Origin: a virus
Strand: one strand, 5' to 3'
IMG/VR virus record: IMGVR_UViG_3300046318_000520
Location: 32,001 to 96,000 of that record
Length of the DNA: 64,000 bases
In this document: one piece after another, positions 1-64,000 of the stretch
Position numbering within the stretch: the first letter of the stretch is position 1
Layout of the letters: each line of letters starts with the position of its first letter
Position numbers and translations under genes: made by a program
The notes under the pieces: model-generated
The model's database searches: none
The model's input: the letters and a program-made list of their open reading frames with translations, nothing else
What the model was told of the DNA's origin: nothing

Positions 1-1
1 T

Positions 2-1813
2 GAGATATTTGATCCTACAGGTATTAGTTCATGGGATGATGTTTATCGTTCTTATAAGAAAAGTGGTTTTTCACCAGAAACTAATTTAGAAATATTTGGA
101 GCAATACCTTTATTAGGAAAAGTAGCTAAAGCAGGTCAGTATTTAGGAAAACTGGGTAAAGCTGCTGCCGTTACTGCCAGGCAAAAAAACAATGTAAAAG
201 CTGTATCTAAAGGTTTACAGGCTGCACCATATATTGGTCGTGGTACGGATGGTGCTCAAGCAGCACAGTCATTACCTTCTGCTCCCATAATGCCAAATTT
301 TGGTATGGATAATATGCCTTTTGGTATGGGTGGGTATATTCCAGATTTATCTAAATATCAGTCTAAAGGTCAGGTGGATGAGAATGATACAGATTATATA
401 CAAAGTATGTTTAGCATGGAGCAGCCTCAGAAGATGCCTGCTTTAAATCCTATTCCAGGCAGCATGCCTCCACAGGTAAACTATAATGGAAAGCAACAGG
501 CTTACCTATCTGATATGTACGGATCTGGTATGATGACTTTTGATAACAAGCAGCAGATGGACCTTACAGGTCAGGGGGTAAATAACTATGCCTGGGATTC
601 TTACGGTCAAAATCAAAGTGCATCTGGTAAGACTGCAGCAATGAGAGAAGCTGATAAGCCGTTTCAGATTGAGCAGCAAGAGGCTATTAATCCTATATAT
701 GGAGATGTAGAAAAATTACAAGGTATGCTTAATGTTGCTTCCAGAAAAGATCTAAAATCATCTGTTCAAGAGTTTAATAATACATATGGCTCAGACATGA
801 AGGTGCCTGGTTCTTATATGGGAGCGGATGGTAAAAAGGCTACCAGGAGAATAAACAACCTTTCTGATTTTCTGAGAAAGGGTATAAGCACCGCTTCTGG
901 TGTTACGGATGTTTTCAACATGAGAAAAGGTAAAAGAGAACAGGAATGGAGAGACCGTAACCTGGGATCAACCAGTTCACTATATCCTGTTGTTCCTGAG
1001 AACATGTCTGGAAACAGAGGGGATTATGTTGTCACCGGCAGTCGGTATGGAGATTTTCGTCCTGATGAAAAAACAGTAAACCTGGGACAGTATACCGGTA
1101 AGTTTTACCCACAGTCAAATATGCAATTTGGTGGTGGTATAATAGATGAACAACTTTCTTTACCAGAAGAACTTATGCAGGATCCAGCAGCTTCAATGGA
1201 AATACCAGAGGAGTCTAACGCAGCTTATGAAAATAATACAACGCCTGTAAATTTTAATCTGACTAAGGACTATAAAGAATACGCTACTATTGCCAACAAC
1301 TTTATAAAACAAGTTAATCCTGATACAGATATTACAGGTGAAATGCTTGCCTACGGGGCTCAGATGGCAGAAAAGAAATATGGTAAAACAGTACCGGTAG
1401 AACTTGCATTAGCTCAGTTGCAACAAGAAGGGTATCTGGCTAAAACAAATAAACCAAACCGTCCTCAAAGAACCAAGAACCCATTTAATGTAGGTAATAC
1501 AGATGATGGAAGCAACATACCACATAATGATCTGCAGAGTGGTATTGATAGTTACTATAAATTAATGGCTACTAATTATCTGTCTACAAGAACACCTGAT
1601 CAGCTACTGCAAAATTTTGTAAATAAAAGCGGAAACAGGTATGCCTCAGCTGAGAATTATGAGTCCAGTCTCAGAAACATAATAGCAAAGATTAATAAAA
1701 CCCGTCAGACTAAGTTTGAGGAAGGCGGCTTTGTAGAGGGAGATGTCTATGAACTATCCGAAGAACAGATAAGGTCTATACTTTCCACTGGTGGGAATGT
1801 AGAATTTTTGTAA
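2..1813 (+). CDS. Virion cargo protein with C-terminal glucosaminidase/muramidase-like domain (5'-partial; frame open from base 2)
   Basis: Frame of ORF 290..1813 is open back to base 2. The C-terminal ALAQLQQEG...NPFNVG...RYAS..Y pattern resembles GH73/lysozyme-like hydrolases. Repeated [FMY]xxGG motifs. Confidence 0.6.
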   Translation, partial: EIFDPTGISSWDDVYRSYKKSGFSPETNLEIFGAIPLLGKVAKAGQYLGKLGKAAAVTARQKNNVKAVSKGLQAAPYIGRGTDGAQAAQSLPSAPIMPNFGMDNMPFGMGGYIPDLSKYQSKGQVDENDTDYIQSMFSMEQPQKMPALNPIPGSMPPQVNYNGKQQAYLSDMYGSGMMTFDNKQQMDLTGQGVNNYAWDSYGQNQSASGKTAAMREADKPFQIEQQEAINPIYGDVEKLQGMLNVASRKDLKSSVQEFNNTYGSDMKVPGSYMGADGKKATRRINNLSDFLRKGISTASGVTDVFNMRKGKREQEWRDRNLGSTSSLYPVVPENMSGNRGDYVVTGSRYGDFRPDEKTVNLGQYTGKFYPQSNMQFGGGIIDEQLSLPEELMQDPAASMEIPEESNAAYENNTTPVNFNLTKDYKEYATIANNFIKQVNPDTDITGEMLAYGAQMAEKKYGKTVPVELALAQLQQEGYLAKTNKPNRPQRTKNPFNVGNTDDGSNIPHNDLQSGIDSYYKLMATNYLSTRTPDQLLQNFVNKSGNRYASAENYESSLRNIIAKINKTRQTKFEEGGFVEGDVYELSEEQIRSILSTGGNVEFL

Positions 1814-1833
1814 ATTTACAATATAAATAACGT

Positions 1834-3807
1834 ATGAAAACTTTCAAAGTTAGAATCACTAAATCCCCTGTAGAGCAGATGGCATACGGCGGTCAGTCCG
1901 GTTACGGGCTGGATCTCGGAAGAAGCAAGCTCTACACTGATATGGCTGAACTTCCTTCTGAAGGTGTAAGTTCTACAATGTCTGAAGAAGATGTATCTAA
2001 TGACGAGTATGTACTGGAAGCAGAAGGTGGAGAAACTATTGTACGCCCTGATGGTTCTCATTTTAATATTAACGGACCCAGGCATACGGCTAACGGGGTA
2101 AAACTTACAAACGAACAAGCTCCGGAAGGTTCTTTTATATTTTCTGATACTAAGAAAATGCGTATGAGTGGCCCGATGCTTTCCATGTTTGGCAAATCAG
2201 AGGCTTCTAAAAACAAGTATACTCCGGCTGAGCTGGCTAAGCAATACCCTACCAACAAGTATAGAGCTTTGGTAGATGACCCTAATGTAGACCCGCTTAC
2301 AAAAAAGACAGCTAACATGATGATTAAAAACAATATGACCAAGCTTGCACAGCTTGCCCTGGCTCAGGAGGGTATGAAAGGATTTCCTTCTGGTATTCCT
2401 GATATTGCCCAGAGCATCATGCCTATGGGAAACAGTCAGGAGATGGCTGAAGCAATGTATGGTGGGTATTACGCAGATGGTGGTGAACTTGACTTATACC
2501 AGGATAAGGGTCAGGTAACTCCTAAAAAACCTCAGTTAGTTGATAAAAAAGATATTGCCAGATATGAAGCTGATGGCTATAAAAAAGTTGGTCCAAATCT
2601 GTGGAGAAAACAAGGTAGTACCATAGAAACAAAAGATCCTATTATAACCAAAGGATCATCTACTACAAAAACTTCTCCGGGAATACCGGCACAAAAGGAT
2701 CAGTATAAAGGTCCAAAAATGTCTAACAGTGACTGGTTAAAGTTTTTACAAACTTCACAGGGTCAAAAGTACAAACAAAAATATATTACAGGCACACCAG
2801 GGGTTACTGAGAATGTTGTCATACCTGATAAAACAAATTGTCCTGACGGTTATACCCTAAATCCTACCACAGGTGTTTGTGAAAAAACTAATCCATACTC
2901 AGAAGAGATTACTATTAAAGATTCTTTAACACCAGGAAATCCTTCTAATCCTGTTTATCCAAACTATACATCAGGCAGGCTTCCTTTCTTTGGTTCCAGC
3001 TTGGGTGTTGCTCCATATAAGGAACAGTTCTACGGAGCTGACATGGACGCCATGATACCGGAGCCTACTTTTTATGATCCTGAGCGTGAGCTGGCGGCTA
3101 ATGCTGAGCAGGCTAACATAACACAGGGCTATGCAGCTAACTTTAGCAATCCCCAGGCTTTTATGGCCAATGCATCAGCCGTTCAGGGTAATGCCAGCAA
3201 GGCTGCTGCAGATACGTTAGGTAGATATAATAATCTAAATGTAGGTGTTGCCAATCAGTTTAGCCCGCTACAGACAGATATTATGAACAAGGTGATGGCT
3301 TATAGGGCAGACAGGGCTGATAAGCTTTTCTTTAATAATCAGCAGGGAAATAAGATGGATAAAAACAACCTGCGTCAATGGATGAATAACATAGAAAAGT
3401 ATAGAATAAATGACTATGTTACCAAGACCGGCATTGGTATGGAAAATGCAACCAATCCATACTTTGATCTGGTGCCTGGCAGAGGACAGATGAACATGCA
3501 AATGAAACCGGGAACTGACTGGTACAGTGCTGTAACAGGACAGAGTGCAGCTACTCCTGCAAGTTCAGAGCAAGATCTTGCTGAATATCTTAAAGCTGCT
3601 AAAGAATATGAATCACAAGGTATAAAGGAAAGCGTATTTATGCCTGCCCTGAAAAGAAGATTTCCAGGAATGTTTACAACTGTAACTGCCAACTCCGGCA
3701 GGGGTAATCAAATGGCTAACTATGCAAACCCTTACATGAATCTTTTAAACATGTACGGGGCCAGGGCAGCTTCTCCACTTAGCATGATAGATGCAGATTA
3801 CGAGTAA
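1834..3807 (+). CDS. crAss-like virion cargo/internal protein
   Basis: EAEGGE...GPRH..GV...FIFSD domain as seen in crAss-like internal proteins; xxGG motifs; small CPDGY...C disulfide motif; lies upstream of the vRNAP cluster. Confidence 0.6.
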   Translation: MKTFKVRITKSPVEQMAYGGQSGYGLDLGRSKLYTDMAELPSEGVSSTMSEEDVSNDEYVLEAEGGETIVRPDGSHFNINGPRHTANGVKLTNEQAPEGSFIFSDTKKMRMSGPMLSMFGKSEASKNKYTPAELAKQYPTNKYRALVDDPNVDPLTKKTANMMIKNNMTKLAQLALAQEGMKGFPSGIPDIAQSIMPMGNSQEMAEAMYGGYYADGGELDLYQDKGQVTPKKPQLVDKKDIARYEADGYKKVGPNLWRKQGSTIETKDPIITKGSSTTKTSPGIPAQKDQYKGPKMSNSDWLKFLQTSQGQKYKQKYITGTPGVTENVVIPDKTNCPDGYTLNPTTGVCEKTNPYSEEITIKDSLTPGNPSNPVYPNYTSGRLPFFGSSLGVAPYKEQFYGADMDAMIPEPTFYDPERELAANAEQANITQGYAANFSNPQAFMANASAVQGNASKAAADTLGRYNNLNVGVANQFSPLQTDIMNKVMAYRADRADKLFFNNQQGNKMDKNNLRQWMNNIEKYRINDYVTKTGIGMENATNPYFDLVPGRGQMNMQMKPGTDWYSAVTGQSAATPASSEQDLAEYLKAAKEYESQGIKESVFMPALKRRFPGMFTTVTANSGRGNQMANYANPYMNLLNMYGARAASPLSMIDADYE

Positions 3808-3846
3808 ACCTTAAAAGTTTAGTTTTAAACTTTTAATATTTTAAGT

Positions 3847-3862
3847 TATATTATATTATAGA
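3847..3862 (+). promoter_or_regulatory. Putative late promoter motif TATATTATATT(A/G)TAGA
   Basis: Near-identical 16-mer recurs at 44576-44591 (+, lysis cassette) and 54022-54037 (-, GIY-YIG gene), each upstream of a start codon. Confidence 0.5.
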
Positions 3863-3865
3863 CCT

Positions 3866-6800
3866 ATGGCACAATACGTACCCTATGTAGCTGAAGTTTT
3901 TCCAGAGCCCGCGTTATACAAACCGGACTTTAACTTTTTTGAACGAATGCTTCAAAAGAAGCAGTCTCTTTATGAACAGGGGGTAAGCCGAGTTCGTTCT
4001 TCTTATAACTCTGTACTGTCAGCTCCCTTGTCTGATGAGGCTAACATACCTCTTCGTGATCAGTATGTCAAAGATGCCAGGGAAAAACTTAAGAGTATAT
4101 CCTCAGCGGATCTCTCAATGCCTCAAAACATTGCGTCAGCTGAAGGTATATTTGCTCCATTCTGGGAAGACAAGATGATATTGCAGGATGCCAGTCTTAC
4201 AAAATGGTACCAGGGTGAGGCACAAAAACTCAGTGCCTGGAAAAATTCTACAGATCCAAAGATTCGTTCAAAGTATAACGGTATAGCTGAACAGTATCTA
4301 ATGGATGGTCATGAAAAGCTTAGAAAGGCAGGACGTAATGAGCAGGCTTACGCCAGCATTGAAAAACGCCAGGCCACACCTTTTGAAAACATACAGGAAT
4401 ACTTGCAACAGCAGGCTAAAGATCAGGGTATGGACATCAAAAATGATGACCCGGCTGGTCCATATTTAATTCAGACAATTAACGGAGAGCGTTCTAAAAA
4501 GAAATATGCTACCTGGGCATCTGCCATGATGGGTAATAACTTCTATGAGCAGTTTAAAGTGACCGGTATTGTAGAAAAAGAACAGCGTGCCAAAGCTTTT
4601 AAAAAGATGAACCCCAATCTTTCTGATCAGGATATAGACAAAATGATTGGTGATGATGCTATTTACGAACTGGACAAAGGTTTCAAAAAACGTGTAGAGG
4701 AAGTAGATGTTGAACTGGCTAAAGTAAACTCTTTGCTTGGCTCACTGCCTGCACAAGGTGGTGAAAAGGAAGCTCAAATCTATGAAAGACTTATAGATGA
4801 AAGAACACAGCTCTTGTCTAAGAAGTCAGGCATAAATGAAGAATATAAATACTTTGATGAGCCGTCTAAGACAAGATTAAAAGAAGCTATTGCAGGTAAC
4901 CCGGATGCTTATTTTGCACAACTTGCAAAACAACGTACAGTGGATAACTGGGCTACAGGCAGGGCAAGTGTTGATAGCAAGCTTGTAAAAGAAAATAGTG
5001 CATGGACAGCTGCTGAAGGTATTCAGTTAAGAAGGCAAGAGTTAGCAGTAACTAAGCAAAAAGCTGAATGGGACAGAGAGCAAAATCTTTGGGAACGTGC
5101 AAACCCCACTGCAGGAAAAGGTACTAAGACAACTACACTTAAAAATGCCAATGGTGATGATATAACACCTCCTGTAGAAGGGCTTGACAGGGAAAATTCT
5201 ATGATGTACCGTGGTTTGTCAGGTATTGACATTACTAAAAATGCAGGTACGGCTTTGGATGTTTTTAACAAAATTCAGACCAGGGATTATATGGAAAGTT
5301 ATAATCTGATATTTGATCAAAGAGGTATTTTAGGTCTTGCTAAAAAAGGTCTTGGTCTAAACGAATCAGAAATATCTTATGTAGCCACTGCGTTGCAAAA
5401 AGAAAATGAATCAGCAGGTGCTCATAAGTTTACTAAAGAAGAAAGAGAAGCCAGTAATAAGCTGACAAAAGCTCTTGAAAGTAATGAAGCTGTAAAAAAC
5501 TCAGGTATTAAAGTAGCAGGACCCGCCACTTTACGACAAGCTATGCTTGTATATGCTAAAGATTATTTTAGCCAAAGAAACGCTAACAGTAAAGATGGTA
5601 ATGATATAGCGTTGGATAAAAATGAGCTTGATATGCTGCTCAGGTATACAACAGCTGTACAAAAACTTGACAGGTATAATCAGAATGAAACCAAGCGTGA
5701 AGAGCTTATTAAAAAGAATATACTTACAAATAAAAACTATGCTCCATTAGTTGTTGACAGGGGTGGAAAAAAAGATCTGATTTCTATTTCTGACATGTCT
5801 AAAAACTTTAAATCTACAAAATTTCAAACAGAAGACGGGGAGTCAATGGACTTTTCAAGTGAAGATATTGCCAGGGCTTATTTTAATGGATCATTATCTA
5901 CTTATATGCCTACTGGATTTGCTGCACTAAATGCATCAGCAGGAGCGCAGGGTGGTAATGTTATTGCAGGTTATACAATTACAGGAGCTGACGGTAAAAA
6001 ATATAATGCCATAGCATCTACTAACTTGTTTAAGTCAGCTTTAAATACCCAATCTCAAGGTCTTGCTGAACTGGACAATGGAGTCAGAGAATTAGATAAA
6101 AGATTTAAGTCATCACAGGACTTTTCAAAACTTATAAGAGGCGCCCAGGAGTCTGTTGTACCTGATCTATTGATGTACAAAGGACAAACAGGTAAACAGG
6201 GTACAGCATGGACATTGATAACCAAACCTAATAAATCAATGGCTGATGGTGACACAGCTGCTGCTGTAATAGACCAGGCTTTGAATATTTCAAATGGTGA
6301 TATTTATAATGAAAATGGTAGTAGAGTAGATGCAACTACTGTGCGTGATATCAGAGCCCTTTTGAAATCTGAAAAAAACATGGAAGATTTTGTCTCTGTG
6401 GAATATATTCCCCAGGGTGTAAATGGACAGCGTACACTCAGGTTATATTTTAACAACGCCATGTCTAATGATGCAAAGACAACAATTGGTGCAACCAATA
6501 TTGCCAGTTTATCCGAACAAACATTTGATGTTGTGATTAAAGATGGGGCAACCGCTCCTGCTTTGGACAACTTACCTAACAGTACCGGTTACCAGGTTTA
6601 TGATATGCTTGCCAGGGGAAAGGTTTTTAAAAGTGATGAAGTAATCAATGCCTCAGGTTTTAAATTCAGCATTACACCTAACAAACTTACAAGTGAAGGT
6701 TCTGCAGATGAAAAGCCTGAATATGTAACTGTTGATCTTGAGTATAACCTGCGTGTTAATAAAAAAGATGCGTCAGGAAAAATTGTCAGTACTGTTGAAC

Positions 6801-7015
6801 CCAAGACAGTCAGTGATAAATTTAATCTTTCCGGCACAGGTGCCAAAAGCCCTGATGAAATAGTTGGTTACCTCTATAAGCTATACTATGACAACCTATT
6901 GCAAAATAGAAGTACACAGGAAGAGTATGAATCTTATATAAAAAATACACCAGCTGCTCGTGTATTTAACCGTGACGAATTTTTCAAACGTGATGGTGTT
7001 GTGTTATCAAAATAA
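3866..7015 (+). CDS. Large virion cargo/ejection protein (1049 aa)
   Basis: Long, helical-looking ORF with no Cys seen, immediately upstream of the vRNAP; synteny with the crAss-like ejection module. Confidence 0.6.
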   Translation: MAQYVPYVAEVFPEPALYKPDFNFFERMLQKKQSLYEQGVSRVRSSYNSVLSAPLSDEANIPLRDQYVKDAREKLKSISSADLSMPQNIASAEGIFAPFWEDKMILQDASLTKWYQGEAQKLSAWKNSTDPKIRSKYNGIAEQYLMDGHEKLRKAGRNEQAYASIEKRQATPFENIQEYLQQQAKDQGMDIKNDDPAGPYLIQTINGERSKKKYATWASAMMGNNFYEQFKVTGIVEKEQRAKAFKKMNPNLSDQDIDKMIGDDAIYELDKGFKKRVEEVDVELAKVNSLLGSLPAQGGEKEAQIYERLIDERTQLLSKKSGINEEYKYFDEPSKTRLKEAIAGNPDAYFAQLAKQRTVDNWATGRASVDSKLVKENSAWTAAEGIQLRRQELAVTKQKAEWDREQNLWERANPTAGKGTKTTTLKNANGDDITPPVEGLDRENSMMYRGLSGIDITKNAGTALDVFNKIQTRDYMESYNLIFDQRGILGLAKKGLGLNESEISYVATALQKENESAGAHKFTKEEREASNKLTKALESNEAVKNSGIKVAGPATLRQAMLVYAKDYFSQRNANSKDGNDIALDKNELDMLLRYTTAVQKLDRYNQNETKREELIKKNILTNKNYAPLVVDRGGKKDLISISDMSKNFKSTKFQTEDGESMDFSSEDIARAYFNGSLSTYMPTGFAALNASAGAQGGNVIAGYTITGADGKKYNAIASTNLFKSALNTQSQGLAELDNGVRELDKRFKSSQDFSKLIRGAQESVVPDLLMYKGQTGKQGTAWTLITKPNKSMADGDTAAAVIDQALNISNGDIYNENGSRVDATTVRDIRALLKSEKNMEDFVSVEYIPQGVNGQRTLRLYFNNAMSNDAKTTIGATNIASLSEQTFDVVIKDGATAPALDNLPNSTGYQVYDMLARGKVFKSDEVINASGFKFSITPNKLTSEGSADEKPEYVTVDLEYNLRVNKKDASGKIVSTVEPKTVSDKFNLSGTGAKSPDEIVGYLYKLYYDNLLQNRSTQEEYESYIKNTPAARVFNRDEFFKRDGVVLSK

Positions 7016-7038
7016 TTAATCATTAAAGATAGATATAA

Positions 7039-10000
7039 ATGGCAGTTCCTACTGGTGTTATTCCTGAAGAATTAATGGGTGCGTATTCAGAAGATCCTTT
7101 TCTTTCTTTACCGGCTCAATCAGAGCTTGGTATGTTAGACCTGATAGGTAACACAGGTATGAGTCAGGGACCTGCTGTACAGGATGCTGTACAAAACGGC
7201 CTGGATGCATTTGCAAAACAACCAACAAGTATGGAAACCTTGTCGGCTCCCAGGTTTTTTGACTATGAAGGAGCTCAGACAGACAGGTACAAGCAATCTG
7301 ATAATTTCAGGGAGCTTGGATTTGATCCATTTGGAGGAACAGAAAACGAATACAAGTACGGTGCCCGCCAGACATGGGGTGACGTATGGAGTAATGGTTT
7401 AAGCGGTATGTTTAAGCTGGCCGGTAATACTTATTTGGAAGGATGGAAAGGCTGGGGTAACCTGGCTGATGCTGTTTATTCTGACGGCAACTGGTTTAAT
7501 GCTGATAAGTTAATGGGTTCTTCTGAAGAACTTTTGGCTCAGGATAAGGCTACTAAGGATATTATGAACAAGTATGCCATCTTTTCTACACCTGAAAGTG
7601 AAGAAGGTTTGTTCAACAGGAAGTTCTTTGGTGACATGTTGCAGCAATCAGGTTTTGCCGTAGGCGCCATAGGACAGTTTCTGACAGAGGAGCTTATAAC
7701 CATGGGACTTTCTACAGAATTTTCCCTGGCTAAACTGGGTATAAAGGCACCGGCGTGGGCTGGTAAAGTTGTAACTAAAGCTGACATAGCTGCTGATATT
7801 GTTAAGTTGGGTAATCCTGTAGTGCAGTCAACAAGATTATCTGAGGCACTTGTACAAGGTGCTCGTAGCATAGTTCCGTTTGCTGACATGGCTTATGATA
7901 TTAACCGGTATAAAAAAGCCGGAGCTGGAGCCTTACAAATAGCTTCTATTGGAGCAGGTGGTGTAAGGCGTTTTTTATCAGAGGCCAACATGGCTATGAC
8001 TGAGGCTCGTATGGAGGCTGCCGGTACTTATGGAGAGCTGTATAATAAACTTTATGATGAGTCTTTAAATGCAACAGGTCAGGCACCTTCTGGTCTAGAG
8101 CTTAACAATATGGAAAAGACAGCTAAAGATGCTGCCTTTGATAACTTTATGGTAAACACCGGCATTTTGATGCTGTCTAATCGTCTGCAGTTTGATAATC
8201 TGTTCAGCAAATTTGGTGTTGGTAGAAATGTATTGGGAGCTGCCGGTGAATACGCTGATGATGTATTAAAAGTAACAGGAAAAAGAGCAGGTCAGGAGGC
8301 CGTAGAAAACTTTACCAAGACATATGCCAAAGGTCGTTTTGGTACATTAGGTGTCCTTGGAGGTATAGCTGCTGATTTTGGAAAGAAACGTGCAGCCTGG
8401 GAAGCTACAAAGTCTTTTGGTAAGAATTTGTTTAAATGGGAAGCTTCCGAAGGTATCCAGGAACTATTACAAGAGGGATCAAACAAGGGACTGCAGGACT
8501 ACTACTATGATCTATACCATGGTAACAAGGGATATGACAGTAAAACGGATGCTATGCTTAGCAGCATTCAGAATCCTTTGACAGACCTGGAAGGTGCAAA
8601 GACATTTCTTATGGGTGCCCTTACAGGAAGGTTGCTTTCCCCGATTAACTTTGCAATGGGCTCTGCTAAAAAGTATGCAAGTACCACGGCTGAACAAAGA
8701 GCAGAACGTACAGCAGATCTTGAAAAGACTGTTTTTACAATAAATGCGTTTTATGAAAATCCTCAGCTGTTTTTAAACGAACATATTGCCAACGTAAAGG
8801 TCCAGGACAGGGCAGCTAAAAATATGGAAGAGGCGGTTGTTAACCGTGACAAGTACCAGTTTGTGAATAACAAAGACGGTGCGTTTGCCAAGCTTATGTC
8901 TGCAGCCATGAAAACAGATATGTACAAGGCTGTAACAGATACTATTCGTGGCTATGGAGAAAACTTCAACGATGAGGATTTCAAGAAAGCTTTTGGTATT
9001 GACAAGACAGAAGAAAACATGTCTTCTGTAAAGGATTATTTTAATAAGATAGCAGACGAAACAGACAGCTTCCAGAAAAACTGGAAGGCGTTAAAAGAAA
9101 AATACGGTGACAGGGTGCTACTGGATTTATACAAAGAGGGTACACCTGAGCGTAAAACAGCTCTGATGGCTAAGCGTGCTTTGGATGACGCCTTGGAAAT
9201 ACTGGCTACTAATAATTATAAGGCAACCAGGTCTGCAGAAAGAGCTGTTAAGTTACAAACAGATATGGCTGCTATTCCTGTATTGGGTAGTTCTGCCGCA
9301 GCTGCATTCCGTAACCTGGCCGTTGTACAAAACACGGCTAAGGAAACAGAGCTTATAGAGCAAGAGTTAAAGAGCCTGGAGCTTGTAGAGAAAAAAGACA
9401 GGGCCACTAAAGAGCTTATCAAAACAAAAAAAGAACAGCTTAAGAGTCTAAAAGACTGGAGTGAAAACTATGAGGTTCTGAAAGGCCAGGGGGTCAAGCA
9501 AAAACGCAAGTTTAAAAAAGCTGTTAAGGCATTTGAAAACTATTTCAGGTCTAAGAACATGGAGTCTGGTATTACCCAGGAAGTTAAACTTGATCAGATA
9601 GATGAGATTTATACTAATCTGATAGATTACATTGAGCTTAATAATGATAGCAAAGACTATATAGATGCTTATAATATAATAGCTAATCCTATTAAGTTTG
9701 CCCAGGTGCATGCTAGATTATTAGATGCCATGGAAGTGACAGGTAATAAGCTAAATGCAGAACACCTTCAAGAAGCAGCAAATGCATTAAATCCACAGGC
9801 ACCTCCTGCTGGTAACCCTCAACAACCTGGTGGATCACCTTCTACTGAGGCTCCTGATTTTATGCAGTATTTAAAAGATGCATGGGATTCACAGACTGTT
9901 ACAGGATCCACTACATTACCATTTGATGAATGGTTAAAATCTCCTGTAGCCAAAACATTTACAGAGCTTTATAATAAAAAGTATAACAAGACTGAAAAAT

Positions 10001-13000
10001 TGGGCAGTACCAGCAATGAATTAGCTGTCCTTAAAAATGATCTATTAAACAATACACTCACAAAGGAATATTTAGAAAGCTTTAATGAAAGGCTTAGTAA
10101 AATACTTAACCTGCCTATTATAAAAGTACAAGAACTTTATGATCAGTTTCAGAAAGCATTAGACCCTAAGCAGGTAGAAAAAGATATTGCTGAAATGGGC
10201 TTTCCTGAAAACCCTACAGCTGAACAGGTTTTCCAGACAGTTAGCAAATACCTGCTGCCTAAATTTATTGATAGCCTTATTAACGCCGGATCTACTGAAG
10301 GTGGTAATATAGTTGGCTCTGATAAAGCCAACATGGAAGTTATAGAACTTCCTGCAATGAAAATAAAGTTAACAAAGCCTGCTCTTTTTGAAGGGGAAAA
10401 ACTTGTTGATGACGGTAAAAACGGAGTGTTTATTATAGAGACCGGTTTAGTAGCTGATCAGGCTAAACGTGATGAACTTATGAAGTTGATGGGTGCTGGC
10501 TCAACGGCAGGTGCCCCGGTTACAGCATTTATTGTTGTTAACTCTGATAGAGTAGATCCTGTAACATTAAGCAGTGATCTTGTAAGGTATCAAAAGAAAT
10601 CTGAAGCTTATACCGTAAGGGATGAGGCAATTAAAAACAGGGAACTGCAGGATAAAAAATCCAGATCATGGTACCAATTTGATGGTAAGGAAGTAAGAGC
10701 AGGCCTTGTTCTTACAAATAAGGATGGTAAATCCTTTGTTGTTGCCACAACGGGGCAGCCTTATTTTGCAAAGGATGATGTAGACAAAAAAGTTCCTTTA
10801 ATTAAAATTACCATGCTGCGTAATAACTCACGCACTAATACACATAGTTTTATATCCAGCTTAGAAGGATATAACATCAAACAAAAGGTTGAAAAGTTAA
10901 GCACAGGAGAACCTGTAGACACCAATACCTTTCGTTTATTTCGTACAGAAGAGCTGTCTCGTATCTTTCCTAACAAAGCAGCTAATGAGAGTAAGGAGGA
11001 TGCACAGAAAAGACTGGATACTCTTTTGAAAAACACAGATCCTAAAGAACTTCTTGCTGGTCTGTCTATTACTGTTTCAGAAAACCCAGGAACTCGTAGT
11101 TCAAAAAATGCAGGTGCTGATAGTGATAAAACACCTAATTCCAACCTTATACAATATGGTGATAAGTATCAGATTCAGATTAGTTATAAAGGACAAACTA
11201 TTGGTTTTTTAACTAACTATGATCATTTAAGGTTTGTAACTGCCAATGGTACACCTGTACCTATGAGCAATCTTACGCTTGATCAGTTTAGAAGCATTTT
11301 TGATTCTCAGGGTAAGGATCCAAAAGAACAAATGGAACTGTTCAAACGTGCGTATGAAAATTCCAGAAAAGTATATATTGCGCTGACCAAGAACATAAAG
11401 CCTGGTCAACCTGTATCTTTTACACCTGAACAAGTAGCTAAGATCTTAACAGTAAATATTGGGGCCGGTGAGTTTGACTTTGTACCAAAGACAGAAAAGG
11501 GAGTAACTTATGATGAGCTTCCTTTTAAAACAATCAATGGTTATTATTATATACTGGATCGTTCCAAGCGTTATGGCAAAGGTTACACTTTCTCAGTGAC
11601 TGAAAATGCTATTACCAATGCAAAAGGTGATGACCGTAAACAGATTGAAAAAGAAATAAAACTAATCAGGCAGCAGCGTGATGCTACAGAACAGCTTGGT
11701 CGTTACGTAGCTGTTATAAAACTACCCAATGGTAAGATAAGGTTTGTTGAACTGAATACAGAAGCAATGGCTGATACTCAGTTGAATGATATAATCACCA
11801 AGTTGAATGAACGCAGTGAAATCACTAAACGTGATAACCTGCAGGAAGGGCTCAATGAAAAGAAAGAGGTTATTCAAAACCGTAAGAAGATAGATTTTAA
11901 TGAAGAGCTAAATTCAGAGCTTGCTCAACAGTTGTTTCTTTCTGTACCCCAGGCTAATAAAGGAACCTACATAAACTTTTCTATTACAGATACTGGTAAC
12001 CTGGAACTTGCTTTTCATAAAAAAGTGGATAATAAAGATATCCGCAGGTCAGTTGTGGTCATGGGTAAGTCTGGCAAGGATCCAATTAATATCAAAAATA
12101 TTGATGATTTAATTAGCAGGATAAATGCTGCTATAGAGCGTCATGATAAATCATTTGCCAAGCGTGAAGTTGATCAGATTGGAATTACATTAAAAAAAGA
12201 AAACTTTAAACAGTCTACTCCGGATACATCTTATATTGATGATGTAAAAGGACTGAGGTCTAATGTTTCTGCAGATATTAGTAAGAATATACCTTTAACC
12301 ATTAAAGCGTCTTCAGATCTTAATATTCCGGAAATAACACCTGCACCTGCAGGAAATGCAGCCAACAAAGGTCAGGCTGATAGCAGTGGTATTGATCCAG
12401 CTATGAGAGCTGCCTTTTTTAAGGAAATGGGTGTAGAGGATACTACTAAGGGGCAGTCTCCTGCTCCAGGACAGCAACCTACTGAAACACCACTTCAGGC
12501 TTTATACGCACAACTTAATAGTCTTAAAAGTGAAAAAGAACTTGAGACTATAAAGCGCAGGGATGAAAAGATTGCTGCCGGTCAAAGACCATCTTTGGCA
12601 ATGCTTGAAGCTAATGATGAATCTTCTGCTATATATGATAAAAAGATTAAAGAGGCACAAGCCAAGGTAAATGCAGAAAAGAACTCAAACAAAGGTTCTG
12701 CACTTAAAGTTCTTGATAAACCATTCTTTGATCAGAACAGTATTGTAAGCATAGACAGGTTTCGTAAATACATCAGTAGAGTTTTAGGTGATAAAGTATC
12801 TGTCCAGGAAATGGATATGATAGCTGATAACTTAAAAAATAACAACATTACAGTAGGTAAGTTTATTGCCTACATGGAGTCAGTAAGAAAGGGAAGTCCT
12901 GTTGTAAAAGGTCGTATTGAGGTGGGTGAAAACACACCTTTTAAATACCATGAGGCATTTCACGCTGTATTCCGTTTGATGCTTACTGATGCACAAGTGG

Positions 13001-16000
13001 ACAAGCTGCTGGCCTATGCAAAAATGGAGTTTAAGAAAAGCCTTCTTCCTGGTCAGACTGTTGTATCTAAGATGGCTGAGATGCGTCAGCTGCATAAAGT
13101 ATATGCAGAGATGACAGATGTAGAGTTAGAAGAAAGAATGTATGAAGAATATATGGCCGATCAGTTTGATACATGGAAGATAAACCAGGATTCTAAAAAG
13201 GTTATTCCAGGTATTCGTGGCTTTTTTATGAAGCTCTGGGACATGATTACTTCTTTATTTAAGGGTGGCAAGAATCAATTAGAATCACTCTTTAAAGAAA
13301 TTGAACGTGGTAAGTACAGAAACGCCAAGATAGCGGACAATCGTTTTACCAAAGCTGACGCTCTTAGTGTTAGTGAGCCTGTGCTCAAAGCAATACAGGT
13401 GGGTACAATAGATGTACAGGATGAGAATGGTCAGTTTATTACTATACCTAAGTACCTGTCTCAGCAGGACGGGGATCAGATGGCAAGTACAGTAGCTTCT
13501 TTGTATCATAGCAGGGTTTTGAATAACACAAACAGCGGCTATAATAAGAAAGAAGTTTTAAATAATATATATGCAGATTTCCAGGAGCTCTATGACATCA
13601 ATGGAGCCAATCGTGAGTTTTATCTTAATGAAGCAGATGCTCTTTTTGAAACTGATCCTAACCTGGCAAAAGAATATCTTAACAGACTTGAACAAAGACA
13701 TACTATATTCTTAGAAAAAGACAATCGTCAGACTCTTTCTGAGTCAGTAGATATCCATCTTCGTGTAATGGGATACCAGCAGGAACTGGAAGATGATGAA
13801 TATATATCCATGGAAGACGAGTTTGGTTCCAGGGTTACTACTGAAAACTGGAAAGAAGCACATTCTATTGGTGGCTTTGGAAGCTTGAGTAAGTTTTTAC
13901 GTCAGTATATAGCATCTACTACTTTTATTCTGGACCGTGATGAGTTTGGAAATACCCAAATGGTTAACGGAGAACCATTGATCCAGGCTGTTAATGCCAA
14001 CCTTGTTTACAGCGGTATTTTAAAAGCCGTTGCTAACATTACAGATCAGAAAAAATTTGTCAACAGGCTTCTTGAATTAAAAAGTGCTGATACAGAAACC
14101 AGTAAGTTTCTAAATAAATTCTTTGATGAAGTTGGTCTGGAAATAGATCCTGATACAGGAGAGTTTGCAGTTACAAATTCAAAGCAGGCTACTTTATTTC
14201 AGATGGTTCTTAAAGGTTTTCAGCAGTATACAGTGGATTACATCTTTATAAACAAGGATGTACGTAAGTCTAAGAAGGTGTCAAGGCTTATGATTGCCAA
14301 CCGTATGGGAGCTGTTAAAGCACAGTTTACACAGTGGCAGAATGCGTATGTACATGTTTTTGAAGAACCTGTATTAAGACTTCGTTCTATTGAGGAGAGA
14401 AAAGAATTTGCTAAAGAAAAAACAGGGGCCCTGCAAGACTTGTTAACAAATCTTAATCCTACTGGATACATTTCTGATGAAGAACTGGCACTTGATTCTG
14501 AGATGTTAAGCAATCAGCTTAAGACAGATTTAGGTATTTCTTTATCTCCTTTGTATATTAAGTACGCCATAGCAGCATCTAAGAATGCTGATATAAAAAC
14601 TGAGGCTCAAAGAAAACTTAGTGAAAGCTATAGTGACGTTGTTGGTATTGATCCGGATGCTATAAAACAATTGATCAAGTCTGTACAGGCTCTGGAAAAT
14701 CCTTTTGCTAAAAACATTGAACCATCAAACCAGGATTTGGATGTTCCCGGACAAGATGATGACCAACAGGAAAAAGAGGCTATTGACAGCCTGGGAGAAG
14801 GAGGAGCTATAAAACGTGTTAGTGAGCTGGCTGCCGGTAATGCCGTCTTTGATGAGACAGTAAGCACTACTTCCTATAAAAATGCAGAAGGTGAACTTGT
14901 GTATGCGCATCAGCTTCCTACATATCATTTGGTTAAAGTAAATGAGTTCAACAATGATACTGAGCTGACTAACATGCAAGTATCTGACGAATTTATGCAG
15001 GGTAATATGTTGCTGGATTCTGCCAAGTTCCGTTCTATGAGCGGTGACTTTGTTGTAGAAAGAATTGAAGGAATGAAAAGCTCTATTCTTTCTGAAGATG
15101 AAGATGGTAATTTAAGAGAGGATAAAACAATTCAGAGTAACCAAAATGAGGGGATCACTTATGGATCATTCTCTGACCGTGAGTTCATTGTTTCTTTGTT
15201 GGATCTGTATGCTTATAATAAAACATATAAGAATACAGCAGGTACATTTAGAACAACACAGCATCTTATAAGAGTTATTGAAGCCTCTAATACAGGAGAT
15301 ACTATTTCACTGCCTGCAATTTCTGCTGTTACTTCTGATCAAAACGGCAAAGTAACATTAAGTCAGGAAGCGTTGACTATCCTGATGCAGGAAGTTGCCC
15401 GTGAGTTTGAACGTATCAAGCGTGTACGCAGAGAACTTGCCACTGGTGTATATGAGAATGGAGAAATTGAGGGATATCATTACGCTGTAGATGGGGATGG
15501 CCGCAGGACTAATAAAAAGGTTCCAAGGGGTCTGAAGTTTTACAAGACGGCTAATATGCTTGGAAGCCTTGCTTTGGAACTGGAAGAGTCATCCAGGAGC
15601 GGATCATTTGATTTAAGCTCCCGTGCAGCAGAAATCAATGCCCAATTTAAAAGATACTGGGAAGCCAGGATGGAAGAATTTGTAGACAAGCTTGATAACA
15701 TTGGTGTAGTAAGTACTGTAAAAAGTGAAGACCCTGAAGAAAACGGTAGGCTTATTAACAACCTGGTTGATGATTTTATTGAAATTGGTTTTACTGTTAA
15801 AGATGACGGTAAAGAAATACTGGATGAAAAAAGGAATCAAGATCTGAATATTATCCCAGGTAATATGAAACACAACCTGGGTCAGATCATGATGAATGAT
15901 TATCTAAACACAATGGCTGTAAATCAGCTTTTGTATGGAGATGAAGCCCGTGCCTTTAAAGATGAGATTGATCAGGTCAAGCGTGCAAAAGGAGCTAACG

Positions 16001-19000
16001 GTTCTGGTCAGTCTTTGGAGTCCTTGGTAACTAATGAAGAATTGGGTATTACAGAATCCTTCACTGAAAGTTATATATTAACTTTTACAGATCCTAAATA
16101 TAACGCCCGTTTTGCAGGTGGACTTAAAGATAAAGCAGATGCTCAGTCTTACCAGAGTGTGAAGTCAATGAGGTATACACTTCATGGACTTGGAAAACTT
16201 ACTCCGTATGCTGCCAAGATCCTTGATAAACTTGAGCGTGGTGACAAGCTTACCAAAGAAGAGGTATTTGGTCCTAGTGGTCTCAAAGCCATGGAAGCTA
16301 TGTTTAACTCTGAAAAGCTTGTTTACTTTGATGGTCCTCAGTATATCAAGACTTCTACAGTAATGCTTACAAAGGAATTGACTTCTGTATTGGTGAATGG
16401 TAAATGGCTTGCACGTCCTGGATATGAAGATCTGCACGACTTACGTGAGCGTCTTGAAAAGTTTGAAAAAGACAATAACACAGTAACTTTTGCTGCTCCT
16501 AAAAGTGCCAGCAAGGGACTTAAGAGAAATGTTTTTGATCATAATGAAGGGTTTCGTAATGCAAAAGATGATAACTTTTCCCGCCAAGAAACCAAATACT
16601 GGAGACTACAGTTGGTAAATCCTTCTAATAAAGTTATGATAACAGATCCTACGCAGGCAAAACAAATCATTATTGCAGAACAGAATGATGATACCTCTGT
16701 AGAATTTATGGGTGTTAACACCACTATTGGTGAACTTAAAAAAGCTTATTTAAACGATACAGCTCAGCGTGTCAACAATAACTATACAAGAACCAGAGAT
16801 GAAATATTTGACATAGAAGAAGGTTTCTCTGAACTTGGTAAAGCTATTCAGCAAGATAAAATATCTTCAAAGCTTGAAAAATTCCAGGCCAGGGCTATAG
16901 AAAATCTTAGGTCTACTGGGGCTGACAGCCAGCTTATTGAATTTTTCTCATTGGATCCGGAAACAGGAAAACCTAATTACAACCTGAACAATCCTGTCAC
17001 TCTGGAAAAATACACACAGCTGTTTCTGGCTTATTTTTCAAAAGGAGTACTTAGTGAAAAAATTCCTGGTCACTCTGTTGCTTTGATGTCTAACTACGGT
17101 ATAAAAGTAGTTAAAGTATTTACAGGTAAGTTTGACGAAAGCGGAGCACCTATTGGTCAGATTGTATCCAGGGATGAGGTTGAAAGAAACTACAACAAGT
17201 ACAAGAGCGTTAAAAAGTGGAACAACGATGTTGATCGTCAGTTTACAGGTCTTGTTGCCGGTGACATATACCTTGATGATTTAAGGCATAATGTACCAGA
17301 GTTTGATAGCAAGGGTAAAATCATAGGACGGTATACAGAGTTTATGATGCCTCCTCACTTCATGGAAGATATGGGTCTGAAACCAGGGGATAAAATACCT
17401 GACCATATAGCCAAAGCATTTGGAGTGCGTATTCCTTCACAGGATAAACATAGCTTTATTTCTCTTAAACTGGTAGATTTTCTACCTGCTTATTACGGAT
17501 CTACAGGTGTGTTCCCACATGAGCTGATTGAAATATCCGGAGCTGACTTTGACATTGATAAACTCTATATGCACATTGCAGATACGTATTCCAAAAATGG
17601 TAAGCGTATAGCATATGGTACAGAGAAATCCAAGACAGGCCGGTTTGAAGAATATGTACGCTGGAATGATAAAAACAATAAAGCATTTAGAGATACTTTA
17701 GATAAACTTAAAAAAGAGAATGTAAGATACCAGGAGCTTTTACAAAAGCAGGCTGCTATGAAACGTCTTGAAAAAGATATTGACAAAGCGTTTGATAATG
17801 TCCAGCAGAGTGATGGGTCAATTAAAGAAGGTTTTAACACGGCTATTTTGAGTGCAAGACTTGTAGATCAGGTTATAATGGGGCTTCTTGGTCAGGACCA
17901 AAATCTTGATGTAAAACAATATGACACTGAGTATGGTCTTATTGAGAGTGTCTACTTTATGAAAGATCTCAATGAGATGTTGAACAAGTTGGAAGAAAAA
18001 GACAAACGTGATTACTTGTTAGCAATGGGTTCTGACTTCTTCAATCAATTTGAAGACATCACAGCAAAGCTTGCAGATGTAGAAACAAGGCTTATTTCTG
18101 AGACACTTGCTGAATTAAAACTCCCCAGTTCTATTACTAAATATGCTGAGTCAGCTGAAGAATTGAACAACGGCGTGCTAAACAACCGTATCCTGGATCA
18201 AAAGATTGCAATGCTTAACAATGAGCATATGGTTAGCGGTGGAGAAAAGGCCATTGCTTATCAGGTAGCTTCTGTGGATGCATTAAAAAATCTTCTTGAT
18301 GAAAGCAAAGAAGGTAATTTGTTAGAGCTGCTCTCTATAGGTGTGGATGAAAATGGTAAAAAAATATATCCGGAAGGGCTTGCTGAGATCTTGTTGGAGG
18401 GTGGGGTAGATACTGACTCTATGCTTGGTAAGTATAAGGCATTTAAAAACAATAAGGAGGGTAGTCGTCTTATCGGTCCTGCTGTAAATTCAATGCTTAC
18501 ATATGCAGTGTTTAATAACTTTGGTATTTCATTACGTGATACAGCTATTGATCCAATAACCGGTGAGACTATTCAAATGTTCAAGTTTAAACTGAATGGA
18601 CATGTGTTCACAGGGTATAATGAAACCCGTAGTGCAAGGTTTGATGCTGAAGGCAAGTTCCAGGGCTATGATGGAGAGCGTGTATTTAATACTATTTCCA
18701 CTATTGTATCAGCTATGACCGATAACGCCAAAGAACGTTTGGCTGCTCGTCTTGGTTTGAATATAGAAGCTATAGGATATGTATCCAACATGGTTGCACA
18801 GGGTGTACCTATACAGTCTGCTATTATGTTTATGCTTCAGCCTGTAGTGCGTGAGTACTTTGAGCTTACAAAGATTGCATCTAATAATATTAAGACTGGT
18901 GCAGAAAGTGAAATTTACAAATCACAAGTTGCTAAAGAACTCAGGAATAAATATCTTGAACTGGCAGGTGAGGACTTTGTAAAAGAAGATATCACTGATG

Positions 19001-21414
19001 AAATATTAGTTGAAAATATAAAAAACAAAGGTGCCAGTGCTAACTATCAAGCTTCTGTTCTGTTAGACTTTATAGGTATTATAGATCAAAGTAAATATTA
19101 TGCAGCTGTAGCTCAGGTGTTAAAACTTACTAAGGGTCTTGGTACAAGTTTTGAAGACTATGATGCTATCAATGACAAAATTGAGATGCTGGGTCTAAGA
19201 GTTAGTGACGATAAACAATTTGAAAAGTTTATTCCGCAAGGACAGACAACACCTCCGCCTTTTGATCTCAGACAGATTCTCATGGGCTATGATAATGATA
19301 AACCTTATCATACAATTATTCAGCGTTATATCAAAATTGCTGATCAGATCAGTGAGATCAGTAAAGGTATGTTCCTTGAAAGAACTGCTGTGTTTAAAAG
19401 GATTGAAAATATCATTAAAGATAACTTGACAGTAAGATCCAGCTTGAAACAAAAGTTTAATTCAGATCTGAAAAAAGATCTGCTGTCATATCTTTCTATT
19501 AAAGCATATCGTAAATACCTTGCTGAAAATGGAAGATCAGGAACTCTTTCCACTATGACCAATGCTTTGATTTATGATGAAGCAGCTGTAGCAAAGGGTG
19601 ACAAGTTTAGTGATATAGTAGACGTTTTACGTGTAATCAGGGAGAAAATGCCAAATAACTATTTGGCCTCTAACTTTTTAAACATGATAAAGACCACTGT
19701 GGTGGACGCATCAGGTAATGCATCTCTTAATCCTAAAAACCGTGATGGTATTAATAAGATTGAGTCTAATACCTGGGCAAAACTTAGTGAGTATCAGGTA
19801 GAAAAGCTCCGTGATTCCTTTATAGAGATTTACCAGTCTGACATGGACTTTGATGGACAGGGTGCTAATGGACGTGACATGGCTAATGCTTTGTTTAACT
19901 ACCTGCTTGTAAAAGATGGTGGTCAGTTTAGAAGTGGTTCATTTATCAGGTATGTTCCCAATTTTATGTTCAATGATCTGTTGATGTCCACTGGTTTGGC
20001 TAATGATGTTATGAAGCTTTCTGTAAAGGCTGATAACGTAGATCAGATGGACGAGGCGTATAAAAAAGTGTTTGGTATTACTGCTGTAGAACTGTTCAAC
20101 GAGTTTATGGAAAACTATACCACACATGTAGGAAACTCTTACTATGTTAAAAAGCTTAGCTTAAATAATGAAACTAAGTTTGATCCTACAGGAAACTCTG
20201 AAATAGATGGTTTTGAACCTCAGTCTGTGGTTCCCAGCAAGAAAGAAGGATTTATTATTAACATATTTAAAGGTGTAAGAAAAAAGGAGCAGGCTGTATC
20301 TGAAATTACCCTTGAGGAACAAGCAGGTATTACATGGATGAGTGATGAAGATTATTTAGAGTATGTGGATAGCTTGACTGATGAACAAAAAGAGTTAGTT
20401 AAAGAACAACAGGCTAAATCCAAAAAGTATAATGATGTAGAGAAAGGTAAGTTTGCTAAGAACATGCAGTCTCTCAGGGATAAAGGGTTTAGAACAAACA
20501 CCAAGAACGAGGTAGAGTTTCCTTACATTATCAGGGTACCCGCCGGTGAAATGTTTACTGCAGATAGTTATTACATTCTTAAGTCTGTAAGAAAAGCTGG
20601 TCAGAACAAGGATAAAAAAATAGATTCTAAAAAGCTGATTCAGAAAAATGAAACTATTGCAGCAGGTGTTTCTGCAGTGTATGAGCCAGTTGAAAGAAAA
20701 GGATCCAGAAAAACCTTTAAAGGAGCTGCTATGTTTGATGCAATTCCTGAAACAGCTAAGCTTCCACGTTACCGTAAAGCGGTTGATAACAATTCAAGTT
20801 ATTCTCCTTTTTACCAGACAATGAATGCAGATGCTGAAAAAGAAGAGCTCTGGATGCAGAATCATGGTTTTGCACCAAAAGATTCTACTAAGGCGGCACC
20901 TGTTTCTGCACCTGTAGATACAGGCTCAAGGTCTCCAAAGGATGTACTTTTACAAGACTATGGTATCCAAATGAAGTATGACAGTGTTTTAAAAATGTTT
21001 ACCTTTGTTGGAGATATTTTGAATGATATTCCAGATGATATAAAATCCTCAGTAGGAGGTAATCCAAAAACACTTCTTTCTATGCTTGGATACAAACCTA
21101 CAGCTCCTGCTCCTCAGGTTCAGCAAGCTTCTCCACTACCTGCAGGCGTTCCAAAAATCAGCAAAGAAGCTGGAAAAGGAATATCAGATATGAACATGCG
21201 TAATAGCTTAATGGCCGCCATGTTTGGTCAACCTGCAACGTCTACTCCGGAGTCTACTCCTGGTGCAGGATCTCCTTCTGCAGGAACTAAAGTTGATGAT
21301 GTTACATTGAGTGAAACAGCGGCTAAAGGTATCTCTGATATGGAGAAGTATAAACAGCTTATGAGAGCAATGAATGGTGAAAATCCACTCAATGATGAGT
21401 GTGCCCAGCCATAA
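7039..21414 (+). CDS. Giant virion-packaged RNA polymerase polyprotein (crAss-like, phi14:2 gp66-type) with zincin-like domain
   Basis: RIPSQ (17428) and ISGADFDIDKLY (DFDID at 17545-17559) double-psi-barrel RNAP motifs; HEAFH...EEYMAD zincin motif at 12949; Gly/Ala-rich hydrophobic N-terminal segments; 4791 aa. Confidence 0.9.
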   Translation: MAVPTGVIPEELMGAYSEDPFLSLPAQSELGMLDLIGNTGMSQGPAVQDAVQNGLDAFAKQPTSMETLSAPRFFDYEGAQTDRYKQSDNFRELGFDPFGGTENEYKYGARQTWGDVWSNGLSGMFKLAGNTYLEGWKGWGNLADAVYSDGNWFNADKLMGSSEELLAQDKATKDIMNKYAIFSTPESEEGLFNRKFFGDMLQQSGFAVGAIGQFLTEELITMGLSTEFSLAKLGIKAPAWAGKVVTKADIAADIVKLGNPVVQSTRLSEALVQGARSIVPFADMAYDINRYKKAGAGALQIASIGAGGVRRFLSEANMAMTEARMEAAGTYGELYNKLYDESLNATGQAPSGLELNNMEKTAKDAAFDNFMVNTGILMLSNRLQFDNLFSKFGVGRNVLGAAGEYADDVLKVTGKRAGQEAVENFTKTYAKGRFGTLGVLGGIAADFGKKRAAWEATKSFGKNLFKWEASEGIQELLQEGSNKGLQDYYYDLYHGNKGYDSKTDAMLSSIQNPLTDLEGAKTFLMGALTGRLLSPINFAMGSAKKYASTTAEQRAERTADLEKTVFTINAFYENPQLFLNEHIANVKVQDRAAKNMEEAVVNRDKYQFVNNKDGAFAKLMSAAMKTDMYKAVTDTIRGYGENFNDEDFKKAFGIDKTEENMSSVKDYFNKIADETDSFQKNWKALKEKYGDRVLLDLYKEGTPERKTALMAKRALDDALEILATNNYKATRSAERAVKLQTDMAAIPVLGSSAAAAFRNLAVVQNTAKETELIEQELKSLELVEKKDRATKELIKTKKEQLKSLKDWSENYEVLKGQGVKQKRKFKKAVKAFENYFRSKNMESGITQEVKLDQIDEIYTNLIDYIELNNDSKDYIDAYNIIANPIKFAQVHARLLDAMEVTGNKLNAEHLQEAANALNPQAPPAGNPQQPGGSPSTEAPDFMQYLKDAWDSQTVTGSTTLPFDEWLKSPVAKTFTELYNKKYNKTEKLGSTSNELAVLKNDLLNNTLTKEYLESFNERLSKILNLPIIKVQELYDQFQKALDPKQVEKDIAEMGFPENPTAEQVFQTVSKYLLPKFIDSLINAGSTEGGNIVGSDKANMEVIELPAMKIKLTKPALFEGEKLVDDGKNGVFIIETGLVADQAKRDELMKLMGAGSTAGAPVTAFIVVNSDRVDPVTLSSDLVRYQKKSEAYTVRDEAIKNRELQDKKSRSWYQFDGKEVRAGLVLTNKDGKSFVVATTGQPYFAKDDVDKKVPLIKITMLRNNSRTNTHSFISSLEGYNIKQKVEKLSTGEPVDTNTFRLFRTEELSRIFPNKAANESKEDAQKRLDTLLKNTDPKELLAGLSITVSENPGTRSSKNAGADSDKTPNSNLIQYGDKYQIQISYKGQTIGFLTNYDHLRFVTANGTPVPMSNLTLDQFRSIFDSQGKDPKEQMELFKRAYENSRKVYIALTKNIKPGQPVSFTPEQVAKILTVNIGAGEFDFVPKTEKGVTYDELPFKTINGYYYILDRSKRYGKGYTFSVTENAITNAKGDDRKQIEKEIKLIRQQRDATEQLGRYVAVIKLPNGKIRFVELNTEAMADTQLNDIITKLNERSEITKRDNLQEGLNEKKEVIQNRKKIDFNEELNSELAQQLFLSVPQANKGTYINFSITDTGNLELAFHKKVDNKDIRRSVVVMGKSGKDPINIKNIDDLISRINAAIERHDKSFAKREVDQIGITLKKENFKQSTPDTSYIDDVKGLRSNVSADISKNIPLTIKASSDLNIPEITPAPAGNAANKGQADSSGIDPAMRAAFFKEMGVEDTTKGQSPAPGQQPTETPLQALYAQLNSLKSEKELETIKRRDEKIAAGQRPSLAMLEANDESSAIYDKKIKEAQAKVNAEKNSNKGSALKVLDKPFFDQNSIVSIDRFRKYISRVLGDKVSVQEMDMIADNLKNNNITVGKFIAYMESVRKGSPVVKGRIEVGENTPFKYHEAFHAVFRLMLTDAQVDKLLAYAKMEFKKSLLPGQTVVSKMAEMRQLHKVYAEMTDVELEERMYEEYMADQFDTWKINQDSKKVIPGIRGFFMKLWDMITSLFKGGKNQLESLFKEIERGKYRNAKIADNRFTKADALSVSEPVLKAIQVGTIDVQDENGQFITIPKYLSQQDGDQMASTVASLYHSRVLNNTNSGYNKKEVLNNIYADFQELYDINGANREFYLNEADALFETDPNLAKEYLNRLEQRHTIFLEKDNRQTLSESVDIHLRVMGYQQELEDDEYISMEDEFGSRVTTENWKEAHSIGGFGSLSKFLRQYIASTTFILDRDEFGNTQMVNGEPLIQAVNANLVYSGILKAVANITDQKKFVNRLLELKSADTETSKFLNKFFDEVGLEIDPDTGEFAVTNSKQATLFQMVLKGFQQYTVDYIFINKDVRKSKKVSRLMIANRMGAVKAQFTQWQNAYVHVFEEPVLRLRSIEERKEFAKEKTGALQDLLTNLNPTGYISDEELALDSEMLSNQLKTDLGISLSPLYIKYAIAASKNADIKTEAQRKLSESYSDVVGIDPDAIKQLIKSVQALENPFAKNIEPSNQDLDVPGQDDDQQEKEAIDSLGEGGAIKRVSELAAGNAVFDETVSTTSYKNAEGELVYAHQLPTYHLVKVNEFNNDTELTNMQVSDEFMQGNMLLDSAKFRSMSGDFVVERIEGMKSSILSEDEDGNLREDKTIQSNQNEGITYGSFSDREFIVSLLDLYAYNKTYKNTAGTFRTTQHLIRVIEASNTGDTISLPAISAVTSDQNGKVTLSQEALTILMQEVAREFERIKRVRRELATGVYENGEIEGYHYAVDGDGRRTNKKVPRGLKFYKTANMLGSLALELEESSRSGSFDLSSRAAEINAQFKRYWEARMEEFVDKLDNIGVVSTVKSEDPEENGRLINNLVDDFIEIGFTVKDDGKEILDEKRNQDLNIIPGNMKHNLGQIMMNDYLNTMAVNQLLYGDEARAFKDEIDQVKRAKGANGSGQSLESLVTNEELGITESFTESYILTFTDPKYNARFAGGLKDKADAQSYQSVKSMRYTLHGLGKLTPYAAKILDKLERGDKLTKEEVFGPSGLKAMEAMFNSEKLVYFDGPQYIKTSTVMLTKELTSVLVNGKWLARPGYEDLHDLRERLEKFEKDNNTVTFAAPKSASKGLKRNVFDHNEGFRNAKDDNFSRQETKYWRLQLVNPSNKVMITDPTQAKQIIIAEQNDDTSVEFMGVNTTIGELKKAYLNDTAQRVNNNYTRTRDEIFDIEEGFSELGKAIQQDKISSKLEKFQARAIENLRSTGADSQLIEFFSLDPETGKPNYNLNNPVTLEKYTQLFLAYFSKGVLSEKIPGHSVALMSNYGIKVVKVFTGKFDESGAPIGQIVSRDEVERNYNKYKSVKKWNNDVDRQFTGLVAGDIYLDDLRHNVPEFDSKGKIIGRYTEFMMPPHFMEDMGLKPGDKIPDHIAKAFGVRIPSQDKHSFISLKLVDFLPAYYGSTGVFPHELIEISGADFDIDKLYMHIADTYSKNGKRIAYGTEKSKTGRFEEYVRWNDKNNKAFRDTLDKLKKENVRYQELLQKQAAMKRLEKDIDKAFDNVQQSDGSIKEGFNTAILSARLVDQVIMGLLGQDQNLDVKQYDTEYGLIESVYFMKDLNEMLNKLEEKDKRDYLLAMGSDFFNQFEDITAKLADVETRLISETLAELKLPSSITKYAESAEELNNGVLNNRILDQKIAMLNNEHMVSGGEKAIAYQVASVDALKNLLDESKEGNLLELLSIGVDENGKKIYPEGLAEILLEGGVDTDSMLGKYKAFKNNKEGSRLIGPAVNSMLTYAVFNNFGISLRDTAIDPITGETIQMFKFKLNGHVFTGYNETRSARFDAEGKFQGYDGERVFNTISTIVSAMTDNAKERLAARLGLNIEAIGYVSNMVAQGVPIQSAIMFMLQPVVREYFELTKIASNNIKTGAESEIYKSQVAKELRNKYLELAGEDFVKEDITDEILVENIKNKGASANYQASVLLDFIGIIDQSKYYAAVAQVLKLTKGLGTSFEDYDAINDKIEMLGLRVSDDKQFEKFIPQGQTTPPPFDLRQILMGYDNDKPYHTIIQRYIKIADQISEISKGMFLERTAVFKRIENIIKDNLTVRSSLKQKFNSDLKKDLLSYLSIKAYRKYLAENGRSGTLSTMTNALIYDEAAVAKGDKFSDIVDVLRVIREKMPNNYLASNFLNMIKTTVVDASGNASLNPKNRDGINKIESNTWAKLSEYQVEKLRDSFIEIYQSDMDFDGQGANGRDMANALFNYLLVKDGGQFRSGSFIRYVPNFMFNDLLMSTGLANDVMKLSVKADNVDQMDEAYKKVFGITAVELFNEFMENYTTHVGNSYYVKKLSLNNETKFDPTGNSEIDGFEPQSVVPSKKEGFIINIFKGVRKKEQAVSEITLEEQAGITWMSDEDYLEYVDSLTDEQKELVKEQQAKSKKYNDVEKGKFAKNMQSLRDKGFRTNTKNEVEFPYIIRVPAGEMFTADSYYILKSVRKAGQNKDKKIDSKKLIQKNETIAAGVSAVYEPVERKGSRKTFKGAAMFDAIPETAKLPRYRKAVDNNSSYSPFYQTMNADAEKEELWMQNHGFAPKDSTKAAPVSAPVDTGSRSPKDVLLQDYGIQMKYDSVLKMFTFVGDILNDIPDDIKSSVGGNPKTLLSMLGYKPTAPAPQVQQASPLPAGVPKISKEAGKGISDMNMRNSLMAAMFGQPATSTPESTPGAGSPSAGTKVDDVTLSETAAKGISDMEKYKQLMRAMNGENPLNDECAQP

Positions 21415-21442
21415 GATTTATTAATAACAAAACGTACCCTAT

Positions 21443-24400
21443 ATGCCCTGCCAGCTATTTAGAACAGATGGTAAAGTTGACCGTGTGCTTGCTCCTAATG
21501 AGCAGCCTTCCAACTTGTACAAGGAAATTTTAACTACTGTAGAAAAAGAAGGACCTAAAAAATTTATTGATCAGATGCCGTACCTGCGTGATCGTTTGGA
21601 TGACGGCACTCTTTTAAATGAATCTGCAGAAGAAATAGCTGTTGGTATATGGAGCATTGCGTATAGTCCGGAGTATCAGACTTTTTTTACAAACATGAAC
21701 AAGGCTCTTGGCATCTTTGCAGATGAGAACGGGGAACCTAAGTATAATGTTTTTCAGGCTAATGTTTTAAATCAGGGATCTAATTTTAACAGGGTTAGTC
21801 CAGGATACGTTTTGGATCCGGAAAGAGCAGCTTTTGTAAAAGGTGCCACTAAGAGAGGTAATGCTTTACAGCAGAAGATTGTTGAAGAATTAATTGAAAA
21901 ACCAGCTAATCCTGTAGTGCTTGAACCCAATGAGCATGTTTATATTGATCAGGACGGAGAAGTATATACATCTGTAACAACTGCCATTAAAGGTAAACTT
22001 GAGAACGATGCCTATGCTGTAAACAGGGATTATGGTACTTCTATTGATAAGCTGCTGCAAGGTGTTATCCTGGGTCAGTCTTTTGATGTGGCTACTAAAG
22101 ATATAACTAATATTGATAAGCAGAAGCTAAGCACATTATTTACTCTGTTACAAGTTTATGTGGAAGGTCTTACCAGAGACGGATCAATTATTATGACGCA
22201 GGTTGCTTTAGGTGATAAAACATCCAGGATTGCCGGTTCTTTAGATATGCTGGTAATATCACCATCAGGTAAAATGAAAGTGGTAGATTTAAAAGTATCA
22301 AAAAATAGTGTAAAAAACGAAGGATACAACAGACCCTATGATGTAAAAGCAGGATCTGTATTTCCTGGTCAGAAACTTTCAACAAGGCAACAGCACGGTA
22401 TACAGGTAGGTACTTATAAAAAACTCATTGAGCTTGCAGGTTTTGAAGTAGAACAGGTTCAAACACTTCATATCAAGCTTGATCTGAATTCTGATAAAAG
22501 TATAAATGATATCAAGTGGGAAGGTGAACTAACACATCCCTTGTCTCTTAATAAAAACTTTGTAGATGCTGTTATTCCTACTGAAATAGAACCAAGGAAC
22601 AGAACAAATGAACTCAAAAAAGAACTGGGTGTAGATAATCCTGCAGAAGATGAGGATTTTTTGAATGACGATGAAAGTAAACCTGAAAGAGAAGTTTTTG
22701 GTGATATGTATGAACGCATGTACCAGGAAGCTAAAAGTGTTGTAAACCTTCTTGATTCCCGTAAAAAGTATTTGGAAAAAATCCGTAAGGGCAAGACTCA
22801 TCTTGATAAGGAAGTAATGATTGATAAAATCAATGAGATCATTGTCATGATGGGGTCTGAGCTAAAAATTGAAAGACCTTCCGTAGCCTATGGTGCCTTT
22901 TTAAGATTTGCCATATCAGAGGTTAAAGATTATCTCAAAGAGATTACAGATCCTAAAAATGCAACTAATTCTGATTATGTGGCAATGCTTCTAGAAGTAG
23001 ATAAGTACATAGAGTCTTACAGAGGTATTGTAAACGTAAAAGGAGTTGGTAGTAAAGAACAGCAGCTTATGCTGTTGGAACTGATGGATTTGCTGGACGA
23101 TACCAAAGAGGCTATAGATGACAATCTGGAAACTTATGTAAAAAATGTTATAAGCAAAAATACATCCAGGGATCTTACCAAAGAAGAGTTAGACAGTATT
23201 GTAAAAGAAGTCTATGATATCAAAACTGAGGATTATTATCTTGGTGACATGGCTACCAGTACCGATACATTATTAGCTATTGCTGACAAAATATTTAAGG
23301 CAGCTTCAAACAGAGCTAAAGATACTTCTGAAGCTACCACATCCAGAATTCTTAAGCTTGGTGCTTCTTTATTAAAGATATCAGGATTTTCCAAACCTCC
23401 AGCCAACTTTTATGACTTCATGAAAGTCTTTGATAAAGCTGGTAAGTTTACAGGGCGTTTTGTTTCAAGAGTAGGGTCTGCATACTGGGAGAAATACTAT
23501 GAATTAAAAAATAAAACCAAGGAAAAAAACGGTGAAACTAAGCAGTACATACCTATTCTTGATCCTGCTAATGCCAGCCAGGATGATATTAACTACAACA
23601 TAACCCTGTTTTACGATAAGAGTAACTATCGTGATTTTATGAATGCTGAAATACTTGGTCCCAATGGAGCAGAAGACGGCAAGTTTCATAAATATTCTGA
23701 TTCTTTTAAAACTATACGGGCCCGTTACCAGGAACTGGTACAATATGATAAGCCTGATGGTACTGTATTTTACAAGTGGGAAAAGAAAACAGGTGTAACT
23801 GATGATCAGTATGAGCAGTTTCGTTTAAAATACTTTAATGAAGTAGATTATTGGGGTGCCCAGATGGAAACAGACGGTACATTTAAAGGTAGAGTAACTT
23901 TAAAGACCGGCTATTTTGCAAAGTATGAGTTTATAGAAGTGCGGGATATTGCAGAAGATGGTACTGATCTAAGAGATTCAAAGTATACAAAACTGATGGA
24001 TCCAAAAACTGAACTGGAAAAAGCCCAGTCTGACTTTTATAAGGCATGGGTTGAAGAATATAGCAACGCCCTGGAAAAACTTCCTCCTGATGTAGCAGCA
24101 CAAATGAGGGGAAAGGTAAGCCGGGTCAGGGGATCTTTTATGGATACCCTTAAAAGCAAAGGTCCTGGTTTTACCAAAGCTGTTTCAAAAAGCTTAAAGC
24201 AATTTTTTTCTTCAGAGGTGTATACTAATCAACGATTGGTAGATGAGCTTGGACAAATAGACCGTGGTTTACCTATTCTATATGTGGGAAAGCTTCAGAA
24301 TGAGGGCCGTGTAGAGTATCTAAAAAATGAAATAAACAAGCTTAAAGAAAAAAGAGCTACAGGAAAGATTGGTTTAAAACCATATCAGGAAGAAAAAAAG

Positions 24401-25999
24401 AAACTCAAAGAGTATCTCAAAATAGAGGAAGGTAAAGTTAAAGCTGGTGAGATAGAAAGTGATTTGGTTACAAACCTGATTGCTTTTACTACAATGGCTG
24501 AGAACTTTGAAGTGATGAGTAATATTGAATCTGATCTGCAGGCTATTGCCAAGGTGATGGATGACCGTATATACTATGAAACAGATTCTTTAGGAAATAA
24601 ACTGATACGTAAGGGATCTAAAGCTACCAAAGATGATGAAGGTAAACCGGTTATCAAGCGTAGTGAAGATGTCATGGCTACAAAAAGATTGCGTAAATGG
24701 TTTAAAATGGTGTATTATAATAACCAGGAATTTAACCGCAGCACTGTTGCAATGGTTGCTTCCAGGATACAGAATCTTACATCATTGAAAGGAGTTGGTT
24801 TTAACGTTTTTGGTAACATAAACAACTACATCATGGGTCGTATAAACACCTCAATAGAAACAGCAGGTGCCTTATACTATGACCGTCCGGCTGCCAACAG
24901 AGCAGTAGGGGAATATAACAAAGATTATTTACCTGGTGTATTCAGGGGTCTGGGGAAAAGCAAAGATAGCTACTATGCTGAAAAAGAATCCAACAGTAAG
25001 TATGAGGCTTTAGTGGATAGATTTAGAATAGTACGGAAATTTCAGGCTGATTCAGGTAAAGTAGATCCAATGTCATGGGCCTACATGCTGCAGGAAGGCG
25101 GTGAATATAACGTACAAAGTAAAACTGGTATTGCTATTCTGATGTCTAAACAGATTACTAATAGTATTACAGGTGAGACCCTTAGTATTTATGATGCCTT
25201 TGACTTTAATTCAAACACTGGTGAGGTTAAACTTAAGACCGGTTATAATCTTTCAGATAAAGAACGGTATGATATCACCAATTATATATTGGAAGTTAAT
25301 AAGCAGATACACGGTAACTATGCCTTTGAAGATCGTATGATTATTCAGGAAGGCTGGCTTGGTCAGCTTGCTGCTCAGTTTCACAAATGGGTATATCCTG
25401 CTTATAAAGTGAGATTTAAAGGCCGTTACCAGGATGAAAATCTTGGTGATGTAGAAGGCAGGTATGTAACCGTCATGAACTTCATCAAGTACATGAAAGA
25501 GTCAGAGGGAAACTTCTTTGAAAAGATGAGAGAAGGTTGGCAGTCAATGGATGCCGTACAGGTAAAAAACATGTATAAGAATCTGGCAGAATTGGCATTT
25601 TTTGCTGGAAGCTTTGCTATGTACGGTATATTTAAAGCATTGGCTGAAGGTGTTGATGATGATGATGTAACGCTAAAACGCTGGATAAATTTTATGTCAT
25701 ATCAGCAAAGTCGTCAGATGAATGAGGTTTCTACAATGATGCCTGTAGTAGGTTTTGAAGAACAGTATTTATTAGCCAAGTCACCAATAGCAATTTTAAC
25801 AACTTTAAAAGACTTTGGTCAGGCTTTGAAATCAACATTGCTTTTACCTTTCCCACCGTATGATAAAAACTATTATGAACGCGGGCCAAGAGATGGTGAT
25901 TTAAAAGCATGGAAAGAATGGAAAGATATTATTCCGGCTCTAAGTGTCCTTAACAAATGGGAATCTTATGATCAGGTAAAAAGTTTCTATATCAAATAA
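21443..25999 (+). CDS. Large virion cargo protein with N-terminal PD-(D/E)xK nuclease-like domain (1518 aa)
   Basis: YTSVTT...IAGSLDMLV...VVDLKVS...Q...Y motif set; C-terminal helical region typical of the crAss-like protein downstream of the vRNAP. Confidence 0.7.
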   Translation: MPCQLFRTDGKVDRVLAPNEQPSNLYKEILTTVEKEGPKKFIDQMPYLRDRLDDGTLLNESAEEIAVGIWSIAYSPEYQTFFTNMNKALGIFADENGEPKYNVFQANVLNQGSNFNRVSPGYVLDPERAAFVKGATKRGNALQQKIVEELIEKPANPVVLEPNEHVYIDQDGEVYTSVTTAIKGKLENDAYAVNRDYGTSIDKLLQGVILGQSFDVATKDITNIDKQKLSTLFTLLQVYVEGLTRDGSIIMTQVALGDKTSRIAGSLDMLVISPSGKMKVVDLKVSKNSVKNEGYNRPYDVKAGSVFPGQKLSTRQQHGIQVGTYKKLIELAGFEVEQVQTLHIKLDLNSDKSINDIKWEGELTHPLSLNKNFVDAVIPTEIEPRNRTNELKKELGVDNPAEDEDFLNDDESKPEREVFGDMYERMYQEAKSVVNLLDSRKKYLEKIRKGKTHLDKEVMIDKINEIIVMMGSELKIERPSVAYGAFLRFAISEVKDYLKEITDPKNATNSDYVAMLLEVDKYIESYRGIVNVKGVGSKEQQLMLLELMDLLDDTKEAIDDNLETYVKNVISKNTSRDLTKEELDSIVKEVYDIKTEDYYLGDMATSTDTLLAIADKIFKAASNRAKDTSEATTSRILKLGASLLKISGFSKPPANFYDFMKVFDKAGKFTGRFVSRVGSAYWEKYYELKNKTKEKNGETKQYIPILDPANASQDDINYNITLFYDKSNYRDFMNAEILGPNGAEDGKFHKYSDSFKTIRARYQELVQYDKPDGTVFYKWEKKTGVTDDQYEQFRLKYFNEVDYWGAQMETDGTFKGRVTLKTGYFAKYEFIEVRDIAEDGTDLRDSKYTKLMDPKTELEKAQSDFYKAWVEEYSNALEKLPPDVAAQMRGKVSRVRGSFMDTLKSKGPGFTKAVSKSLKQFFSSEVYTNQRLVDELGQIDRGLPILYVGKLQNEGRVEYLKNEINKLKEKRATGKIGLKPYQEEKKKLKEYLKIEEGKVKAGEIESDLVTNLIAFTTMAENFEVMSNIESDLQAIAKVMDDRIYYETDSLGNKLIRKGSKATKDDEGKPVIKRSEDVMATKRLRKWFKMVYYNNQEFNRSTVAMVASRIQNLTSLKGVGFNVFGNINNYIMGRINTSIETAGALYYDRPAANRAVGEYNKDYLPGVFRGLGKSKDSYYAEKESNSKYEALVDRFRIVRKFQADSGKVDPMSWAYMLQEGGEYNVQSKTGIAILMSKQITNSITGETLSIYDAFDFNSNTGEVKLKTGYNLSDKERYDITNYILEVNKQIHGNYAFEDRMIIQEGWLGQLAAQFHKWVYPAYKVRFKGRYQDENLGDVEGRYVTVMNFIKYMKESEGNFFEKMREGWQSMDAVQVKNMYKNLAELAFFAGSFAMYGIFKALAEGVDDDDVTLKRWINFMSYQQSRQMNEVSTMMPVVGFEEQYLLAKSPIAILTTLKDFGQALKSTLLLPFPPYDKNYYERGPRDGDLKAWKEWKDIIPALSVLNKWESYDQVKSFYIK

Positions 26000-26032
26000 A
26001 AAAGAAGGGGTTTATGCCCCTTCTTTTTTTTT
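25998..26032. terminator. Bidirectional intrinsic terminator between convergent modules
   Basis: AAAAAAGAAGGGG-tttatg-CCCCTTCTTTTTTTTT. Confidence 0.85.
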
Positions 26033-26185
26033 GTACTTGGCTATTCTAAAATAGATAAAGATGAGACCAATAGCAACTTCTGTAAACTCTCGTTTCTCTT
26101 CATCTAAAATTTCAGAACCTCTTTGAAAAAAGATACCTAGTAGGCATCTGTATTCACTTGCAAACTCTAACTGTATACCTATCAT
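26012..26185 (-). CDS. Small hypothetical protein (57 aa; not in ORF track)
   Basis: ATG at 26185 just after the upstream stop; MIGIQLEFASEYRCLLGIFFQRG...KKEGA*. Confidence 0.55.
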   Translation of the reverse strand: MIGIQLEFASEYRCLLGIFFQRGSEILDEEKREFTEVAIGLIFIYFRIAKYKKKEGA

Positions 26186-26188
26186 AAA

Positions 26189-26782
26189 TCATAATTTTTC
26201 TACTTTAAAAGGATGCCTCATAGTAAAGCAATCCTGTTCTTGGCCCATGTGTTTTTTAAATCCATTAAGCATACTCTGAATATTAGCCGCTCCTACAGGA
26301 TTGTGGGAGTGAACACAGCATTTCTTCAGACTTGTTTTATTATCCTGGCAATAAGATATCAACCAGTCTGCACAGTTAAGCCCGGTCTTTTCTGTAAAAA
26401 GCTCATAGCTGGGATGCTGGTATCCTTGTTGGGCTATCTGCTGATAGTAATCATCCATGTGTTCGTCAGCCAGGTCATGGTCAAAAGAGATCATGTCAGG
26501 GACCCCGTTCTCTGTGATCCAGGCAGTAAACTCATCATAGTTTCTCACTACGTACCAGGGTTCATACCCGGCCATGGTTTCTGTTGGTGTTCTCACGTCA
26601 TCTAAGTATAATGCTTTCTTCATTAGTTCCAGTTTAGTGTTTCCTTTCTTTGGTGGTTTTTCATAAGGACAGTGACGGCATTTATTTCCACAGCAGGAAC
26701 CTCTGTTTAGGAGGAACCTTGCTGTGAAAATGTACATTCTGCCTTCTCTATAGTAGTCTTCGTTACTGTCTGTAGTTTTCAT
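26189..26782 (-). CDS. DUF5522-like Cys-cluster domain fused to cyclic-phosphate-processing receiver-like domain
   Basis: YY..G..IFT...LL.RGSCCGNKCRHCPY, then LYLDDVR...ISFDHDL...KTG..CA..L...HSHNPVG. Likely start is MKTTDS at 26782. Confidence 0.65.
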   Translation of the reverse strand: MKTTDSNEDYYREGRMYIFTARFLLNRGSCCGNKCRHCPYEKPPKKGNTKLELMKKALYLDDVRTPTETMAGYEPWYVVRNYDEFTAWITENGVPDMISFDHDLADEHMDDYYQQIAQQGYQHPSYELFTEKTGLNCADWLISYCQDNKTSLKKCCVHSHNPVGAANIQSMLNGFKKHMGQEQDCFTMRHPFKVEKL

Positions 26783-27302
26783 GGTACTTAGATTCCTGTA
26801 CGCCGGTTTGACCATGGTACTTACTACCTGCTTTTTGGTCATAAGTCTCCAGGATCTCTCCTTCTACCCGGGCAAATTCTATCTGGCAGATCTTCATATT
26901 GGGGTAAACAACCACTCTACGGGTAGCCACTAGTTCCAGTACTAGGCTTCCTTCAAAGCCAGTATCTATAAAACCCGCTGTGACATGAATAAAGAGCCCC
27001 AGTCTTCCCAGTGAGCTCTTACCCTCAACCTTAGCTCTGATGTTATTCTTGACCCCTATGCGCTCGTTACAGGCATATAGGTAGACTTCACCTGGTTCCA
27101 AGATGTATCCGTTCTCTGGAATGACCATTTCTATGAACTTGTTTTCTTTGCGTGGATCCAATACACGTTCAGTATAAACTTTAAACGTGGGAGCCAATGT
27201 AAGATCTACACTGTTGGGGTTTACATAAGCCGGGTTTAAAGGGCTGATGATAATATTTCCTTTCTCTATCTCTTGTAGTATTGTCTTATCACTCAGGATC
27301 AT
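26763..27302 (-). CDS. dcd: dCTP deaminase
   Basis: MILSD start, NPNSVDL, EGKSSLGRLGL, TAGFIDTGFEG, ICQIEF, KYHGQ motifs. Confidence 0.9.
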   Translation of the reverse strand: MILSDKTILQEIEKGNIIISPLNPAYVNPNSVDLTLAPTFKVYTERVLDPRKENKFIEMVIPENGYILEPGEVYLYACNERIGVKNNIRAKVEGKSSLGRLGLFIHVTAGFIDTGFEGSLVLELVATRRVVVYPNMKICQIEFARVEGEILETYDQKAGSKYHGQTGVQESKYHENYRQ

Positions 27303-27954
27303 AACCAAATGCTTTTAAAGATTGTTCAAAAGGGTTACCAGGGATTTCTTGCACAAGCTTCAACATTTGCTTGGCTATGTCATGAATCTCCAGCTGGGCA
27401 TGTTCAGAGTATCTGAGATCCTGAAAGTGCATAAAGCTTCTAAAGTTAAACTGTACGTCAGCTGCTATCTGTGAGTTATAGGTCTTGAAAAACCTGGCTG
27501 ATTCCTTAGCGCGCTTGCGTCCCAGGATAGGAGTGAGGTCTGCTAAACATTCATGATATAACCGGTTGCAGTCTTCTGTATTTTCTTTAAGCGTTTTAGC
27601 CCATTCTGTTAATACTTTATCGTGACCACTAGTTTCATGACCCATACTCCAGTCTTCAGGTAGATACATTTTATCTTCCTTTAGCTCTTTATACCGGGCT
27701 GATTCACCGTTTACACTAACACCTATACGGTGTTTAATGATATGAATGTGTGACGCTATGTCACAGTTTACCAAAAAGTGTAAACTGCTTTTCTCAAAAG
27801 GAGTGTGGTGCTCGTCTCTTGCCAGCATTTCAAGTAATGCAGGCATTCTATCTTTTTTACTTTCATAATCACGGGAAGTAGACGTCCATGCCGAGATGGC
27901 ATGGGTCTGGTCTCCTCCATAATATCCTAATAGTTCTACTGAGTTATTTGTCAT
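27289..27954 (-). CDS. thyX: FAD-dependent thymidylate synthase
   Basis: HHTPFE, KHRIGVSVNGESARY (RHRx7-8S-like), NFRSFMHF..LR..EHAQLEI. Confidence 0.9.
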   Translation of the reverse strand: MTNNSVELLGYYGGDQTHAISAWTSTSRDYESKKDRMPALLEMLARDEHHTPFEKSSLHFLVNCDIASHIHIIKHRIGVSVNGESARYKELKEDKMYLPEDWSMGHETSGHDKVLTEWAKTLKENTEDCNRLYHECLADLTPILGRKRAKESARFFKTYNSQIAADVQFNFRSFMHFQDLRYSEHAQLEIHDIAKQMLKLVQEIPGNPFEQSLKAFGYDPE

Positions 27955-28115
27955 TTTTCTTTTTTAAGATGCTCTTTTATAGTGTACTCCATCCAGAATC
28001 CAAAAGCAGTTATGGCCAGTATACCCCAGGCTGCAGCTGTTGTACCGCAGTGGTAATAGTCATAAGCTGCAGCTGCTCCGAAGAGCGTAAATAGCACAGT
28101 GCTTAATCTTTTCAT
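27951..28115 (-). CDS. Small membrane protein (54 aa; not in ORF track)
   Basis: ATGA overlaps at both ends with neighbouring genes; two hydrophobic segments. Confidence 0.55.
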   Translation of the reverse strand: MKRLSTVLFTLFGAAAAYDYYHCGTTAAAWGILAITAFGFWMEYTIKEHLKKEK

Positions 28116-28507
28116 GTTGTAGGTGTTTGATTTTCAATAAGCCTGTCACATTTAATCTGCCATCCGTTAGAGTCTACCTGGATCATGGGTACGGAACATC
28201 CGTGAGACTTGGCTTTAGTAAACTCTTCCGGGTTATCATCCAAGTGCCAGGTAAAGTTTGTGCCGTTCAGGTATGTGTACTTCCATTCCATACAGGTAAA
28301 TCTTACTTGGTGTCTTGGTATACCTATTCTATCTACTACTTCCCACAGATCGTCTAGCGTGGCGTTCAGGGGATACTTGTGTTTGTGGTTTTCATCCCAC
28401 CGGGTAGTCACTACCCATACTTCATGACCTTTGTCAATAAGTTCTTTGGCATAATTTTGCACATCCTGAAATTCCAGGGTGCCGTCAAAATCAAAAGATA
28501 GCTTCAT
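28112..28507 (-). CDS. HAD-superfamily phosphatase
   Basis: SFDFDGTL motif I, VVTTR motif II, HLDD motif IV. Confidence 0.8.
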   Translation of the reverse strand: MKLSFDFDGTLEFQDVQNYAKELIDKGHEVWVVTTRWDENHKHKYPLNATLDDLWEVVDRIGIPRHQVRFTCMEWKYTYLNGTNFTWHLDDNPEEFTKAKSHGCSVPMIQVDSNGWQIKCDRLIENQTPTT

Positions 28508-28661
28508 GTAATAGTTTAAAAAGTGATCTCCATAAAAGAAAGGTGAAAAAAATAATTGTTGTCCAGGTCACAATAAAAGTCCAGTTGTACCGTTTCATAC
28601 TCTACAATTTAGACAGCTAATGTAGAAATTATTTGTGACATCTACAAATGGTTCTACATTA

Positions 28662-28892
28662 TTATTGTACATCGTCAAAAGATATATGGTTTTCACTCAT
28701 GATTTCATGGAGCTTAGTTCTTGTTTGGTCAAGAGCTTCATCTGCGGAGTCTGAGAGACCTTCTTCATATTTAAGCCTGGACCGTAGGTGCTGGTCAAGC
28801 TCATAAAGTGCAGAGTACCAACGACTGGCATGGGAAGCCAGTAAAAACTCTGCATTGTCATCGGGAAGGTTGAATTCAAGGATAGCTTTCAT
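28662..28892 (-). CDS. Hypothetical phage protein
   Basis: Coupled to the upstream ORF; MKAILEFNLP start is common in Bacteroidota phages. Confidence 0.65.
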   Translation of the reverse strand: MKAILEFNLPDDNAEFLLASHASRWYSALYELDQHLRSRLKYEEGLSDSADEALDQTRTKLHEIMSENHISFDDVQ

Positions 28893-29106
28893 AATATAAT
28901 TTTCTTACTTTTTCACCCAGTTCCATATCATTGGGTGTGTCTACAATTAATTTTTTAGAAACATGGAGATCAGGGCTTACGTGATTGCCCTTAAAGCAAT
29001 TAATACATAACTGACCAGCTCCTTCTATGTACCCATATCTGAGATCAATATGAGTGTCTACATTAAAGCTGGTGTCTTTACCGCAGGAGATGCATTTATC
29101 TTTCAT
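28876..29106 (-). CDS. Hypothetical protein, CxxC/CxxC zinc-binding
   Basis: CISCG...YIEGAGQLCINC. Confidence 0.65.
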   Translation of the reverse strand: MKDKCISCGKDTSFNVDTHIDLRYGYIEGAGQLCINCFKGNHVSPDLHVSKKLIVDTPNDMELGEKVRKLYYESYP

Positions 29107-29112
29107 AGATTA

Positions 29113-29358
29113 TTATTTAGGAATTACATAATTGAAATCAAATATAAAATCATAGAGCTCTTCCTTAGGAATGTTTGTCATTTTAAAAAGCTCCTTTATC
29201 GTATCCAAGTTAGGCTGACAACGCCCAGACTCATAAGCCTGAGTAACATGCCTGGTAATATTTAAAGCTTTACCAAAGGTGTCTTGTGTTACTCCTAACT
29301 TGTGCCTGACTTTCATAAAATTTACATTGATAGGACGTCTGTTGTATATGTTTTTCAT
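29113..29358 (-). CDS. XRE-family HTH transcriptional regulator
   Basis: R..LGVTQ..F..AL.I.R.....YESGR..P pattern. Confidence 0.8.
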   Translation of the reverse strand: MKNIYNRRPINVNFMKVRHKLGVTQDTFGKALNITRHVTQAYESGRCQPNLDTIKELFKMTNIPKEELYDFIFDFNYVIPK

Positions 29359-29364
29359 AATCTA

Positions 29365-29580
29365 TTATGCAAGTAAGTCTAGCTGATCACCAATAGACCG
29401 GATAGTTCTGCCCAGCTGTTTAGCTAAATTCTTCACAGCTTCTTCATCTAGTGAGTTAAGCCACTCATCTTGTCTATCTTCAGGACAGTCTTCAAATACT
29501 GTGGGTTCTCTACGTTCTTCATCTTCAAACTTGTGAAAGATGTAAATACCTGATATATTTCTACGATTCAGTTTTTCCAT
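29365..29580 (-). CDS. Hypothetical protein
   Basis: ORF in a tightly packed operon. Confidence 0.6.
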   Translation of the reverse strand: MEKLNRRNISGIYIFHKFEDEERREPTVFEDCPEDRQDEWLNSLDEEAVKNLAKQLGRTIRSIGDQLDLLA

Positions 29581-30272
29581 TATAGTGTTATTATGTTTCC
29601 GTGTGAAGTTAGCCCGTAGTCAAACTTGCCGTCATAGACGCAGGCTGCATTAGAGAAAATAGTGGGTGTACTAGAGTAGTGAGATACACCCTGGTTGGTG
29701 ATGACACCGTCCATGTTATGAATGTGACCAAAAGCTACCAGCTTTAAAGAGTCTTTAAGGGCCCAGCAGCGTTTGGTTAACGCTCCACAGCCACACATCT
29801 CAAGGTCACCTTGCTGATCAAAGCTTAGGTCTCTGACACCTTTAGGCGGGCCGTGTACAATGAGAACATTAGTGTCATCTGGGATACCTTCCCAGACTCT
29901 GTTAATCTTCTCACGTCTTTTCATAAAGGCCCACTCACCATAAGTAGGCGTGTGAGGAGATCCCCAGAATTTAAGTCCGTCTATCGTAGTGCTTGCGTTC
30001 TCTAAGTACGTAATACCGGCAGCATGAAAATCTGCAGGTGTAACCATGCGTCTTTCTATAGACGTATCATGATTACCGGCTACAAATATTTTATGCTTGA
30101 CAGGTATGGATTCATACCAGGTAATAAATGATCTCACTTCAGGCTCGTTCCGGTATGGGTCTCTCCAGTTAGAGCAGTCACCACTGTGGATGACTACGTC
30201 TATATCTTTAAAGCGTTCATCAGGAAACGTACCATGAAATCCATGGGTGTCAGATATGTGCAGAATTTTCAT
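29580..30272 (-). CDS. Calcineurin-like metallophosphoesterase
   Basis: SDTH, SGD, AGNHD, HGPP, FGHIH motifs. Confidence 0.9.
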   Translation of the reverse strand: MKILHISDTHGFHGTFPDERFKDIDVVIHSGDCSNWRDPYRNEPEVRSFITWYESIPVKHKIFVAGNHDTSIERRMVTPADFHAAGITYLENASTTIDGLKFWGSPHTPTYGEWAFMKRREKINRVWEGIPDDTNVLIVHGPPKGVRDLSFDQQGDLEMCGCGALTKRCWALKDSLKLVAFGHIHNMDGVITNQGVSHYSSTPTIFSNAACVYDGKFDYGLTSHGNIITL

Positions 30273-30468
30273 AATGTTTGGTTATATAGTTTTTAGCAAA
30301 CTTGATCTTCCATTCACCGGTGTGACCGTCTTCATCAAGAGTATACATAATAGCATCTTCTACTTTTCTTTTTTCTATCTCTATAAGATTAGATACCAGG
30401 TTTTCAAAGACTTCATTGGTCTCGTACCTGGATCTTACATAATCAGCTAAGCGTTGTACTGGGGTCAT
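30250..30468 (-). CDS. Hypothetical protein
   Basis: Overlapping, coupled ORF. Confidence 0.55.
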   Translation of the reverse strand: MTPVQRLADYVRSRYETNEVFENLVSNLIEIEKRKVEDAIMYTLDEDGHTGEWKIKFAKNYITKHYENSAHI

Positions 30469-31264
30469 ATCCTTCTTTTTTAAGAATGGTGTTAACAGTA
30501 AACATTAAAGACAATATATCAGAGCCATTCATGATCTTGTGATCAAAGTTCCAATCATCTAGTCCGGTCTCTGATGGGTGAGCGTTGATAGCTTTTACAC
30601 CAGGACGGTCTACACGTATGACAATACCACCGGCATCTTTGATAGCCTGGGCTTCATTAGGAAACCGGGTGTCTGTGATGATCCAGTTGGGTAACTTAGC
30701 ATGATCTTCTGCTCGTACTTGAGGATAGTATTCTCCTGGTTTGTAATCTGCCATCAGAGCATTAACCCAGGTATTAGGATGTAGTCCGTTACGGCAGGCG
30801 TCAGTACCCAGCTCTTGTAAAAACTGTCTGACAGTCATCTGTTGCATACCTACTGCGTATTCCATTCTGAACTCACCGTAGATTTGTTTAAGCATAGGAA
30901 TAAAAGCTTCAGCTTCTTCTTTTGTAGTATACCTGCCCTTCTGAACTAATAGTTTACCATTGTCTATAAGAGATATAGTATAATAATTCCACTGTTCAGG
31001 TAAGTAAGTTTTCTTAAACTCTTGGTCTTCAAACTTGTCTGCTGGAATACCAGTAAGATAGCCAGCTATCATTTTAAGTTTACCTGCCCATTTCTTAATT
31101 TCCCAGCCAGACTCTTCCTCTAACCACCACTCATGTTGTGTATGATAAAAAGTAATAAGCTCTTCTATAGTATACTGGTCAGGAATCTTTGAGTTTGCTA
31201 TTTGTATCAGCTTACCTATAGTGTCTTTGCCAGTTCCAGAGTAACCATTAATTCCAATAATCAT
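30443..31264 (-). CDS. Deoxynucleoside monophosphate kinase
   Basis: IGINGYSGTGKDT P-loop, RQFLQELGTD, ITDTRFPNE, HPSE. Confidence 0.85.
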   Translation of the reverse strand: MIIGINGYSGTGKDTIGKLIQIANSKIPDQYTIEELITFYHTQHEWWLEEESGWEIKKWAGKLKMIAGYLTGIPADKFEDQEFKKTYLPEQWNYYTISLIDNGKLLVQKGRYTTKEEAEAFIPMLKQIYGEFRMEYAVGMQQMTVRQFLQELGTDACRNGLHPNTWVNALMADYKPGEYYPQVRAEDHAKLPNWIITDTRFPNEAQAIKDAGGIVIRVDRPGVKAINAHPSETGLDDWNFDHKIMNGSDILSLMFTVNTILKKEGYDPSTTLS

Positions 31265-31275
31265 AATATGTTTTT

Positions 31276-31303
31276 AAGGAGGGAGGGTAGTTAACCCTCC
31301 CTT
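31276..31303 (-). terminator. Hairpin / probable terminator
   Basis: AGGGAGGGT-agtta-ACCCTCCCT. Confidence 0.5.
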
Positions 31304-31312
31304 GTTATTTAT

Positions 31313-32398
31313 TTACTTATCTAATCTGATTCCAACTGTTACCGGAAACCTGGGTAATCCATCATCAGTGTATTCAAAGAATCTGATTTCAGCAGTCTTG
31401 CCGATGTATTGATCTTTAAACATGAGCCAATGCCTACGCTCGTCATGGGAAAACTTCATACCTGAGCTAAACCTCTTTCCGTTTAGTTCATAGATAGGTT
31501 GACCCCATTCTGGTCTGGCATCAGAGGGAACAATATCAATGATAGGTAGTGCCATATCTTTGAAGTCTTTATACTTTAAAAGATTTTCACTTCGTGCATT
31601 AACCTTGTAACTTTCAGAACCCCATCTTACAATGCTTCCTTCAAAACCTTCAGTAAGGTTAAGAGCATGAAATTTGATAAGTTCTTCTTCTGTAGTAATT
31701 CTTATAGTATCAACCAGTTCAATATGCTCACATTGGATATCCCAGCGTTGACTTATTACATCAAACCTGTCAGAGAAAGAATCATCACCTATCATGTCGT
31801 AGTTGTGAAACTTTACCAACTCTGTTTCGTCTGGTCTGTATTTCTTAATGAGCCTCATGTTGTCTTGAAAAGATTTACCATGAGCATAAAGCTCACCATC
31901 CAGTATAAAACCTTCAGGAAGTTTACGCAGGTCAGCCAGGATGTGTTCACAAGTGTCAATAGGAGATCCGGTTCTGGAAGTCAGACTGGCATTAGGACCA
32001 CAAACAGCAAGAGCTCTCATGCCGTCAAGTTTAGGCTGGACGTAAACGACATTAGTATGCCAGTTGATCTTGTGACCATGGTCTTTAAAATCTTTAGCCA
32101 ACATAGGAAGTACAACTGCAACAGTATTAGCTGCTTCTATAGTGGTGAAATAGTCCTCTTTGAGCTTTTCTGCTATTTTGCTTTGCATTTCTGAGATAGC
32201 TTGCTCTTCAGCTGTACTTTCATTAGACTTACCTACGTTCTTAGGTTTACATGTTTTACGGTTAGTTACCAGGTTACCATCCAGTAACCCTGCTGATTGT
32301 ACCAGGTCAGCTCCTTCTGTATAAATATTTAAGATACGAATCTTACCTTTGCTGTCTTTTTTATATAAGCTTATCATTTTCTTTGCGTTTGTTGTCAA
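31313..32398 (-). CDS. ATP-dependent DNA ligase
   Basis: PMLA, QPKLDGMR (KxDG), LDGELY, EGSIVR, LLKYK, G.PRFP motifs. Confidence 0.9.
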   Translation of the reverse strand: MTTNAKKMISLYKKDSKGKIRILNIYTEGADLVQSAGLLDGNLVTNRKTCKPKNVGKSNESTAEEQAISEMQSKIAEKLKEDYFTTIEAANTVAVVLPMLAKDFKDHGHKINWHTNVVYVQPKLDGMRALAVCGPNASLTSRTGSPIDTCEHILADLRKLPEGFILDGELYAHGKSFQDNMRLIKKYRPDETELVKFHNYDMIGDDSFSDRFDVISQRWDIQCEHIELVDTIRITTEEELIKFHALNLTEGFEGSIVRWGSESYKVNARSENLLKYKDFKDMALPIIDIVPSDARPEWGQPIYELNGKRFSSGMKFSHDERRHWLMFKDQYIGKTAEIRFFEYTDDGLPRFPVTVGIRLDK

Positions 32399-32708
32399 TA
32401 TAAGTTTCTAATAATTCATCTACTTCTTCCAGTTCTTCTGCAGTCAGCTGTGAAAACTTTTCTGTAAGCAGCATGACATAGACAAGATCTGTATTGTCAA
32501 GCTCCTTTTTTATTTTAAGTACCACATCTGAGCTGGGAAGAAGATCACAGAGGTGGTTAATAGCCACCTCTACTTTCTTCTGGGATTGGGCCAGTGTATA
32601 TTTTTGCTTATGACTTAATAGTGATTTTGCAAAATCAAGCCTGATCTCTATACACTTCATGTGTTGCATGACGCACATAAATAGTTCTCCAATAGTTCCT
32701 TTATCCAT
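32361..32708 (-). CDS. Hypothetical protein
   Basis: ORF in operon. Confidence 0.6.
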   Translation of the reverse strand: MDKGTIGELFMCVMQHMKCIEIRLDFAKSLLSHKQKYTLAQSQKKVEVAINHLCDLLPSSDVVLKIKKELDNTDLVYVMLLTEKFSQLTAEELEEVDELLETYIDNKRKENDKLI

Positions 32709-32711
32709 AGA

Positions 32712-33551
32712 TTACATGAATGTTACTCCGTATATTTCTTTTACATTACTGGGTTCTATGTTCACTTGTACAAGATCTTGTACAGTTTCTTGTACAGGTT
32801 CTAAGATCTGAACTGGTTTTTGAATACCTGTATTAAGCATGCCGTACTGATCTATAAAAAAGCTGTGTACTTTTTGATGATCTGACAGATAGCTCAACGG
32901 ATGGGATTCTTTTAAAGAAAGCGTGATGTGATTGTATAGGGCCCATGCTGAATCCGGATGGCAATTATAGTTGAAACTGGGCTTATCCATTTCACGCTTT
33001 ACTATACCAGTCTGGGTCAGGGTGAGAATTTCCTGCTCAGCAAAAAGCCGACCAAGGATAGTTCCTTTTTCCCTGGGTGTAAGTATCACATCTTTGAGTA
33101 TTTCTTTGTCCTGGATCAGCTCATCATAGTGCTGTCTTGCGTTAGCAATCTGGTTAATAATATTAGACTCTACATCATAGAGTGCAGAGCCGGAATGTTT
33201 GCGGGAATAGGTCATCATATCAGAAGATATAACCCCGTTCATACATACAAAGACGCTGGCTCCAACGGCACATTTAAACCTGAGTTGCTTGTTATAAGAG
33301 TTACACCAGGCAAACATCATTCCCATATCCTTATCGGTGGAATGTGAAAGCTTGATGGTTCCCTGGGCAACCTGCTGGTCCATGGTTGCCTTGTATGTGG
33401 TGCTTTGAATCTCCAATCCAGCCTGGTGAAGTTCCTGGCTGATTTTATCTATGACATAACCGTGTGGAATAACAGCATACTTGTTGCCATGCTGGGGCAG
33501 AGCTACGGAACGTAGGTCTTGTTCTGATACAATAAGCGTTTTTGCGGGCAT
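32712..33551 (-). CDS. DUF932-like protein
   Basis: Y..IPH, NSYN....F..AVG..VFVC.NG, RKHSG, SAWALYN.IT..LK pattern. Confidence 0.65.
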   Translation of the reverse strand: MPAKTLIVSEQDLRSVALPQHGNKYAVIPHGYVIDKISQELHQAGLEIQSTTYKATMDQQVAQGTIKLSHSTDKDMGMMFAWCNSYNKQLRFKCAVGASVFVCMNGVISSDMMTYSRKHSGSALYDVESNIINQIANARQHYDELIQDKEILKDVILTPREKGTILGRLFAEQEILTLTQTGIVKREMDKPSFNYNCHPDSAWALYNHITLSLKESHPLSYLSDHQKVHSFFIDQYGMLNTGIQKPVQILEPVQETVQDLVQVNIEPSNVKEIYGVTFM

Positions 33552-33560
33552 ATTATTCTG

Positions 33561-35501
33561 TTAAAAAAGTGAGAGTTGTTGAAATGCACTGGGTCTTGTG
33601 GTCTCTATCTGTTCTATTTGTTTATTTATTTCTTCCAAGTAGTAGTTTATATTGATCTTATAATCTGAAAATGGGACAGATGGATCCATCTTATTGACGA
33701 CAGTCTGCATCCATTCACCGGATTCTACTTGTATAGAGCGGCCATCCGGATTACACTTTACAAGCTTGACGCCATCGGAGGAAATAAAATACCTGACGAT
33801 CTTCTGTAACCGGTTAATTGTTAGTGTTCCCATGTTGATAAACCTTTCTTCAAAATACCAGACACTTTTGGATTTGACACCTGCACAATAGTCAAGAATA
33901 TCCTGGTTCTGCATTAGAAAAGTCCTGGGTTCTATGCCGTTAACAAAATATGCATAGATGGCTTTGGGAATAATCAGAAAGCTTTTGTTCTTGTGAAACA
34001 CACTCACTTTCTTTTTAGCAAGGTCTTCCCATTCAAAAGCACCTTTGCATTTTACTTTTCCCTTCTTATTAATAGCAATATAATTGTTAACGTCACGGAT
34101 AATCATCTTGGAATACTCATCATGTTCCAGGTCAAGCTTAGTCAACATAGACCAGCGTTGACAGATCTCCATATATTTTTCAATCTTATCCGTAGGCAGC
34201 ATGGTCTCCATACCGTCTGTGTTTTGCATGAGTGGTATGGCTTCCGGGATTTCTTCACAGATCATTTCATAAAGCATGCTTAACAACAACTGACCATTAA
34301 TAGTAATCTGCATGGTCATCTTTGGATCGTATAGAAAACTGTTTTCGTCACCAGTAAGACCGTATGTACTGTTAAGAATAATCTTAAAGACATAGTTCTT
34401 GGGATCTGTTTTAGGAATCTTTTTACGTTCATCAAAGAACCATTCATAGAGTTCAGTGAATTCATCCTGAGGAATATGTTCCGGATGAAACTTATTACGG
34501 ATAGCCAGGTTAGGATAAAAACTCACAACATCTGAAGTGATGATGGTCCAGCCAGGAGGTGCTTCATAAACACCTGTAGCACGAGCACCGTGAATACCAC
34601 CGAGCCCATAGTCTGTATTCATACCTTTATACTTGACCGTATACTTAAACCCGTCTTTAGTGGACGTGATTACCTTGGTTCTCAGATAGTCATGCATCTT
34701 TTGAAATTCAGGTGTGTTAAACTTGATATACGGAAGCATGCACTGGCCAAGATAGATCTCCGTGCGTGGTGTACGCAGCGTTTTGATTTCTGACTTATGC
34801 CATCCCAGTTTCTTGGAAAGAAAGTGCAGGAACAGTTCTTTAGATATCCTTGGTTCAGATGCACTGTACAGGTCTATGCCGTATTCCTTGGTTAGGTTCT
34901 GGCGCAGGACAATCTGTTCCTTGGAATGAACCAAGATCTGCTTAGTAGACAAGACGTCATTAATACAATATTTGATCACACTTTGCAACTGGTCATTATT
35001 TGTAACCGGTTGATTGTGATGATGAGGCATCTCCTCTACGTTCTCCCAGTCTATGGAATACTGTATCCATTTCAAAGAACTCATCTTGGCTTTGTTATCC
35101 CAGTGATTCATCTTAAAAAGATCTATCTGCCTGATCTTGATCTGGTCAGGACGGTACTGCTGGAATTCATTTCTGTTAGAGCGTTCAATGATTTCCTGGG
35201 CCTTGCTGTATATTTCTTTTACAAGGTCAGCTGTACTTAGCCTGAGCAGGTCACGCTGCTTAAAAAGCATCCATTGTGTAATCTGTGCATCAAAAGCCAG
35301 TCCGTTGTAGGAAATATGCCACTGATTAAGATTGACACAGTCGTTAAGAAACTGTACCATCTCAGGAAAATCATTCTGATCTTCATGAATGACAAACACT
35401 TTTTTGACAGACTCATCTTTATAGTGTTGAAACACTGCTACAAAGCAGTTCACTATTGTCTCATAATCCATTACCCAATGCGTAGGTGTTGCTGTTTTCA
35501 T
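33561..35501 (-). CDS. polB: DNA polymerase, family B (crAss-like)
   Basis: Exo I DYET, Exo II SYNGLAFD, Exo III YCINDV; SDVVSFYP, KIILNSTYG, QNTDG. Confidence 0.92.
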   Translation of the reverse strand: MKTATPTHWVMDYETIVNCFVAVFQHYKDESVKKVFVIHEDQNDFPEMVQFLNDCVNLNQWHISYNGLAFDAQITQWMLFKQRDLLRLSTADLVKEIYSKAQEIIERSNRNEFQQYRPDQIKIRQIDLFKMNHWDNKAKMSSLKWIQYSIDWENVEEMPHHHNQPVTNNDQLQSVIKYCINDVLSTKQILVHSKEQIVLRQNLTKEYGIDLYSASEPRISKELFLHFLSKKLGWHKSEIKTLRTPRTEIYLGQCMLPYIKFNTPEFQKMHDYLRTKVITSTKDGFKYTVKYKGMNTDYGLGGIHGARATGVYEAPPGWTIITSDVVSFYPNLAIRNKFHPEHIPQDEFTELYEWFFDERKKIPKTDPKNYVFKIILNSTYGLTGDENSFLYDPKMTMQITINGQLLLSMLYEMICEEIPEAIPLMQNTDGMETMLPTDKIEKYMEICQRWSMLTKLDLEHDEYSKMIIRDVNNYIAINKKGKVKCKGAFEWEDLAKKKVSVFHKNKSFLIIPKAIYAYFVNGIEPRTFLMQNQDILDYCAGVKSKSVWYFEERFINMGTLTINRLQKIVRYFISSDGVKLVKCNPDGRSIQVESGEWMQTVVNKMDPSVPFSDYKININYYLEEINKQIEQIETTRPSAFQQLSLF

Positions 35502-35544
35502 ATTGTATAGTGTTCAGTTAAGCTGTCCCCCCTTGATATTAATG

Positions 35545-35572
35545 AAAAAAAAGGGAGACGTTAATCTCCCTT
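35545..35572 (-). terminator. Intrinsic terminator
   Basis: AAGGGAGA-cgttaa-TCTCCCTT with an A8 run (U-tract on the minus strand). Confidence 0.7.
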
Positions 35573-35596
35573 GTATTCATAGACATATGATCTAAC

Positions 35597-36010
35597 TTAG
35601 ATAGTAATCAGATTACTAGCTTTGGTTTCTACAGGAGTCTCTGTTTTTTGTTCCAGGTATTGATTGTAATCAAATACATCAGAATTCAGAGCAATCATGT
35701 TGATCAGTTCTTTGATCTCTTCTTTGGTTTCTATATAGTATTCATAATAGGTTTCCATTGTCTGGCGGGATTCTGCATAGTCTTTTCCACCGGGACGCTT
35801 GCCAATCTTAAGCATCTCAGGATCACCCAGGGCATTAAGCTTTGGTACCATCTGCAGTGTTTCTTTCTTTTCTTTGCCAATAAGAGCAAGCACACCTACT
35901 TCAAGGTCATAAATAGCTTCGTTGTATGGAGCTTCTATCGTGGCTGGGATCAGTCTGAAAGTTTTTTTGTTACCCCATGTGGAAGTAACCAATAACATTG
36001 ATTTATTCAT
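35597..36010 (-). CDS. Hypothetical protein
   Basis: ORF in replication operon. Confidence 0.65.
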   Translation of the reverse strand: MNKSMLLVTSTWGNKKTFRLIPATIEAPYNEAIYDLEVGVLALIGKEKKETLQMVPKLNALGDPEMLKIGKRPGGKDYAESRQTMETYYEYYIETKEEIKELINMIALNSDVFDYNQYLEQKTETPVETKASNLITI

Positions 36011-36033
36011 AAGTTCTCTATTTATTCTACAAA

Positions 36034-36594
36034 TTAAACACCTTTATTTAAGCTCTCCAAATTTTCTACAGGAATTTTTAAAGTTTCTTTGTCCATATCC
36101 CAGCTGTCACAGAGTTCTCCGATCTTTTTTAGGAGACTGGGATCTACGTTTAACAGCTTGGCATACACCTCGTAATACTTCTCAGGGTATAAATACGAGT
36201 CTATGTATTTGTATTCTGAAGAAAGCTCACCGTAGTATTCCTTGATGGCCTTTTTGAGCATGGTACTAAGCTTACTGTATTTTCCTGTAAGAAAGTGAAA
36301 CCAGTCATTCTGGTACACCTCAAAATCAAAAACATAAATATTGTAATCCTGGATGTGAATAACCTCTTTGTACAAGGGGTTACCTGTCAACATCTGGGAT
36401 TCAAAGGCCAGAAATTCTTCTGTCTTATCTGCTCTATAGCTGACAATTAGTTTTATATCATCTGCTCCGTATAAGTCATGTAAGGATATATACGTACCAG
36501 AGGGACTAAATGCACTGCTTTTTTTAATACCTAAAACAGGGAACAAAAAACTTCTGGACTTTTGAAAGTACTTTCCATACAATGAGTCTATCAT
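36034..36594 (-). CDS. Hypothetical protein
   Basis: ORF in replication operon. Confidence 0.65.
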   Translation of the reverse strand: MIDSLYGKYFQKSRSFLFPVLGIKKSSAFSPSGTYISLHDLYGADDIKLIVSYRADKTEEFLAFESQMLTGNPLYKEVIHIQDYNIYVFDFEVYQNDWFHFLTGKYSKLSTMLKKAIKEYYGELSSEYKYIDSYLYPEKYYEVYAKLLNVDPSLLKKIGELCDSWDMDKETLKIPVENLESLNKGV

Positions 36595-36603
36595 ATTTAT
36601 TTC

Positions 36604-37635
36604 TTATAGAACTACGTTGCCTTTTGCAAACTCATAGGGCAGGTCGTAGCTCCGGTTCACATAATGCCATTCAGCTGTCTCTAGCACTGTCTTAAATCTA
36701 TCTAACCACTTGTTAAGTGTGGTTTCTGTAACAGGAAAGGAATAGGTTTGGAAAGCCCGGTCAATCACTACAAAGTGAAACTTCACCTGGTACTTATCTT
36801 CTTCTATAAGCTTAAGGTACAATCCGGCTATCATAATCATGTACACCACACATTGTAACCAGTATGAATAGTATTCCACACTCTCCGGGAAGTCTTTCAG
36901 ATCCTTAGAGGTTGTCTTGATATCATTGACATAGATGATCTTATTATCATGGTCTATTACAATGTTATCAATGATACCCTTCAGACCAAAGATCTTACCA
37001 GGGATGTCCATCTGCAGCATCTGCTCGTTGATCACTTCTATGTTATCAAACTCAGAAACATCAGATCCAATAAGACTGCAAACAGCTTTGTTAGTCTTGA
37101 CAATTTCTACGGCACTGCTGCAAAACTTAAAGGTTTCTTCGTCAATGAGGGTTTTAGAACCCTTCATCTTAAGAAAAGACCAGTATATGAATGCTTCAGC
37201 TGTCATTATTTTCTCTAAACGCTGCTTATCAGTCTTAAGACTCTGGTGATAGTTCATATCCATCATAACATCCAGAATAGCTCCTTCAAATTCTTCTAGC
37301 TTTTCCCTGGGATCACCGTTGCGTGAAAGCTCTACATGATGACGGTACACTCTGTCTATTACAATACGGAGGTTACCGGATGGTAGTGTGGCAGGGGAGA
37401 CCATGAATTCTTTTTCAAACTTTTCAGGTTCTAAAAGCAATAGATGAATAAGCTTACCCTGAACCAGATGTGTATCCAGTCTTTCTTCTTTAAGTCCCAG
37501 CACATACATTTGATAAAAAACCTGGGGATTCCATATCAGCTTGTTAAGACTACTATAAGAGTAGTAGAACTTGCTGGCGTAAAATGATTTTTCCTGGATC
37601 TGAATGCTTTCTTGCATTAATTCTTCTAGTTCCAT
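36604..37635 (-). CDS. PD-(D/E)xK (RecB/Cas4-like) exonuclease
   Basis: SYSSL, G.LIH..LLEP, LKGIID...DIKTT, Y.LQ..VY. Confidence 0.8.
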   Translation of the reverse strand: MELEELMQESIQIQEKSFYASKFYYSYSSLNKLIWNPQVFYQMYVLGLKEERLDTHLVQGKLIHLLLLEPEKFEKEFMVSPATLPSGNLRIVIDRVYRHHVELSRNGDPREKLEEFEGAILDVMMDMNYHQSLKTDKQRLEKIMTAEAFIYWSFLKMKGSKTLIDEETFKFCSSAVEIVKTNKAVCSLIGSDVSEFDNIEVINEQMLQMDIPGKIFGLKGIIDNIVIDHDNKIIYVNDIKTTSKDLKDFPESVEYYSYWLQCVVYMIMIAGLYLKLIEEDKYQVKFHFVVIDRAFQTYSFPVTETTLNKWLDRFKTVLETAEWHYVNRSYDLPYEFAKGNVVL

Positions 37636-37657
37636 GATTTAATTTTCTTTTGTATGA

Positions 37658-38098
37658 TTATTTATTCTTTGATGTCCAGGCATTCATTGCCCTGTCACCA
37701 TGTCCAATAACACAACTTCTGCAGAGAACAGAAACCCATCCGGATGTTACTCCCAGGTCTTGTTCTGATCCACAGTCCTGGCAGGTGTGATTACACATAT
37801 GTTCAGCCATGCTGATCATACCTTCTACAATGTCGTCATGACCGTTGGTATAGAACCTGAGTCCTCCGAACTTTTCTTTTAGCTGCACACAAGTGACCTG
37901 CTTAGGCTTGAGCGGGTCATGCTTGGTATACCGGGTTGTCTTATCTATATAGTTTTGGATAGCACCACAGAGCTTGTCTATAATAGATAGCCAACCGGTA
38001 GGTGCATCCTGCCAATTACACTGTCCGGGATTACCTTCGTAGTCCTGAAAGATCTTGGGATACTTAGCTATTAGTCCTTCTGTAGATATCTTTTCCAT
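37658..38098 (-). CDS. Conserved phage protein (QLKEKFGGLRFY family, CxxC)
   Basis: GW..II, QLKEKFGGLRFY, CQDCG...LC..C. Confidence 0.7.
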   Translation of the reverse strand: MEKISTEGLIAKYPKIFQDYEGNPGQCNWQDAPTGWLSIIDKLCGAIQNYIDKTTRYTKHDPLKPKQVTCVQLKEKFGGLRFYTNGHDDIVEGMISMAEHMCNHTCQDCGSEQDLGVTSGWVSVLCRSCVIGHGDRAMNAWTSKNK

Positions 38099-38322
38099 AC
38101 ACCTTGTTCTGTTAAAAATGTACTGATACGTTTAGCTGTAGCCTGGTCATAAGTAAGGGCTTCGGTCATTTCAATAAAATGATAAAGCTCATCTATCTTT
38201 TTATTGGCAGTGTCTAGTTCTGCTATATAAAAATCAGCATCACTTTGCATGGCTTCATTATACTCCTGTTGGTAATCAACTGCAGCATCTATAGTCTCTA
38301 CGGAAAACATTGGGTCTTGCAT
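38071..38322 (-). CDS. Hypothetical protein
   Basis: ORF in operon. Confidence 0.55.
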   Translation of the reverse strand: MQDPMFSVETIDAAVDYQQEYNEAMQSDADFYIAELDTANKKIDELYHFIEMTEALTYDQATAKRISTFLTEQGVWKRYLQKD

Positions 38323-38324
38323 AG

Positions 38325-38564
38325 TTATTTTTTTAATTTATCAAGTATTTTTTGCATCTCAGCAAGCACCTTCCTGTTCATATGATGGGTGCTTTTAGGG
38401 TCCGGGTCCAGCTCAGAAAGCGTTCTGTATCTTTCTTTAAGCTTAACCAGTTCCATGTTGTTGTTCTCCATAGCATCAGCTACTCTTTTAAGTTGAATGG
38501 CAATCTCTGGAAAGGTGTGCTCTATAAGCTTACGACCCATCATGGTCTCGTGTAATTCAGGCAT
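38325..38564 (-). CDS. Hypothetical protein
   Basis: ORF in operon. Confidence 0.55.
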   Translation of the reverse strand: MPELHETMMGRKLIEHTFPEIAIQLKRVADAMENNNMELVKLKERYRTLSELDPDPKSTHHMNRKVLAEMQKILDKLKK

Positions 38565-38566
38565 GT

Positions 38567-38953
38567 TTACTTTTTTTCTGTTTTAGTTTTTACATTATGA
38601 CAAGCCTCACAGAGTACCTGCAGGTTGTCTATTTCACAAAAGAGTCTTTCTACAAACCCTGGTAGGTCTTGTGCACAATTAAGACTTCCTGCTGGGCAAA
38701 TATGATCCACGTTTATAAGTTTATCAGCGTACCATTTTAAACATTGGGCACACTGATACTCAAACTTTTGACGTTTATTTGGTCCTTTGTAGGGTCTCTT
38801 GGCTTCAAGCTTGCACTGTGTAATGGGTTTCCACCAGCGGGATTTTTGTCTTAAAGCAGATCGGATAAAGCTCCAGAAAGCAGACTCAGTCATAGTACCC
38901 GCGTTGCGGGTCTTGGTCACTCTTGGTTTTTTAGTAGTCTTGGCACGGCTCAT
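38567..38953 (-). CDS. HNH endonuclease-like protein
   Basis: CAQC...VDHI.P...NLQVLCEACHNVKT. Confidence 0.8.
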   Translation of the reverse strand: MSRAKTTKKPRVTKTRNAGTMTESAFWSFIRSALRQKSRWWKPITQCKLEAKRPYKGPNKRQKFEYQCAQCLKWYADKLINVDHICPAGSLNCAQDLPGFVERLFCEIDNLQVLCEACHNVKTKTEKK

Positions 38954-38973
38954 ATATGTAGAAGTTAGCTCTA

Positions 38974-38981
38974 CAAATATA
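38974..38981 (-). promoter_or_regulatory. Bacteroidota sigma-A-type -7 element (TATATTTG)
   Basis: Matches TAnnTTTG; similar elements at 44526-44533, 44537-44544 and 56771-56778 on the minus strand upstream of ORFs. Confidence 0.5.
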
Positions 38982-39011
38982 AGGAAGTTCTATATTTTAA
39001 TAATGTAGACT

Positions 39012-39992
39012 TTATACATACGCTCCTGTTTTTTTATTCAGCAGCGGAACCAGCCGGTTGCGTACTTCCTTGGCACCAAAATCCCTGATAGAATCTGAGA
39101 GATCCTTGCTCATTGGTAACAGTAAAGGATGGATTTTATAATCATCCCTGTATTTTTCCATGGCTTTTATGCCAGGCTCGTCATTGTCAAACATGGCAAT
39201 GACAGTAGAATACATTTCTTTGTAATCATCTATAAGATTCTTACGTATCATACTGTTTTCTGAGTCAGGAGCTATGACATCTACGTTTAACCTCAGGCTT
39301 TTCAAGCTCATGATGTCTTTCAAACTGGAGGCAATCACAAGTGTGTGGTGGCCTTCTAGTTGTTCAGAGCCCTGTACATAGTCTCTGATCTTGAGAAACT
39401 TCTTATCCTGGGTTTTAGGTTGGTAAATCTTATATAGAGCACCATCTTCCTTGTAATAACCATAGATATAATTTCCTTTTATGTACAGTTCCTTGTCATC
39501 CTTGGTCATCTTGTAATAATCCAGTGGACGCACGTGATACTGGTCCAGTAATTTAGAACCAATATTAAACTGTGTCCAGTAATACTGATCCTGGCTGCTC
39601 CAGCTTCTAAAACAAACCTGCTCCACCTTATACTTAGAAGCCTGTTTGAATTCCTTCAAGTCGTAGCCTCCGTTATTATGCAGCACAAAGTCATTGTATT
39701 TTTCTACAATGAGCCCGCAGCTTTTATAAAAGCTCAGGCTGGTGATTTCCTTTACCAGGGTAAGATGGTCACCACCTATGCCGGTAGAAAAATCCTTAAA
39801 CTTATACTGCTGTTTTTTATCATCAAAGTAAATACACATACTGGGTGTTTTCTCCTTGGGATTAAACATGGATTTTACCTTGACGTCCTGGCCGCTGAGC
39901 TTTTCCTTTAGCTCACAAAAATGTTCAAACACCCAGGGTACCGGAACATCTTTGATATCATGTACTAGATTTTTTGTGTTAAACATAAACAT
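39012..39992 (-). CDS. DNA primase (TOPRIM, crAss-like)
   Basis: EKTPS..I...FKDFSTG.GGD N-terminal domain; SSLKD, PDSE, FDNDEPG, KDLSD. Confidence 0.85.
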   Translation of the reverse strand: MFMFNTKNLVHDIKDVPVPWVFEHFCELKEKLSGQDVKVKSMFNPKEKTPSMCIYFDDKKQQYKFKDFSTGIGGDHLTLVKEITSLSFYKSCGLIVEKYNDFVLHNNGGYDLKEFKQASKYKVEQVCFRSWSSQDQYYWTQFNIGSKLLDQYHVRPLDYYKMTKDDKELYIKGNYIYGYYKEDGALYKIYQPKTQDKKFLKIRDYVQGSEQLEGHHTLVIASSLKDIMSLKSLRLNVDVIAPDSENSMIRKNLIDDYKEMYSTVIAMFDNDEPGIKAMEKYRDDYKIHPLLLPMSKDLSDSIRDFGAKEVRNRLVPLLNKKTGAYV

Positions 39993-40007
39993 ATATTGAG
40001 AGTAAAT

Positions 40008-40036
40008 AAAAAGAGGGGAAAGTAGAAACCCTCCCC
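40008..40036 (-). terminator. Probable intrinsic terminator
   Basis: GGGGA...TCCCC imperfect stem with adjacent A-run. Confidence 0.45.
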
Positions 40037-40071
40037 GTAATCAAACAATTAAAAATGAACACAGACAGATT

Positions 40072-40683
40072 TTACATATCAAAATCATCATTGATCGGCT
40101 CAAAACTGCTCACAGTTTTAGTGATCAAAGGTTTAAAATGATATTGGTTTGACTTGTCAAACTTATCCAGTTTGGTTTCGTCAAGGTTTACAAACTTGTA
40201 CCTTGGCAAAGAGAGTTTAAGAATGGTTTTACCATTGTATTCTTCTTCTGTTCCTTTAAGGAACCAGTAAGAATCCCTGCCTTTAAGTACCTTGATTGCT
40301 TGTGCAACCCAGTCTTCCAAAGAAGACGCAGAAATGTTATCCAGTTCAGCTCTCAGACCAAGCTCAATAGAGATGGCTGTAAGTTTAAACATGATCTCAT
40401 TTTTCATCGGGTTGGTTTCATTGTGCTGATCTGTCCACATAGTAGCTGTTACTCTGCCTGACTGACCTTTAAACTTTGGACCATTCTCTTCTCCACGATT
40501 GATAGACCAGCCCTCAAAGTTTTCCAACGCTGGTCCTTCCAGTGTCAGTTCTAAAACTTTCTTGTCACCTGCACGGCTGGTTCTCACCTGGCCATCAAAG
40601 ATGTGGGCATACACTACTCCGGGCTGAAGGGATTTTTCTGATCCACCGGTTGTCTTTACTTCTTGTCCTTTTGTACTAAACAT
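40072..40683 (-). CDS. Putative single-stranded DNA-binding protein
   Basis: Sits between the AAA ATPase and primase; beta-rich; acidic-aromatic tail NDDFDM. Confidence 0.55.
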   Translation of the reverse strand: MFSTKGQEVKTTGGSEKSLQPGVVYAHIFDGQVRTSRAGDKKVLELTLEGPALENFEGWSINRGEENGPKFKGQSGRVTATMWTDQHNETNPMKNEIMFKLTAISIELGLRAELDNISASSLEDWVAQAIKVLKGRDSYWFLKGTEEEYNGKTILKLSLPRYKFVNLDETKLDKFDKSNQYHFKPLITKTVSSFEPINDDFDM

Positions 40684-40712
40684 GTTACTGGGTTTTGATT
40701 GAATAATAAATA

Positions 40713-41396
40713 TCAGTTTTCATAGGCCAGGATTGAATCCTTGACCAGGTTAAGATCATTGGGAATCTCTGCTGTGTCAAACATCCCACGGGGTGACTTG
40801 CAGGTGTTCTCACCGTTGTTTTGGGTTTCAAACACATACCTTAGTTCTCCGTCTTTGTTCTTTTTTACCTTGCCAAAAAGCACGATAGAAAACAGACCTT
40901 CCAGAGAAAGCTTTTCGTCCACCATTTTACCGATGGTCTTGGCTTTAACCTTGCGTTTGCCTTCTGTATCCGTAGATTCTTCAGCATGGGTTAAAAAGAT
41001 AATAGTCAGATCATCTCTCAGATCTTTTGGCAGTCGTGCAATACGTGCCAGGTGTGCACCAATACGAGTGAACTTTTCATATCCTTTTTCATCTACGGAA
41101 TCAAAGAATTCAAAAGAGCTCATATACTGGAAGTCATCTACAATGATGGTCTTGATCTCGGTACGCTTCTCATTGACGTAGCGCATACAAGCCTCTATCT
41201 GCTGAGGGCTGGATCCACCATACAGGTTACCGGTAGGATTGTCTTTACTCCAGACACTATACCTTTTCTTCCAGCCTTTGAAGGGCAGGGGCTTGTTTGC
41301 CACGTTAATAATAAATGTTTCCTTAGGATCAAGATTCTCTATACTGGTTGATTTACCAGTACCGGGGTCTGCAATTATCAATATTCCTTGTGCCAT
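40713..41396 (-). CDS. AAA_24 / Sak4-like ATPase
   Basis: ADPGTGKSTS Walker A, IIVDDFQY Walker B, LTHAE, KTIGK, KSPRGMF. Confidence 0.8.
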   Translation of the reverse strand: MAQGILIIADPGTGKSTSIENLDPKETFIINVANKPLPFKGWKKRYSVWSKDNPTGNLYGGSSPQQIEACMRYVNEKRTEIKTIIVDDFQYMSSFEFFDSVDEKGYEKFTRIGAHLARIARLPKDLRDDLTIIFLTHAEESTDTEGKRKVKAKTIGKMVDEKLSLEGLFSIVLFGKVKKNKDGELRYVFETQNNGENTCKSPRGMFDTAEIPNDLNLVKDSILAYEN

Positions 41397-41398
41397 AA

Positions 41399-41995
41399 TT
41401 AAAAGGGTAAATTGTTATACGGTTTTACAATAAGGTCATTGATCCAGGATTTAAAGCTCACAGGTCTTCCTGTGTGAATAGCAATGTAATCCCTGATAGT
41501 CATTTCTGCATAAGGAGCATCTGCTTTAGGAGCAAGCTGTTCTGCAGCAGGTTTAGATTGTTCCTCAGGTACAGGTTTTGAACTAAACACTTTATCAAAA
41601 CTTGCAACAGCAGAACCTTTTGATATGGCTACAGCTGTAGGGTTTACTACACGCAGCTCATCAAGAGGAACCAAATAAGATCCTTTCTCATTGAGTTCAT
41701 ACTCTTCATCAAAAGCATTGTTAAAGGGAACCCTGTATACCCTGCGCTCTGTATCCAAAGGATCCAGGTTACGGGTAACCAGTTCAAAATAAAAGCCCTT
41801 TTCTTTTTTAAATTCAGATGCAAAGATTCCTATGACCTGACGCTTGCGGTCATCATAGAAAGGCATCTTCATGTTAAAATCTAAAGGGGAGATCTCCAGG
41901 TCTTTAATAAGATCCATATGATGCTGACGGATAGCGTCAAGCTTCTGCCGCTTCCGTTCCTTCACCTCATCAGGGCTTTGTGTGTAATTATTCAT
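41399..41995 (-). CDS. Hypothetical protein
   Basis: ORF in replication operon. Confidence 0.65.
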   Translation of the reverse strand: MNNYTQSPDEVKERKRQKLDAIRQHHMDLIKDLEISPLDFNMKMPFYDDRKRQVIGIFASEFKKEKGFYFELVTRNLDPLDTERRVYRVPFNNAFDEEYELNEKGSYLVPLDELRVVNPTAVAISKGSAVASFDKVFSSKPVPEEQSKPAAEQLAPKADAPYAEMTIRDYIAIHTGRPVSFKSWINDLIVKPYNNLPF

Positions 41996-42005
41996 GTGTT
42001 ATTGT

Positions 42006-43079
42006 TTATAATTCTGAGCCCACATCTGCTGAAGGGCTTGTTTCAGTTTTTTTTCTCTGGCTACGGGGTATATAATCACTGGTACCACCTGGGTTATCTG
42101 CACTAGGTGGTATGATTTCCATCATTCTCTGACGATTAAACTCTGCTTCAAAGAAAAGTATAGGGTCATTGTTACTGGCATTACGTACTTTAAGCAAGTG
42201 CATAAAGATGTGGTTCTCGTCACAATGAAACTTTTGCGGACCGTAACACCGGATGTCTGCTTTTGCAGGACGGTTTAGTACCACCAGCATATCAGATCCC
42301 TGCATCAGGGCGTCACCGCCAAAAATGTCAGATGATGTAGGATAGTTAGCAATAGATCCTGGTGTTTTACGGGCAGCTTCGTCAATGGTACGGTTGAGCT
42401 GAGAAAGCATAATCACTATGATAGGCAGCTCATTTTTTATTTTCATGAGCATTTCTACTGTATTATACAGCGTGGTGATTTTTTCTTTTTCAGACGGGTT
42501 CTTTTTAACCAGCCAGGAGTGATCTATAGTTACAATCAATGGATTACCGCTTGGTTTACCATCTTTACCAGGAAGCGTATTATAAAAATGATGTATGGCA
42601 TCATATATTTCCTGGTGAGTCATTGGCGTACCTAAAAACAACCTATGTATTCCTTTAGCGTACATAGCTTTTGTTTCTTGCCTATATCTTTCCAGCATCT
42701 GCATGCTCCATTCATCAAGCTGTTGATGACTGCTTAACACTACATTATAATCCTTGGCAATCTGGGCAGCAAAGTCACGTGTGCCGTATTGCTTAGTGCC
42801 CATTTCAAACTGGAATTCCAGCAGGTTAAAAGGCATGTTTGGATTACGGGTGTGTGATTCCCTAAGCAGTTGAGAAGCCACCATTGTTTTACCTGAGCCC
42901 GGACGGGCAGCAATAGTCAATATGGTTCCCCATTCCAATCCGTTGATACCGGCATTGTTAAGTCCAGCCCACGGTGTTTTAAAGGAAGTAATTCTTCCTG
43001 TTCTACGGTCCTGTATATACTTTAGTGAATCATCAAGAACTTCCAGGTAATTCTTGGCACCATAAAGAAGCTGGCTCAT
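42006..43079 (-). CDS. dnaB: DnaB-like replicative helicase
   Basis: AARPGSGKT, FQFEM, TIDHS, LSQLNR, P..SD..G. Confidence 0.88.
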   Translation of the reverse strand: MSQLLYGAKNYLEVLDDSLKYIQDRRTGRITSFKTPWAGLNNAGINGLEWGTILTIAARPGSGKTMVASQLLRESHTRNPNMPFNLLEFQFEMGTKQYGTRDFAAQIAKDYNVVLSSHQQLDEWSMQMLERYRQETKAMYAKGIHRLFLGTPMTHQEIYDAIHHFYNTLPGKDGKPSGNPLIVTIDHSWLVKKNPSEKEKITTLYNTVEMLMKIKNELPIIVIMLSQLNRTIDEAARKTPGSIANYPTSSDIFGGDALMQGSDMLVVLNRPAKADIRCYGPQKFHCDENHIFMHLLKVRNASNNDPILFFEAEFNRQRMMEIIPPSADNPGGTSDYIPRSQRKKTETSPSADVGSEL

Positions 43080-43279
43080 ACTCCTGCAGTTTGTAGGCCT
43101 TTACCTACGGCTTCCATAAGTTTATCCATGCCTTGATCAAGACCGTCAATAAAAGATTTACGCTCTGTTATTAATATAGCAGTATGAAAAGCATCAAATG
43201 ATATACCTCTTAGAGTGCTTATACCATCAAGAGCCACTGTGCTTTTGTTAAATAGTTCCTGGATTTCTTCTGTTGTCAT
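43076..43279 (-). CDS. Hypothetical protein
   Basis: ATGA-coupled ORF. Confidence 0.55.
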   Translation of the reverse strand: MTTEEIQELFNKSTVALDGISTLRGISFDAFHTAILITERKSFIDGLDQGMDKLMEAVGKGLQTAGV

Positions 43280-43458
43280 TGTTTGCTGATTTTATTAAAA
43301 ATGAATTGATATAGTTTATAGGATACAAGAATGACTATTTCTATAGCCACATACTGCCAGAAGTTCATGCTAACAATAAGGTTATCTACAAAAACCCAGT
43401 TTAACAGTGTAAAAACAATAGACAGAAAGAAACCATGTAGTGTTTTTTCATAATCCAT
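43276..43458 (-). CDS. Small membrane protein
   Basis: Two hydrophobic segments; coupled ORF. Confidence 0.55.
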   Translation of the reverse strand: MDYEKTLHGFFLSIVFTLLNWVFVDNLIVSMNFWQYVAIEIVILVSYKLYQFIFNKISKQ

Positions 43459-43467
43459 GATATAGTT

Positions 43468-44052
43468 TTATTTAGGAATTTGCTGAAGCAGTGACCTGTC
43501 TTCTCTGATCATCTCACAGTAGTCTGCCAGTTTAGATATAACTACTTTGTTAAGATCACTTTTCTTAATAAAATAACTGCTTGTCATCATGTACTCAAAG
43601 TTCTCCCTGCTCTTGCAATAGACATAGTAGTCAGTGGCTTCTAATATAAGTTCCCATCCATACTCAGGGTAGTTCTTAAAGAACCATACAAAATTGTCCT
43701 TGAGTGTTTTGGTGTTCTGCCGGGCAAGTTCATTGTGTGGAGGTATTCTTTTACTGGGAAATATTTCCCTGTATTCTTTTACTTTGTCCAGGAAATCTTC
43801 TCCCAGCACTTCTGCATCTACTTTTTTTTTGGTTTTAACTAGTCTTGTTTCAAATTCATTGAGAACGGCTATACCTTTTTCTGTCAGTTTGTTGTCTGTA
43901 GTAAGCAAACCCTTTGCCTGACATATAAGGGCTTCTGCTTTTTCATTAATCACATTACCTGGTGATATTTTAGAATAGTAACAGCTGATCAGGTACATTT
44001 GATTGGGGCTGATACTGTAGGTTCTGCACGGGTTCCATAGTTGATGACTCAT
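43468..44052 (-). CDS. Hypothetical protein (possible replication initiator/helicase loader)
   Basis: Upstream of DnaB; winged-helix-like N-terminus (LTEKG). Confidence 0.5.
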   Translation of the reverse strand: MSHQLWNPCRTYSISPNQMYLISCYYSKISPGNVINEKAEALICQAKGLLTTDNKLTEKGIAVLNEFETRLVKTKKKVDAEVLGEDFLDKVKEYREIFPSKRIPPHNELARQNTKTLKDNFVWFFKNYPEYGWELILEATDYYVYCKSRENFEYMMTSSYFIKKSDLNKVVISKLADYCEMIREDRSLLQQIPK

Positions 44053-44506
44053 CGGCTGTTAGATTTTGTGATTGATCCTGGTGTTTTTTAATGTGGTTTA
44101 TAATGTTCAGATACTTTTCTCTGAACACAGGGTCTGTTTCTATCAGATTATGAAATAGCTTAAGAGCATTCATAACCGTAGTGTGATCTCTCTTGCCAAG
44201 AATATCACCAATAGAGGTGAGTGTATACTTCATTTGCTTGGCTATATAGCAGAAAATAAATCTCAGCTCAGTGATTTCCCGGTATCTGTGTTTGCAATCC
44301 AGGTTAAGCTTCATATCATGTCGGTAGGGGAGAAAGGGTGCAAAAAGATCTTTAAGTTCATCAAGAGAAAGAAGCATCAACTCTGCTGTATCTACAGAGA
44401 ATTTTGGAAGAACGGTGGGGAAATAACCCAGTTTGTCATAAAAAGTCACTCTGAACTCTTCAATCATTTTTTTCTCCAGTCTGGCGGCATACTCTGTTGG
44501 GTTCAT
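43970..44506 (-). CDS. DnaA C-terminal (domain IV) HTH-like protein
   Basis: R.IFCYIAK...TL.SIG..LG.RDHTTVM signature of Bac_DnaA_C. Confidence 0.75.
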   Translation of the reverse strand: MNPTEYAARLEKKMIEEFRVTFYDKLGYFPTVLPKFSVDTAELMLLSLDELKDLFAPFLPYRHDMKLNLDCKHRYREITELRFIFCYIAKQMKYTLTSIGDILGKRDHTTVMNALKLFHNLIETDPVFREKYLNIINHIKKHQDQSQNLTADESSTMEPVQNLQYQPQSNVPDQLLLF

Positions 44507-44575
44507 ATTTTAAAAGTTGGGTTTACAAATGTAGAACAAATGTAGAATTAATCTACAGAAATCCTAAAAAATTCG

Positions 44576-44591
44576 TATATTATATTGTAGA
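44576..44591 (+). promoter_or_regulatory. Putative late promoter of lysis cassette
   Basis: TATATTATATTGTAGA, shared with 3847 and 54022. Confidence 0.5.
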
Positions 44592-44642
44592 TAGCGGCTA
44601 ACCTCTACACTCTCTAAGTTTATATATATAAATATTTCTACT

Positions 44643-44897
44643 ATGGCTAATTTTTATGCCCAAAAAGACGGTAATGGTTATCCCATTCCAGGTACTATGA
44701 TGAGCGTGGATGGCTCTGTTCCTGCAGTGAACAACATCATAGCAATCCCTGCCTCAGATGTTTCTTCTACAAAGACCCATCCAATAGGTCTGCGCTATTT
44801 TGTACGTAAAGATGCAGTGGGTAACATTATACCCAACTCATTGATTATCAGCTTTGAAAAGCCTTCAGGATCTGTTTACGAGTTCAAAAAAGCCTAA
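44643..44897 (+). CDS. Hypothetical protein (first gene of + strand late cassette)
   Basis: Internal repeat FYAQKDGNGYPIPGT / YFVRKDAVGNIIPNS. Confidence 0.65.
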   Translation: MANFYAQKDGNGYPIPGTMMSVDGSVPAVNNIIAIPASDVSSTKTHPIGLRYFVRKDAVGNIIPNSLIISFEKPSGSVYEFKKA

Positions 44898-44906
44898 CCC
44901 CTAACA

Positions 44907-45230
44907 ATGGCCACTACATCTACCATGGATAAAATAAAAGTCTGGGCATTTCCTGGAATGATGAGCGTCCTAGCAGCTATTATATGGCAGGATGTCCAGG
45001 AAATTAAAAGTGACACTAAGGCACTTTTAGCTCAGTCTATGATTGATAAAACAAGAATAGATAACCTTGAAAGAGAAGTGTTTGGTAAGACTAATACTGG
45101 ACTAGAGTTTCCTGTAAAAGCACCACAGGATATGCCAAGGCCTGTCCTTAGTGACTTTGTAGCAACCAAACCGGAAGAACAGTATTTCAATGAGAAAAAG
45201 GAATCAGATAATAAACCAAAAATCCTATGA
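44907..45230 (+). CDS. Membrane-anchored coiled-coil protein (lysis cassette)
   Basis: N-terminal TM segment followed by heptads. Confidence 0.55.
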   Translation: MATTSTMDKIKVWAFPGMMSVLAAIIWQDVQEIKSDTKALLAQSMIDKTRIDNLEREVFGKTNTGLEFPVKAPQDMPRPVLSDFVATKPEEQYFNEKKESDNKPKIL

Positions 45231-45847
45231 AATCTTCATCATGGCTGACCATTATTGTTATTCTGGTAGTCATAATCCTTTTGCAAAGACTTGATTGTAA
45301 TGTCGGTCCAGGTACAGAGGCACCTAAAAACGATACAACAGTAGTCAGGGATACCATCTGGCAGCATTATGACACTACGGTAAAAAAGTCTACAGTGGTC
45401 ATCAAGACTATTCATGACACTCTTCCGGTCAAATACTACCCGCATCCCATGTATGACAGTCTTAAGGTGCAGTATCAAGAACTGGCTAAAGATTTTTTAG
45501 CCAGGAGAATATATGCAGACACACTTAAAATTCCCCAGATCAAAGGACTATTCATAGTCAACGACACTGTAAAGAATAATAGACTAATAAGTAGCAGCTG
45601 GAGTGCTGACTACATTATTCCCAAGGTCACTGAAACAATTACTATCACAAAATATCCTAAACCTGAACGCCAGTTTTATGTAGGTGGCGGGTTGTCTGCT
45701 AATATGACAAGCCTTGGTATGGCTCAGGCAGGGATACTTTACAAGGATCGTAAAGACAAGATCTTCGGTGCTTTTGTAGCTGCTGTACCTAATGGAAAGA
45801 TTTCCTATGGTGTGCAGTCATATTGGAAAATCAGATTTAAAAAATGA
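45227..45847 (+). CDS. Membrane-anchored protein with C-terminal beta strands (possible spanin-like)
   Basis: N-terminal TM/signal segment with Cys, DT-rich linker, C-terminal amphipathic beta strands ending WKIRFKK. Confidence 0.5.
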   Translation: MKSSSWLTIIVILVVIILLQRLDCNVGPGTEAPKNDTTVVRDTIWQHYDTTVKKSTVVIKTIHDTLPVKYYPHPMYDSLKVQYQELAKDFLARRIYADTLKIPQIKGLFIVNDTVKNNRLISSSWSADYIIPKVTETITITKYPKPERQFYVGGGLSANMTSLGMAQAGILYKDRKDKIFGAFVAAVPNGKISYGVQSYWKIRFKK

Positions 45848-46125
45848 AAAACATATTCAAATACATAGAACCTATATGGCTTGGAAACAAGGGAAAAGTG
45901 TCCATTAGAAGGGTACTGGCTCTTGCTTTCACTATAGATTTTATACGAAATACTTCCCATGCCATCCATAAATGGGACGTAGCCAAGTCATACTCTGACG
46001 TGGCCATGTTACTTGGCATAGAAGCCGGACTTATTGCAGCTCTACTGTCTTTGACTACATATACCAGTGTTGTTAATGACAAACTGAACAACAGTAGTTC
46101 AGAACCAGTTCCCCCAGTGGAATAA
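45844..46125 (+). CDS. Putative holin
   Basis: 93 aa, GK.S.RR then two hydrophobic segments, directly upstream of the endolysin. Confidence 0.55.
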   Translation: MKNIFKYIEPIWLGNKGKVSIRRVLALAFTIDFIRNTSHAIHKWDVAKSYSDVAMLLGIEAGLIAALLSLTTYTSVVNDKLNNSSSEPVPPVE

Positions 46126-46143
46126 TAATCAACTCCATATCCT

Positions 46144-46671
46144 ATGAAATTACCTAAAGCCTATCAGTGGCTTGCATCTGAAGATGCACCACGTCATCTA
46201 CTTAAAGCCATAGAACTATTTGGAACTGCTGAGACCGTTGGGTCTAAGCATAACCCTGTGATCATAGGCTGGGCCAAAGAACTTAGCCTGGATAAAGTGT
46301 ATGTCACAGATGAAATACCCTGGTGCGGGCTCTTTGCGGGAATTATTATGCACAGGGCCGGACGTCCCGTAGTAAATAGCCCGTTGTGGGCACTCTCATG
46401 GAACAAGTTTGGCGTAGGTGTGACCGAGCCTATGCTGGGTGATATTGTCACGTTTAAGCGTGACGGAGGCGGTCATGTCGGTATATACGTTGGTGAAGAT
46501 GCTACAGCATATCACGTACTGGGTGGCAATCAAGGAAACCAGGTGTCAGTGACTCGTATTGCTAAATCAAGATTATCAGCTGCCAGAAGACCTGAGTACA
46601 ACAGTAAGCCTGTAAACGTACGTAAGGTGATGTTAGCCAGTAATGGTGTGCTCTCAACTAATGAAGCATGA
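46144..46671 (+). CDS. NlpC/P60 (TIGR02594-like) peptidoglycan peptidase, putative endolysin
   Basis: DEIPWCGLF, GDIVTF.R.GGGHVG, VLGGNQ. Confidence 0.85.
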   Translation: MKLPKAYQWLASEDAPRHLLKAIELFGTAETVGSKHNPVIIGWAKELSLDKVYVTDEIPWCGLFAGIIMHRAGRPVVNSPLWALSWNKFGVGVTEPMLGDIVTFKRDGGGHVGIYVGEDATAYHVLGGNQGNQVSVTRIAKSRLSAARRPEYNSKPVNVRKVMLASNGVLSTNEA

Positions 46672-47039
46672 TACTACTAAAAGTCATATTTGTTGTACTA
46701 TATTCTTTTCTGAATATACTACTGGCTAATCATGATGCCTTAAAAATATCAAGACATCAGAAAATAGAACATGGTACCAATGCACTTGTTTACCTGGCTC
46801 TGATTCTACCGGCAGGATACCTGACTAACAGCTGGATATTTCTGATTGGACTGCTGGCTTTGAGAAGAATAGTTTTTGACACAGCTCTTAATCTTATTAG
46901 AGGACTAAAGTTTAACTATATTTCTAAAACTACTACGTCTATCATAGACAGACTGTCTTATAACATTCAAGACAAGTTTGGCTACATACCTTATTATGGC
47001 GTGTTTGCCATAATACTAATCATCTCAATCTTTTTATAA
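46668..47039 (+). CDS. Multi-pass membrane protein
   Basis: 3-4 hydrophobic segments; R..VFD..LN..RG motif. Confidence 0.6.
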   Translation: MILLKVIFVVLYSFLNILLANHDALKISRHQKIEHGTNALVYLALILPAGYLTNSWIFLIGLLALRRIVFDTALNLIRGLKFNYISKTTTSIIDRLSYNIQDKFGYIPYYGVFAIILIISIFL

Positions 47040-47167
47040 TGGCAAAAGGTAAAGGCGGTGGAGAAAGCCGCAAGATCAACTTTGGTAAAAGACGCAAGGG
47101 TAAAGCCCTTAAGCGCAAGGGACCAAAGGACAAGTCAACATCTGTCTACAGAGGACAGGGAAAGTAA
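47039..47167 (+). CDS. Small basic protein (42 aa; not in ORF track)
   Basis: TAATG overlap with upstream stop; MAKGKGGGESRKINFGKRRKGKALKRKGPKDKSTSVYRGQGK*, followed by a terminator. Confidence 0.7.
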   Translation: MAKGKGGGESRKINFGKRRKGKALKRKGPKDKSTSVYRGQGK

Positions 47168-47195
47168 AAGACCGGTTGTTAGCCGGTCTTTTTTT
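47166..47195. terminator. Bidirectional terminator
   Basis: AAAAGACCGGT-tgtta-GCCGGTCTTTTTTT between convergent genes. Confidence 0.8.
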
Positions 47196-47535
47196 ATTTA
47201 ATCCTCCATACACGCCTGGTGCCATCCAGTAGTTTTCTGGTTGTCACCATAAATCCTGTCTTTACTTCTTTTGCAAACTGTTTACAAGCATAGTGAACAC
47301 CATTTGGATTTCTACTCAACGGATCTGATGTTGGTATTAAAAAGCTGTCACCAACTTTCATCATATCAAAAGGAAAGTGATTGTTAAATTCACGCCTTCT
47401 ACCCATGATTGTAATACCAGATTCAACATTGTAGGTGTAAACTTTTGGAGCTTCACCTGGTTTTGTTCTTGTAATAGTTGCTGTCACCTGTTTTGCAACA
47501 GGTTTTGGGACAGGTTTTGTTTTACTGGTTGCCAT
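47194..47535 (-). CDS. Hypothetical DNA-binding-like protein
   Basis: FPF..MKVGDSF...RVWRIK pattern. Confidence 0.6.
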   Translation of the reverse strand: MATSKTKPVPKPVAKQVTATITRTKPGEAPKVYTYNVESGITIMGRRREFNNHFPFDMMKVGDSFLIPTSDPLSRNPNGVHYACKQFAKEVKTGFMVTTRKLLDGTRRVWRIK

Positions 47536-47626
47536 AATTAAAATTTTTATGTCCCCAAAGTAAGATTTAATTCATACTTTACTAAGATATAATTCAGATT
47601 TTAGTTATTTAGTTACCAAATGGTAA

Positions 47627-49141
47627 CTATACTGTTAAACCTTTGTTATTAACTCTATGTACTTTTATGCCATCAAATACGACAACTTGTGCATTGTCTG
47701 AGTATTTTTCTATGACATTACTATTAAAAGAATCAAACCTTGCTCCTTTGATACCAATGAAAAAAGCTTTACTGGAGTAAATACTACATCTATCTTCTGC
47801 ATCTGTAATAATAATAGCATTGTTATTATTTCTTTCAACACTCATAACAGCAGCATCAATAGTTGTACCACCGCCACAGTCAATCATTGATATAGACACC
47901 AGATCATTTTGATATTTCTTGACGCGGGTGTCAAACAAATAAACATCATTGAGCATATCCATCTCAAGCAGTTTAGCTGTAAATGATTTACAAAAATCCA
48001 ACTTAGAAATATACTGACCACCTTGTCTGTCTACACCAGAGTCTGAACTCATAGAACCAGATACGTCAATATAAACATCAATCTTACCGATATACTTAAC
48101 ATCTTTGATCTGTACATCTTCTGCCATGATTTTACGCAGTGCAGGATGCAGAAATACAAAGTCATCAAGACCAGCCAGATTATCTGAGTTGAACAGATCC
48201 TCATACTTTACAACTTCACGAGAGGAAAAGTAAGAAGTTGATTTATCCAGCAGCTTTTTGATCTTGTCTTTCAAAGATCCCATAGACATGTTGATCTTCT
48301 GTAGCTTCTCTGCAATCTGTCTCATATAATCAGGAGACAGTTTACCTGCTATGTCACCACCGCTTTTATTGGCTTCATCAAACATCTTCTGCTGAATGTC
48401 ATCAGAAAGATTATCATCCATGTTTTGACACATCTGTTGGGCTTCTTCCATAGCTTTTTCAAGCTGGTCCTTGCTCATCTTATTGTCAAACATTTTATTA
48501 ACAGCATCATCCAGATCCTTCTGATCAAATTCAGATCCTTTGCCATTCATGGCATTCTGAATCTTTTCAGCTGTTTCAGGATCTGTATACTCCATGGCAG
48601 CCATTTGCATCATATAATACATCATGATACTGCGGGTAAACATACTGGACTTTAAAGATGATGATTCTGTCATGATCTTTCCCACCGGGTTATTGGCTTT
48701 CTCTAAAAACTTAAACTTGGTATGCGTTTTATCAGTGCGTTCTTCAAATTCAAGGTTTTCCATACGGTTATAGTACATCTTGAATATATCACGCATCATG
48801 TGTTTTGGAAACTTATTATACTTTTCTACAACCTTTTTGCTAAACGCTGCAAAGTCAGGCTTTTTAGCATCATCCAGCTTCTTAAACTGGGAATGAGCAG
48901 AGAACTTTGCATAGTAGTCCTTTACTGTTTTAGAACCGGCGTTGGTTATATACGTATCTACAATGTTTTCCAGTCTTCTCTCATCCAAATAGTGCAAATG
49001 AGGACTGATCAGATCAGGCTTTTTGTAAAAATCCATTTTACCAAAAAGACCATCTTTGGTTTTATAATGTCCATCCATCTCACCTTTCTTGACTTTCTCA
49101 AGAATGGTATATACGTTTTTATACTGTTTTCCACTTGCCAT
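47627..49141 (-). CDS. vWA-domain protein (ViaA/CoxE-like)
   Basis: MIDAS DVSGSM, GGGT, IITD. Confidence 0.85.
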   Translation of the reverse strand: MASGKQYKNVYTILEKVKKGEMDGHYKTKDGLFGKMDFYKKPDLISPHLHYLDERRLENIVDTYITNAGSKTVKDYYAKFSAHSQFKKLDDAKKPDFAAFSKKVVEKYNKFPKHMMRDIFKMYYNRMENLEFEERTDKTHTKFKFLEKANNPVGKIMTESSSLKSSMFTRSIMMYYMMQMAAMEYTDPETAEKIQNAMNGKGSEFDQKDLDDAVNKMFDNKMSKDQLEKAMEEAQQMCQNMDDNLSDDIQQKMFDEANKSGGDIAGKLSPDYMRQIAEKLQKINMSMGSLKDKIKKLLDKSTSYFSSREVVKYEDLFNSDNLAGLDDFVFLHPALRKIMAEDVQIKDVKYIGKIDVYIDVSGSMSSDSGVDRQGGQYISKLDFCKSFTAKLLEMDMLNDVYLFDTRVKKYQNDLVSISMIDCGGGTTIDAAVMSVERNNNNAIIITDAEDRCSIYSSKAFFIGIKGARFDSFNSNVIEKYSDNAQVVVFDGIKVHRVNNKGLTV

Positions 49142-49228
49142 ATTAGAATTATTTTAACAGATCACTAAGTTCCTGAATGGTAGCCGGTTTAAAGACCGGC
49201 GTACCATCAGGATTAAAGTGATCTAATC

Positions 49229-50368
49229 TTAAAAAGGGTTACTAGCACTTCTTTCTTCTACAGGCATTTCTTCCATCATCTGGTCAAAATCATCGGAAGA
49301 CTGATAGTCTTGACGTGCCGGGTGATTAGCCAGGATATACTGCATGGAGAGTTCTATCTCACCAACTTGTCCTTCATCCATGATACCACGGGAAGTGTAA
49401 GTATTAATAAGACTTTCTACTTCAGCAATAGCCAGCTCAAGTTGTTCATTGGTAGTGTAGCTGTGCAGCATCTCCACCTTAGACATTACTGCCTTAACTT
49501 CTGGACTCATCAGTTTGTTCTGCAGTTCAGAACCCGCTGACTGAGAAATCATGATCTGGGCAGTCTTTACCAGGGCTTTGTCTACACTGATGTCCCATAT
49601 GTACGAAACAGCTTTGGTAAGCGTTGGTACAAAAGTTAGTGTACGGTCAGAACTGTGCTGGTAACCTACTTCCAGGTATTTCTCCAGTTTGGTCACAGGT
49701 ACTTCTACCATGTCCAGTTCTGCTCTGTTTGGTACACCAATCTTAAATGATTCTTTGTAATTACGGGCACCCTTGTTAAAATATTTGACAAGCTCACCTG
49801 CAGATACGCGGTTTACAGTCATCTTTAACATAAAACGGTCCCAGAACGGAGAATCAGACTCTTCTTTAGGAATCTCATTACAAGTAGCTACGAATAACTT
49901 CCACTTACAAGGGATCTTGTGCTTACCGTTAAAAAGAAACTTCTCGTTCATAACACCTAGCATGGCATTACGGATACCGGCTGATGCTTTATCTACCTCG
50001 TTAATAATAACAATCTCTGCTTCTGCAATAGGAGCTGCCACTTCATACCTGTTTTCTGTAAACAGTTTACCAAGATCTGGCATACCCTTGACTTCTGAAG
50101 CCTTGGTACCCTCGTCAGTCTCCAGGATGTAGATCTTGTTGGCAAAATCCTGGGCGGTCATCTTACCGTCTTTGTTTAGCCAGGCTTTAGCATATTCTAT
50201 AATGGTCTTAGTTTTAGCTACACCAGGTTCACCTACGAGCAAACAAGGCAGACCGGTTGATTCTGCCAGGGCCAGCATTTTGAATACTTCTTCTTTGTTG
50301 ATCAAAGATGTATCAATTGTTCTTATTTCCTGTGTTGTCTTTTTAGTTATAGATTTAATTTTTGACAT
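49229..50368 (-). CDS. MoxR/RavA-like AAA+ ATPase
   Basis: GEPGVAKT, IINEVDKA, ATCNE, DRF. Likely start is MSKIKS at 50368. Confidence 0.85.
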   Translation of the reverse strand: MSKIKSITKKTTQEIRTIDTSLINKEEVFKMLALAESTGLPCLLVGEPGVAKTKTIIEYAKAWLNKDGKMTAQDFANKIYILETDEGTKASEVKGMPDLGKLFTENRYEVAAPIAEAEIVIINEVDKASAGIRNAMLGVMNEKFLFNGKHKIPCKWKLFVATCNEIPKEESDSPFWDRFMLKMTVNRVSAGELVKYFNKGARNYKESFKIGVPNRAELDMVEVPVTKLEKYLEVGYQHSSDRTLTFVPTLTKAVSYIWDISVDKALVKTAQIMISQSAGSELQNKLMSPEVKAVMSKVEMLHSYTTNEQLELAIAEVESLINTYTSRGIMDEGQVGEIELSMQYILANHPARQDYQSSDDFDQMMEEMPVEERSASNPF

Positions 50369-50414
50369 TTTTGGCTTGTGATTAAGTGTTTGTGAAATGT
50401 TTGGTCTAATTAGG

Positions 50415-50840
50415 CTAGAGGTTTGCAAAGGCTGAAGCAGAGTCTGCGTCTGAGAACCCTGTTCCGCTATGTCCTGAAAGATTTTCTTCAACAGGGAAGT
50501 TACTGACTGGTAATACCTGCTCTGCTCTGCTGGATTTGACTGGCTCAGATCTAAGTACGCGTTCCACAGTAGCCTCATGTCTTTGTTCAATATCTGATAC
50601 GGGGGCTGAGATAGTGCTTGATCCATCTTTGGTGTCATCTATAATGTTAAATACAGTAATGTTTGTCTCAGCATTTTTAAGAGCAGGATGTTTACGGATC
50701 ATAGTGATCTGCTGGTCTTTAGCATTATATTTGTCCTGGATACTACCATATCCAACATCATCACGCTTCATCCATGTAAGGCCATTGTCTAAATCTTCTA
50801 AGATCTGTGATACGTACAGATCAACTTTGTTTACTGCCAT
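50415..50840 (-). CDS. Hypothetical protein
   Basis: ORF in operon with low-complexity acidic tail. Confidence 0.6.
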   Translation of the reverse strand: MAVNKVDLYVSQILEDLDNGLTWMKRDDVGYGSIQDKYNAKDQQITMIRKHPALKNAETNITVFNIIDDTKDGSSTISAPVSDIEQRHEATVERVLRSEPVKSSRAEQVLPVSNFPVEENLSGHSGTGFSDADSASAFANL

Positions 50841-50852
50841 AGTTTTGATTTT

Positions 50853-51569
50853 TTACCAGTTAATACAAAAATGTTTACCATTATTCTGTTGAATAATTTC
50901 ATTGACCCTATTAAAAAGATCTCCGCTGTCCCACACTCCGCCACTATAAGCAGCAGATGCCGGATGAGAAGCTTTTAATATGTAATGATTATCTCCAATT
51001 ATACTTTCCAGTTCCTGGGCTTTCTTACCCAGCAAGCAGAAAATAAGGCCTGAGTTAGTCAGGCTTAGCATATCTATCAAATAGGCAATGAATTCTTGCC
51101 ATATATCATAATGAGAACCTATCTTGTCTATTTGACAAGTGAGTGCTGTGTTAATAAGAAGCACGCCCTGGTTTGCCCAGCGGGTCAGGTCAGGATCCTG
51201 GTCAAAGACACCGTCTTTGTAAACTGTTTTTTCTATCTCATCAAAGATTTTCTGCAAACTAGCCTGTGGTTTCATAGTCATACCGCAGCTAAAAGCCATG
51301 CCGTCAGCTACACCCAGGTAAGGATAAGGATCCTGTCCTATGATTACCACTTTAAGCTGGTTTACAGGAGATTCTTCAAAGGCTTTAAACACATGTTTAA
51401 GAGGCGGTGTAAATCTTTTACCATCTTCACGCAGCTGATACAGTGTCTCCAAAATCCTATCAAAGTCACTGGACATAATAAAAGACCTAAGTTTGACAGC
51501 CCAGCCAGAGGGCGTGAGTTTTTCTATCAGCTTGGTCTTAATTTCTTGAAGGTCTACAGTTTGTATCAC
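50853..51569 (-). CDS. ung: Uracil-DNA glycosylase (family 1)
   Basis: GQDPY, A.G.AFS, WA.QGVLL.N..LT, SHPAS. Confidence 0.92.
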   Translation of the reverse strand: MIQTVDLQEIKTKLIEKLTPSGWAVKLRSFIMSSDFDRILETLYQLREDGKRFTPPLKHVFKAFEESPVNQLKVVIIGQDPYPYLGVADGMAFSCGMTMKPQASLQKIFDEIEKTVYKDGVFDQDPDLTRWANQGVLLINTALTCQIDKIGSHYDIWQEFIAYLIDMLSLTNSGLIFCLLGKKAQELESIIGDNHYILKASHPASAAYSGGVWDSGDLFNRVNEIIQQNNGKHFCINW

Positions 51570-51604
51570 AAAAGTTCTTTATTTTTGTTATTAAATTCTA
51601 CAAT

Positions 51605-51892
51605 ATGGCTACCTATACAGGCATCAAAACAGAAAGCACTTTTCCAATTACAGTAGGAGGAGGGACCCTGGTCAATCTTCAGAAACTGTTATTATATATT
51701 CTTGCTGATAAAACAGAACAAGAAATCAATGAAGCTTTTGAAAAGATCCTGAAAAAACAGTTTGATGAAGAATGGATAGAACACTATGCTTTTCTTGCAG
51801 CTATGATCAACGTCATAGAGAGTGCAGCCCGTGAAAAAGGACTCACTGTTGAAGAAAACCTAGATGAACAATCTAATAAACAAGAAAATTAA
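51605..51892 (+). CDS. Hypothetical protein (isolated + strand gene)
   Basis: Fills the gap between UDG and 51873; protein-like composition. Confidence 0.6.
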   Translation: MATYTGIKTESTFPITVGGGTLVNLQKLLLYILADKTEQEINEAFEKILKKQFDEEWIEHYAFLAAMINVIESAAREKGLTVEENLDEQSNKQEN

Positions 51893-52268
51893 CGTCCTCA
51901 CCAATCTCCATAGCAGCCTGAATAGCCAGGGAAAGTTCCTCACGGGAACATTCACCAAAGCTTTTAGCCAGGAAATACTCTTTTCCTGCCACTTGCCTGG
52001 CTATACATAAGCCAGCACGGTCCTTTACCAGGATCTTCATGTTTTCTACTGTCTCTCCAATATGAATGGCCAGCTGACGTATGATTACGTGCAGTTTGGC
52101 CAGTTGTGGCAGAGTACCATCATCGTGTTGCACTTCATAGAAGCACTCCACTATACTACCTTCCGGTATGTGCGTGACATACATCTCCTCCTGTTTTGAT
52201 ACAGCAGCAGACAGAGGTCTTAACAAACCTTCTCTTTTAATAAACTTACCTGTGAAGTGATGTGTCAT
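51873..52268 (-). CDS. Hypothetical protein (NinB-like possible)
   Basis: T..QLAKLH..IR.LA...G pattern. Confidence 0.55.
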   Translation of the reverse strand: MTHHFTGKFIKREGLLRPLSAAVSKQEEMYVTHIPEGSIVECFYEVQHDDGTLPQLAKLHVIIRQLAIHIGETVENMKILVKDRAGLCIARQVAGKEYFLAKSFGECSREELSLAIQAAMEIGEDVNFLVY

Positions 52269-52277
52269 ATTACTTTT

Positions 52278-53381
52278 TTAGGCGTATTCAAAATGCTTGA
52301 TTTTTTCCTGGTCAAGATCTTTAAGAGCTTCTTTTACCCAGCGTTCATCTACCGTGTTCTTGTAACACAGGATGTGTACAATAGCAGTGTCATCAGGGTT
52401 AAGTCTAAGTAACCTGCCTATACGCTGATTAGACTTTCTCTCATTACCATATGCATGCATGATTATTCCGGCCCGAAGATTGGGAATATTAATACCCTCG
52501 TTGAGCTGCATTACACAGGAGAGCTGAGTTATTTCATCTCTTTTAAACTTGTCAAGATTAATTTCTGAATCAGCATTACCTGAGTGATAGGAATCTTTAC
52601 AGATACGGTCTGCCTGGTCCTGCGTATTACAAAAGGCAATACACTTGTCCTCTATTTCTGATAATAGATTCTTAGTATAGTGTTCTTTGGTTCTGAAGTC
52701 CATGATGACACGCATTCTCATGACAGATGATATCTGTTCTTCTTTTTTACTTTGTGCACGCATGATCCGGTCCGTCCAGTAGCCATAGCTTTTTTGCTCA
52801 GATGTATAAAACGTACCGTTTTTTGTTTTAACAGGGAAGTTATTCTCTGAAGACAAAGAAAGATAGTGCACTATGATACGGTAGTCATTAAGGATCTGGT
52901 CATCTACAGCATCGTCTGTTATATAGGTATATAGAACAGGACAATACCTGGAAACCATTTGACCTTTCTCACTTTGAGCATATCTGGGCGGAGTACCTGT
53001 GAGACCCAGTATTCTTTCCTTATATTGCACAAGAAAAAGATTATGGGAATATAACAAACTATGACACTCGTCCAGTATGACAATGTCATAGTTAACGGGA
53101 TCAAACTTATTCAAAGACAAATACGTAGTGAATTCTACGTTTTCTAAACTGATACCGAACTTTTCAGCATCTGATCTCCAGGAATCAAAGATGCTCAACT
53201 TAGGTGCTACGACTAATATCTTTAGCTTACCCATATTGAGATCCTGATAATGACTCATATACTTTAAACCAATAAGTGTTTTACCGACCCCCATGCTCAC
53301 AGCCAAACCTGCTCTTTTGTATTTAAAAGCTACTTCTAAAGCCTCAGCTTGTATACTGTCTCTTGTATTTTTTTGTTTCAC
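52278..53381 (-). CDS. SF2 (DEAH-like) helicase
   Basis: SMGVGKT, DECH, LTGT, EGINIP, QRIGRLLR. Confidence 0.88.
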   Translation of the reverse strand: MKQKNTRDSIQAEALEVAFKYKRAGLAVSMGVGKTLIGLKYMSHYQDLNMGKLKILVVAPKLSIFDSWRSDAEKFGISLENVEFTTYLSLNKFDPVNYDIVILDECHSLLYSHNLFLVQYKERILGLTGTPPRYAQSEKGQMVSRYCPVLYTYITDDAVDDQILNDYRIIVHYLSLSSENNFPVKTKNGTFYTSEQKSYGYWTDRIMRAQSKKEEQISSVMRMRVIMDFRTKEHYTKNLLSEIEDKCIAFCNTQDQADRICKDSYHSGNADSEINLDKFKRDEITQLSCVMQLNEGINIPNLRAGIIMHAYGNERKSNQRIGRLLRLNPDDTAIVHILCYKNTVDERWVKEALKDLDQEKIKHFEYA

Positions 53382-54006
53382 ATAACTGTTTTTTAGTTAT
53401 ACATTCTTGTTCTGGTCTTAATAGAAAATGATTTTTGTATCTACTAACAACTCTTTTTCCTTTAAGATTTATAGTACCGTTTACTACTGCTTGAGAATGG
53501 TTAAGCCCTGGATAAAGCTTTTCTAGTTTTTTACCAGCAGCTCTTTCAGACTCATATGTTCCTATACAGTTACAATTAATATCATAAATAACTACAGGTT
53601 TTTTCTTATCGTCATGAGTAGGATATTTAAGAAGTCCTAACAACTTTTGTTGTTTAAGCGTAGCTGAGGATTTTCTTCTAGACTCTTCAGAAGGAGTATT
53701 CCTAATAACCTCTAGCGTAATGTTGTATACTGGTTTTAAATTATTAATATACTCCTGCTCTTTTTGAGTCAGAAGTTTTACAGGAACTTCTTCAAGAATT
53801 AAAACATCAAAATGGTCTTGACCATGCTTATTGTAGCTATTTTGGAGATACGGATTAGCATGAATACCACGTTGTAACTCTGATTGGTGGCGTTTTAATC
53901 TGTAATAAATATTCTTACTACTACCGATGTACTGCTTTTTGTTCTTGATATTAGTTATACAGTAAATACCACAGATTTTTAAGCCAAAAGATCTAGAAAT
54001 GTTCAT
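53344..54006 (-). CDS. GIY-YIG homing endonuclease
   Basis: GIYCI...YIGSS.N...R...H...N..LQ....K.G, E, YN; NUMOD-like C-terminal part. Confidence 0.9.
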   Translation of the reverse strand: MNISRSFGLKICGIYCITNIKNKKQYIGSSKNIYYRLKRHQSELQRGIHANPYLQNSYNKHGQDHFDVLILEEVPVKLLTQKEQEYINNLKPVYNITLEVIRNTPSEESRRKSSATLKQQKLLGLLKYPTHDDKKKPVVIYDINCNCIGTYESERAAGKKLEKLYPGLNHSQAVVNGTINLKGKRVVSRYKNHFLLRPEQECITKKQLCETKKYKRQYTS

Positions 54007-54021
54007 AGGATTTAGGTTTAG

Positions 54022-54037
54022 TCTACAATATAATATA
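54022..54037 (-). promoter_or_regulatory. Putative late promoter carried by the GIY-YIG cassette
   Basis: TATATTATATTGTAGA on the minus strand, 15 nt before the ATG. Confidence 0.5.
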
Positions 54038-54148
54038 CTTAAAATGTAGAACTTTTACAAATAAACCCATGGAAATTCCCAAACCGCAACGTTTATTATT
54101 AAACGCTACGGTGAGAGCTTCCTGTTGGATCTCGTCTCTTTTAGACAT
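54023..54148 (-). pseudogene. Orphaned original helicase N-terminus (28 homologous codons + 13 read-through codons)
   Basis: MSKRDEIQQEALTVAFNNKRCGLGISMG aligns with helicase RDSIQAEALEVAFKYKRAGLAVSMG; ATG overlaps the stop of ORF 54141..54419. Confidence 0.8.
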
Positions 54149-54419
54149 ATTGTACGGTGTTTATACGAGCATGTAAGAATGCTGATACAATGATGTTTAA
54201 ATAACGAAGACAGGTTGTGTCAGCACGGTTAATAGCAGCATATAAATCATTATTACATACTGCTCGTACAAAATCCCCACCTGTCAACACACCATCTCTG
54301 TGCATCATTACAGATCTGACAATATCAGTAAGATGTAATTCTGGTTCAACATGCCAATTGCTAATAATTTCTTTGGCTTTCTGCGTATATGCATCTCTAA
54401 GCTCATCGTAATTATCCAT
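54141..54419 (-). CDS. Hypothetical protein
   Basis: GDFV.AV..NDL..A..RAD motif. Confidence 0.6.
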   Translation of the reverse strand: MDNYDELRDAYTQKAKEIISNWHVEPELHLTDIVRSVMMHRDGVLTGGDFVRAVCNNDLYAAINRADTTCLRYLNIIVSAFLHARINTVQYV

Positions 54420-54765
54420 TGTATAAAGATTTTAGAATTTCATCCCTTGATATAAAATCTACGTTTTGTTCCACCTCTTCCAGTGTAATAACACAGTCTA
54501 CAGTTTCACCTTCTTCATCTACACCTACAATGAGCCCGTTACCTGCAAAAGGCTGGTGAGCTCCCTTATAAGTAAAGAAGTGATCACATGGTTTCAGAAG
54601 TCCTTCTTCATCAACCAGTATGCTATCCTGATCTGTAATATAATAAGCTGTTTCAACCATGTCTGCTTTTAAAGCATAATACCACTGATCCAGCATGTCT
54701 TTTTTATCATTGAGCTTTAGTTCTTTTACAGTTTTGTTAAATGCATCAATTAATATTGCTTTCAT
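54412..54765 (-). CDS. DUF3846-like protein
   Basis: VDEEGLL, FAGNGLIVG.DEEGE. Confidence 0.65.
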   Translation of the reverse strand: MKAILIDAFNKTVKELKLNDKKDMLDQWYYALKADMVETAYYITDQDSILVDEEGLLKPCDHFFTYKGAHQPFAGNGLIVGVDEEGETVDCVITLEEVEQNVDFISRDEILKSLYNG

Positions 54766-54770
54766 ACTTG

Positions 54771-55634
54771 TTAATTTAGTAGTTCTGAAATACCAGGCGT
54801 TTCTTGAGGTAGCATTTTAGCTTTACGGATATAACCATGCTTTTCAAAGCTGTCTATGTAGATCAATTTTCTTTCTGAATGACCTGTTCCACAAGCTTGT
54901 AAACGCAGGTGTCCTTTGACTAAAAACCCTTCGGTTTTTATAATGGAAGTATACCAGCTGGAATCTATAATATGAACGTTTTGCTTATTCGGGTTTTTAT
55001 ACTGAACATTATTCACTTTACCGGTAGACTTACCCATTACAACCTTTAGTTCATGATCAGCATAGCTTCTGAACATTACCATCAAACCTGTACCATCACC
55101 CATTTGTATCAAACTGTTTATTAAGTCATTACCCGCATCATCAAGAGATAGTCCTATAGGGCAATACATCTTATAAACATCTGTATAAGCACAGTCTTTA
55201 TGCATACCTATGTTCTTACGGGAGAAACCCAGGATATCTTCTACGAAAGATACAGTTGACATAGTGCGTTTCTCTTTGTCAATCTTATAAAACATAGCTA
55301 CCTTGTTTCTTAAAATAATTCCAGTTGTATATTTTAAGTTTTTAAACATGTAGTCCGGATCTTTTTCAAAAGCTATCCGTAAAGATTCTTTTGACAGTTC
55401 TACGGCCCTAATAAAACTTTCTGCGGGCATGGTTATGTTCTTTCTAAACTCATCCATGTTTTCTCTAAGAAAAGATTTGATTTCAGATGCTGACCAGACA
55501 TATTCAGGAGACATTTTCTGAGTTCCATCAGGTTCTGAAAACCCAACATAAGGTGTTGGTTTGTAATGAGTGAAATCCATTGGACCATTTAGTATACTGA
55601 GAATAGGATACTTATCAATTTTATCTGACATCAT
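54771..55634 (-). CDS. Hypothetical phage protein
   Basis: C-terminal VKGHLRLQ.CG...RKLIYI..F.K motif. Confidence 0.65.
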   Translation of the reverse strand: MMSDKIDKYPILSILNGPMDFTHYKPTPYVGFSEPDGTQKMSPEYVWSASEIKSFLRENMDEFRKNITMPAESFIRAVELSKESLRIAFEKDPDYMFKNLKYTTGIILRNKVAMFYKIDKEKRTMSTVSFVEDILGFSRKNIGMHKDCAYTDVYKMYCPIGLSLDDAGNDLINSLIQMGDGTGLMVMFRSYADHELKVVMGKSTGKVNNVQYKNPNKQNVHIIDSSWYTSIIKTEGFLVKGHLRLQACGTGHSERKLIYIDSFEKHGYIRKAKMLPQETPGISELLN

Positions 55635-55639
55635 AAGAT

Positions 55640-56026
55640 TTAGTTTAAACGGTTCTCTGAATAACCAAGTTCTTTGGCTTCTGCAGGATTCATTTCAATC
55701 CAGCTGTGGCAAGACCGGCATACAGCCAACCATGAAGAGATCACATTGTGATTTTCTCCACGGCCAGCTTTATGGTGTATGTCAGTAGCTGCTAGGGTAC
55801 AGTTTAATAAACGGGCCTGACAATGAGAGTGAAGTGCTAGAAACGCAACGCGTTTTTTGCTGTATTCATCCATAGTCTTTTGCATTTTGCTTGATACAGG
55901 GGCAATAGCTTTAGGCTTTTCTATTTTATACCAGCATTCCTTGCAGTATTTTTCTTTACCGTGACTCTTCCAGATCTGTTTGAGCTGCTTGCAACCATGG
56001 CATGCTTTCAATTTGACTTGTATCAT
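55640..56026 (-). CDS. Zn-binding HNH/NinG-like protein
   Basis: CHGC, CKEC, C....C, DIHH..GR, VCRSCH. Likely start is MIQVK at 56026. Confidence 0.7.
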   Translation of the reverse strand: MIQVKLKACHGCKQLKQIWKSHGKEKYCKECWYKIEKPKAIAPVSSKMQKTMDEYSKKRVAFLALHSHCQARLLNCTLAATDIHHKAGRGENHNVISSWLAVCRSCHSWIEMNPAEAKELGYSENRLN

Positions 56027-56213
56027 AGTTAGTTTTCTTACGGATGATGACGCCGTCTTTGACGGATTTACCAAGAATACCCACCGGCTGACGGATGTAG
56101 GCAATTTCTACTGGTCCATCAGAAAGTATCCTGTCAAGAAGTAAACGGTCTACTTCGTTTTCTGGAATAAGAACCAGCTGCGTAGTACCATTTGCTATAA
56201 ACACGTGTTCCAT
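55956..56213 (-). CDS. Hypothetical protein
   Basis: ORF in operon. Confidence 0.5.
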   Translation of the reverse strand: MEHVFIANGTTQLVLIPENEVDRLLLDRILSDGPVEIAYIRQPVGILGKSVKDGVIIRKKTNYDTSQIESMPWLQAAQTDLEESR

Positions 56214-56214
56214 T

Positions 56215-56733
56215 TTATTGTGGTTTAATACCTAATTCAAAGAAGTTTTCCGGTAGAAGTCCTTCGTTGACAAGTTTGTGAGCAATATGAACTTGATTAA
56301 TGCCAAGTTCTTTAAAAGATTGAGTGGACGATATTTTACCTTCTGGTTTCACAGTGGTAATAGCTTTAATAATTGGACTGTTAGGAAAAATAGTCAGTAG
56401 TATATTATCCAGTTTAGAATAAACCACTTCCGTTTTCCAACGATTAAGTGTTTCCTGGATCTGCTGGTGCTTTTCCTGGAGAGTAGAGCGTTTGGTCTTT
56501 GGCATACGCTGTATTTCATCTTCTGTATAGAAGTTTAGACCATACACTGTCTTAGCATAGATTCTTTGCTGTATCTTATTGAACACTGGCCTGGATATTT
56601 CCTGATATCTGGGTTGTTGTTCAGCTTGATACGTTTCCTTGTACTCAAGGAATTGATAACGGTTGCTTTCTCTAAATGAGATTATAATACCTTCTGCTGT
56701 GGCACAGACGGTTTTGTTTGGGTTGTATTTCAT
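56215..56733 (-). CDS. Hypothetical protein
   Basis: ORF preceded by a TAGATTTG promoter-like element. Confidence 0.65.
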   Translation of the reverse strand: MKYNPNKTVCATAEGIIISFRESNRYQFLEYKETYQAEQQPRYQEISRPVFNKIQQRIYAKTVYGLNFYTEDEIQRMPKTKRSTLQEKHQQIQETLNRWKTEVVYSKLDNILLTIFPNSPIIKAITTVKPEGKISSTQSFKELGINQVHIAHKLVNEGLLPENFFELGIKPQ

Positions 56734-56800
56734 AACCTTACAATTATTAGGTAAAAGGAATAAAAGTCTACAAATCTAATACAAGTTCTACATAAATAGA

Positions 56801-56833
56801 AGAGAGGATCTGGATTTTATCCAGATCCTCTCT
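56801..56833. terminator. Perfect 15-bp hairpin (terminator or processing site)
   Basis: AGAGAGGATCTGGAT-ttt-ATCCAGATCCTCTCT. Confidence 0.7.
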
Positions 56834-56861
56834 AATATAATAATAAAAGTTCTCTAACTAA

Positions 56862-57329
56862 TTAGAGTTCAGCTCGGCTGGGTCTAAGCCTACCAATAGC
56901 TTTTTGTGCAGCCATAACTTCTTTAATCTCAGTGCTATTATTATGCGTAATGAGTTCATCATGTGCATTCTCATTGAGGGTATAAAAAGTCTGGCGGTAA
57001 ATAGGCATATCATCTACCCGGCAAATAATACCTGTGCTACCTGCTATTTTCAGGTCACGGTCAGGATTTTCTGCATTAAAAGGCTCAAAAGATTCTCTGA
57101 CAACAATTTTACCAGCCAGCTCAAAGCCATCGTGATAATTTACTTCCAGCAGATCTTCTACTTTACCTTTAAGAAGAGCAAAACGCTTAGAAAGTCTAAG
57201 CCAGCCTTCATCATTAACCTGGGTTACAACTTGTTCAAGTCTTACGTAACCATACTCCGGATTGTTTTGTGATACGTTGATCACAGTACCTGCTTCATTA
57301 GCAACTACTTTTACTTTACTGTTTTTCAT
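56862..57329 (-). CDS. Conserved crAss-like early protein
   Basis: S..NPEYGYVR, G.IVV.ES..PF, K.AG.TG..C....PIYR; start MKNSKV at 57329. Confidence 0.65.
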   Translation of the reverse strand: MKNSKVKVVANEAGTVINVSQNNPEYGYVRLEQVVTQVNDEGWLRLSKRFALLKGKVEDLLEVNYHDGFELAGKIVVRESFEPFNAENPDRDLKIAGSTGIICRVDDMPIYRQTFYTLNENAHDELITHNNSTEIKEVMAAQKAIGRLRPSRAEL

Positions 57330-57358
57330 ACAGTGTGTTTGTTTAAATGTTAGGAAAT

Positions 57359-57390
57359 AAAAAAAGCCCCTGGTTAAATAACCAAGGGCT
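57359..57390 (-). terminator. Intrinsic terminator
   Basis: A-run plus GCCCCTGGTTA-aa-TAACCAAGGGC stem. Confidence 0.7.
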
Positions 57391-57414
57391 ATGCGCGTTA
57401 AAAAAGTAGATCTT

Positions 57415-57663
57415 TCAATCCTTTTCAGGATCAAAGTCTATATCGGAGTCCGTAGATTTGTCGTCATCATATGATTCTGTGAGATCAGGGCGGATACTGC
57501 TTTCAGAAGGAGGTTGTTTGAGTAGTACTGAACCAAACCAGGGATTTTCTAAAACTTCCCCATAGTTATAGGCAATGAGGTACTCAAGTTCTTCATCTGT
57601 CATTTCAATATACTGCTCTGTACTGATCTCAATCACCTTTCCATTTGGTAATTGGTAGAGCAT
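57415..57663 (-). CDS. Hypothetical acidic protein
   Basis: MLYQLPNGK start; acidic tail. Confidence 0.65.
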   Translation of the reverse strand: MLYQLPNGKVIEISTEQYIEMTDEELEYLIAYNYGEVLENPWFGSVLLKQPPSESSIRPDLTESYDDDKSTDSDIDFDPEKD

Positions 57664-57741
57664 AAGGTTAGCATTTACTATAAAGCTAACATCTACAATC
57701 AGTTCTACAAAATATTGAAAACTAAAGTGCGGACTATAGAG

Positions 57742-57927
57742 CTATAACTTTTTAGACTCAGGACCAAAACGCTGTAAATTGGCAAATTTCTTCTTCCAAT
57801 ACGCGTTTGTCTTATTGATGTCTTCTTGTCTTTTCAGTAGCTTTTCTTTAAGCTCTGAGTTTTCTTTCTCCAGTTCTTGTATACGTTTTGAATATTTGGG
57901 TACGAGGCTGAATAATTTGTCAAGCAT
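57742..57927 (-). CDS. Small coiled-coil protein
   Basis: Heptad-rich, 61 aa. Confidence 0.55.
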   Translation of the reverse strand: MLDKLFSLVPKYSKRIQELEKENSELKEKLLKRQEDINKTNAYWKKKFANLQRFGPESKKL

Positions 57928-57929
57928 AA

Positions 57930-58358
57930 TTAAAATGTGATCTCAACAAGTCCTCTTTTAATGTGTACTTTTTTGGCTTGTAAGATATTTACTTCCAGTT
58001 CATTAATTCGGAAAACAAAACCTTCAGTTCCTAATACAGGACTAAGATCAGGTGCTTGTGCTACTGTTTTCTTAACAGATACACTTGACCTGGCTTGTTT
58101 TACTGTTTCAGTAATTCTGTCTGTTGCTGCACGCATTTCACTAAGATTCATTGCAGGTGCTGTAGTCTTTCTTGATTTAGTCCTGCTTCTTCTTTTGCGG
58201 GCAAGAATACCTGCGTCTACTAATTTAGCCCTGATGGCGTTAACCCTACCTAGGGTAGTTTCTGTTAATGCTGCTGTTTCTTTAACAGTAATTCCTGACA
58301 GCAATAGATCTGTTAAATCTTTCTTTTTCTCTTGTGAGAGTTTTGAAATCCGACTCAT
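57930..58358 (-). CDS. HTH DNA-binding protein (paralog of 58439..58786)
   Basis: LS.E.K..L..LL.SG.TV.E.A....T....V...R HTH; shared C-terminal beta domain. Confidence 0.65.
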   Translation of the reverse strand: MSRISKLSQEKKKDLTDLLLSGITVKETAALTETTLGRVNAIRAKLVDAGILARKRRSRTKSRKTTAPAMNLSEMRAATDRITETVKQARSSVSVKKTVAQAPDLSPVLGTEGFVFRINELEVNILQAKKVHIKRGLVEITF

Positions 58359-58387
58359 AAACGAACTGTTTATTGGTTTGAGGTAAT

Positions 58388-58417
58388 AAAAAAAGGGTAC
58401 CCGTTGGGATACCCTTT
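58388..58417 (-). terminator. Intrinsic terminator
   Basis: A-run plus AAAGGGTA...TACCCTTT stem. Confidence 0.7.
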
Positions 58418-58438
58418 CATGAAAATTTAGCTAAGCTC

Positions 58439-58786
58439 TTAAAAATTAATTTCTATCTTATCTTTTCCTATCGTGACATTCTTGGCCTGATCAGATATCT
58501 GTACAGATATTCCGTTCACTACAAACTTAAATCCATCCTGTTGTGCTAAAGAGTTTACCGATTGAACAGTGTTGTTAATGTTGCTTATAGGTTCTACTGA
58601 ACCAGTGGGACGTTTTCCTCTTACAGAAGGAAACTTTAGTCCCTGGCTTTTAAACCGGTTCTTGTAATTATGTACACTGGAAATAGCCATTCCAAATGCT
58701 TTTGCAATGTCTTCTGGTGCTGTACCTTTTGCAACCATTGTCTTCATTTGCTGTATTTCTGCAGCTGTAAGACGTTTGTTAGCCAT
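58439..58786 (-). CDS. HTH DNA-binding protein
   Basis: LT..E...M..M...G....DIA..FG...SSV..Y HTH; start MANKR at 58786. Confidence 0.7.
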   Translation of the reverse strand: MANKRLTAAEIQQMKTMVAKGTAPEDIAKAFGMAISSVHNYKNRFKSQGLKFPSVRGKRPTGSVEPISNINNTVQSVNSLAQQDGFKFVVNGISVQISDQAKNVTIGKDKIEINF

Positions 58787-58875
58787 ACGTTTTATTTGTT
58801 TTACAATATTACAATTTTTCACATAAAATTTGGATTTTACTATATTTACATATACAATTTCTATTAACAATGCCT

Positions 58876-58971
58876 TGTAACTGATTGATTATCAAAGCGT
58901 TTATCTGCCTTACAAGCAGAGGGTCGGCGGTTCAAACCCGTCAACTCCCACCTGATAATCAAGTAGTTACA
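58876..58971 (+). other. attP: 3' portion of tRNA-Val(TAC) (58903-58952) flanked by 19-bp inverted repeats
   Basis: TCTGC-CTTACAA-GCAGA anticodon arm, GGCGG-TTCAAAC-CCGTC T arm, AACTCCCA acceptor 3' strand; no 5' acceptor strand or D arm; ends 20 bp before the integrase. Confidence 0.85.
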
Positions 58972-58991
58972 CGGTTTACTTAAACTAAAAG

Positions 58992-59867
58992 TTGACCATG
59001 TTTCTTACGAAATCCTTAGATTACGCTTTTGACAAGCTAAATGTGGAGCCACATACCAAAGAGTGTGTGGCTTCTTCATTGAAATACATTCAACTGGCCA
59101 TACGCAAGCTTGCATTCAATCAAATAGAAACCAGTAAGATCACCAGAAAGCATATCAGACTAATCATGGACCAGTGTGAGCAGGATCGTAAGCTCTCACC
59201 ACGCAACTGGAATGCATACAGGACGTACCTGGTTATGCTCTTTGAACAGTTGGTAGAATATGAGCTAGTGGATGATAATCCTGTCATACAGCTTAAAAAA
59301 CGCCAGGAAGATGATGTGATCAGAAAAGTGCTCACTTTAGAGCAGCGTAATCTGCTAATTAACCACCTTACTGAGACAGATCCTGTGTTTTTACGCTTTA
59401 TCAAGATATTCTTTCATTCCGGTGCCAGACGTACTGAACTCTTTAGTCTGCGTATAGAAAACATATACCTGGAAAAAGGATCCTACCAGGTTTTCGTCAA
59501 AAAAGGACGAAAGAAACGCTGGGTTACCAAAGTCATAAAAGACATTGCCCTTCCTTTATGGAGGGAGCAGATCAGTGATCACTTGACCGGATATATATTT
59601 TCTACAGGATTGTTACCAGGTCCAAATCAGATTAGACCTGAACAGGCAACACGCAGGTGGAAAAGACATGTTAAAGATAAATTGAACATAAAAGCAGATT
59701 TGTATTCCTTAAAACATCTGAACACAGATGAAGTGTCTGCAGAGCTGTCTTTGGCAGAAGCAGCACGGCTTAATAGTCACTCTATACAGATGGCTAGAAA
59801 ACATTATGCTATAAATGAGTCAACAAGGGAACTGGAACGGTTAAAAAAGATCTCAAACCACTTTTAA
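58992..59867 (+). CDS. int: Tyrosine recombinase / integrase
   Basis: SAM-like core-binding domain (SPRNWNAYR), FHSGARRTEL (R), YSLKH, NSHS...KHY (H, Y). Confidence 0.88.
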   Translation: MTMFLTKSLDYAFDKLNVEPHTKECVASSLKYIQLAIRKLAFNQIETSKITRKHIRLIMDQCEQDRKLSPRNWNAYRTYLVMLFEQLVEYELVDDNPVIQLKKRQEDDVIRKVLTLEQRNLLINHLTETDPVFLRFIKIFFHSGARRTELFSLRIENIYLEKGSYQVFVKKGRKKRWVTKVIKDIALPLWREQISDHLTGYIFSTGLLPGPNQIRPEQATRRWKRHVKDKLNIKADLYSLKHLNTDEVSAELSLAEAARLNSHSIQMARKHYAINESTRELERLKKISNHF

Positions 59868-60415
59868 GAAGTCTTTTCTTCTATAAAGCTTTTCAGCAGG
59901 TCTGTGAATCTTCCTGTAGCTTCTGACATAGACTGCATGTCAGGTAGTAATGTCAATGAAACGTTATCTATAAAATTACCGTCTTCATCAACTTTATGAC
60001 CATTACGGATCATTTCGTAGATATTGCACTCTTTTTTAATAATGCTTTCTATATGCACTATTACCACTTCCTTTTTTATAGGAAGGTCTTTCCAGTTTTC
60101 ATCTATCTCTTTACCTTTTTCTCCAGTGCGCAACCAGGCTTCAGAAGCCCAGGCTACTGCAAAAACGGTAAACTTTTCTTTTACCTTTTTTGAAATCTGT
60201 GGGAGCATTGTTGTAACAAAAGATTCTTTTCCTTCTTCTGTAAGCAAGCTGTCCGGAATAGGTACATGAATAATAGCCTGGGTTTTTTCTTCATCTTTGT
60301 TTGTTGCAAAGATGGTAAAATGGGGAGGCAGTCCTCCTGCATCACTGGTGCCCTGAACAATCATCTCAAGATAATCAGCTTTAAGCTGTTCAAACTTTTC
60401 CATTGTAATGTCCAT
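59864..60415 (-). CDS. Hypothetical protein
   Basis: SEAW motif; convergent with the integrase. Confidence 0.65.
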   Translation of the reverse strand: MDITMEKFEQLKADYLEMIVQGTSDAGGLPPHFTIFATNKDEEKTQAIIHVPIPDSLLTEEGKESFVTTMLPQISKKVKEKFTVFAVAWASEAWLRTGEKGKEIDENWKDLPIKKEVVIVHIESIIKKECNIYEMIRNGHKVDEDGNFIDNVSLTLLPDMQSMSEATGRFTDLLKSFIEEKTS

Positions 60416-60424
60416 ATAAGGGTT

Positions 60425-61276
60425 TTAAAAGATATACCGGATACCAGCCGGATCAAAGAATTCTGCATACAGTTTGGTAAAGTCCTGTATCATTTGACGT
60501 TTAAGCTGCCATTGGTAACGGATATTATCTGGTGCATACTGGCTGTCTTTCATTTCCTGTATGTCTGGTCTCCAGATTAATGATCTCACCTCATCTGAGT
60601 TACGAGCATGTTGATGTACATTATGTGTGAGGAATATACACTCACACTTGACATTTATACCAGCTTCCCAGATTTCCTTAAAAAGTTTGTGATACTCAAC
60701 TAACCACCCGTCATGATAAATGATAGGAGAGAAGTTGATGTGCACTTCCATGTGATTCTGTAGCCTAGTAATACTAGCTATACGATCTGAGATTTTATCT
60801 GTACCTGGTTCTAATACATCAGAATATATCTGAGGCATCAGGCTTACCCTGACTCTGTGTTTGACCGGGTCCATATTGTACCAATAAGGTAACAACATTG
60901 TAGGATACTTGGTAGCAAACGTGCTTTTAGCCTTGGGCTCTACATTGAAATAGTCAAAGACTATTTGCCAATCATAATGCTTACGCATAAGAGCTACGTC
61001 AGTGCTGCATCCAATATCAATAGTGTAATATTCAGAATCTACTTGATTAGGAATCTTCGGCCAGGGTTGTTTTTGTACCCATTGATCTACAGATGCTATA
61101 ATGGGTAAGAAGTTTTCATTGACATACACTTTGTCATGATTATATCTACCTACATAGCAGTAGGAGGACATACATCCTCCTAAACAGCCATATATAAAGT
61201 TTGGACTGATAGCATCAGAGCTACGTCCATTGTCTCTTGTAATAAGAGTTTTAGTTTTTTGCTTGATGATCTGCAT
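60425..61276 (-). CDS. Spore photoproduct lyase-family radical SAM protein (TIGR03886-like)
   Basis: GCLGGCMSSYCY cluster, DIGCSTD, FATK, RVRVSLMP, EVHINFSP, IFLTHN, LIW.P..QE.K.S...N.RY. Confidence 0.8.
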   Translation of the reverse strand: MQIIKQKTKTLITRDNGRSSDAISPNFIYGCLGGCMSSYCYVGRYNHDKVYVNENFLPIIASVDQWVQKQPWPKIPNQVDSEYYTIDIGCSTDVALMRKHYDWQIVFDYFNVEPKAKSTFATKYPTMLLPYWYNMDPVKHRVRVSLMPQIYSDVLEPGTDKISDRIASITRLQNHMEVHINFSPIIYHDGWLVEYHKLFKEIWEAGINVKCECIFLTHNVHQHARNSDEVRSLIWRPDIQEMKDSQYAPDNIRYQWQLKRQMIQDFTKLYAEFFDPAGIRYIF

Positions 61277-61380
61277 TAGTTTTTTGTTTTACAAGTGGGA
61301 CAGATCGGTAGACTCTTTTTCTTTTTATAAAAAGTCTGTGTAAATAGCTTTCTACAGTTTTTGCATTTTATCCATTTCAT
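61276..61380 (-). CDS. Tiny Zn-ribbon protein (34 aa; not in ORF track)
   Basis: MKWIKCKNCRKLFTQTFYKKKKSLPICPTCKTKN*; TAATG-coupled to the SPL-like gene. Confidence 0.6.
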   Translation of the reverse strand: MKWIKCKNCRKLFTQTFYKKKKSLPICPTCKTKN

Positions 61381-61383
61381 AGG

Positions 61384-61548
61384 TCATTTTGTTTCTTCTT
61401 TTTCTGTCCTGTGAATATGTGTTGTTCTGATATTTGTCTGACTGATTACAGGTCTGTCAGACGTAATAATACGATAGGCTAAAGCAGCACCAGTAACTGT
61501 AAAAAAGATCATTAGGCCACCGCCTGTTAGAGAAAGAAATGTATCCAT
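61384..61548 (-). CDS. Small membrane-anchored protein (54 aa; not in ORF track)
   Basis: N-terminal hydrophobic segment; fills the gap in the operon. Confidence 0.5.
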   Translation of the reverse strand: MDTFLSLTGGGLMIFFTVTGAALAYRIITSDRPVISQTNIRTTHIHRTEKEETK

Positions 61549-61575
61549 GGTTTATGGTTTAATTGTTAAAGAAAG

Positions 61576-61604
61576 AAAAACCTCCAGTGTAGAAACACCG
61601 GAGG
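61576..61604 (-). terminator. Terminator downstream of tmRNA
   Basis: Minus strand CCTCCGGTGT-ttct-ACACTGGAGG followed by a U-run. Confidence 0.7.
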
Positions 61605-61634
61605 AAAATTTATAATAAACAATAAAAAACTAAG

Positions 61635-62413
61635 TGGAGGTAGCCGGATTTGAACCGGCGTCCAAACGAGAAGTCAATAAACAAAGAGATGTTACATGCT
61701 TAGTACTGATATCTACTCCGGGATCCCGTATGTAAATAATCTGCACCGTAGTTTTGATCTGTTCATTATGTATATCCCGGCAACATGTGTTACGTTAGTT
61801 CAAAAGAACTCGTACAACTCATGGGAGGAGCGGCATCATCTCCATTCTGTCTTAAAAACAATATGAACTAATCAGTAGGGCTGACCATGTTATGGTCCGA
61901 TCCACCACCTGGTTTTAGCTATCAAGTGTGAAACCAGGAAAGTCCACTTTTATACAAGAGGGCACAGGAAGCATACAGTCAGAACTTTGAGAGTTCAATA
62001 CTCTTAACGGTTCGTTTGGCCCAGTGTTTATTACCCTTTTCCCCAACCGCCTATCGTCTGTTTAGGTTCCTGACAATGTATAATAGGAGGGCTGGATGTA
62101 CGTTCATGACTTTGGGAGCGTAACTCTTAATATCAATGGGCTAGTGTTTATCCTCCTGTTTTTTTGGACCTCATCTATCCAATGTTCCAGAGATGCCGTT
62201 TTGCCATTTTCTGTTGCCAGGGATAGCTCCCCCGTAGGTTAGGCTGCTACTGCAACCTCACCGAAGATAGAAGCTAAAATAGCTTCACCTTCTGCTACAC
62301 GAGAAGACTGTGTCTTGCCGTTTAAAAGTTAGCTCCGTGATTAAAGTGGTTTGAGAACCTTCCCACTGCATGTTTGCTTACCACTCACAAGTCTGTCAAA
62401 ACCTGTTACCCCC
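61635..62413 (-). ncRNA. ssrA: tmRNA, unusually long (~779 nt)
   Basis: 5' GGGGGTA pairs with 3' TACCTCC-A including G3:U70; TTTTGACAG D-loop; T arm GCCGG-TTCAAAT-CCGGC; helix 2 pairings (ACATGC/GCATGT); PK1; resume context TTTTAAAC-GGC; tag ending AVAA*. Confidence 0.93.
62239..62319 (-). other. tmRNA tag reading frame (A)GKTQSSRVAEGEAILASIFGEVAVAA*
   Basis: 26 codons plus TAA after the resume motif; Ala-Ala C-terminus. Confidence 0.8.
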
Positions 62414-62419
62414 ATATTG

Positions 62420-62671
62420 CTAGTTTAAATCTAATGCTTTAGTCCACTTCTTACAAGAAGCTACAGGATCTTTAACATAGTCTGTTAATTCAGCCATTGC
62501 AGCCAACGGATCTGTAAATGCAATGGATTTACATCCAACACGTACTACGCAGCCTGAAGTAAAAAACTGAATAGTCACTTCATACTGCTGTCTTAATTGA
62601 TCAGCTGTAGGAATGTACTGATCTGAATAATCATTTTGTGGTTCTGGAACATGTGATAAATCCGGTCTCAT
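62420..62671 (-). CDS. Hypothetical protein
   Basis: GCVVRVGCK motif; ends 6 nt before the tmRNA 5' end. Confidence 0.65.
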   Translation of the reverse strand: MRPDLSHVPEPQNDYSDQYIPTADQLRQQYEVTIQFFTSGCVVRVGCKSIAFTDPLAAMAELTDYVKDPVASCKKWTKALDLN

Positions 62672-62713
62672 TGTTTGTTTTTTTTGTGTTATAAATCCTA
62701 TCTAAAGTTTAAC

Positions 62714-63049
62714 TTATCCTTTAATGTCTACGTGAATTGTTTTACCTGATAAAACATCCTCTATCAGGTCCTCAATCATCTGACGTTGCTCTGCGTTCAA
62801 CAGAGATACTCTATCCACTATTGCCGGTGTGGCAAATGGATCTGACTTGATCTCTACTGATATTCCTTTTCTTACATCGTCATCAAAATGAGGAAAAGTT
62901 AGTATGTCAGTGATGATCCAGTTTAGCCTGCGGGAATAGTCCTTAAAAATATAAGCACCACGAGTATTTGGTGTGGATCTTATAAAATCTTGCATAAATT
63001 CATTTGCCATCTTTACATGTTGTATGGCTTGTACAATATTACTGACCAT
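62714..63049 (-). CDS. Hypothetical protein
   Basis: ORF in operon. Confidence 0.65.
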   Translation of the reverse strand: MVSNIVQAIQHVKMANEFMQDFIRSTPNTRGAYIFKDYSRRLNWIITDILTFPHFDDDVRKGISVEIKSDPFATPAIVDRVSLLNAEQRQMIEDLIEDVLSGKTIHVDIKG

Positions 63050-63353
63050 GAGCTTCAGATTTTACAAGGTCAAGAGCTATTTGGTGTCCAGCTAATGCAT
63101 CTTCATGAGATGTATAACGTTTCTGGTACTGATCATGCTCACCACCAAATATCATAGTCTCCCATAATATAGGAGTATCAGATCCTAATGGTGCATGATT
63201 AAACCCAAGAAATACAGTAGAGACACGAATATCATCGTTTATACGATCTTGCTGAGTGATCTTCATTTCAGCATCTTCATAAAGCTTAAGTGATTCTTGA
63301 AGGGACACCTCGTAAGGTTTTTTGTCCTTGTCTAAAAGATAAAAGTGAGCCAT
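63039..63353 (-). CDS. Conserved phage protein (VSTVFLG..H...ETMIFGG family)
   Basis: Motif as named; likely start is MAHF at 63353, downstream of the tRNA-like element. Confidence 0.65.
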   Translation of the reverse strand: MAHFYLLDKDKKPYEVSLQESLKLYEDAEMKITQQDRINDDIRVSTVFLGFNHAPLGSDTPILWETMIFGGEHDQYQKRYTSHEDALAGHQIALDLVKSEAHGQ

Positions 63354-63381
63354 AGTGTTGTGGTTTTGAGATAAATAAGAG

Positions 63382-63450
63382 TAACCAGGGCTGGATTCAA
63401 ACCAGCGTTCATACTCCATAAGAGGTGCCTATTCTCTTGGCTACCTGGTT
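63382..63450 (-). tRNA. tRNA-like element with shortened/aberrant anticodon arm (identity unassignable)
   Basis: Acceptor AACCAGG/CCTGGTT-A, TA-GCC..GGC D arm, GCTGG-TTTGAAT-CCAGC T arm; only 19 nt between position 26 and the T arm. Confidence 0.65.
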
Positions 63451-63460
63451 ATAAGTTTAG

Positions 63461-64000
63461 TTATTTGTATTTTCCCACCCATTGTACTCCTTGGGCGGTG
63501 GTGATTGTTTTGGGTGATGAGTATGGTACATCATTAGGATAAAATATCTGAGAAGGTGTTAATACATCTTCTTTCTCAAACACTGTTGGGTATTGGTGGA
63601 TAGATTCATACTTTGTCAAAAGTTGACCTATCATCCATACTTCATTTGGATGTTTCTTGTCATGGATTCTACACCAATTAGCAAACTCAAGCATATCCTC
63701 CTCTGTGTACTTATACTTCTCACGAGCTTTGTTGTAACCATTCATAAATGCTAATCTTCTAACAAGGCATTGTTCTTCTGCCCATTCACACATTGGATAA
63801 TTCATTTCAGCCAACTCATCAACACCATCTTCCTGATGTCGGGAATATGGTGGTAGTAAGTCTACACCTTCAAGGAGGGGTGAGCCGTTGAGTGGGAGGT
63901 GGGCAATGATAAGTTTACATACTGATAGATCTGTTAAATAGTCTGGAAACATATTAAGAATACGACCATCTTCTAAGTGCCATCTATCTTTAAAAGGTCT
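63461..64000 (-). CDS. Hypothetical protein (5'-partial; frame open to window end)
   Basis: Frame of ORF 63461..63952 is open to base 64000; KYTEED motif. Confidence 0.6.
   Translation of the reverse strand, partial: RPFKDRWHLEDGRILNMFPDYLTDLSVCKLIIAHLPLNGSPLLEGVDLLPPYSRHQEDGVDELAEMNYPMCEWAEEQCLVRRLAFMNGYNKAREKYKYTEEDMLEFANWCRIHDKKHPNEVWMIGQLLTKYESIHQYPTVFEKEDVLTPSQIFYPNDVPYSSPKTITTAQGVQWVGKYK

Follow-up and report, generated by a model that had tools for sequence, protein, structure and literature searches.

A homing-endonuclease cassette in the P-loop codons of a phage helicase gene that probably supplies a substitute gene start

Endonuclease genes that carry a piece of the gene they invade have been described in fungal mitochondria, where mobile ORF elements (mORFs) bring a foreign C-terminus to atp6 of Allomyces macrogynus and to atp6, atp9, cox2 and nad3 of Glomus sp. 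(PMC3630166). As set out in this account, the endonuclease ORF is accompanied by a diverged copy of one end of its target, which is joined in frame to the resident gene, and the native end is displaced and left beside the element (PMC3630166). In the T4-type MobA cassette of the topoisomerase gene 60, a free-standing HNH endonuclease is located in a conserved ORF without intron or intein, a diverged homologous region replaces resident coding sequence and the ORF ends on both sides extend out of frame into the endonuclease ORF; multiple independent insertions at one site, each with close insert-free genomes, and a progressive loss of the endonuclease with retention of the scar are described, as is the split of the protein into two needed polypeptides with added tails and a 50-nt translational bypass (10.1101/2022.08.31.505936; PMC2988022). 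Moreover, the free-standing endonuclease gene mobE lies in a critical region of the essential gene nrdA of Aeromonas phage Aeh1, where the gene stays functional and its halves reassemble ('genes in pieces'; PMC2988022), and the Seg-type GIY-YIG endonucleases of T4 are presented as proteins with an I-TevI-like domain, encoded between genes and without an intron, that presumably spread by break repair in mixed infections with co-conversion of flanking markers ('intronless homing'; PMC2988022). In the main texts of the open-access literature, no case of a phage endonuclease with a duplicated or replacement gene start was found.

The locus described here is located on the minus strand of a window of 64,000 nt, which is the whole stretch of DNA that was analysed and corresponds to positions 32,001-96,000 of the IMG/VR record IMGVR_UViG_3300046318_000520 of an uncultured freshwater phage. 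With a probability of roughly 0.8, judged from sequence comparison, an intron-less and intein-less homing-endonuclease cassette has invaded the SF2 helicase gene of this phage at its P-loop codons and supplies substitute first 31 codons. The resident start remains upstream as a dispensable remnant, and many unrelated helicase lineages carry the cassette at this very site. The arrangement shares with the fungal mORFs the diverged in-frame gene end and the displaced native end, with MobA the invasion of a conserved ORF without a splicing element, the replaced coding sequence, the out-of-frame overlap, the repeated insertion at one site and the loss of the endonuclease, with mobE the critical location in a presumably functional gene, and with the Seg type the catalytic domain, the lack of an intron and the presumed mode of spread.

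The locus is preceded by a 92-aa ORF of unknown function (54141..54419), for which no match was found in Pfam or PHROG and a homologue of which also precedes the remnant in the related loci L001/L031. Its stop codon overlaps the ATG with which both the native helicase start and a 41-aa ORF (54148-54023) begin (ATGTCTAA); this 41-aa ORF ends inside the cassette. The native 5′-end of the helicase gene, a displaced remnant of 28 codons from MSKR to SMG (MSKRDEIQQEALTVAFNNKRCGLGISMG), occupies 54065..54148 and is followed by the mobile cassette of 776 nt (53289..54064), counted from the end of remnant homology to the start of VGKT. The original prediction had placed an endonuclease in an insert of this length within the Walker A motif and had coupled the upstream fragment to the previous gene; all of this was borne out, since the insert lies exactly between the SMG and VGKT codons of the P-loop, the stop and start codons overlap as described, and the comparison of L034 with L039, for which DNA is available in both states, gives equal length and junctions. 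The cassette consists of a leader (54007..54064), an intact free-standing gene for a GIY-YIG homing endonuclease of 220 aa (53344..54006) and the replacement 5′-end of the helicase gene with 31 codons (53289..53381), which has a predicted GTG start and reads VKQKNTRDSIQAEALEVAFKYKRAGLAVSMG before VGKT. The resident helicase body extends from VGKT to the stop (52278..53288), so that the helicase ORF as it stands (53381-52278) comprises 367 aa. The GTG sits 38 nt before the endonuclease stop, and the replacement shares its first 38 nt, read in a different frame, with the 3′-end of the endonuclease gene. This overlap contains an A-run, and a fusion of the two proteins by frameshifting there was considered and rejected, as the -1 frame soon meets a stop and L011, L031 and L012 lack the run. 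By its ResIII ATPase core with the P-loop (PF04851, E 2.2e-11) and its C-terminal domain (Helicase_C, PF00271, E 3.4e-9), the host gene is classified as an SF2 (ResIII / SNF2-like) phage DNA helicase, and it matches PHROG 16 'DNA helicase' with E 7.5e-38.

Most of the 120 best helicase homologues carry M[ST]KR..IQ..AL..GLGISMGVGKT as an uninterrupted sequence. As had been expected for insert-free relatives, P0001 and P0002 are contiguous across the site (MSKRDEIQQEALTVALNNKRCGLGISMGVGKT) and match the window remnant at 27/28 residues; P0001 is the closest insert-free relative, a sister on the helicase tree, with 91% identity to the window's helicase body over 334 columns. The helicase profile yielded 80 viral loci: 68 are contiguous and have a single start without an endonuclease, 11 are cassette-type and one is cut off, the label 'cassette-type' being defined by the motif K.?TR[DE], which was chosen after the sequences had been seen. 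All 11 cassette-type loci carry the insert at one site, and the site is thus polymorphic for presence and absence. At the DNA level, L034 and the insert-free L039 are 91.8% identical in the remnant over 85 nt and 86.7% identical in the body, and ATGGG is all that is shared at both junctions. A DNA search of the named phage collection gave no match to the locus and protein searches of named phages gave distant relatives only (best helicase 31% identical, in Flavobacterium phages), so that there is no cultured or annotated example. In contigs of four DNA runs, no joint spanning the insert was found. In X3 and X5, 54114-54149 is matched by one contig that goes on into a different start of the insert-free type and is probably that of a co-occurring relative. 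Contig depth differed between insert and flanks, depth not being a reliable measure in these runs.

The diverged second copy of the helicase start running into VGKT, which had also been predicted, was recovered with a profile of helicase N-termini that matches both the remnant (E 3e-18) and the replacement (E 1e-13); as 51/84 aligned bases are moreover identical between the two in the window, the duplication is no chance resemblance. Remnants resemble local insert-free alleles rather than their own replacement copy: the window remnant reaches 96% identity with the P0001/P0002 start (27 aa compared) and 63% with the window's own replacement, and the L034 remnant is 100% identical to the local insert-free allele versus 44% to its own replacement copy. 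The position of the replacement start is common to nine cassette lineages (GTG in six, ATG in three); the replacement is in frame, retains the invariant Arg, Gln, Leu and SMG of the family and has dN/dS values of 0.13-0.64 in codons 14-31. Replacement starts are diverse among cassettes (37-81% identical), and the replacement start is not always carried along unchanged by the endonuclease. Recoding is visible beside the junction, where Ile precedes Ser in 43/55 distinct insert-free alleles versus 2/10 cassette copies, the Ser codon is AGY in 8/10 cassette copies with an insert-free consensus of TCN, and the Gly codon is GGT in 35/55 insert-free alleles versus 1/10 cassette copies.

The endonuclease contains a GIY-YIG domain (Pfam PF01541, E 1.6e-12, 48 bits versus a cut-off of 22.6), matches the PHROG 'homing endonuclease' (E 8.8e-21) and can be aligned to the catalytic domain of I-TevI (PDB 1MK0/1LN0) with E 5e-13. 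Both Tyr as well as Arg, His and Glu, which we take to be the catalytic residues of I-TevI, are found in matching columns. Catalytic domain, site polymorphism and a phylogeny in conflict with that of the helicase together suggest an I-TevI-like GIY-YIG homing endonuclease. DNA binding of the 220-aa form could be weakened, because a 48-aa C-terminal segment present in relatives of 267-268 aa is missing and NUMOD1 reaches 20.5 bits, under the Pfam cut-off of 22.8. The endonuclease is intact and, with pairwise dN/dS values of 0.07-0.29, under purifying selection. Its copies are old (dS of 1.1-2.0 between the window and most other copies), and a recent transfer into the window's genome is therefore not established by this comparison.

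Related loci represent different states of the cassette, the left junction of which is invariant. Full remnant, endonuclease and replacement are found in L001-3 (contigs the same as L034/36/37), L031/32, L011 and L104. In L009 about 20 nt of the remnant are left, in L012 the remnant has decayed, and in L026-28 the endonuclease is down to its last ~40 codons and the upstream fragment is no longer usable. Since L009, L012 and L026-28 can use only the replacement start, they argue for the earlier claim that the insert restores the helicase gene. A duplication without the endonuclease, which the original prediction had counted as contrary evidence, does occur: L099/L100 keep the duplication and have no endonuclease ORF. 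However, these loci retain the left junction of the cassette (ATGGG..TTTGTAAAAG) and are therefore derivatives by endonuclease loss, so that the reading stands. Judged from this series, the cassette decays after arrival by loss of the remnant and of the endonuclease, and the replacement start is left behind.

The leader is promoter-like: besides a GTATATT-like box that is conserved, it contains TTTGTAAAA at 54061-54053, which, like ATGGG, does not vary in 8/8 aligned cassettes. A sigma-70 scan gave 13 matches with 10.2 +/- 3.2 expected, and the one at 54060-54032 is thus not above chance. The strict Bacteroidota-type pattern TTTG-N17-22-TAnnTTTG has no match at the leader and one match elsewhere in the window, with 3.5 expected, while TTTGTAAAA was found 7 times with 2.3 expected, the other six sites sharing no context. 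Of the promoter motif that had been proposed for the insert, the conserved leader stands, and a putative promoter is at most weakly suggested, as nothing beyond the conservation of the leader among cassettes speaks for it.

Instead of a substitute start, the insert could be a group I or other self-splicing intron with an endonuclease, in which case splicing would connect 54065 with 53288 in the mRNA, leaving the second start as an untranslated stretch of the intron. I-TevI-like enzymes are frequently encoded in introns, the 5′ flank ends in T and the insert in G, like group I splice sites, and in L011 the neighbouring gene for uracil-DNA glycosylase is interrupted by an HNH ORF without duplication, which has an intron-like look. 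However, no Rfam intron model matches the window (E up to 10) or nine cassette loci (E up to 1), and just 58 nt before and 55 nt after the endonuclease ORF are too short for a ribozyme core. The in-frame second start with its invariant residues and dN/dS below 1 and the lack of a usable upstream exon in L009, L012 and L026-28 also speak against splicing, which is extremely unlikely. Together with a Pfam scan of the endonuclease and helicase ORFs that revealed no Hint/intein domain, this agrees with the initial view that neither intron nor intein is evident. The missing Hint domain equally bears on a protein in pieces, assembled from the 41-aa upstream peptide and the downstream protein or joined by a split intein. 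Split genes made by endonucleases are known in T4-type phages according to PMC2988022, and most loci retain the remnant as an uninterrupted ORF with its coupling to the gene before it. The remnant has, however, just 13 residues past SMG and is absent or decayed in L009, L012 and L026-28, and the start of the downstream ORF is already complete including the invariant Arg and Gln; the probability of this option is close to negligible.

The order of events was also considered. A tandem duplication of the helicase 5′-end could have come first, with the endonuclease landing later between the copies and bringing no replacement. L099/L100 would fit this sequence, but their invariant left junction indicates that an endonuclease was lost and not originally absent. 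Moreover, the two starts of a single genome reach just 44-63% identity in most full-remnant loci (33% in L011), whereas remnants and local insert-free alleles are up to 96-100% identical, and the replacement of L009 is 81% identical to that of L104 with helicase bodies at 49%. A near-identical tandem duplication without cassette junction and endonuclease was not found among the 80 viral loci, and duplication before invasion is very unlikely. A single ancient insertion with vertical inheritance, in which insert-free alleles would be many later recombinational losses and the endonuclease may no longer home, is unlikely as well. The large dS between endonuclease copies and the documented endonuclease loss fit such a history, and phage genomes recombine freely. 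On a tree of 181 helicase bodies, however, cassette-type starts are scattered and need 12 changes, at least 10 of which are forced by well-supported branches, and a single cassette-type clade is rejected (p-AU 7.3e-51). In distant pairs the endonucleases are more alike than the helicases (89% versus 49% of the body for L009/L104, 87% versus 59% for L009/L012), so the cassette moves between lineages. The purifying selection on the endonuclease and the undecayed remnants matching local insert-free alleles point in the same direction. In 10 protein pairs of cassette-type and nearest insert-free loci, no co-conversion tract downstream of the junction was found, the differences being evenly spread.

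Under the preferred reading of an invading cassette with a substitute start, the endonuclease would, in mixed infections, cut helicase alleles that lack the cassette, close to their P-loop codons, and double-strand-break repair would copy the cassette with the remnant and upstream DNA as left arm and the helicase body as right arm. The invaded allele would be immune, as the half-sites are separated by the insert and the half-site beside VGKT is recoded. Translation of the helicase would begin within the endonuclease 3′-end, at GTG here and at ATG in some relatives, and due to this position its expression would be tied to transcription and translation through the cassette; the timing of expression may change, as had been proposed. 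A wider reading falls slightly short of an even chance: next to introns and inteins, carriage of a spare gene end may give free-standing endonucleases a third and general way into the most conserved and best targetable motifs of essential phage genes, the cassette having hopped among ~50% identical helicases and shuffled N-termini including a conserved Arg/Gln element that precedes the P-loop, with the native start kept intact as the left homology arm and renewed at each homing.

By bringing a substitute gene start, a selfish nuclease could occupy a P-loop motif without RNA or protein splicing. The related loci form a natural series from fresh invasion over remnant decay and endonuclease loss to a permanent foreign N-terminus, which documents the life cycle of the endonuclease and would explain odd starts of some helicases in the family. 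For annotation, short 'orphan' ORFs beside endonuclease genes may be displaced gene ends; pipelines that handle fragmented phage genes may join such a piece to the gene that follows, which at this locus would be an error. As the recognition site lies in almost invariant coding sequence, it could be easy to map in vitro.

In comparison with the known systems, a MobA-type split-gene cassette is ruled out, given that the downstream ORF is of full length, that L009, L012 and L026-28 have lost the upstream piece or carry it in decayed form, and that no coding gap is needed. Unlike MobA, the endonuclease here is of the GIY-YIG type and everything upstream of the cut is replaced, so that the upstream piece is redundant and no split protein or bypass is required. 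Likewise, the halves reassemble in Aeh1, whereas here one half is replaced by the cassette copy, and unlike the Seg genes this endonuclease gene sits within a coding motif and itself brings what repairs that motif. By the in-frame element-borne gene end, the displaced native end and the closer match of the native end, the locus belongs to the fungal mORF type. The likeness of native end and inserted copy to endonuclease-free relatives is given as 91-98% versus 64-81% (nt) for the fungal cases (PMC3630166) and amounts to 96% versus 63% (aa) here. In contrast to the fungal mORFs, the host is a phage and not an organelle, the site is inside the P-loop motif, and the 5′-end and not the 3′-end is replaced with the native piece upstream, so that the cassette must supply a start codon and possibly a promoter; additionally, a graded decay series and the spread across helicases that are only ~50% identical are visible. 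The trick is of a known kind, represented in fungal mitochondria and by one T4 element.

The virus record from which bases 32001-96000 form the window comprises 127,703 bases and is estimated to be 99% complete; all relevant genes are carried by the minus strand. The stop of an upstream 92-aa ORF of unknown function (54419-54141, ending ...TATGTCTAA) overlaps the ATG of a 41-aa ORF (54148-54023), in which 28 helicase-start residues, the native start or remnant (MSKRDEIQQEALTVAFNNKRCGLGISMG, 54148-54065), are followed by 13 unrelated residues and a stop. The adjoining 776-nt cassette insert (54064-53289) contains the 220-aa GIY-YIG endonuclease ORF (54006-53344, Pfam E 1.6e-12). The 367-aa SF2 helicase ORF (ResIII and Helicase_C) starts with GTG at 53381, 38 nt ahead of the endonuclease stop, begins with the replacement start VKQKNTRDSIQAEALEVAFKYKRAGLAVSMG and continues with VGKT from 53288. 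Both starts, which have 51 of 84 aligned bases in common, matched a helicase-N-terminus profile (E 3e-18 and 1e-13), as expected for two helicase starts flanking the GIY-YIG gene, and the ORF layout and this homology confirmed the insert to the base.

The feature is real, and the original prediction of an endonuclease cassette with a replacement helicase N-terminus holds on the basis of insert-free relatives, recurrence of the cassette, lack of an intron or intein, and mobility. Of the 120 top-ranking helicase homologues, the majority start with an uninterrupted M[ST]KR..IQ..AL...GLGISMGVGKT. P0001 and P0002 are the nearest of these: they match the window's upstream fragment at all but 1 of 28 residues, and over 334 columns their helicase bodies share 91% identity with the window's. 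A profile search of viral contigs yielded 80 helicase loci: 68 have one contiguous start, no second start copy and no endonuclease in the available flanks (tblastn, E up to 1e-3), 11 are cassette-type, and one ends at a contig edge. The predicted contiguity of the site in insert-free relatives was thus recovered in both sets. A contig present in two freshwater DNA runs (X3, X5) has 36 bases in common with window positions 54114-54149 and, beyond these, another helicase start of the insert-free type (..EALDIATSNKRCG..); the window phage is probably accompanied by a relative that lacks the cassette.

Remnant, endonuclease and replacement start were found at the same position in other viral helicase loci (L001-3, which are the contigs of L034/36/37; L031/32; L011; L104), each with its own, locally typical start as remnant. 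At the DNA level, L034 and the close insert-free locus L039 are 91.8% identical in the remnant over 85 nt and 86.7% in the helicase body; the insert is again 776 nt long, and ATGGG alone is common to both junctions. The left junction, ATGGG followed by 2-6 variable bases and TTTGTAAAA, is invariant in 8/8 aligned cassettes. The remnant is shortened to ~20 nt in L009 and decayed in L012; in L026-28 the remnant is missing, and the endonuclease gene has shrunk to its final ~40 codons, which precede the replacement start; L099/L100 have lost the endonuclease ORF and kept remnant, left junction and replacement start. The same arrangement occurs in a distant ATGVGKT-type helicase clade (L106, L108, L110, L119), with endonucleases 47-52% identical to that of the window. 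Between remnant and endonuclease, L110 and L119 carry one to three additional small ORFs (L110:1354-1581, L119:372-1301); the native-start remnant is intact beside them and thus survives even in an enlarged insert.

Mobility was assessed on trees of the helicase body, with cassette-type rows labelled by the motif K.?TR[DE], which was picked after the sequences had been seen. On a FastTree phylogeny of 181 distinct bodies (from VGKT on), the 16 with a cassette-type start required 12 changes, at least 10 of them forced by well-supported branches, and the insert-free P0001/P0002 were sister of the window. In IQ-TREE, 68 rows were used, 12 cassette-type (four near-duplicates dropped) and 56 insert-free, hand-picked from 165 to comprise nearest neighbours and all major clades; forcing the cassette-type rows together cost 862 log-likelihood units (p-AU 7.3e-51). 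Endonucleases of distant hosts were more similar than their helicases (L009/L104, 89% vs 49%; L009/L012, 87% vs 59%; window/L104, 74% vs 52%). The remnant was 96% identical to the local insert-free allele vs 63% to its own replacement copy in the window, and 100% vs 44% in L034. Replacement starts are only 37-81% identical between cassettes, a spread that calls for either re-copying to some degree or more than one cassette subtype.

Intron, intein and split-gene explanations were considered and rejected. No Rfam intron model matched in the window (E up to 10) or in nine cassette loci (E up to 1), the insert outside the endonuclease ORF amounts to 58 and 55 nt, and a Pfam scan of the window's endonuclease and helicase ORFs reported no Hint domain, in agreement with the predicted lack of an evident intron or intein. 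The replacement start retains Arg7, Gln11, Leu26 and Ser-Met-Gly, none of which varies among 40 aligned helicases; in nine cassette lineages it begins at the same position (GTG in six, ATG in three), and its non-overlapping codons gave dN/dS values of 0.13-0.64 in a small sample of 18 codons. The remnant is dispensable: some relatives have no usable one, and their helicase can therefore come only from the replacement start.

Two other interruptions or neighbours were observed. In L011 (4121-5361) a uracil-DNA glycosylase gene is interrupted within the conserved motif ...ILGQD/PYP... by ~0.8 kb containing a 192-aa HNH-like ORF; the window's glycosylase gene (51569-50853) is uninterrupted. Rfam gave no intron match at the L011 glycosylase locus, and because no coding sequence is duplicated there, this insert, unlike that of the helicase, resembles an intron or a simple split. 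The L012 helicase ORF (332 aa, short for the family) is directly followed by a second GIY-YIG-like ORF of 316 aa (L012:3260-4210), possibly another endonuclease at the other end of the helicase gene.

The 220-aa ORF was labelled 'homing endonuclease' by PHROGs (E 8.8e-21), has a NUMOD1 match just under the Pfam cut-off and aligns to the I-TevI catalytic domain (E 5e-13). The catalytic residues, two tyrosines and one each of arginine, histidine and glutamate, fall in matching columns. Its dN/dS of 0.07-0.29 indicates purifying selection, and the large synonymous divergence between the window and most other copies (1.1-2.0) indicates an old element and gives no sign of recent arrival in this genome. 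The endonuclease occurs in a long form (267-268 aa; L012, L031) and the window's short form, which is without a 48-aa helix-turn-helix-like C-terminal segment (A2 alignment columns 210-255) and overlaps the helicase start by 38 nt, vs 11-14 nt. The window, L034 and L009 have the same sequence throughout this overlap (window 53344-53381), and L026 and L104 differ by 2-3 bases, although the helicases diverge by 26-28%. Seven consecutive A within it read as the heptamer A_AAA_AAA in frame with the endonuclease; since the -1 frame ends quickly, no function is assigned to it.

By analogy with characterised free-standing endonucleases (PMC2988022), the predicted endonuclease would most likely act during co-infection, cutting the helicase allele of a cassette-free relative close to its P-loop codons. 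Repair with the invaded genome as template would transfer the 776-nt unit, with homology provided on one side by remnant and upstream DNA and on the other by the helicase body; this would account for the locally 'fresh' appearance of remnants and for a right boundary on the nearly invariant SMGVGKTLIGL codons. The invaded allele may be immune through separated half-sites and recoding beside the right junction. The codon before Ser encodes Ile in 43/55 distinct insert-free alleles vs 2/10 cassette copies, Ser is AGY in 8/10 cassette copies (insert-free consensus TCN), and Gly is GGT in 35/55 vs 1/10. No co-conversion tract was seen downstream of the junction at the protein level. Of the promoter motif proposed within the insert, the leader is indeed conserved among cassettes; promoter scans gave no support for its function as a promoter. 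The stretch from the upstream genes to the helicase start holds no terminator-like site, so read-through transcription from upstream could also serve the helicase.

In the main text of open-access literature, no phage description of an endonuclease with a replacement start was found. According to PMC3630166, fungal mitochondrial mobile ORFs bring a foreign C-terminus in frame with atp6, atp9, cox2 or nad3 and leave the native C-terminus downstream, the native piece being closer than the inserted one to endonuclease-free relatives; Allomyces is cited there as the first case. The helicase cassette is of interest for its N-terminal orientation, its P-loop position and an unusually complete comparative series. 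The nearest phage case, described in bioRxiv 10.1101/2022.08.31.505936, is the MobA/gene 60 cassette, in which a diverged homologous region replaces 55-75 nt of a topoisomerase gene, with independent insertions in several clades and loss of the endonuclease over time; the protein is split into two required pieces, and translational bypass is needed. Compared with that account, the helicase cassette lies inside the P-loop motif, replaces everything upstream of the cut, comes with its own start codon and renders the native piece redundant.

Follow-up and report, generated by a model that had tools for sequence, protein, structure and literature searches.

Few small RNAs have been studied as closely as tmRNA, whose size is generally taken to lie within narrow bounds. 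A length of about 350 nt is typical, and the longest molecule in the 2005 alignment has 425 nt (PMC1168896). In the account of a 2025 tmRNA database, which holds 79 phage entries, the most frequent tag length is 10 aa, and the longest tmRNA genes given are a permuted form of 1152 bp and an intron form of 1116 bp (PMC11915505). For E. coli, PK2 and H5 alone are described as contacting the ribosome, with the ring flexible around the 30S beak (PMC8363625).

Here, we analyze a window of 64,000 nt from a 127.7-kb phage record of IMG/VR (freshwater, 99% complete), which carries on its minus strand a tmRNA gene of 779 nt (61635..62413) in the standard, non-permuted, one-piece form, recognized from its sequence and from its homology to relatives that ARAGORN or RF00023 call as tmRNA. 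These coordinates are exactly those of an earlier note on this DNA, which had described a one-piece phage tmRNA with all the hallmarks of the tRNA-like and mRNA-like domains; G3:U, the T arm and the tag frame are indeed present. In the ring of this RNA, two pseudoknot modules of about 110 nt stand in tandem, and the terminal hairpin is present twice, once with 106 nt inserted at its apex. We consider it probable that the gene encodes a working phage tmRNA of standard form that depends on host SmpB, and that its expansion segments lie in the ribosome-free part of the ring.

The gene, its family and its detection

ARAGORN reports no tmRNA in the window or in the whole phage record, and Rfam at gathering thresholds finds nothing in the window; RF00023 matches the 3' end of the gene alone, at 17 bits (E = 1.7e-4) against a cut-off of 47 bits. 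Neither the Rfam gathering threshold nor ARAGORN would class the gene as a standard tmRNA, and since the full Rfam model and ARAGORN both fail on it, its membership rests on homology to relatives; the acceptor with G3:U70, the T arm, the tag ORF and helix 2, by which membership was judged, are all there. The relatives form a family of 41 distinct sequences of 355-779 nt, found only in viral and metagenome contigs and in none of 185,579 species genomes. ARAGORN recognizes 23 members, the longest no longer than 444 nt, and misses every member from 461 nt upwards; L002 is called only as a spurious permuted form. RF00023 scores 58-88 bits on all six relatives tested (355-681 nt, including those of 640 and 681 nt). 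The failure of the finders follows insert length rather than loss of features. Because the 18 missed members are all at least 461 nt long, surveys based on ARAGORN undercount phage tmRNAs; the methods of one survey of huge phages name this program (PMC7162821).

The locus has no blastn match among 50,697 GenBank phage records, and two exact probes of 29 and 25 nt, taken from the 3' half, matched L002 alone. Models of permuted tmRNAs (RF04321, RF01849-51) gave only sub-threshold local matches of 16.4 bits, and a permuted, two-piece form is ruled out by the standard gene order, in which the acceptor 3' half does not lie upstream of the 5' half. CCA is not encoded. Thirty nucleotides past the 3' end lies an intrinsic-terminator-like hairpin of 10 pairs followed by a U tract (61571..61604, minus strand). 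On either strand, the gene is overlapped by short ORFs (43-56 aa), none with a Pfam match. The absence of smpB from the window, as the earlier note had it, extends to the entire phage record (PF01668) and to all five of the other large phages of the family. No cultured phage has a DNA polymerase more than 35% identical to that of the present one, and no host was assigned by this route; a TAnnTTTG box, which we take to be of the Bacteroidota type, stands upstream of only 4 of the 41 family genes. A plus-strand GGAAAGUCC considered as an RNase P motif was dropped, being 9 nt long, on the wrong strand and unmatched in Rfam.

The core elements, all on the minus strand, can be followed through the RNA. 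The acceptor stem pairs GGGGGUA (62407..62413), with G3 opposite U, to UACCUCC at 61642-61636, next to the discriminator A at 61635; all seven pairs are canonical in 41/41 family sequences, with G3:U never varying and with compensatory changes at pairs 4-7. This 3' strand and discriminator form, together with the T arm GCCGG UUCAAAU CCGGC, the segment of the local RF00023 match (61635..61659). Helix 2 joins AAACAUGC at RNA positions 39-46 to UAAGCAUGU at 712-720 around an ACAUGC/GCAUGU core, and its 3' side, UAAGCAUGU...UUUGGAC (61660..61702), falls where relatives align to the Rfam consensus ACUAAGCAUGU. A putative PK1 region (62322..62370) is assigned from its place in the RNA and from the way Rfam aligns the relatives L016 and L017; its first stem, AGUGG/CCACU, is clear. 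PK2, GGGGGA GCUA UCCCU GGCAACAGAAAA UGGC (62203..62233), has two stems that both covary across the family.

The tag reading frame (62239..62319) runs from the resume codon GGC through 26 codons to UAA, with the product GKTQSSRVAEGEAILASIFGEVAVAA and the ending GCA GUA GCA GCC UAA (...AVAA), and its frame and register match the ARAGORN tags of relatives, for example GTSNVDRVAEGEAILASIFGEVAIAA in L008. Within the frame lies the helix 5 hairpin GAAGCUAUUUUAGCUUC (62270..62286), which reads GAAGCA..UGCUUC in relatives, a change that is both compensatory and synonymous. Tags across the family have 26-27 aa and share the core R[V/I]AEGEAILASIF. This conserved tag was found neither in the 185,579 species genomes nor in the literature searched, which suggests that these phages may redirect tagged proteins in their own way.

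Structure and variation of the ring

Growth of the pseudoknot ring downstream of PK2 accounts for the 779-nt length of the RNA, which is double the normal one. The earlier note had placed the excess in the pseudoknot region, with about 540 nt between tag stop and helix 2, and this agrees with our count of 536 nt (RNA position 175 to 712), compared with 114 nt in the smallest relatives, the family minimum for the whole RNA being 355 nt. Both parts of the ring vary by degrees through the family, with the 779-nt tmRNA the largest in each: the stretch from PK2 to a GGUGG anchor (site-1 gap plus PK3 hairpin) spans 34-300 nt, and that from the anchor to helix 2 spans 48-206 nt.

Between PK2 and PK3 lie two diverged tandem copies, about 110 nt each, of a pseudoknot domain that we call module X. 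Copy 1 (62085..62191; nhmmer E = 4e-23) consists of P0 CUGGA/UCCAG, a Pa hairpin, P1 AGGAG/CUCCU, P2 UGAU/GUCA and P3 GAGU/GCUC, and has BLAST-level homology to L014, L017, L029 and L039. Copy 2 (61955..62073; E = 2e-17) has P0 CAGGA/UCCUG, P2 GAAC/GUUC and P3 GAGU/ACUC. Seven distinct copies occur in five distinct tmRNA genes (10 loci with near-identical duplicates), of which only four copies are truly divergent. With their own partners, the four stems have 5/5, 5/5, 3-4/4 and 4/4 bases paired; with swapped partners the averages are 4.5, 3.5, 2.3 and 3.6, with a bias for P1, which was selected within small search windows for its best complementarity. Pairs were counted by script, as the MAFFT alignment misplaced the 3' strands of the module and of the PK3 hairpin. 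P0 is compensatory between the copies (CUGGA/UCCAG versus CAGGA/UCCUG), and module X is in all likelihood a selected structure with compensatory support. Under energy models that allow only nested pairs it has no advantage over shuffled sequences, its core pattern outside tmRNAs gave only chance matches in coding DNA, and no Rfam family matches it.

PK3 (61901..61948) comprises the hairpin CCUGGUUU/AAACCAGG, the GGUGGUGGA block and an upstream AAGUG complementary to the loop CACUU, a pairing read from the sequence by hand and common to L012 and L021. The hairpin stem, CCTGGTTT/AAACCAGG, is fully paired in 31/36 relatives with 15 stem types. It is followed by a conserved ring hairpin, GGACCAU AAC AUGGUC (61883..61898), whose place is taken in relatives by other self-complementary stems such as GACGUC..GACGUC and GCGACC..GGUUC. 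Terminal-type hairpin A (61756..61873) has the stem GAUUAG/CAGAUC with a conserved A.A mismatch, and its variants covary (GAUCAG/CAGAUC, AAUCAG/CAGAUU, GAUCAA/UAGAUC); its apex ranges in the family from 4 nt (CUUG) to the 106 nt of the RNA studied here. This apical insertion, insert 2 (61762..61867), is without homologues among the 40 other members of the family and elsewhere in the phage's own genome, and a 20-mer from it is absent from IMG/VR. Hairpin B (61703..61746), with the stem GUGCAG/CAGUAC and a 32-nt apex, repeats the terminal hairpin in tandem (fold z = -2.82).

These comparisons modify the view of the expansion given in the earlier note. The complementary words listed there all exist, but CCTGGTTT/AAACCAGG and GACCAT/ATGGTC belong to conserved hairpins of the core ring and not to the expansion. 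A further pair, TACTGAT/ATCAGTA, had been thought to close a multibranch domain; as it overlaps the covarying stem of hairpin A (GAUYAG/CAGAUC and variants), that helix probably does not form. Since about 18 perfect 7-mer complements are expected by chance in 779 nt, as simple arithmetic shows, such words are no proof by themselves. The expansion had also been called densely paired, whereas by folding energy the inserts alone are at chance (z = 0.01, -0.39 and -1.02); the whole RNA gives z = -3.59 with only 20 shuffles. Of the extra structured domains proposed, the two module copies are upheld as conserved and covarying, and insert 2 has neither comparative support nor covariation.

Other copies of the locus bear on its stability. 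An independent DNA run from another sample (X2) contains an identical copy, insert 2 included. A 437-nt contig from a metatranscriptome library, from a relative about 95% identical, runs unbroken through both copies of module X, and a second RNA-library contig reaches 40 nt into insert 2, though such contigs may contain DNA and cannot show RNA ends; the 3' two-thirds of insert 2 is covered by the identical DNA contig alone, which extends up to window position 61703. In the RNA runs X13, X18 and X23, contigs cover the locus only in part, and the gaps carry no meaning. The 95% variant differs by G185-C192 to U-A in PK2, U414-A420 to C-G in P3 of copy 2 and U.G to U-A in P1, with zero changes inside the tag frame. 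RNA-library contigs of relatives contain the start of insert 2 and lack the modules, and in another relative a single 18-nt terminal hairpin of the GUGCAG/CAGUA type replaces 168 nt (most of hairpin A with insert 2, the linker and hairpin B). Contigs of close relatives that lack the module copies, or the whole hairpin-A unit, argue that the expansions are dispensable for basic tmRNA function.

What the expansions may be

By analogy with established tmRNA biology, the host alanyl-tRNA synthetase would charge the RNA via G3:U70, a host enzyme would add CCA, and host SmpB would bring the RNA to stalled ribosomes, where translation would restart at GGC and append the phage-specific 26-residue tag ending in AVAA. 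The expansions would stay in the mature RNA and behave like rRNA expansion segments, quickly gained, lost and swapped among related phages and unneeded for the core reaction. They would occupy the part of the ring that makes no ribosome contact; that the distal ring is free of contacts is established for E. coli, and the same may apply in the host of this phage.

The expansions could instead be separate functional add-ons, namely platforms, decoys or sensors (for example for nucleases, S1 or extra SmpB) or timing regulators. Module X is conserved with compensatory changes, keeps the unpaired motifs AUAAA, UUAAGA and CAAA invariant across its diverged copies, and is confined to the tmRNAs of the 41-sequence family, while the tandem pair is kept both in the 779-nt tmRNA and in L014/L039. 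A compact spacer would, however, conserve a fold equally well, and close relatives manage without the modules: L016, at 355 nt, and L017, at 640 nt, are nearly identical in their 5' domain. The modules match no Rfam family, and nothing in our analysis demonstrates the scaffold, decoy, sensor or processed-RNA roles suggested in the earlier note; we regard such add-ons as unlikely. A related and likewise doubtful idea is that the ring in this family is a cassette site, into which phages load structured RNA modules that can be exchanged and that serve separate purposes. If so, the modules might, for example, capture a protein, of the host or of the phage, where ribosomes are rescued, or protect the RNA from a host nuclease, and the 779-nt RNA would be a "loaded" version with three modules and not merely a long tmRNA.

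It is quite unlikely that one or both expansions are removed or cleaved after transcription, whether as an unrecognised intron or to leave two pieces of tmRNA joined by base pairing. Introns do occur in the family, where, as a positive control, the same Rfam search gave group I matches within the T loop of L027 (90.6 bits) and of L072 (85.5 bits); insert 2 is moreover unique and bounded by a stem, and natural two-piece tmRNAs exist, as permuted forms (PMC11915505). Yet a match to a known self-splicing intron, as considered in the earlier note, did not appear, since no Rfam intron matches at E up to 10 across 61400-62700. A group I intron (RF00028) was rejected specifically, there being no catalytic-core match and no interruption of the T loop UUCAAAU. 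Insert 2, at 106 nt, is too short to hold the core of either a group I or a group II intron. One RNA-library contig is contiguous through the first expansion and another runs 40 nt into insert 2, and the apparent skips in such contigs hold other letters between their ends, which marks them as relatives and not as splice joints.

For insert 2 alone, a small foreign insertion, be it a miniature mobile element or the scar of a recombination event, possibly belonging to the other strand, could be tolerated without having any meaning. It lacks a homologue among the 40 other family members, carries imperfect inverted repeats of 10 nt at its termini (GUUCAUAUUG / CAUAAUGAAC) and has a better fold on the plus strand (z = -2.63) than in the sense orientation (z = -1.02). 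This origin is nevertheless improbable, as the phage genome holds no second copy, the expansions in general not being a repeat element of it, and the 20-mer search of IMG/VR returned nothing. Insert 2 sits exactly at the hairpin apex where relatives bear other inserts of 29-73 nt, which fits expansion of a loop, and it recurs unchanged in X2. A decaying pseudogene swollen by junk, to which rejection by the standard finders and the largest expansions in the family might point, is very improbable given that all functional elements are intact and agree with the family consensus, that the 95% variant leaves the tag frame unchanged and keeps its stems by compensatory changes, that a clean terminator follows, and that X2 has the unchanged sequence in another sample.

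Comparison with known systems

The natural series of 355-779 nt, with the same core and tag throughout, offers a ready-made test of how large a ring can be accommodated around the 30S head and of what the ring is for. The expansions resemble those of rRNA in that extra helices are added to a conserved core at tips or junctions that face the solvent, vary among close relatives and are often dispensable; this is an analogy to a different RNA, drawn here from sequence. Intron-form tmRNA genes, with a group I intron in the T loop, are also long, up to 1116 bp in the entries described in PMC11915505, and occur in L027 and L072 of the present family. The gene studied here differs from them in having its extra sequence in the ring, an intact T loop and no group I signature.

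The known phage tmRNAs, among them those of Bxz1-like mycobacteriophages and Bacillus phage G, are likewise genes of large phages, and their function is mostly unproven. The parts of PMC4131195 and PMC11915505 that treat them mention neither an oversized ring nor such a tag, and the combination of oversized ring and conserved tag was not in print in the literature searched. The present family of 41 sequences comes, in contrast, from uncultured freshwater and other environmental phages.

With the standard bacterial tmRNA (RF00023; E. coli SsrA), the phage RNA shares the acceptor with G3:U70, the T arm, helix 2, a putative PK1, helix 5 and PK2, a resume codon and tag ORF with a hydrophobic Ala-Ala end, further pseudoknots and hairpins in the ring and, by prediction, dependence on SmpB. 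It differs in its length of 779 nt, a ring of 536 nt that includes two additional complex pseudoknot modules and a terminal hairpin both doubled and lengthened, a tag of 26 aa, and a phage-borne gene without smpB. Tandem units as a means of changing the number of ring pseudoknots have a parallel in cyanobacterial tmRNAs, in which pk4 is replaced by two smaller tandem pseudoknots. There, the replacement by smaller units is described as bringing no net growth (PMC1168896), whereas the phage ring has gained large units and grown almost five-fold.

A long tmRNA gene and its family

The gene lies on the minus strand of an IMG/VR virus record of 127,703 bp (completeness 99% by CheckV), of which the window covers bases 32001-96000, and inspection of window positions 62413 to 61635 found tmRNA features from the first base to the last. 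The acceptor stem (GGGGGUA/UACCUCC) sets G3 opposite U, with the discriminator A next to it; the gene does not encode CCA. The T arm (GCCGG-UUCAAAU-CCGGC) and the helix-2 core (ACAUGC/GCAUGU) are intact, and a tag frame running from RNA 95-97 (GGC) to 173-175 (UAA) (window 62239-62319) encodes GKTQSSRVAEGEAILASIFGEVAVAA and holds the helix-5 hairpin. A terminator hairpin of ten pairs with a U tract lies 30 nt downstream on the same strand. Between the end of the upstream ORF and G1 lie 6 nt and no sigma-70-like site, so the tmRNA is probably cut from a longer transcript.

ARAGORN found no tmRNA in the window, Rfam at curated thresholds gave no match at the gene, and RF00023 under permissive settings scored 17 bits at its 3' end only. 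Searches with the exact tag 22-mer, then with a degenerate back-translation of the tag core, retrieved 24 viral and 38 metagenome loci; the same search found the tag in none of 185,579 species genomes. From these 62 loci and the window, 55 complete genes were extracted (41 distinct sequences, 355-779 nt), eight loci being left out (contig ends truncated four, two had odd T arms, and a variant T loop and an intron accounted for one each). ARAGORN called a tmRNA in 23 of the 41, with tags such as AKTQSERVAEGEAILASIFGEVAVAA; all calls were at 444 nt or less and all 18 misses at 461 nt or more, and for one relative, L002, the call was a spurious permuted form only. Rfam gave 58-88 bits in all six relatives tested, L017 (640 nt) and L014 (681 nt) among them. 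The seven acceptor pairs are canonical in 41/41 sequences, G3:U is invariant, and both sides of pairs 4-7 change together across the family. Because the relatives are recognised as tmRNAs and the acceptor pairs are kept with compensatory change, the window gene belongs, on sequence evidence, to a genuine tmRNA family, in which it is the longest member sampled; its length alone conceals it from the finders. The giant tmRNA of the earlier note, for which these two tools were among the proposed checks, is thus upheld through its relatives, while the gene itself escapes them. The family tag (26-27 aa, core R[V/I]AEGEAILASIF), conserved even at the nucleotide level and not found in the searched literature, is a putative phage-specific degradation or targeting tag.

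Several neighbouring features were recorded. In the 40 nt scanned upstream (window 62414-62453 included), 4/41 genes have TAnnTTTG at a distance of 9-13 nt from the mature 5' end, where chance would give about 0.7, and a TAGA(T/C) word stands some 15-25 nt upstream of many other family genes, the window's included; these words may be a promoter or processing signal. In loci L008 and L024 the tmRNA 5' end directly follows what looks like the T arm and acceptor end of a tRNA (GGTTCGAATCC...), so that a tRNA gene abuts the tmRNA; two Rfam tRNA matches in locus L072 (246-370 and 522-649), at 125-128 nt far above tRNA length, are perhaps tRNA genes that are interrupted or aberrant. Downstream of the window tmRNA, past a 54-aa ORF (61384-61548), the second gene (60425-61276, minus strand) encodes a 283-aa protein that matches the spore photoproduct lyase family (PF20903, E = 3.7e-10). 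Giant proteins are predicted elsewhere in the window: an ORF of 4791 aa (7039-21414, plus strand) is followed by one of 1518 aa.

Two expansions of the ring

From tag stop to helix 2 the window has 536 nt, against 114 nt in the smallest members. Comparison across the family confines this growth to fixed places: PK2 and the GGUGG anchor (site-1 gap plus PK3 hairpin) lie 34-300 nt apart, the GGUGGUGGA anchor and helix 2 lie 48-206 nt apart, and both distances are greatest in the window. Two pairings that had been assigned to the expansion, CCTGGTTT/AAACCAGG and GACCAT/ATGGTC, are actually hairpins of the core ring. The former pairs fully in 31/36 sequences, which use 15 different stems; when partners are exchanged among these stems, full pairing is seen in only 48/210 combinations.

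The first expansion consists of two diverged versions of one pseudoknot unit, module X (RNA ~222-334, HMM E = 4e-23, and ~340-461, E = 2e-17; both minus strand). The HMM places other copies only in the tmRNAs of L014 and L039 (two each), L017, L024, L040, L061, L029 and L072, and a pattern scan of IMG/VR otherwise gave only chance matches in coding DNA. The module has a closing stem, P0 (CUGGA/UCCAG; CAGGA/UCCUG in copy 2; UUGGA/UCCAG in L014), one variable hairpin per copy, a P1 strand whose partner 3' of P0 makes the pseudoknot, and a P2-P3 hairpin flanked by UUAAGA and CAAA, both invariant. With their own partners the stems pair at 5/5, 5/5, 3-4/4 and 4/4 positions, and with swapped partners at means of 4.5, 3.5, 2.3 and 3.6, among only four truly divergent copies; P1 is the weakest stem because it was picked as the best complement within small search windows. 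A 437-nt contig from a metatranscriptome library (X13), ~95% identical to the window, has 14 substitutions, among them G185-C192 to U-A in PK2, U414-A420 to C-G in P3 of copy 2 and U381.G451 to U-A in P1, which support these stems from within the lineage of the window itself. The rings of L003, L004, L006, L009, L014, L017 and L029 share another recurrent module, GAGUCCUAUGAU-hairpin-GGAUACUGAUGGCGUGCUGA, whose hairpin covaries (AGCA/UGCU vs GGUAG/CUACC) and which is absent from the window.

The second expansion lies at the end of the ring, where a six-position stem directly before helix 2 closes it in almost all members. This stem (GAUCAG/CAGAUC, GUGCAG/CAGUAC, GUACAG/CAGUAC, AAUCAG/CAGAUU or GAUCAA/UAGAUC) always has an A.A mismatch at position five, and its apex can be as small as a CUUG tetraloop or run to dozens of nucleotides. 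Two tandem hairpins of this kind are present in the window on the minus strand, A (RNA 541-658, 106-nt apex) and B (RNA 668-711, 32-nt apex). The helix TACTGAT/ATCAGTA, previously proposed to close a multibranch domain, would draw one strand from each of them, the 5' strand from A and the 3' strand from B; it is unlikely to form, since it clashes with both conserved terminal stems. The 106-nt apex has no homologue among the 40 other family sequences and no second copy in the phage genome, IMG/VR shows no further occurrence of a 20-mer taken from it, and its fold on the tmRNA strand is unremarkable (z = -1.02), so a structure for it is unsupported. For the insert (window 61756-61874), the better fold is that of the plus strand (z = -2.63). 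Of the paired expansion of the earlier note, the module copies are supported, with compensatory changes, and the apex, lacking a homologue, is unsupported.

Intron, retention and turnover

A known intron removed in vivo would also explain the length. Intron families in Rfam gave no match at the window tmRNA at E up to 10, and the same library detected group I introns (RF00028) in the T loops of L027 (90.6 bits; about 1291-1504 and beyond, minus strand) and L072 (85.5 bits; about 7071-7287). The L027 intron has an ORF with a GFFDADGS-type motif, a putative LAGLIDADG motif. The T loop is described as the sole known place of tmRNA introns (PMC11915505). The X13 contig is continuous over PK1, tag, PK2, both module copies and PK3, and a contig from a second study, X18, reaches 40 nt into the 106-nt apex. 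Apparent skips in other RNA-library contigs were rejected as splice products: 18-120 other letters stand between the flanks, marking relatives with different ring contents. The expansions are no recognisable intron and, going by contigs that cannot prove transcription or show ends, are probably retained in the RNA, the contigs being unbroken through the first expansion and entering only the start of the second.

The X18 relative has the start of the second insert, yet its PK2 almost directly adjoins PK3. In a relative from another RNA library, X23, 18 nt forming a single short GUGCAG/CAGUA-type terminal hairpin replace 168 nt, namely most of hairpin A with its insert, the linker and hairpin B. 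L016 (355 nt) and L017 (640 nt) are each 82-84% identical to the window 5' domain. This domain is nearest to L017/L024 and the 3' domain is nearest to L002/L052, each at 84%, which suggests recombination within the gene. Given these differing rings and nearest relatives, the ring is quickly rebuilt and the gene looks mosaic; judged by such comparisons, the core does its work, whatever that may be, with no need of the expansions.

Mechanism and comparison with known tmRNAs

A tmRNA is alanylated through G3:U70 and bound by SmpB, and translation resumes on its tag frame; the window tmRNA would follow the same steps. Since the whole phage record has no SmpB gene, in keeping with what had been said of the window, and 5/5 other large family phages have none, host SmpB would be used. 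In E. coli cryo-EM structures the 30S beak is encircled by a flexible ring of pseudoknots, and the ribosome contacts PK2 and helix 5 only (PMC8363625). What the family conserves in its ring is helix 5 and PK2, and all growth lies beyond PK2, as expected if size is free where contacts are absent. Because of this restriction, the modules are best read as expansion segments; that they have a function of their own seems to us improbable.

Phage tmRNAs are known from Bxz1-like mycobacteriophages and phage G (PMC4131195) and from huge phages (PMC7162821), with 79 phage entries in a 2025 tmRNA database (PMC11915505). About 350 nt is typical, and 425 nt was the longest in a 2005 alignment (PMC1168896); the longest genes of the 2025 database, 1152 and 1116 bp, owe their length to an intervening sequence and an intron, respectively (PMC11915505). 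A ring that has grown by added modules did not turn up in the searched literature, the database's per-sequence supplements being outside its scope. In some cyanobacteria, tandem small pseudoknots replace pk4 (PMC1168896).

Follow-up and report, generated by a model that had tools for sequence, protein, structure and literature searches.

tmRNA is an RNA of about 350 nt with up to four pseudoknots (PMC1168896). The number of pseudoknots varies between lineages, and tandem pk4a and pk4b are found in one-chain cyanobacterial tmRNAs (Burks et al. 2005, PMC1168896). As far as the available sections of that work go, two of the connecting regions of pk1 are very short and one spans 1–11 nt, and pk2 and pk4 are 'similar in design' (PMC1168896). 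The available sections of a 2025 database paper recognise only standard, intron and permuted forms of the tmRNA gene, confine the introns to the T loop and separate the intron forms by a limit of 500 bp together with a score cut-off; two-piece tmRNAs exist in other lineages (PMC11915505). The tmRNA gene of a freshwater phage analysed here is twice the usual length, partly owing to two copies of a knotted RNA module in the linker between PK2 and PK3. The parts of the tmRNA literature that were available describe no such modules, and the supplements of these papers might list long standard-form or phage tmRNAs. The fold of the module, which matches no Rfam family, is to that extent previously undescribed.

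The window, the whole stretch of 64,000 nt that was analysed, corresponds to bases 32001–96000 of a phage record of 127,703 bases (127.7 kb) rated 99% complete. The tmRNA gene, of 779 nt, lies on the minus strand (62413–61635) in an ORF-free stretch flanked by two small ORFs, and it starts with GGGGGUAACAGGUUUUGAC and ends with GGACGCCGGUUCAAAUCCGGCUACCUCCA. Its complementary ends, picked up by a script, form an acceptor stem of 7 bp with G3:U70 (GGGGGUA/UACCUCC; 5′ strand 62413–62407, 3′ strand 61642–61636), and the T arm, GGUUCAAAUCC, is present along with the discriminator A at 61635. The tag reading frame, GKTQSSRVAEGEAILASIFGEVAVAA, read from the sequence, extends on the minus strand from the GGC resume codon to UAA (62239..62319; UAA at 62241–62239). 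It comprises 26 codons and ends in ..GEVAVAA (VAVAA-stop), so that the hydrophobic ..AA and stop after PK1 by which a tmRNA is recognised are found in this gene; the same tag type was called by ARAGORN in the related loci G001, L077, L082 and L088. Downstream on the same strand lie PK2 (62203..62233; a GGGG..CCC hairpin whose loop GCUAU pairs with AUGGC), drawn by eye and from the alignment to G001, and PK3 (61902..61938; the hairpin CCUGGUUU/AAACCAGG with a downstream GUGGUGG), drawn by eye. The PK3 region includes 27 nt that are identical in the alignment of this gene with those of G001 and G004.

Neither ARAGORN (0 genes) nor Rfam at gathering score (0 matches) reports anything over the window. 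In E-value mode, RF00023 gives a weak match at the 3′ end of the gene only (61632–61727, 17 bits, E 1.7e-4), below the Rfam gathering cut-off of 47 bits. This shortfall is due to the inserts of 252 and 126 nt described below, and the gene is therefore still classed as a tmRNA. The relatives G001 and G004 pass the cut-off with 90.4 and 70.2 bits, as do several loci bearing modules (L043, 66.2; L031, 64.3; L058, 48.7; L023, 48.5 bits). With the gene as query, blastn gave no match among 50,697 phage records. No SmpB gene (PF01668) was matched within the 127.7-kb phage record, and host SmpB would be used as the partner of the phage tmRNA. Long tags are usual in this phage tmRNA group: ARAGORN called 29 tmRNAs in 49 loci, most of them with tags of 22–29 residues, such as ..RVAEGEAILASIFGEVAIAA and ..MTFDDLMAFVGADYALAA. 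The tmRNA of one relative, L051, carries a group I intron in its T loop (7071–7287; RF00028, 85.5 bits); the same locus has two Rfam tRNA matches spanning 125 and 128 nt (246–370 and 522–649; 37.8 and 33.3 bits), both of which are tRNA genes carrying inserts of about 50 nt. L071 and L076 show no 3′ end within 700 nt.

The reason for the length becomes apparent from comparison with relatives. The tmRNAs of G001 and G004, 418 and 447 nt long, have the same unusual tag, and in the alignment the gene in the window is collinear with them apart from two inserts. Insert 1 (61949..62200, minus strand, 252 nt, from the alignment to G001) lies between PK2 and PK3 and contains both modules; the repeats flagged by the original prediction fill it. 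Insert 2 (61751..61876, minus strand, 126 nt), delimited by the alignment and by RNA-library contigs, is a stem-closed domain exactly between CCCU and UACGG. Removing the two leaves 401 nt (779 − 252 − 126), the size of the relatives, and relatives of 401–418 nt have no modules. Among the tmRNAs sampled, lengths run from 344 nt (ARAGORN calls) to 779 nt, and the gene in the window is the longest. Insert 2, in the PK4 region, is unrelated to the modules, with no match to the covariance models R1 or R2. Its closing stem is UGAUU-A-GUUCAU / AUGAAC-A-GAUCA; L025 has the same insert (about 94% identical), other hairpins with similar closing stems occupy the site in L043, L056 and L058, and the site is empty in G001, G004 and L023. 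The PK2–PK3 linker, too, holds unrelated inserts in G004, L021, L032 and L033. A third shared insert, ACAGAGUCCUAUGAUGG...GGCGUGCUGA, unmatched by R1 or R2, occurs after PK2 or after a gamma module in five related tmRNAs (L031, at 2725–2810, L032, L033, L043 and L056).

Both modules adopt a shared predicted fold, an H-type pseudoknot in which helix S1 crosses helix P2, with P1b as a side hairpin and P3a/P3 as a long hairpin whose two parts are separated by a conserved AUUAA/CCAAA internal loop. Copy 1, of the alpha type, is 106 nt long (62085..62190, minus strand), as delimited by the match of R1, a model in which it is not included, and by a block table. Its S1 strands are S1a (62190–62185) and S1b (62097–62092); P1b pairs 62182–62178 with 62168–62164, P2 pairs 62157–62152 with 62090–62085 (AGGAGG/CCUCCU), P3a pairs 62135–62132 with 62110–62107, and P3 pairs 62126–62123 with 62119–62116. 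The AUAAACA strand lies at 62151–62145, and the internal loop is made of AUUAA (62131–62127) and CCAAA (62115–62111). Copy 2, of the beta type, is 114 nt long (61959..62072, minus strand), with S1a at 62072–62067, S1b at 61970–61965, P1b (62065–62061 with 62047–62043), P2 (62037–62032 with 61964–61959, AGGGUA/UGCCCU), the AUAAACA strand (62031–62025), P3a (62013–62010 with 61985–61982) and P3 (62003–62000 with 61994–61991). An outer closing stem, P0 (UUAUACA, 62083–62077, with UGUAUAA, 61956–61950), extends copy 2 to 61950..62083 on the minus strand. Among all copies, the first loop of the pseudoknot measures 22–30 nt and carries a hairpin, the second measures 50–61 nt and carries P3a/P3, and the third 0–2 nt.

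The original prediction, which had located two diverged copies of an unrecognised motif inside the tmRNA at 62157–62085 and 62037–61957, was right in coordinates and letters and in the placement of the cores. Its end of copy 2 at 61957 is 2 nt too long, and each unit extends some 33–35 nt further 5′, through S1a and hairpin P1b. Its remark that the closing stems differ in sequence and yet pair holds for P2 of both copies. Of the blocks that it took as invariant, AUAAA.A, UUAAGA and UC.CAAA recur in 10/10 copies, together with GGAA of S1a; UGA and GUA do not, the beta relatives having UUA and the gamma copies neither.

The conservation of the fold was assessed on A7, a model-made alignment of 10 rows (9 distinct) that stand for no more than about four independent lineages (alpha, beta, L058 and gamma). 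In A7, S1 corresponds to columns 1–6 with 105–110 and P2 to columns 38–43 with 112–117, both 88.7% paired. Over 25 pairs (212 cells counted), 90.6% of the cells pair, against 74.0 ± 2.0% in shuffles (0/500 reach it); 16 of the 25 pairs are changed on both sides, against 9.7 (0/500), and the covariation score is 0.519, against 0.222 (0/500), in an alignment that was fitted to nested helices, towards which these pair counts lean, and that mis-registers P3a and S1b in some rows. Sliding the partner strand by 1–3 columns lowers the pairing to 36–52% and the pairs changed on both sides to 2–5, and a count of further standard pair types is not above shuffles (151/500). S1 lies outside the model that made A7, yet its second pair switches from A-U to U-A. 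The MAFFT alignments A3 and A4 were discarded; because they misplace the 3′ strands, A7 and a hand-made block table were used.

The block table, made with the pairs known and thus an illustration of the model rather than a test of it, has P3a, P3 and S1 pairing in every copy. P3a varies among UGAU/GUCA, UGAU/AUCA, GAAC/GUUC, GACU/GGUC, CGC/GCG, CGU/GCG and CGU/ACG, P3 among GAGU/GCUC, GAGC/GCUC and GAAC/GUUC, and P1b among UUGGA/UCCAA, CCGAC/GUCGG, CCUGG/CCAGG and UUAGAA/UUCUAA, and S1 pairs C(U or A)GGA with UCC(A or U)G (CWGGAA with UUCCWG). Beside these freely covarying stems, 27 of the 117 columns are invariant, most of them unpaired. P0 lies at a fixed distance in beta and gamma copies and its letters differ among beta copies; copy 1 lacks it, and in copies taken one at a time it is not significant (21–165 of 1000 shuffles reach it; 163/1000 for copy 2). 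Minimum free energy folding, by programs that ignore pseudoknots, is no better than for shuffles (z −1.72 for copy 1, −0.27 for copy 2 and +1.23 for insert 1). Inspection by eye led us to reject another hairpin around the GGAA strand, CAUCU/AGAUG in copy 1 and AUUGUC/GACGAU in copy 2, which is broken in L058 and absent in L031B. We speculate that GCC pairs with GGC of the P1b loop in a tertiary contact that does not vary in beta and gamma, is absent in alpha and is lengthened only in L025.

A covariance-model search, which the original prediction had proposed, retrieved homologs. R1 was trained only on four beta copies (copy 2 of the window, L023, L025 and L058), and in a search space of 138.8 kb it finds all six of the other copies (6/6) at full length, with limits exactly as drawn by eye. 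They score 43.6 (L051), 38.5 (L043 and L056), 38.3 (L031A), 35.7 (copy 1 of the window) and 28.4 bits (L031B), with E-values from 5.6e-5 (L031B) to 7.8e-9, that of copy 1 being 7.9e-7. This recovery of copy 1 by a model that includes copy 2 shows that the two are homologous, far beyond what chance would give. Together with the covariation in A7, it bears out the original view of a genuine conserved, structured RNA module in which stems covary and unpaired blocks are conserved. The two are far diverged: their cores agree at 52/81 positions, and the best core match of copy 1 is L031B (56/73, no gaps). A direct repeat search of the gene gave only one 24-nt repeat (75%, spacing 120), and one shared 9-mer within 780 nt is, by our own estimate, to be expected by chance. 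With so low a core identity, the two are not a recent tandem duplication and are old paralogues or separate acquisitions. No further copy was found elsewhere in the phage's own 127.7-kb genome.

In total, 10 module copies, 9 of them distinct, are found in eight phage tmRNA loci. Loci were gathered by pattern scans with conserved tmRNA words and a degenerate motif, giving 49 with a tmRNA of the broad phage group (13 found first and 36, L064–L099, added), among which some are near-identical and L071, L076 and L087 are putative tmRNAs. Modules are present in 8 of the 49, namely the window (two copies), L023, L025, L058, L031 (two copies), L043, L056 and L051, a biased fraction because L043, L051, L056 and L058 came in through the motif itself. 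Each of the eight loci is a tmRNA, in which the first module invariably comes after PK2. L023, L025 and L058 have beta alone and L051 gamma alone; L043 and L056 have gamma with the third shared insert, L031 has the same plus alpha, and the gene in the window combines alpha with beta. G001, L082 and L088 have none, and the same backbone is found without a module in G001 (compared with the window) and in L082 (compared with L058).

No copy emerged in the other loci searched. R1 and R2 gave none in four other sets (62, 62, 80 and 59 sources; 0.51–0.58 Mb each). Genomes of 185,579 prokaryote species, one per species, contained no match to the strict motif; the loose motif gave at least 120 stretches in prokaryote genomes, and among the matches listed 0 of 80 loci is a module by R2. 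The bacterial and archaeal loci checked contain no module. Loose patterns in IMG/VR (28 and 31 stretches) returned tmRNA copies only, and two exact two-copy patterns returned 0 stretches each; these are too strict, since the relatives differ in them. Weak model matches with E of 0.07–1.3 (L068, L076, L103, L105, L120, L132, L195, L197 and L204, window 42763–42821 and L056 3367–3426) were set aside as noise. The neighbouring 283-aa protein also led to seven related loci, in none of which is it flanked by a tmRNA.

All or part of the stretch is present in 24 listed runs. Three RNA-library runs and one DNA run among them were examined as contigs, which cannot show RNA ends; only stretches with contig cover served as evidence, and the other runs with a share below 0.2 did not. 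A 437-nt contig of RNA run X13 lies inside the gene (61919–62359), running through PK2 and both modules into the start of PK3, and 61877–62324 is covered by a 581-nt contig of RNA run X18, which belongs to another study. One loose end of the X18 contig matches G004 in the PK1 region and the other matches L077 in the PK4 region, so that the whole contig represents a mosaic tmRNA that bears both modules and lacks insert 2. This combination of a G004-type PK1, window-type alpha and beta modules and an L077-type PK4 suggests that tmRNA genes of co-occurring phages recombine frequently. Run X16 has a G001-type junction without insert 1 and yet includes the start of insert 2. In the contigs examined, no joint cleanly skips a module; the only joint, from 61948 to 62201 in an RNA-library contig, has 120 other letters between its sides and reflects a variant that carries another insert rather than a splice. 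Among the variants, copy 1 differs at one or two places, and the changes in copy 2 include a U-A to C-G replacement in P3, a pattern of substitutions by which both modules are under constraint. Since contigs from the RNA libraries of two studies run through both modules, the modules are probably retained in the RNA rather than removed by splicing, although the contigs may stem from contaminating DNA or from precursors.

The two copies are best explained, with a probability of about 0.58, as accessory pseudoknot domains of the phage tmRNA pseudoknot ring, which would have a structural or ring-extending role within the tmRNA. Each module would form a self-contained fold of 100–115 nt in which S1 crosses P2, the first loop bearing P1b and the second the AUAAACA strand and the P3a/P3 hairpin. 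In most copies the module would be closed by P0, by which it could plug into the PK2–PK3 linker and leave the tRNA-like domain, the tag frame and PK1–PK4 undisturbed. The modules presumably stay in the mature tmRNA and would enlarge the ring, which in cryo-EM structures stays outside the ribosome, around the 30S head. The A-rich conserved strands may lock a compact knob through tertiary contacts, and this knob may stabilise the RNA or offer a docking surface. For the core rescue reaction itself, the modules would be dispensable, because relatives of 401–418 nt do without them. A further reading is a purely neutral expansion that is folded only to avoid misfolding.

The invariance of 27/117 mostly unpaired columns beside freely covarying stems could also mark an autonomous module that is merely scaffolded by the tmRNA, either a metabolite aptamer or a decoy or binding site for a host or phage protein, with a job separate from rescue. 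The number, type and order of the modules do vary in otherwise similar tmRNAs, and in the RNA-library variants no part has changed less than copy 1. A plain pseudoknot, however, also needs conserved A-rich loops for its own tertiary contacts. Moreover, no Rfam riboswitch, ribozyme or protein-binding family matches the module even at E up to 10, as the original prediction had stated for twister, pistol, hatchet and hammerhead ribozymes and common riboswitches, and all 13 weak matches of Rfam 15 in 61400–62700 at that threshold fall outside the flagged 61957–62190. The module was never found outside tmRNA in the loci searched, it has no expression platform, and the phage offers neither a partner gene that we could find nor an SmpB gene. 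The original suggestion of an aptamer, ribozyme or protein-binding module finds no support as stated, and we regard an autonomous module as on the whole unlikely. The wider proposal that phage tmRNA acts as a scaffold, carrying on the ring outside the ribosome independent functional RNAs (metabolite or protein aptamers, for instance, or host-factor decoys) that are swapped between phages as cassettes, is rather doubtful; if it is true, a second activity would be linked to ribosome rescue, or control it, in the course of infection.

It is improbable that the modules are selfish or mobile inserts, intron-like elements or recombination cassettes that are removed from the mature RNA or irrelevant to it. 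Their clean presence or absence at one site in two tmRNA backbones, the unrelated inserts that this site holds in G004, L021, L032 and L033, the mosaic tmRNA variants and the true group I intron in the T loop of L051 would all accord with such an origin. However, 100–115 nt are too few for a group I or group II intron, RF00028 has no match in 61400–62700 at E up to 10 in the same analysis in which this model was effective on L051 (85.5 bits), the genome of 127.7 kb holds no other copy, and RNA-library contigs of two studies cross both modules with no joint cleanly skipping one. Covariation shows selection on the fold, which a self-splicing element would show as well. A self-cleaving or processing element that cuts the ring to yield a two-piece tmRNA is a very remote prospect: although two-piece tmRNAs are known from other lineages (PMC11915505) and the module has a compact pseudoknot with conserved unpaired nucleotides, no Rfam ribozyme matches, the RNA-library contigs are continuous across both modules and the gene order is not permuted. 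A chance resemblance of two A-rich stretches without any conserved element, which the core identity of only 52/81, the expected 9-mer in 780 nt and the weak MFE z-scores might have suggested, is refuted by the R1 search (E 7.9e-7 for copy 1) and by the covariation counts in ten copies with covarying stems, and retains next to no probability.

If the modules are accessory domains of the ring, their closest counterparts are the tmRNA pseudoknots pk1–pk4 and pk4a/pk4b, with which they share the H-type topology of two crossing helices and a location in the ring, after the tag frame and ahead of the 3′ tRNA-like half. The original prediction had named ordinary duplicated tmRNA pseudoknots as the outcome that would overturn it. 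The modules are indeed H-type pseudoknots in the pseudoknot region, but they are distinct from PK2, PK3 and PK4, which persist beside them; they are additional to these and replace none. They are two to three times larger than the known pseudoknots, their second loop of 55–60 nt contains a hairpin and invariant blocks, an outer stem closes most copies, and their presence varies among close relatives. They also depart from the short connecting regions described in the available text on pk1 (PMC1168896). With the T-loop group I introns of the 2025 database paper, they have in common that a discrete insert takes the tmRNA gene beyond 500 nt (PMC11915505, available sections); they differ in their site in the PK2–PK3 linker, in the lack of an RF00028 match, in being too small and in their presence in RNA-library contigs. 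Among other RNAs, the expansion segments of rRNA and the variable domains of RNase P RNA are lineage-specific, stem-closed inserts at tolerant surface sites of an essential RNA. The modules resemble these as lineage-specific, stem-closed structured inserts and differ in their strongly conserved unpaired blocks, their pseudoknot and their variation between very close relatives.

The genomic surroundings of the gene are partly conserved. The order of a 126-aa ORF, the tmRNA, a 54-aa ORF and a 283-aa ORF (window 60425–63419) is common to L023 and L025, two additional small ORFs, of 83 and 111 aa, precede the tmRNA in the window, and in G001 and G004 the tmRNA is located elsewhere in the genome. 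A tyrosine-integrase-like ORF (window 58992–59867, plus strand; phrog_1, E 1.1e-23) lies 1.8 kb from the tmRNA gene, which is complete and not an attachment-site fragment. The PHROGs matches in the phage comprise only DNA polymerase, helicase, ATPase, exonuclease and integrase. On the plus strand, a single ORF of 4791 aa occupies window 7039–21414 and is followed by one of 1518 aa.

In freshwater phages, a new conserved RNA fold thus occupies the PK2–PK3 linker, which is an insertion-tolerant site of tmRNA. An intron-free, one-piece tmRNA can reach 779 nt by stacking conserved knotted modules and is then missed by both ARAGORN and Rfam, and gene finders under-call such tmRNAs. The natural variants with zero, one or two modules make the role of the pseudoknot ring directly testable.
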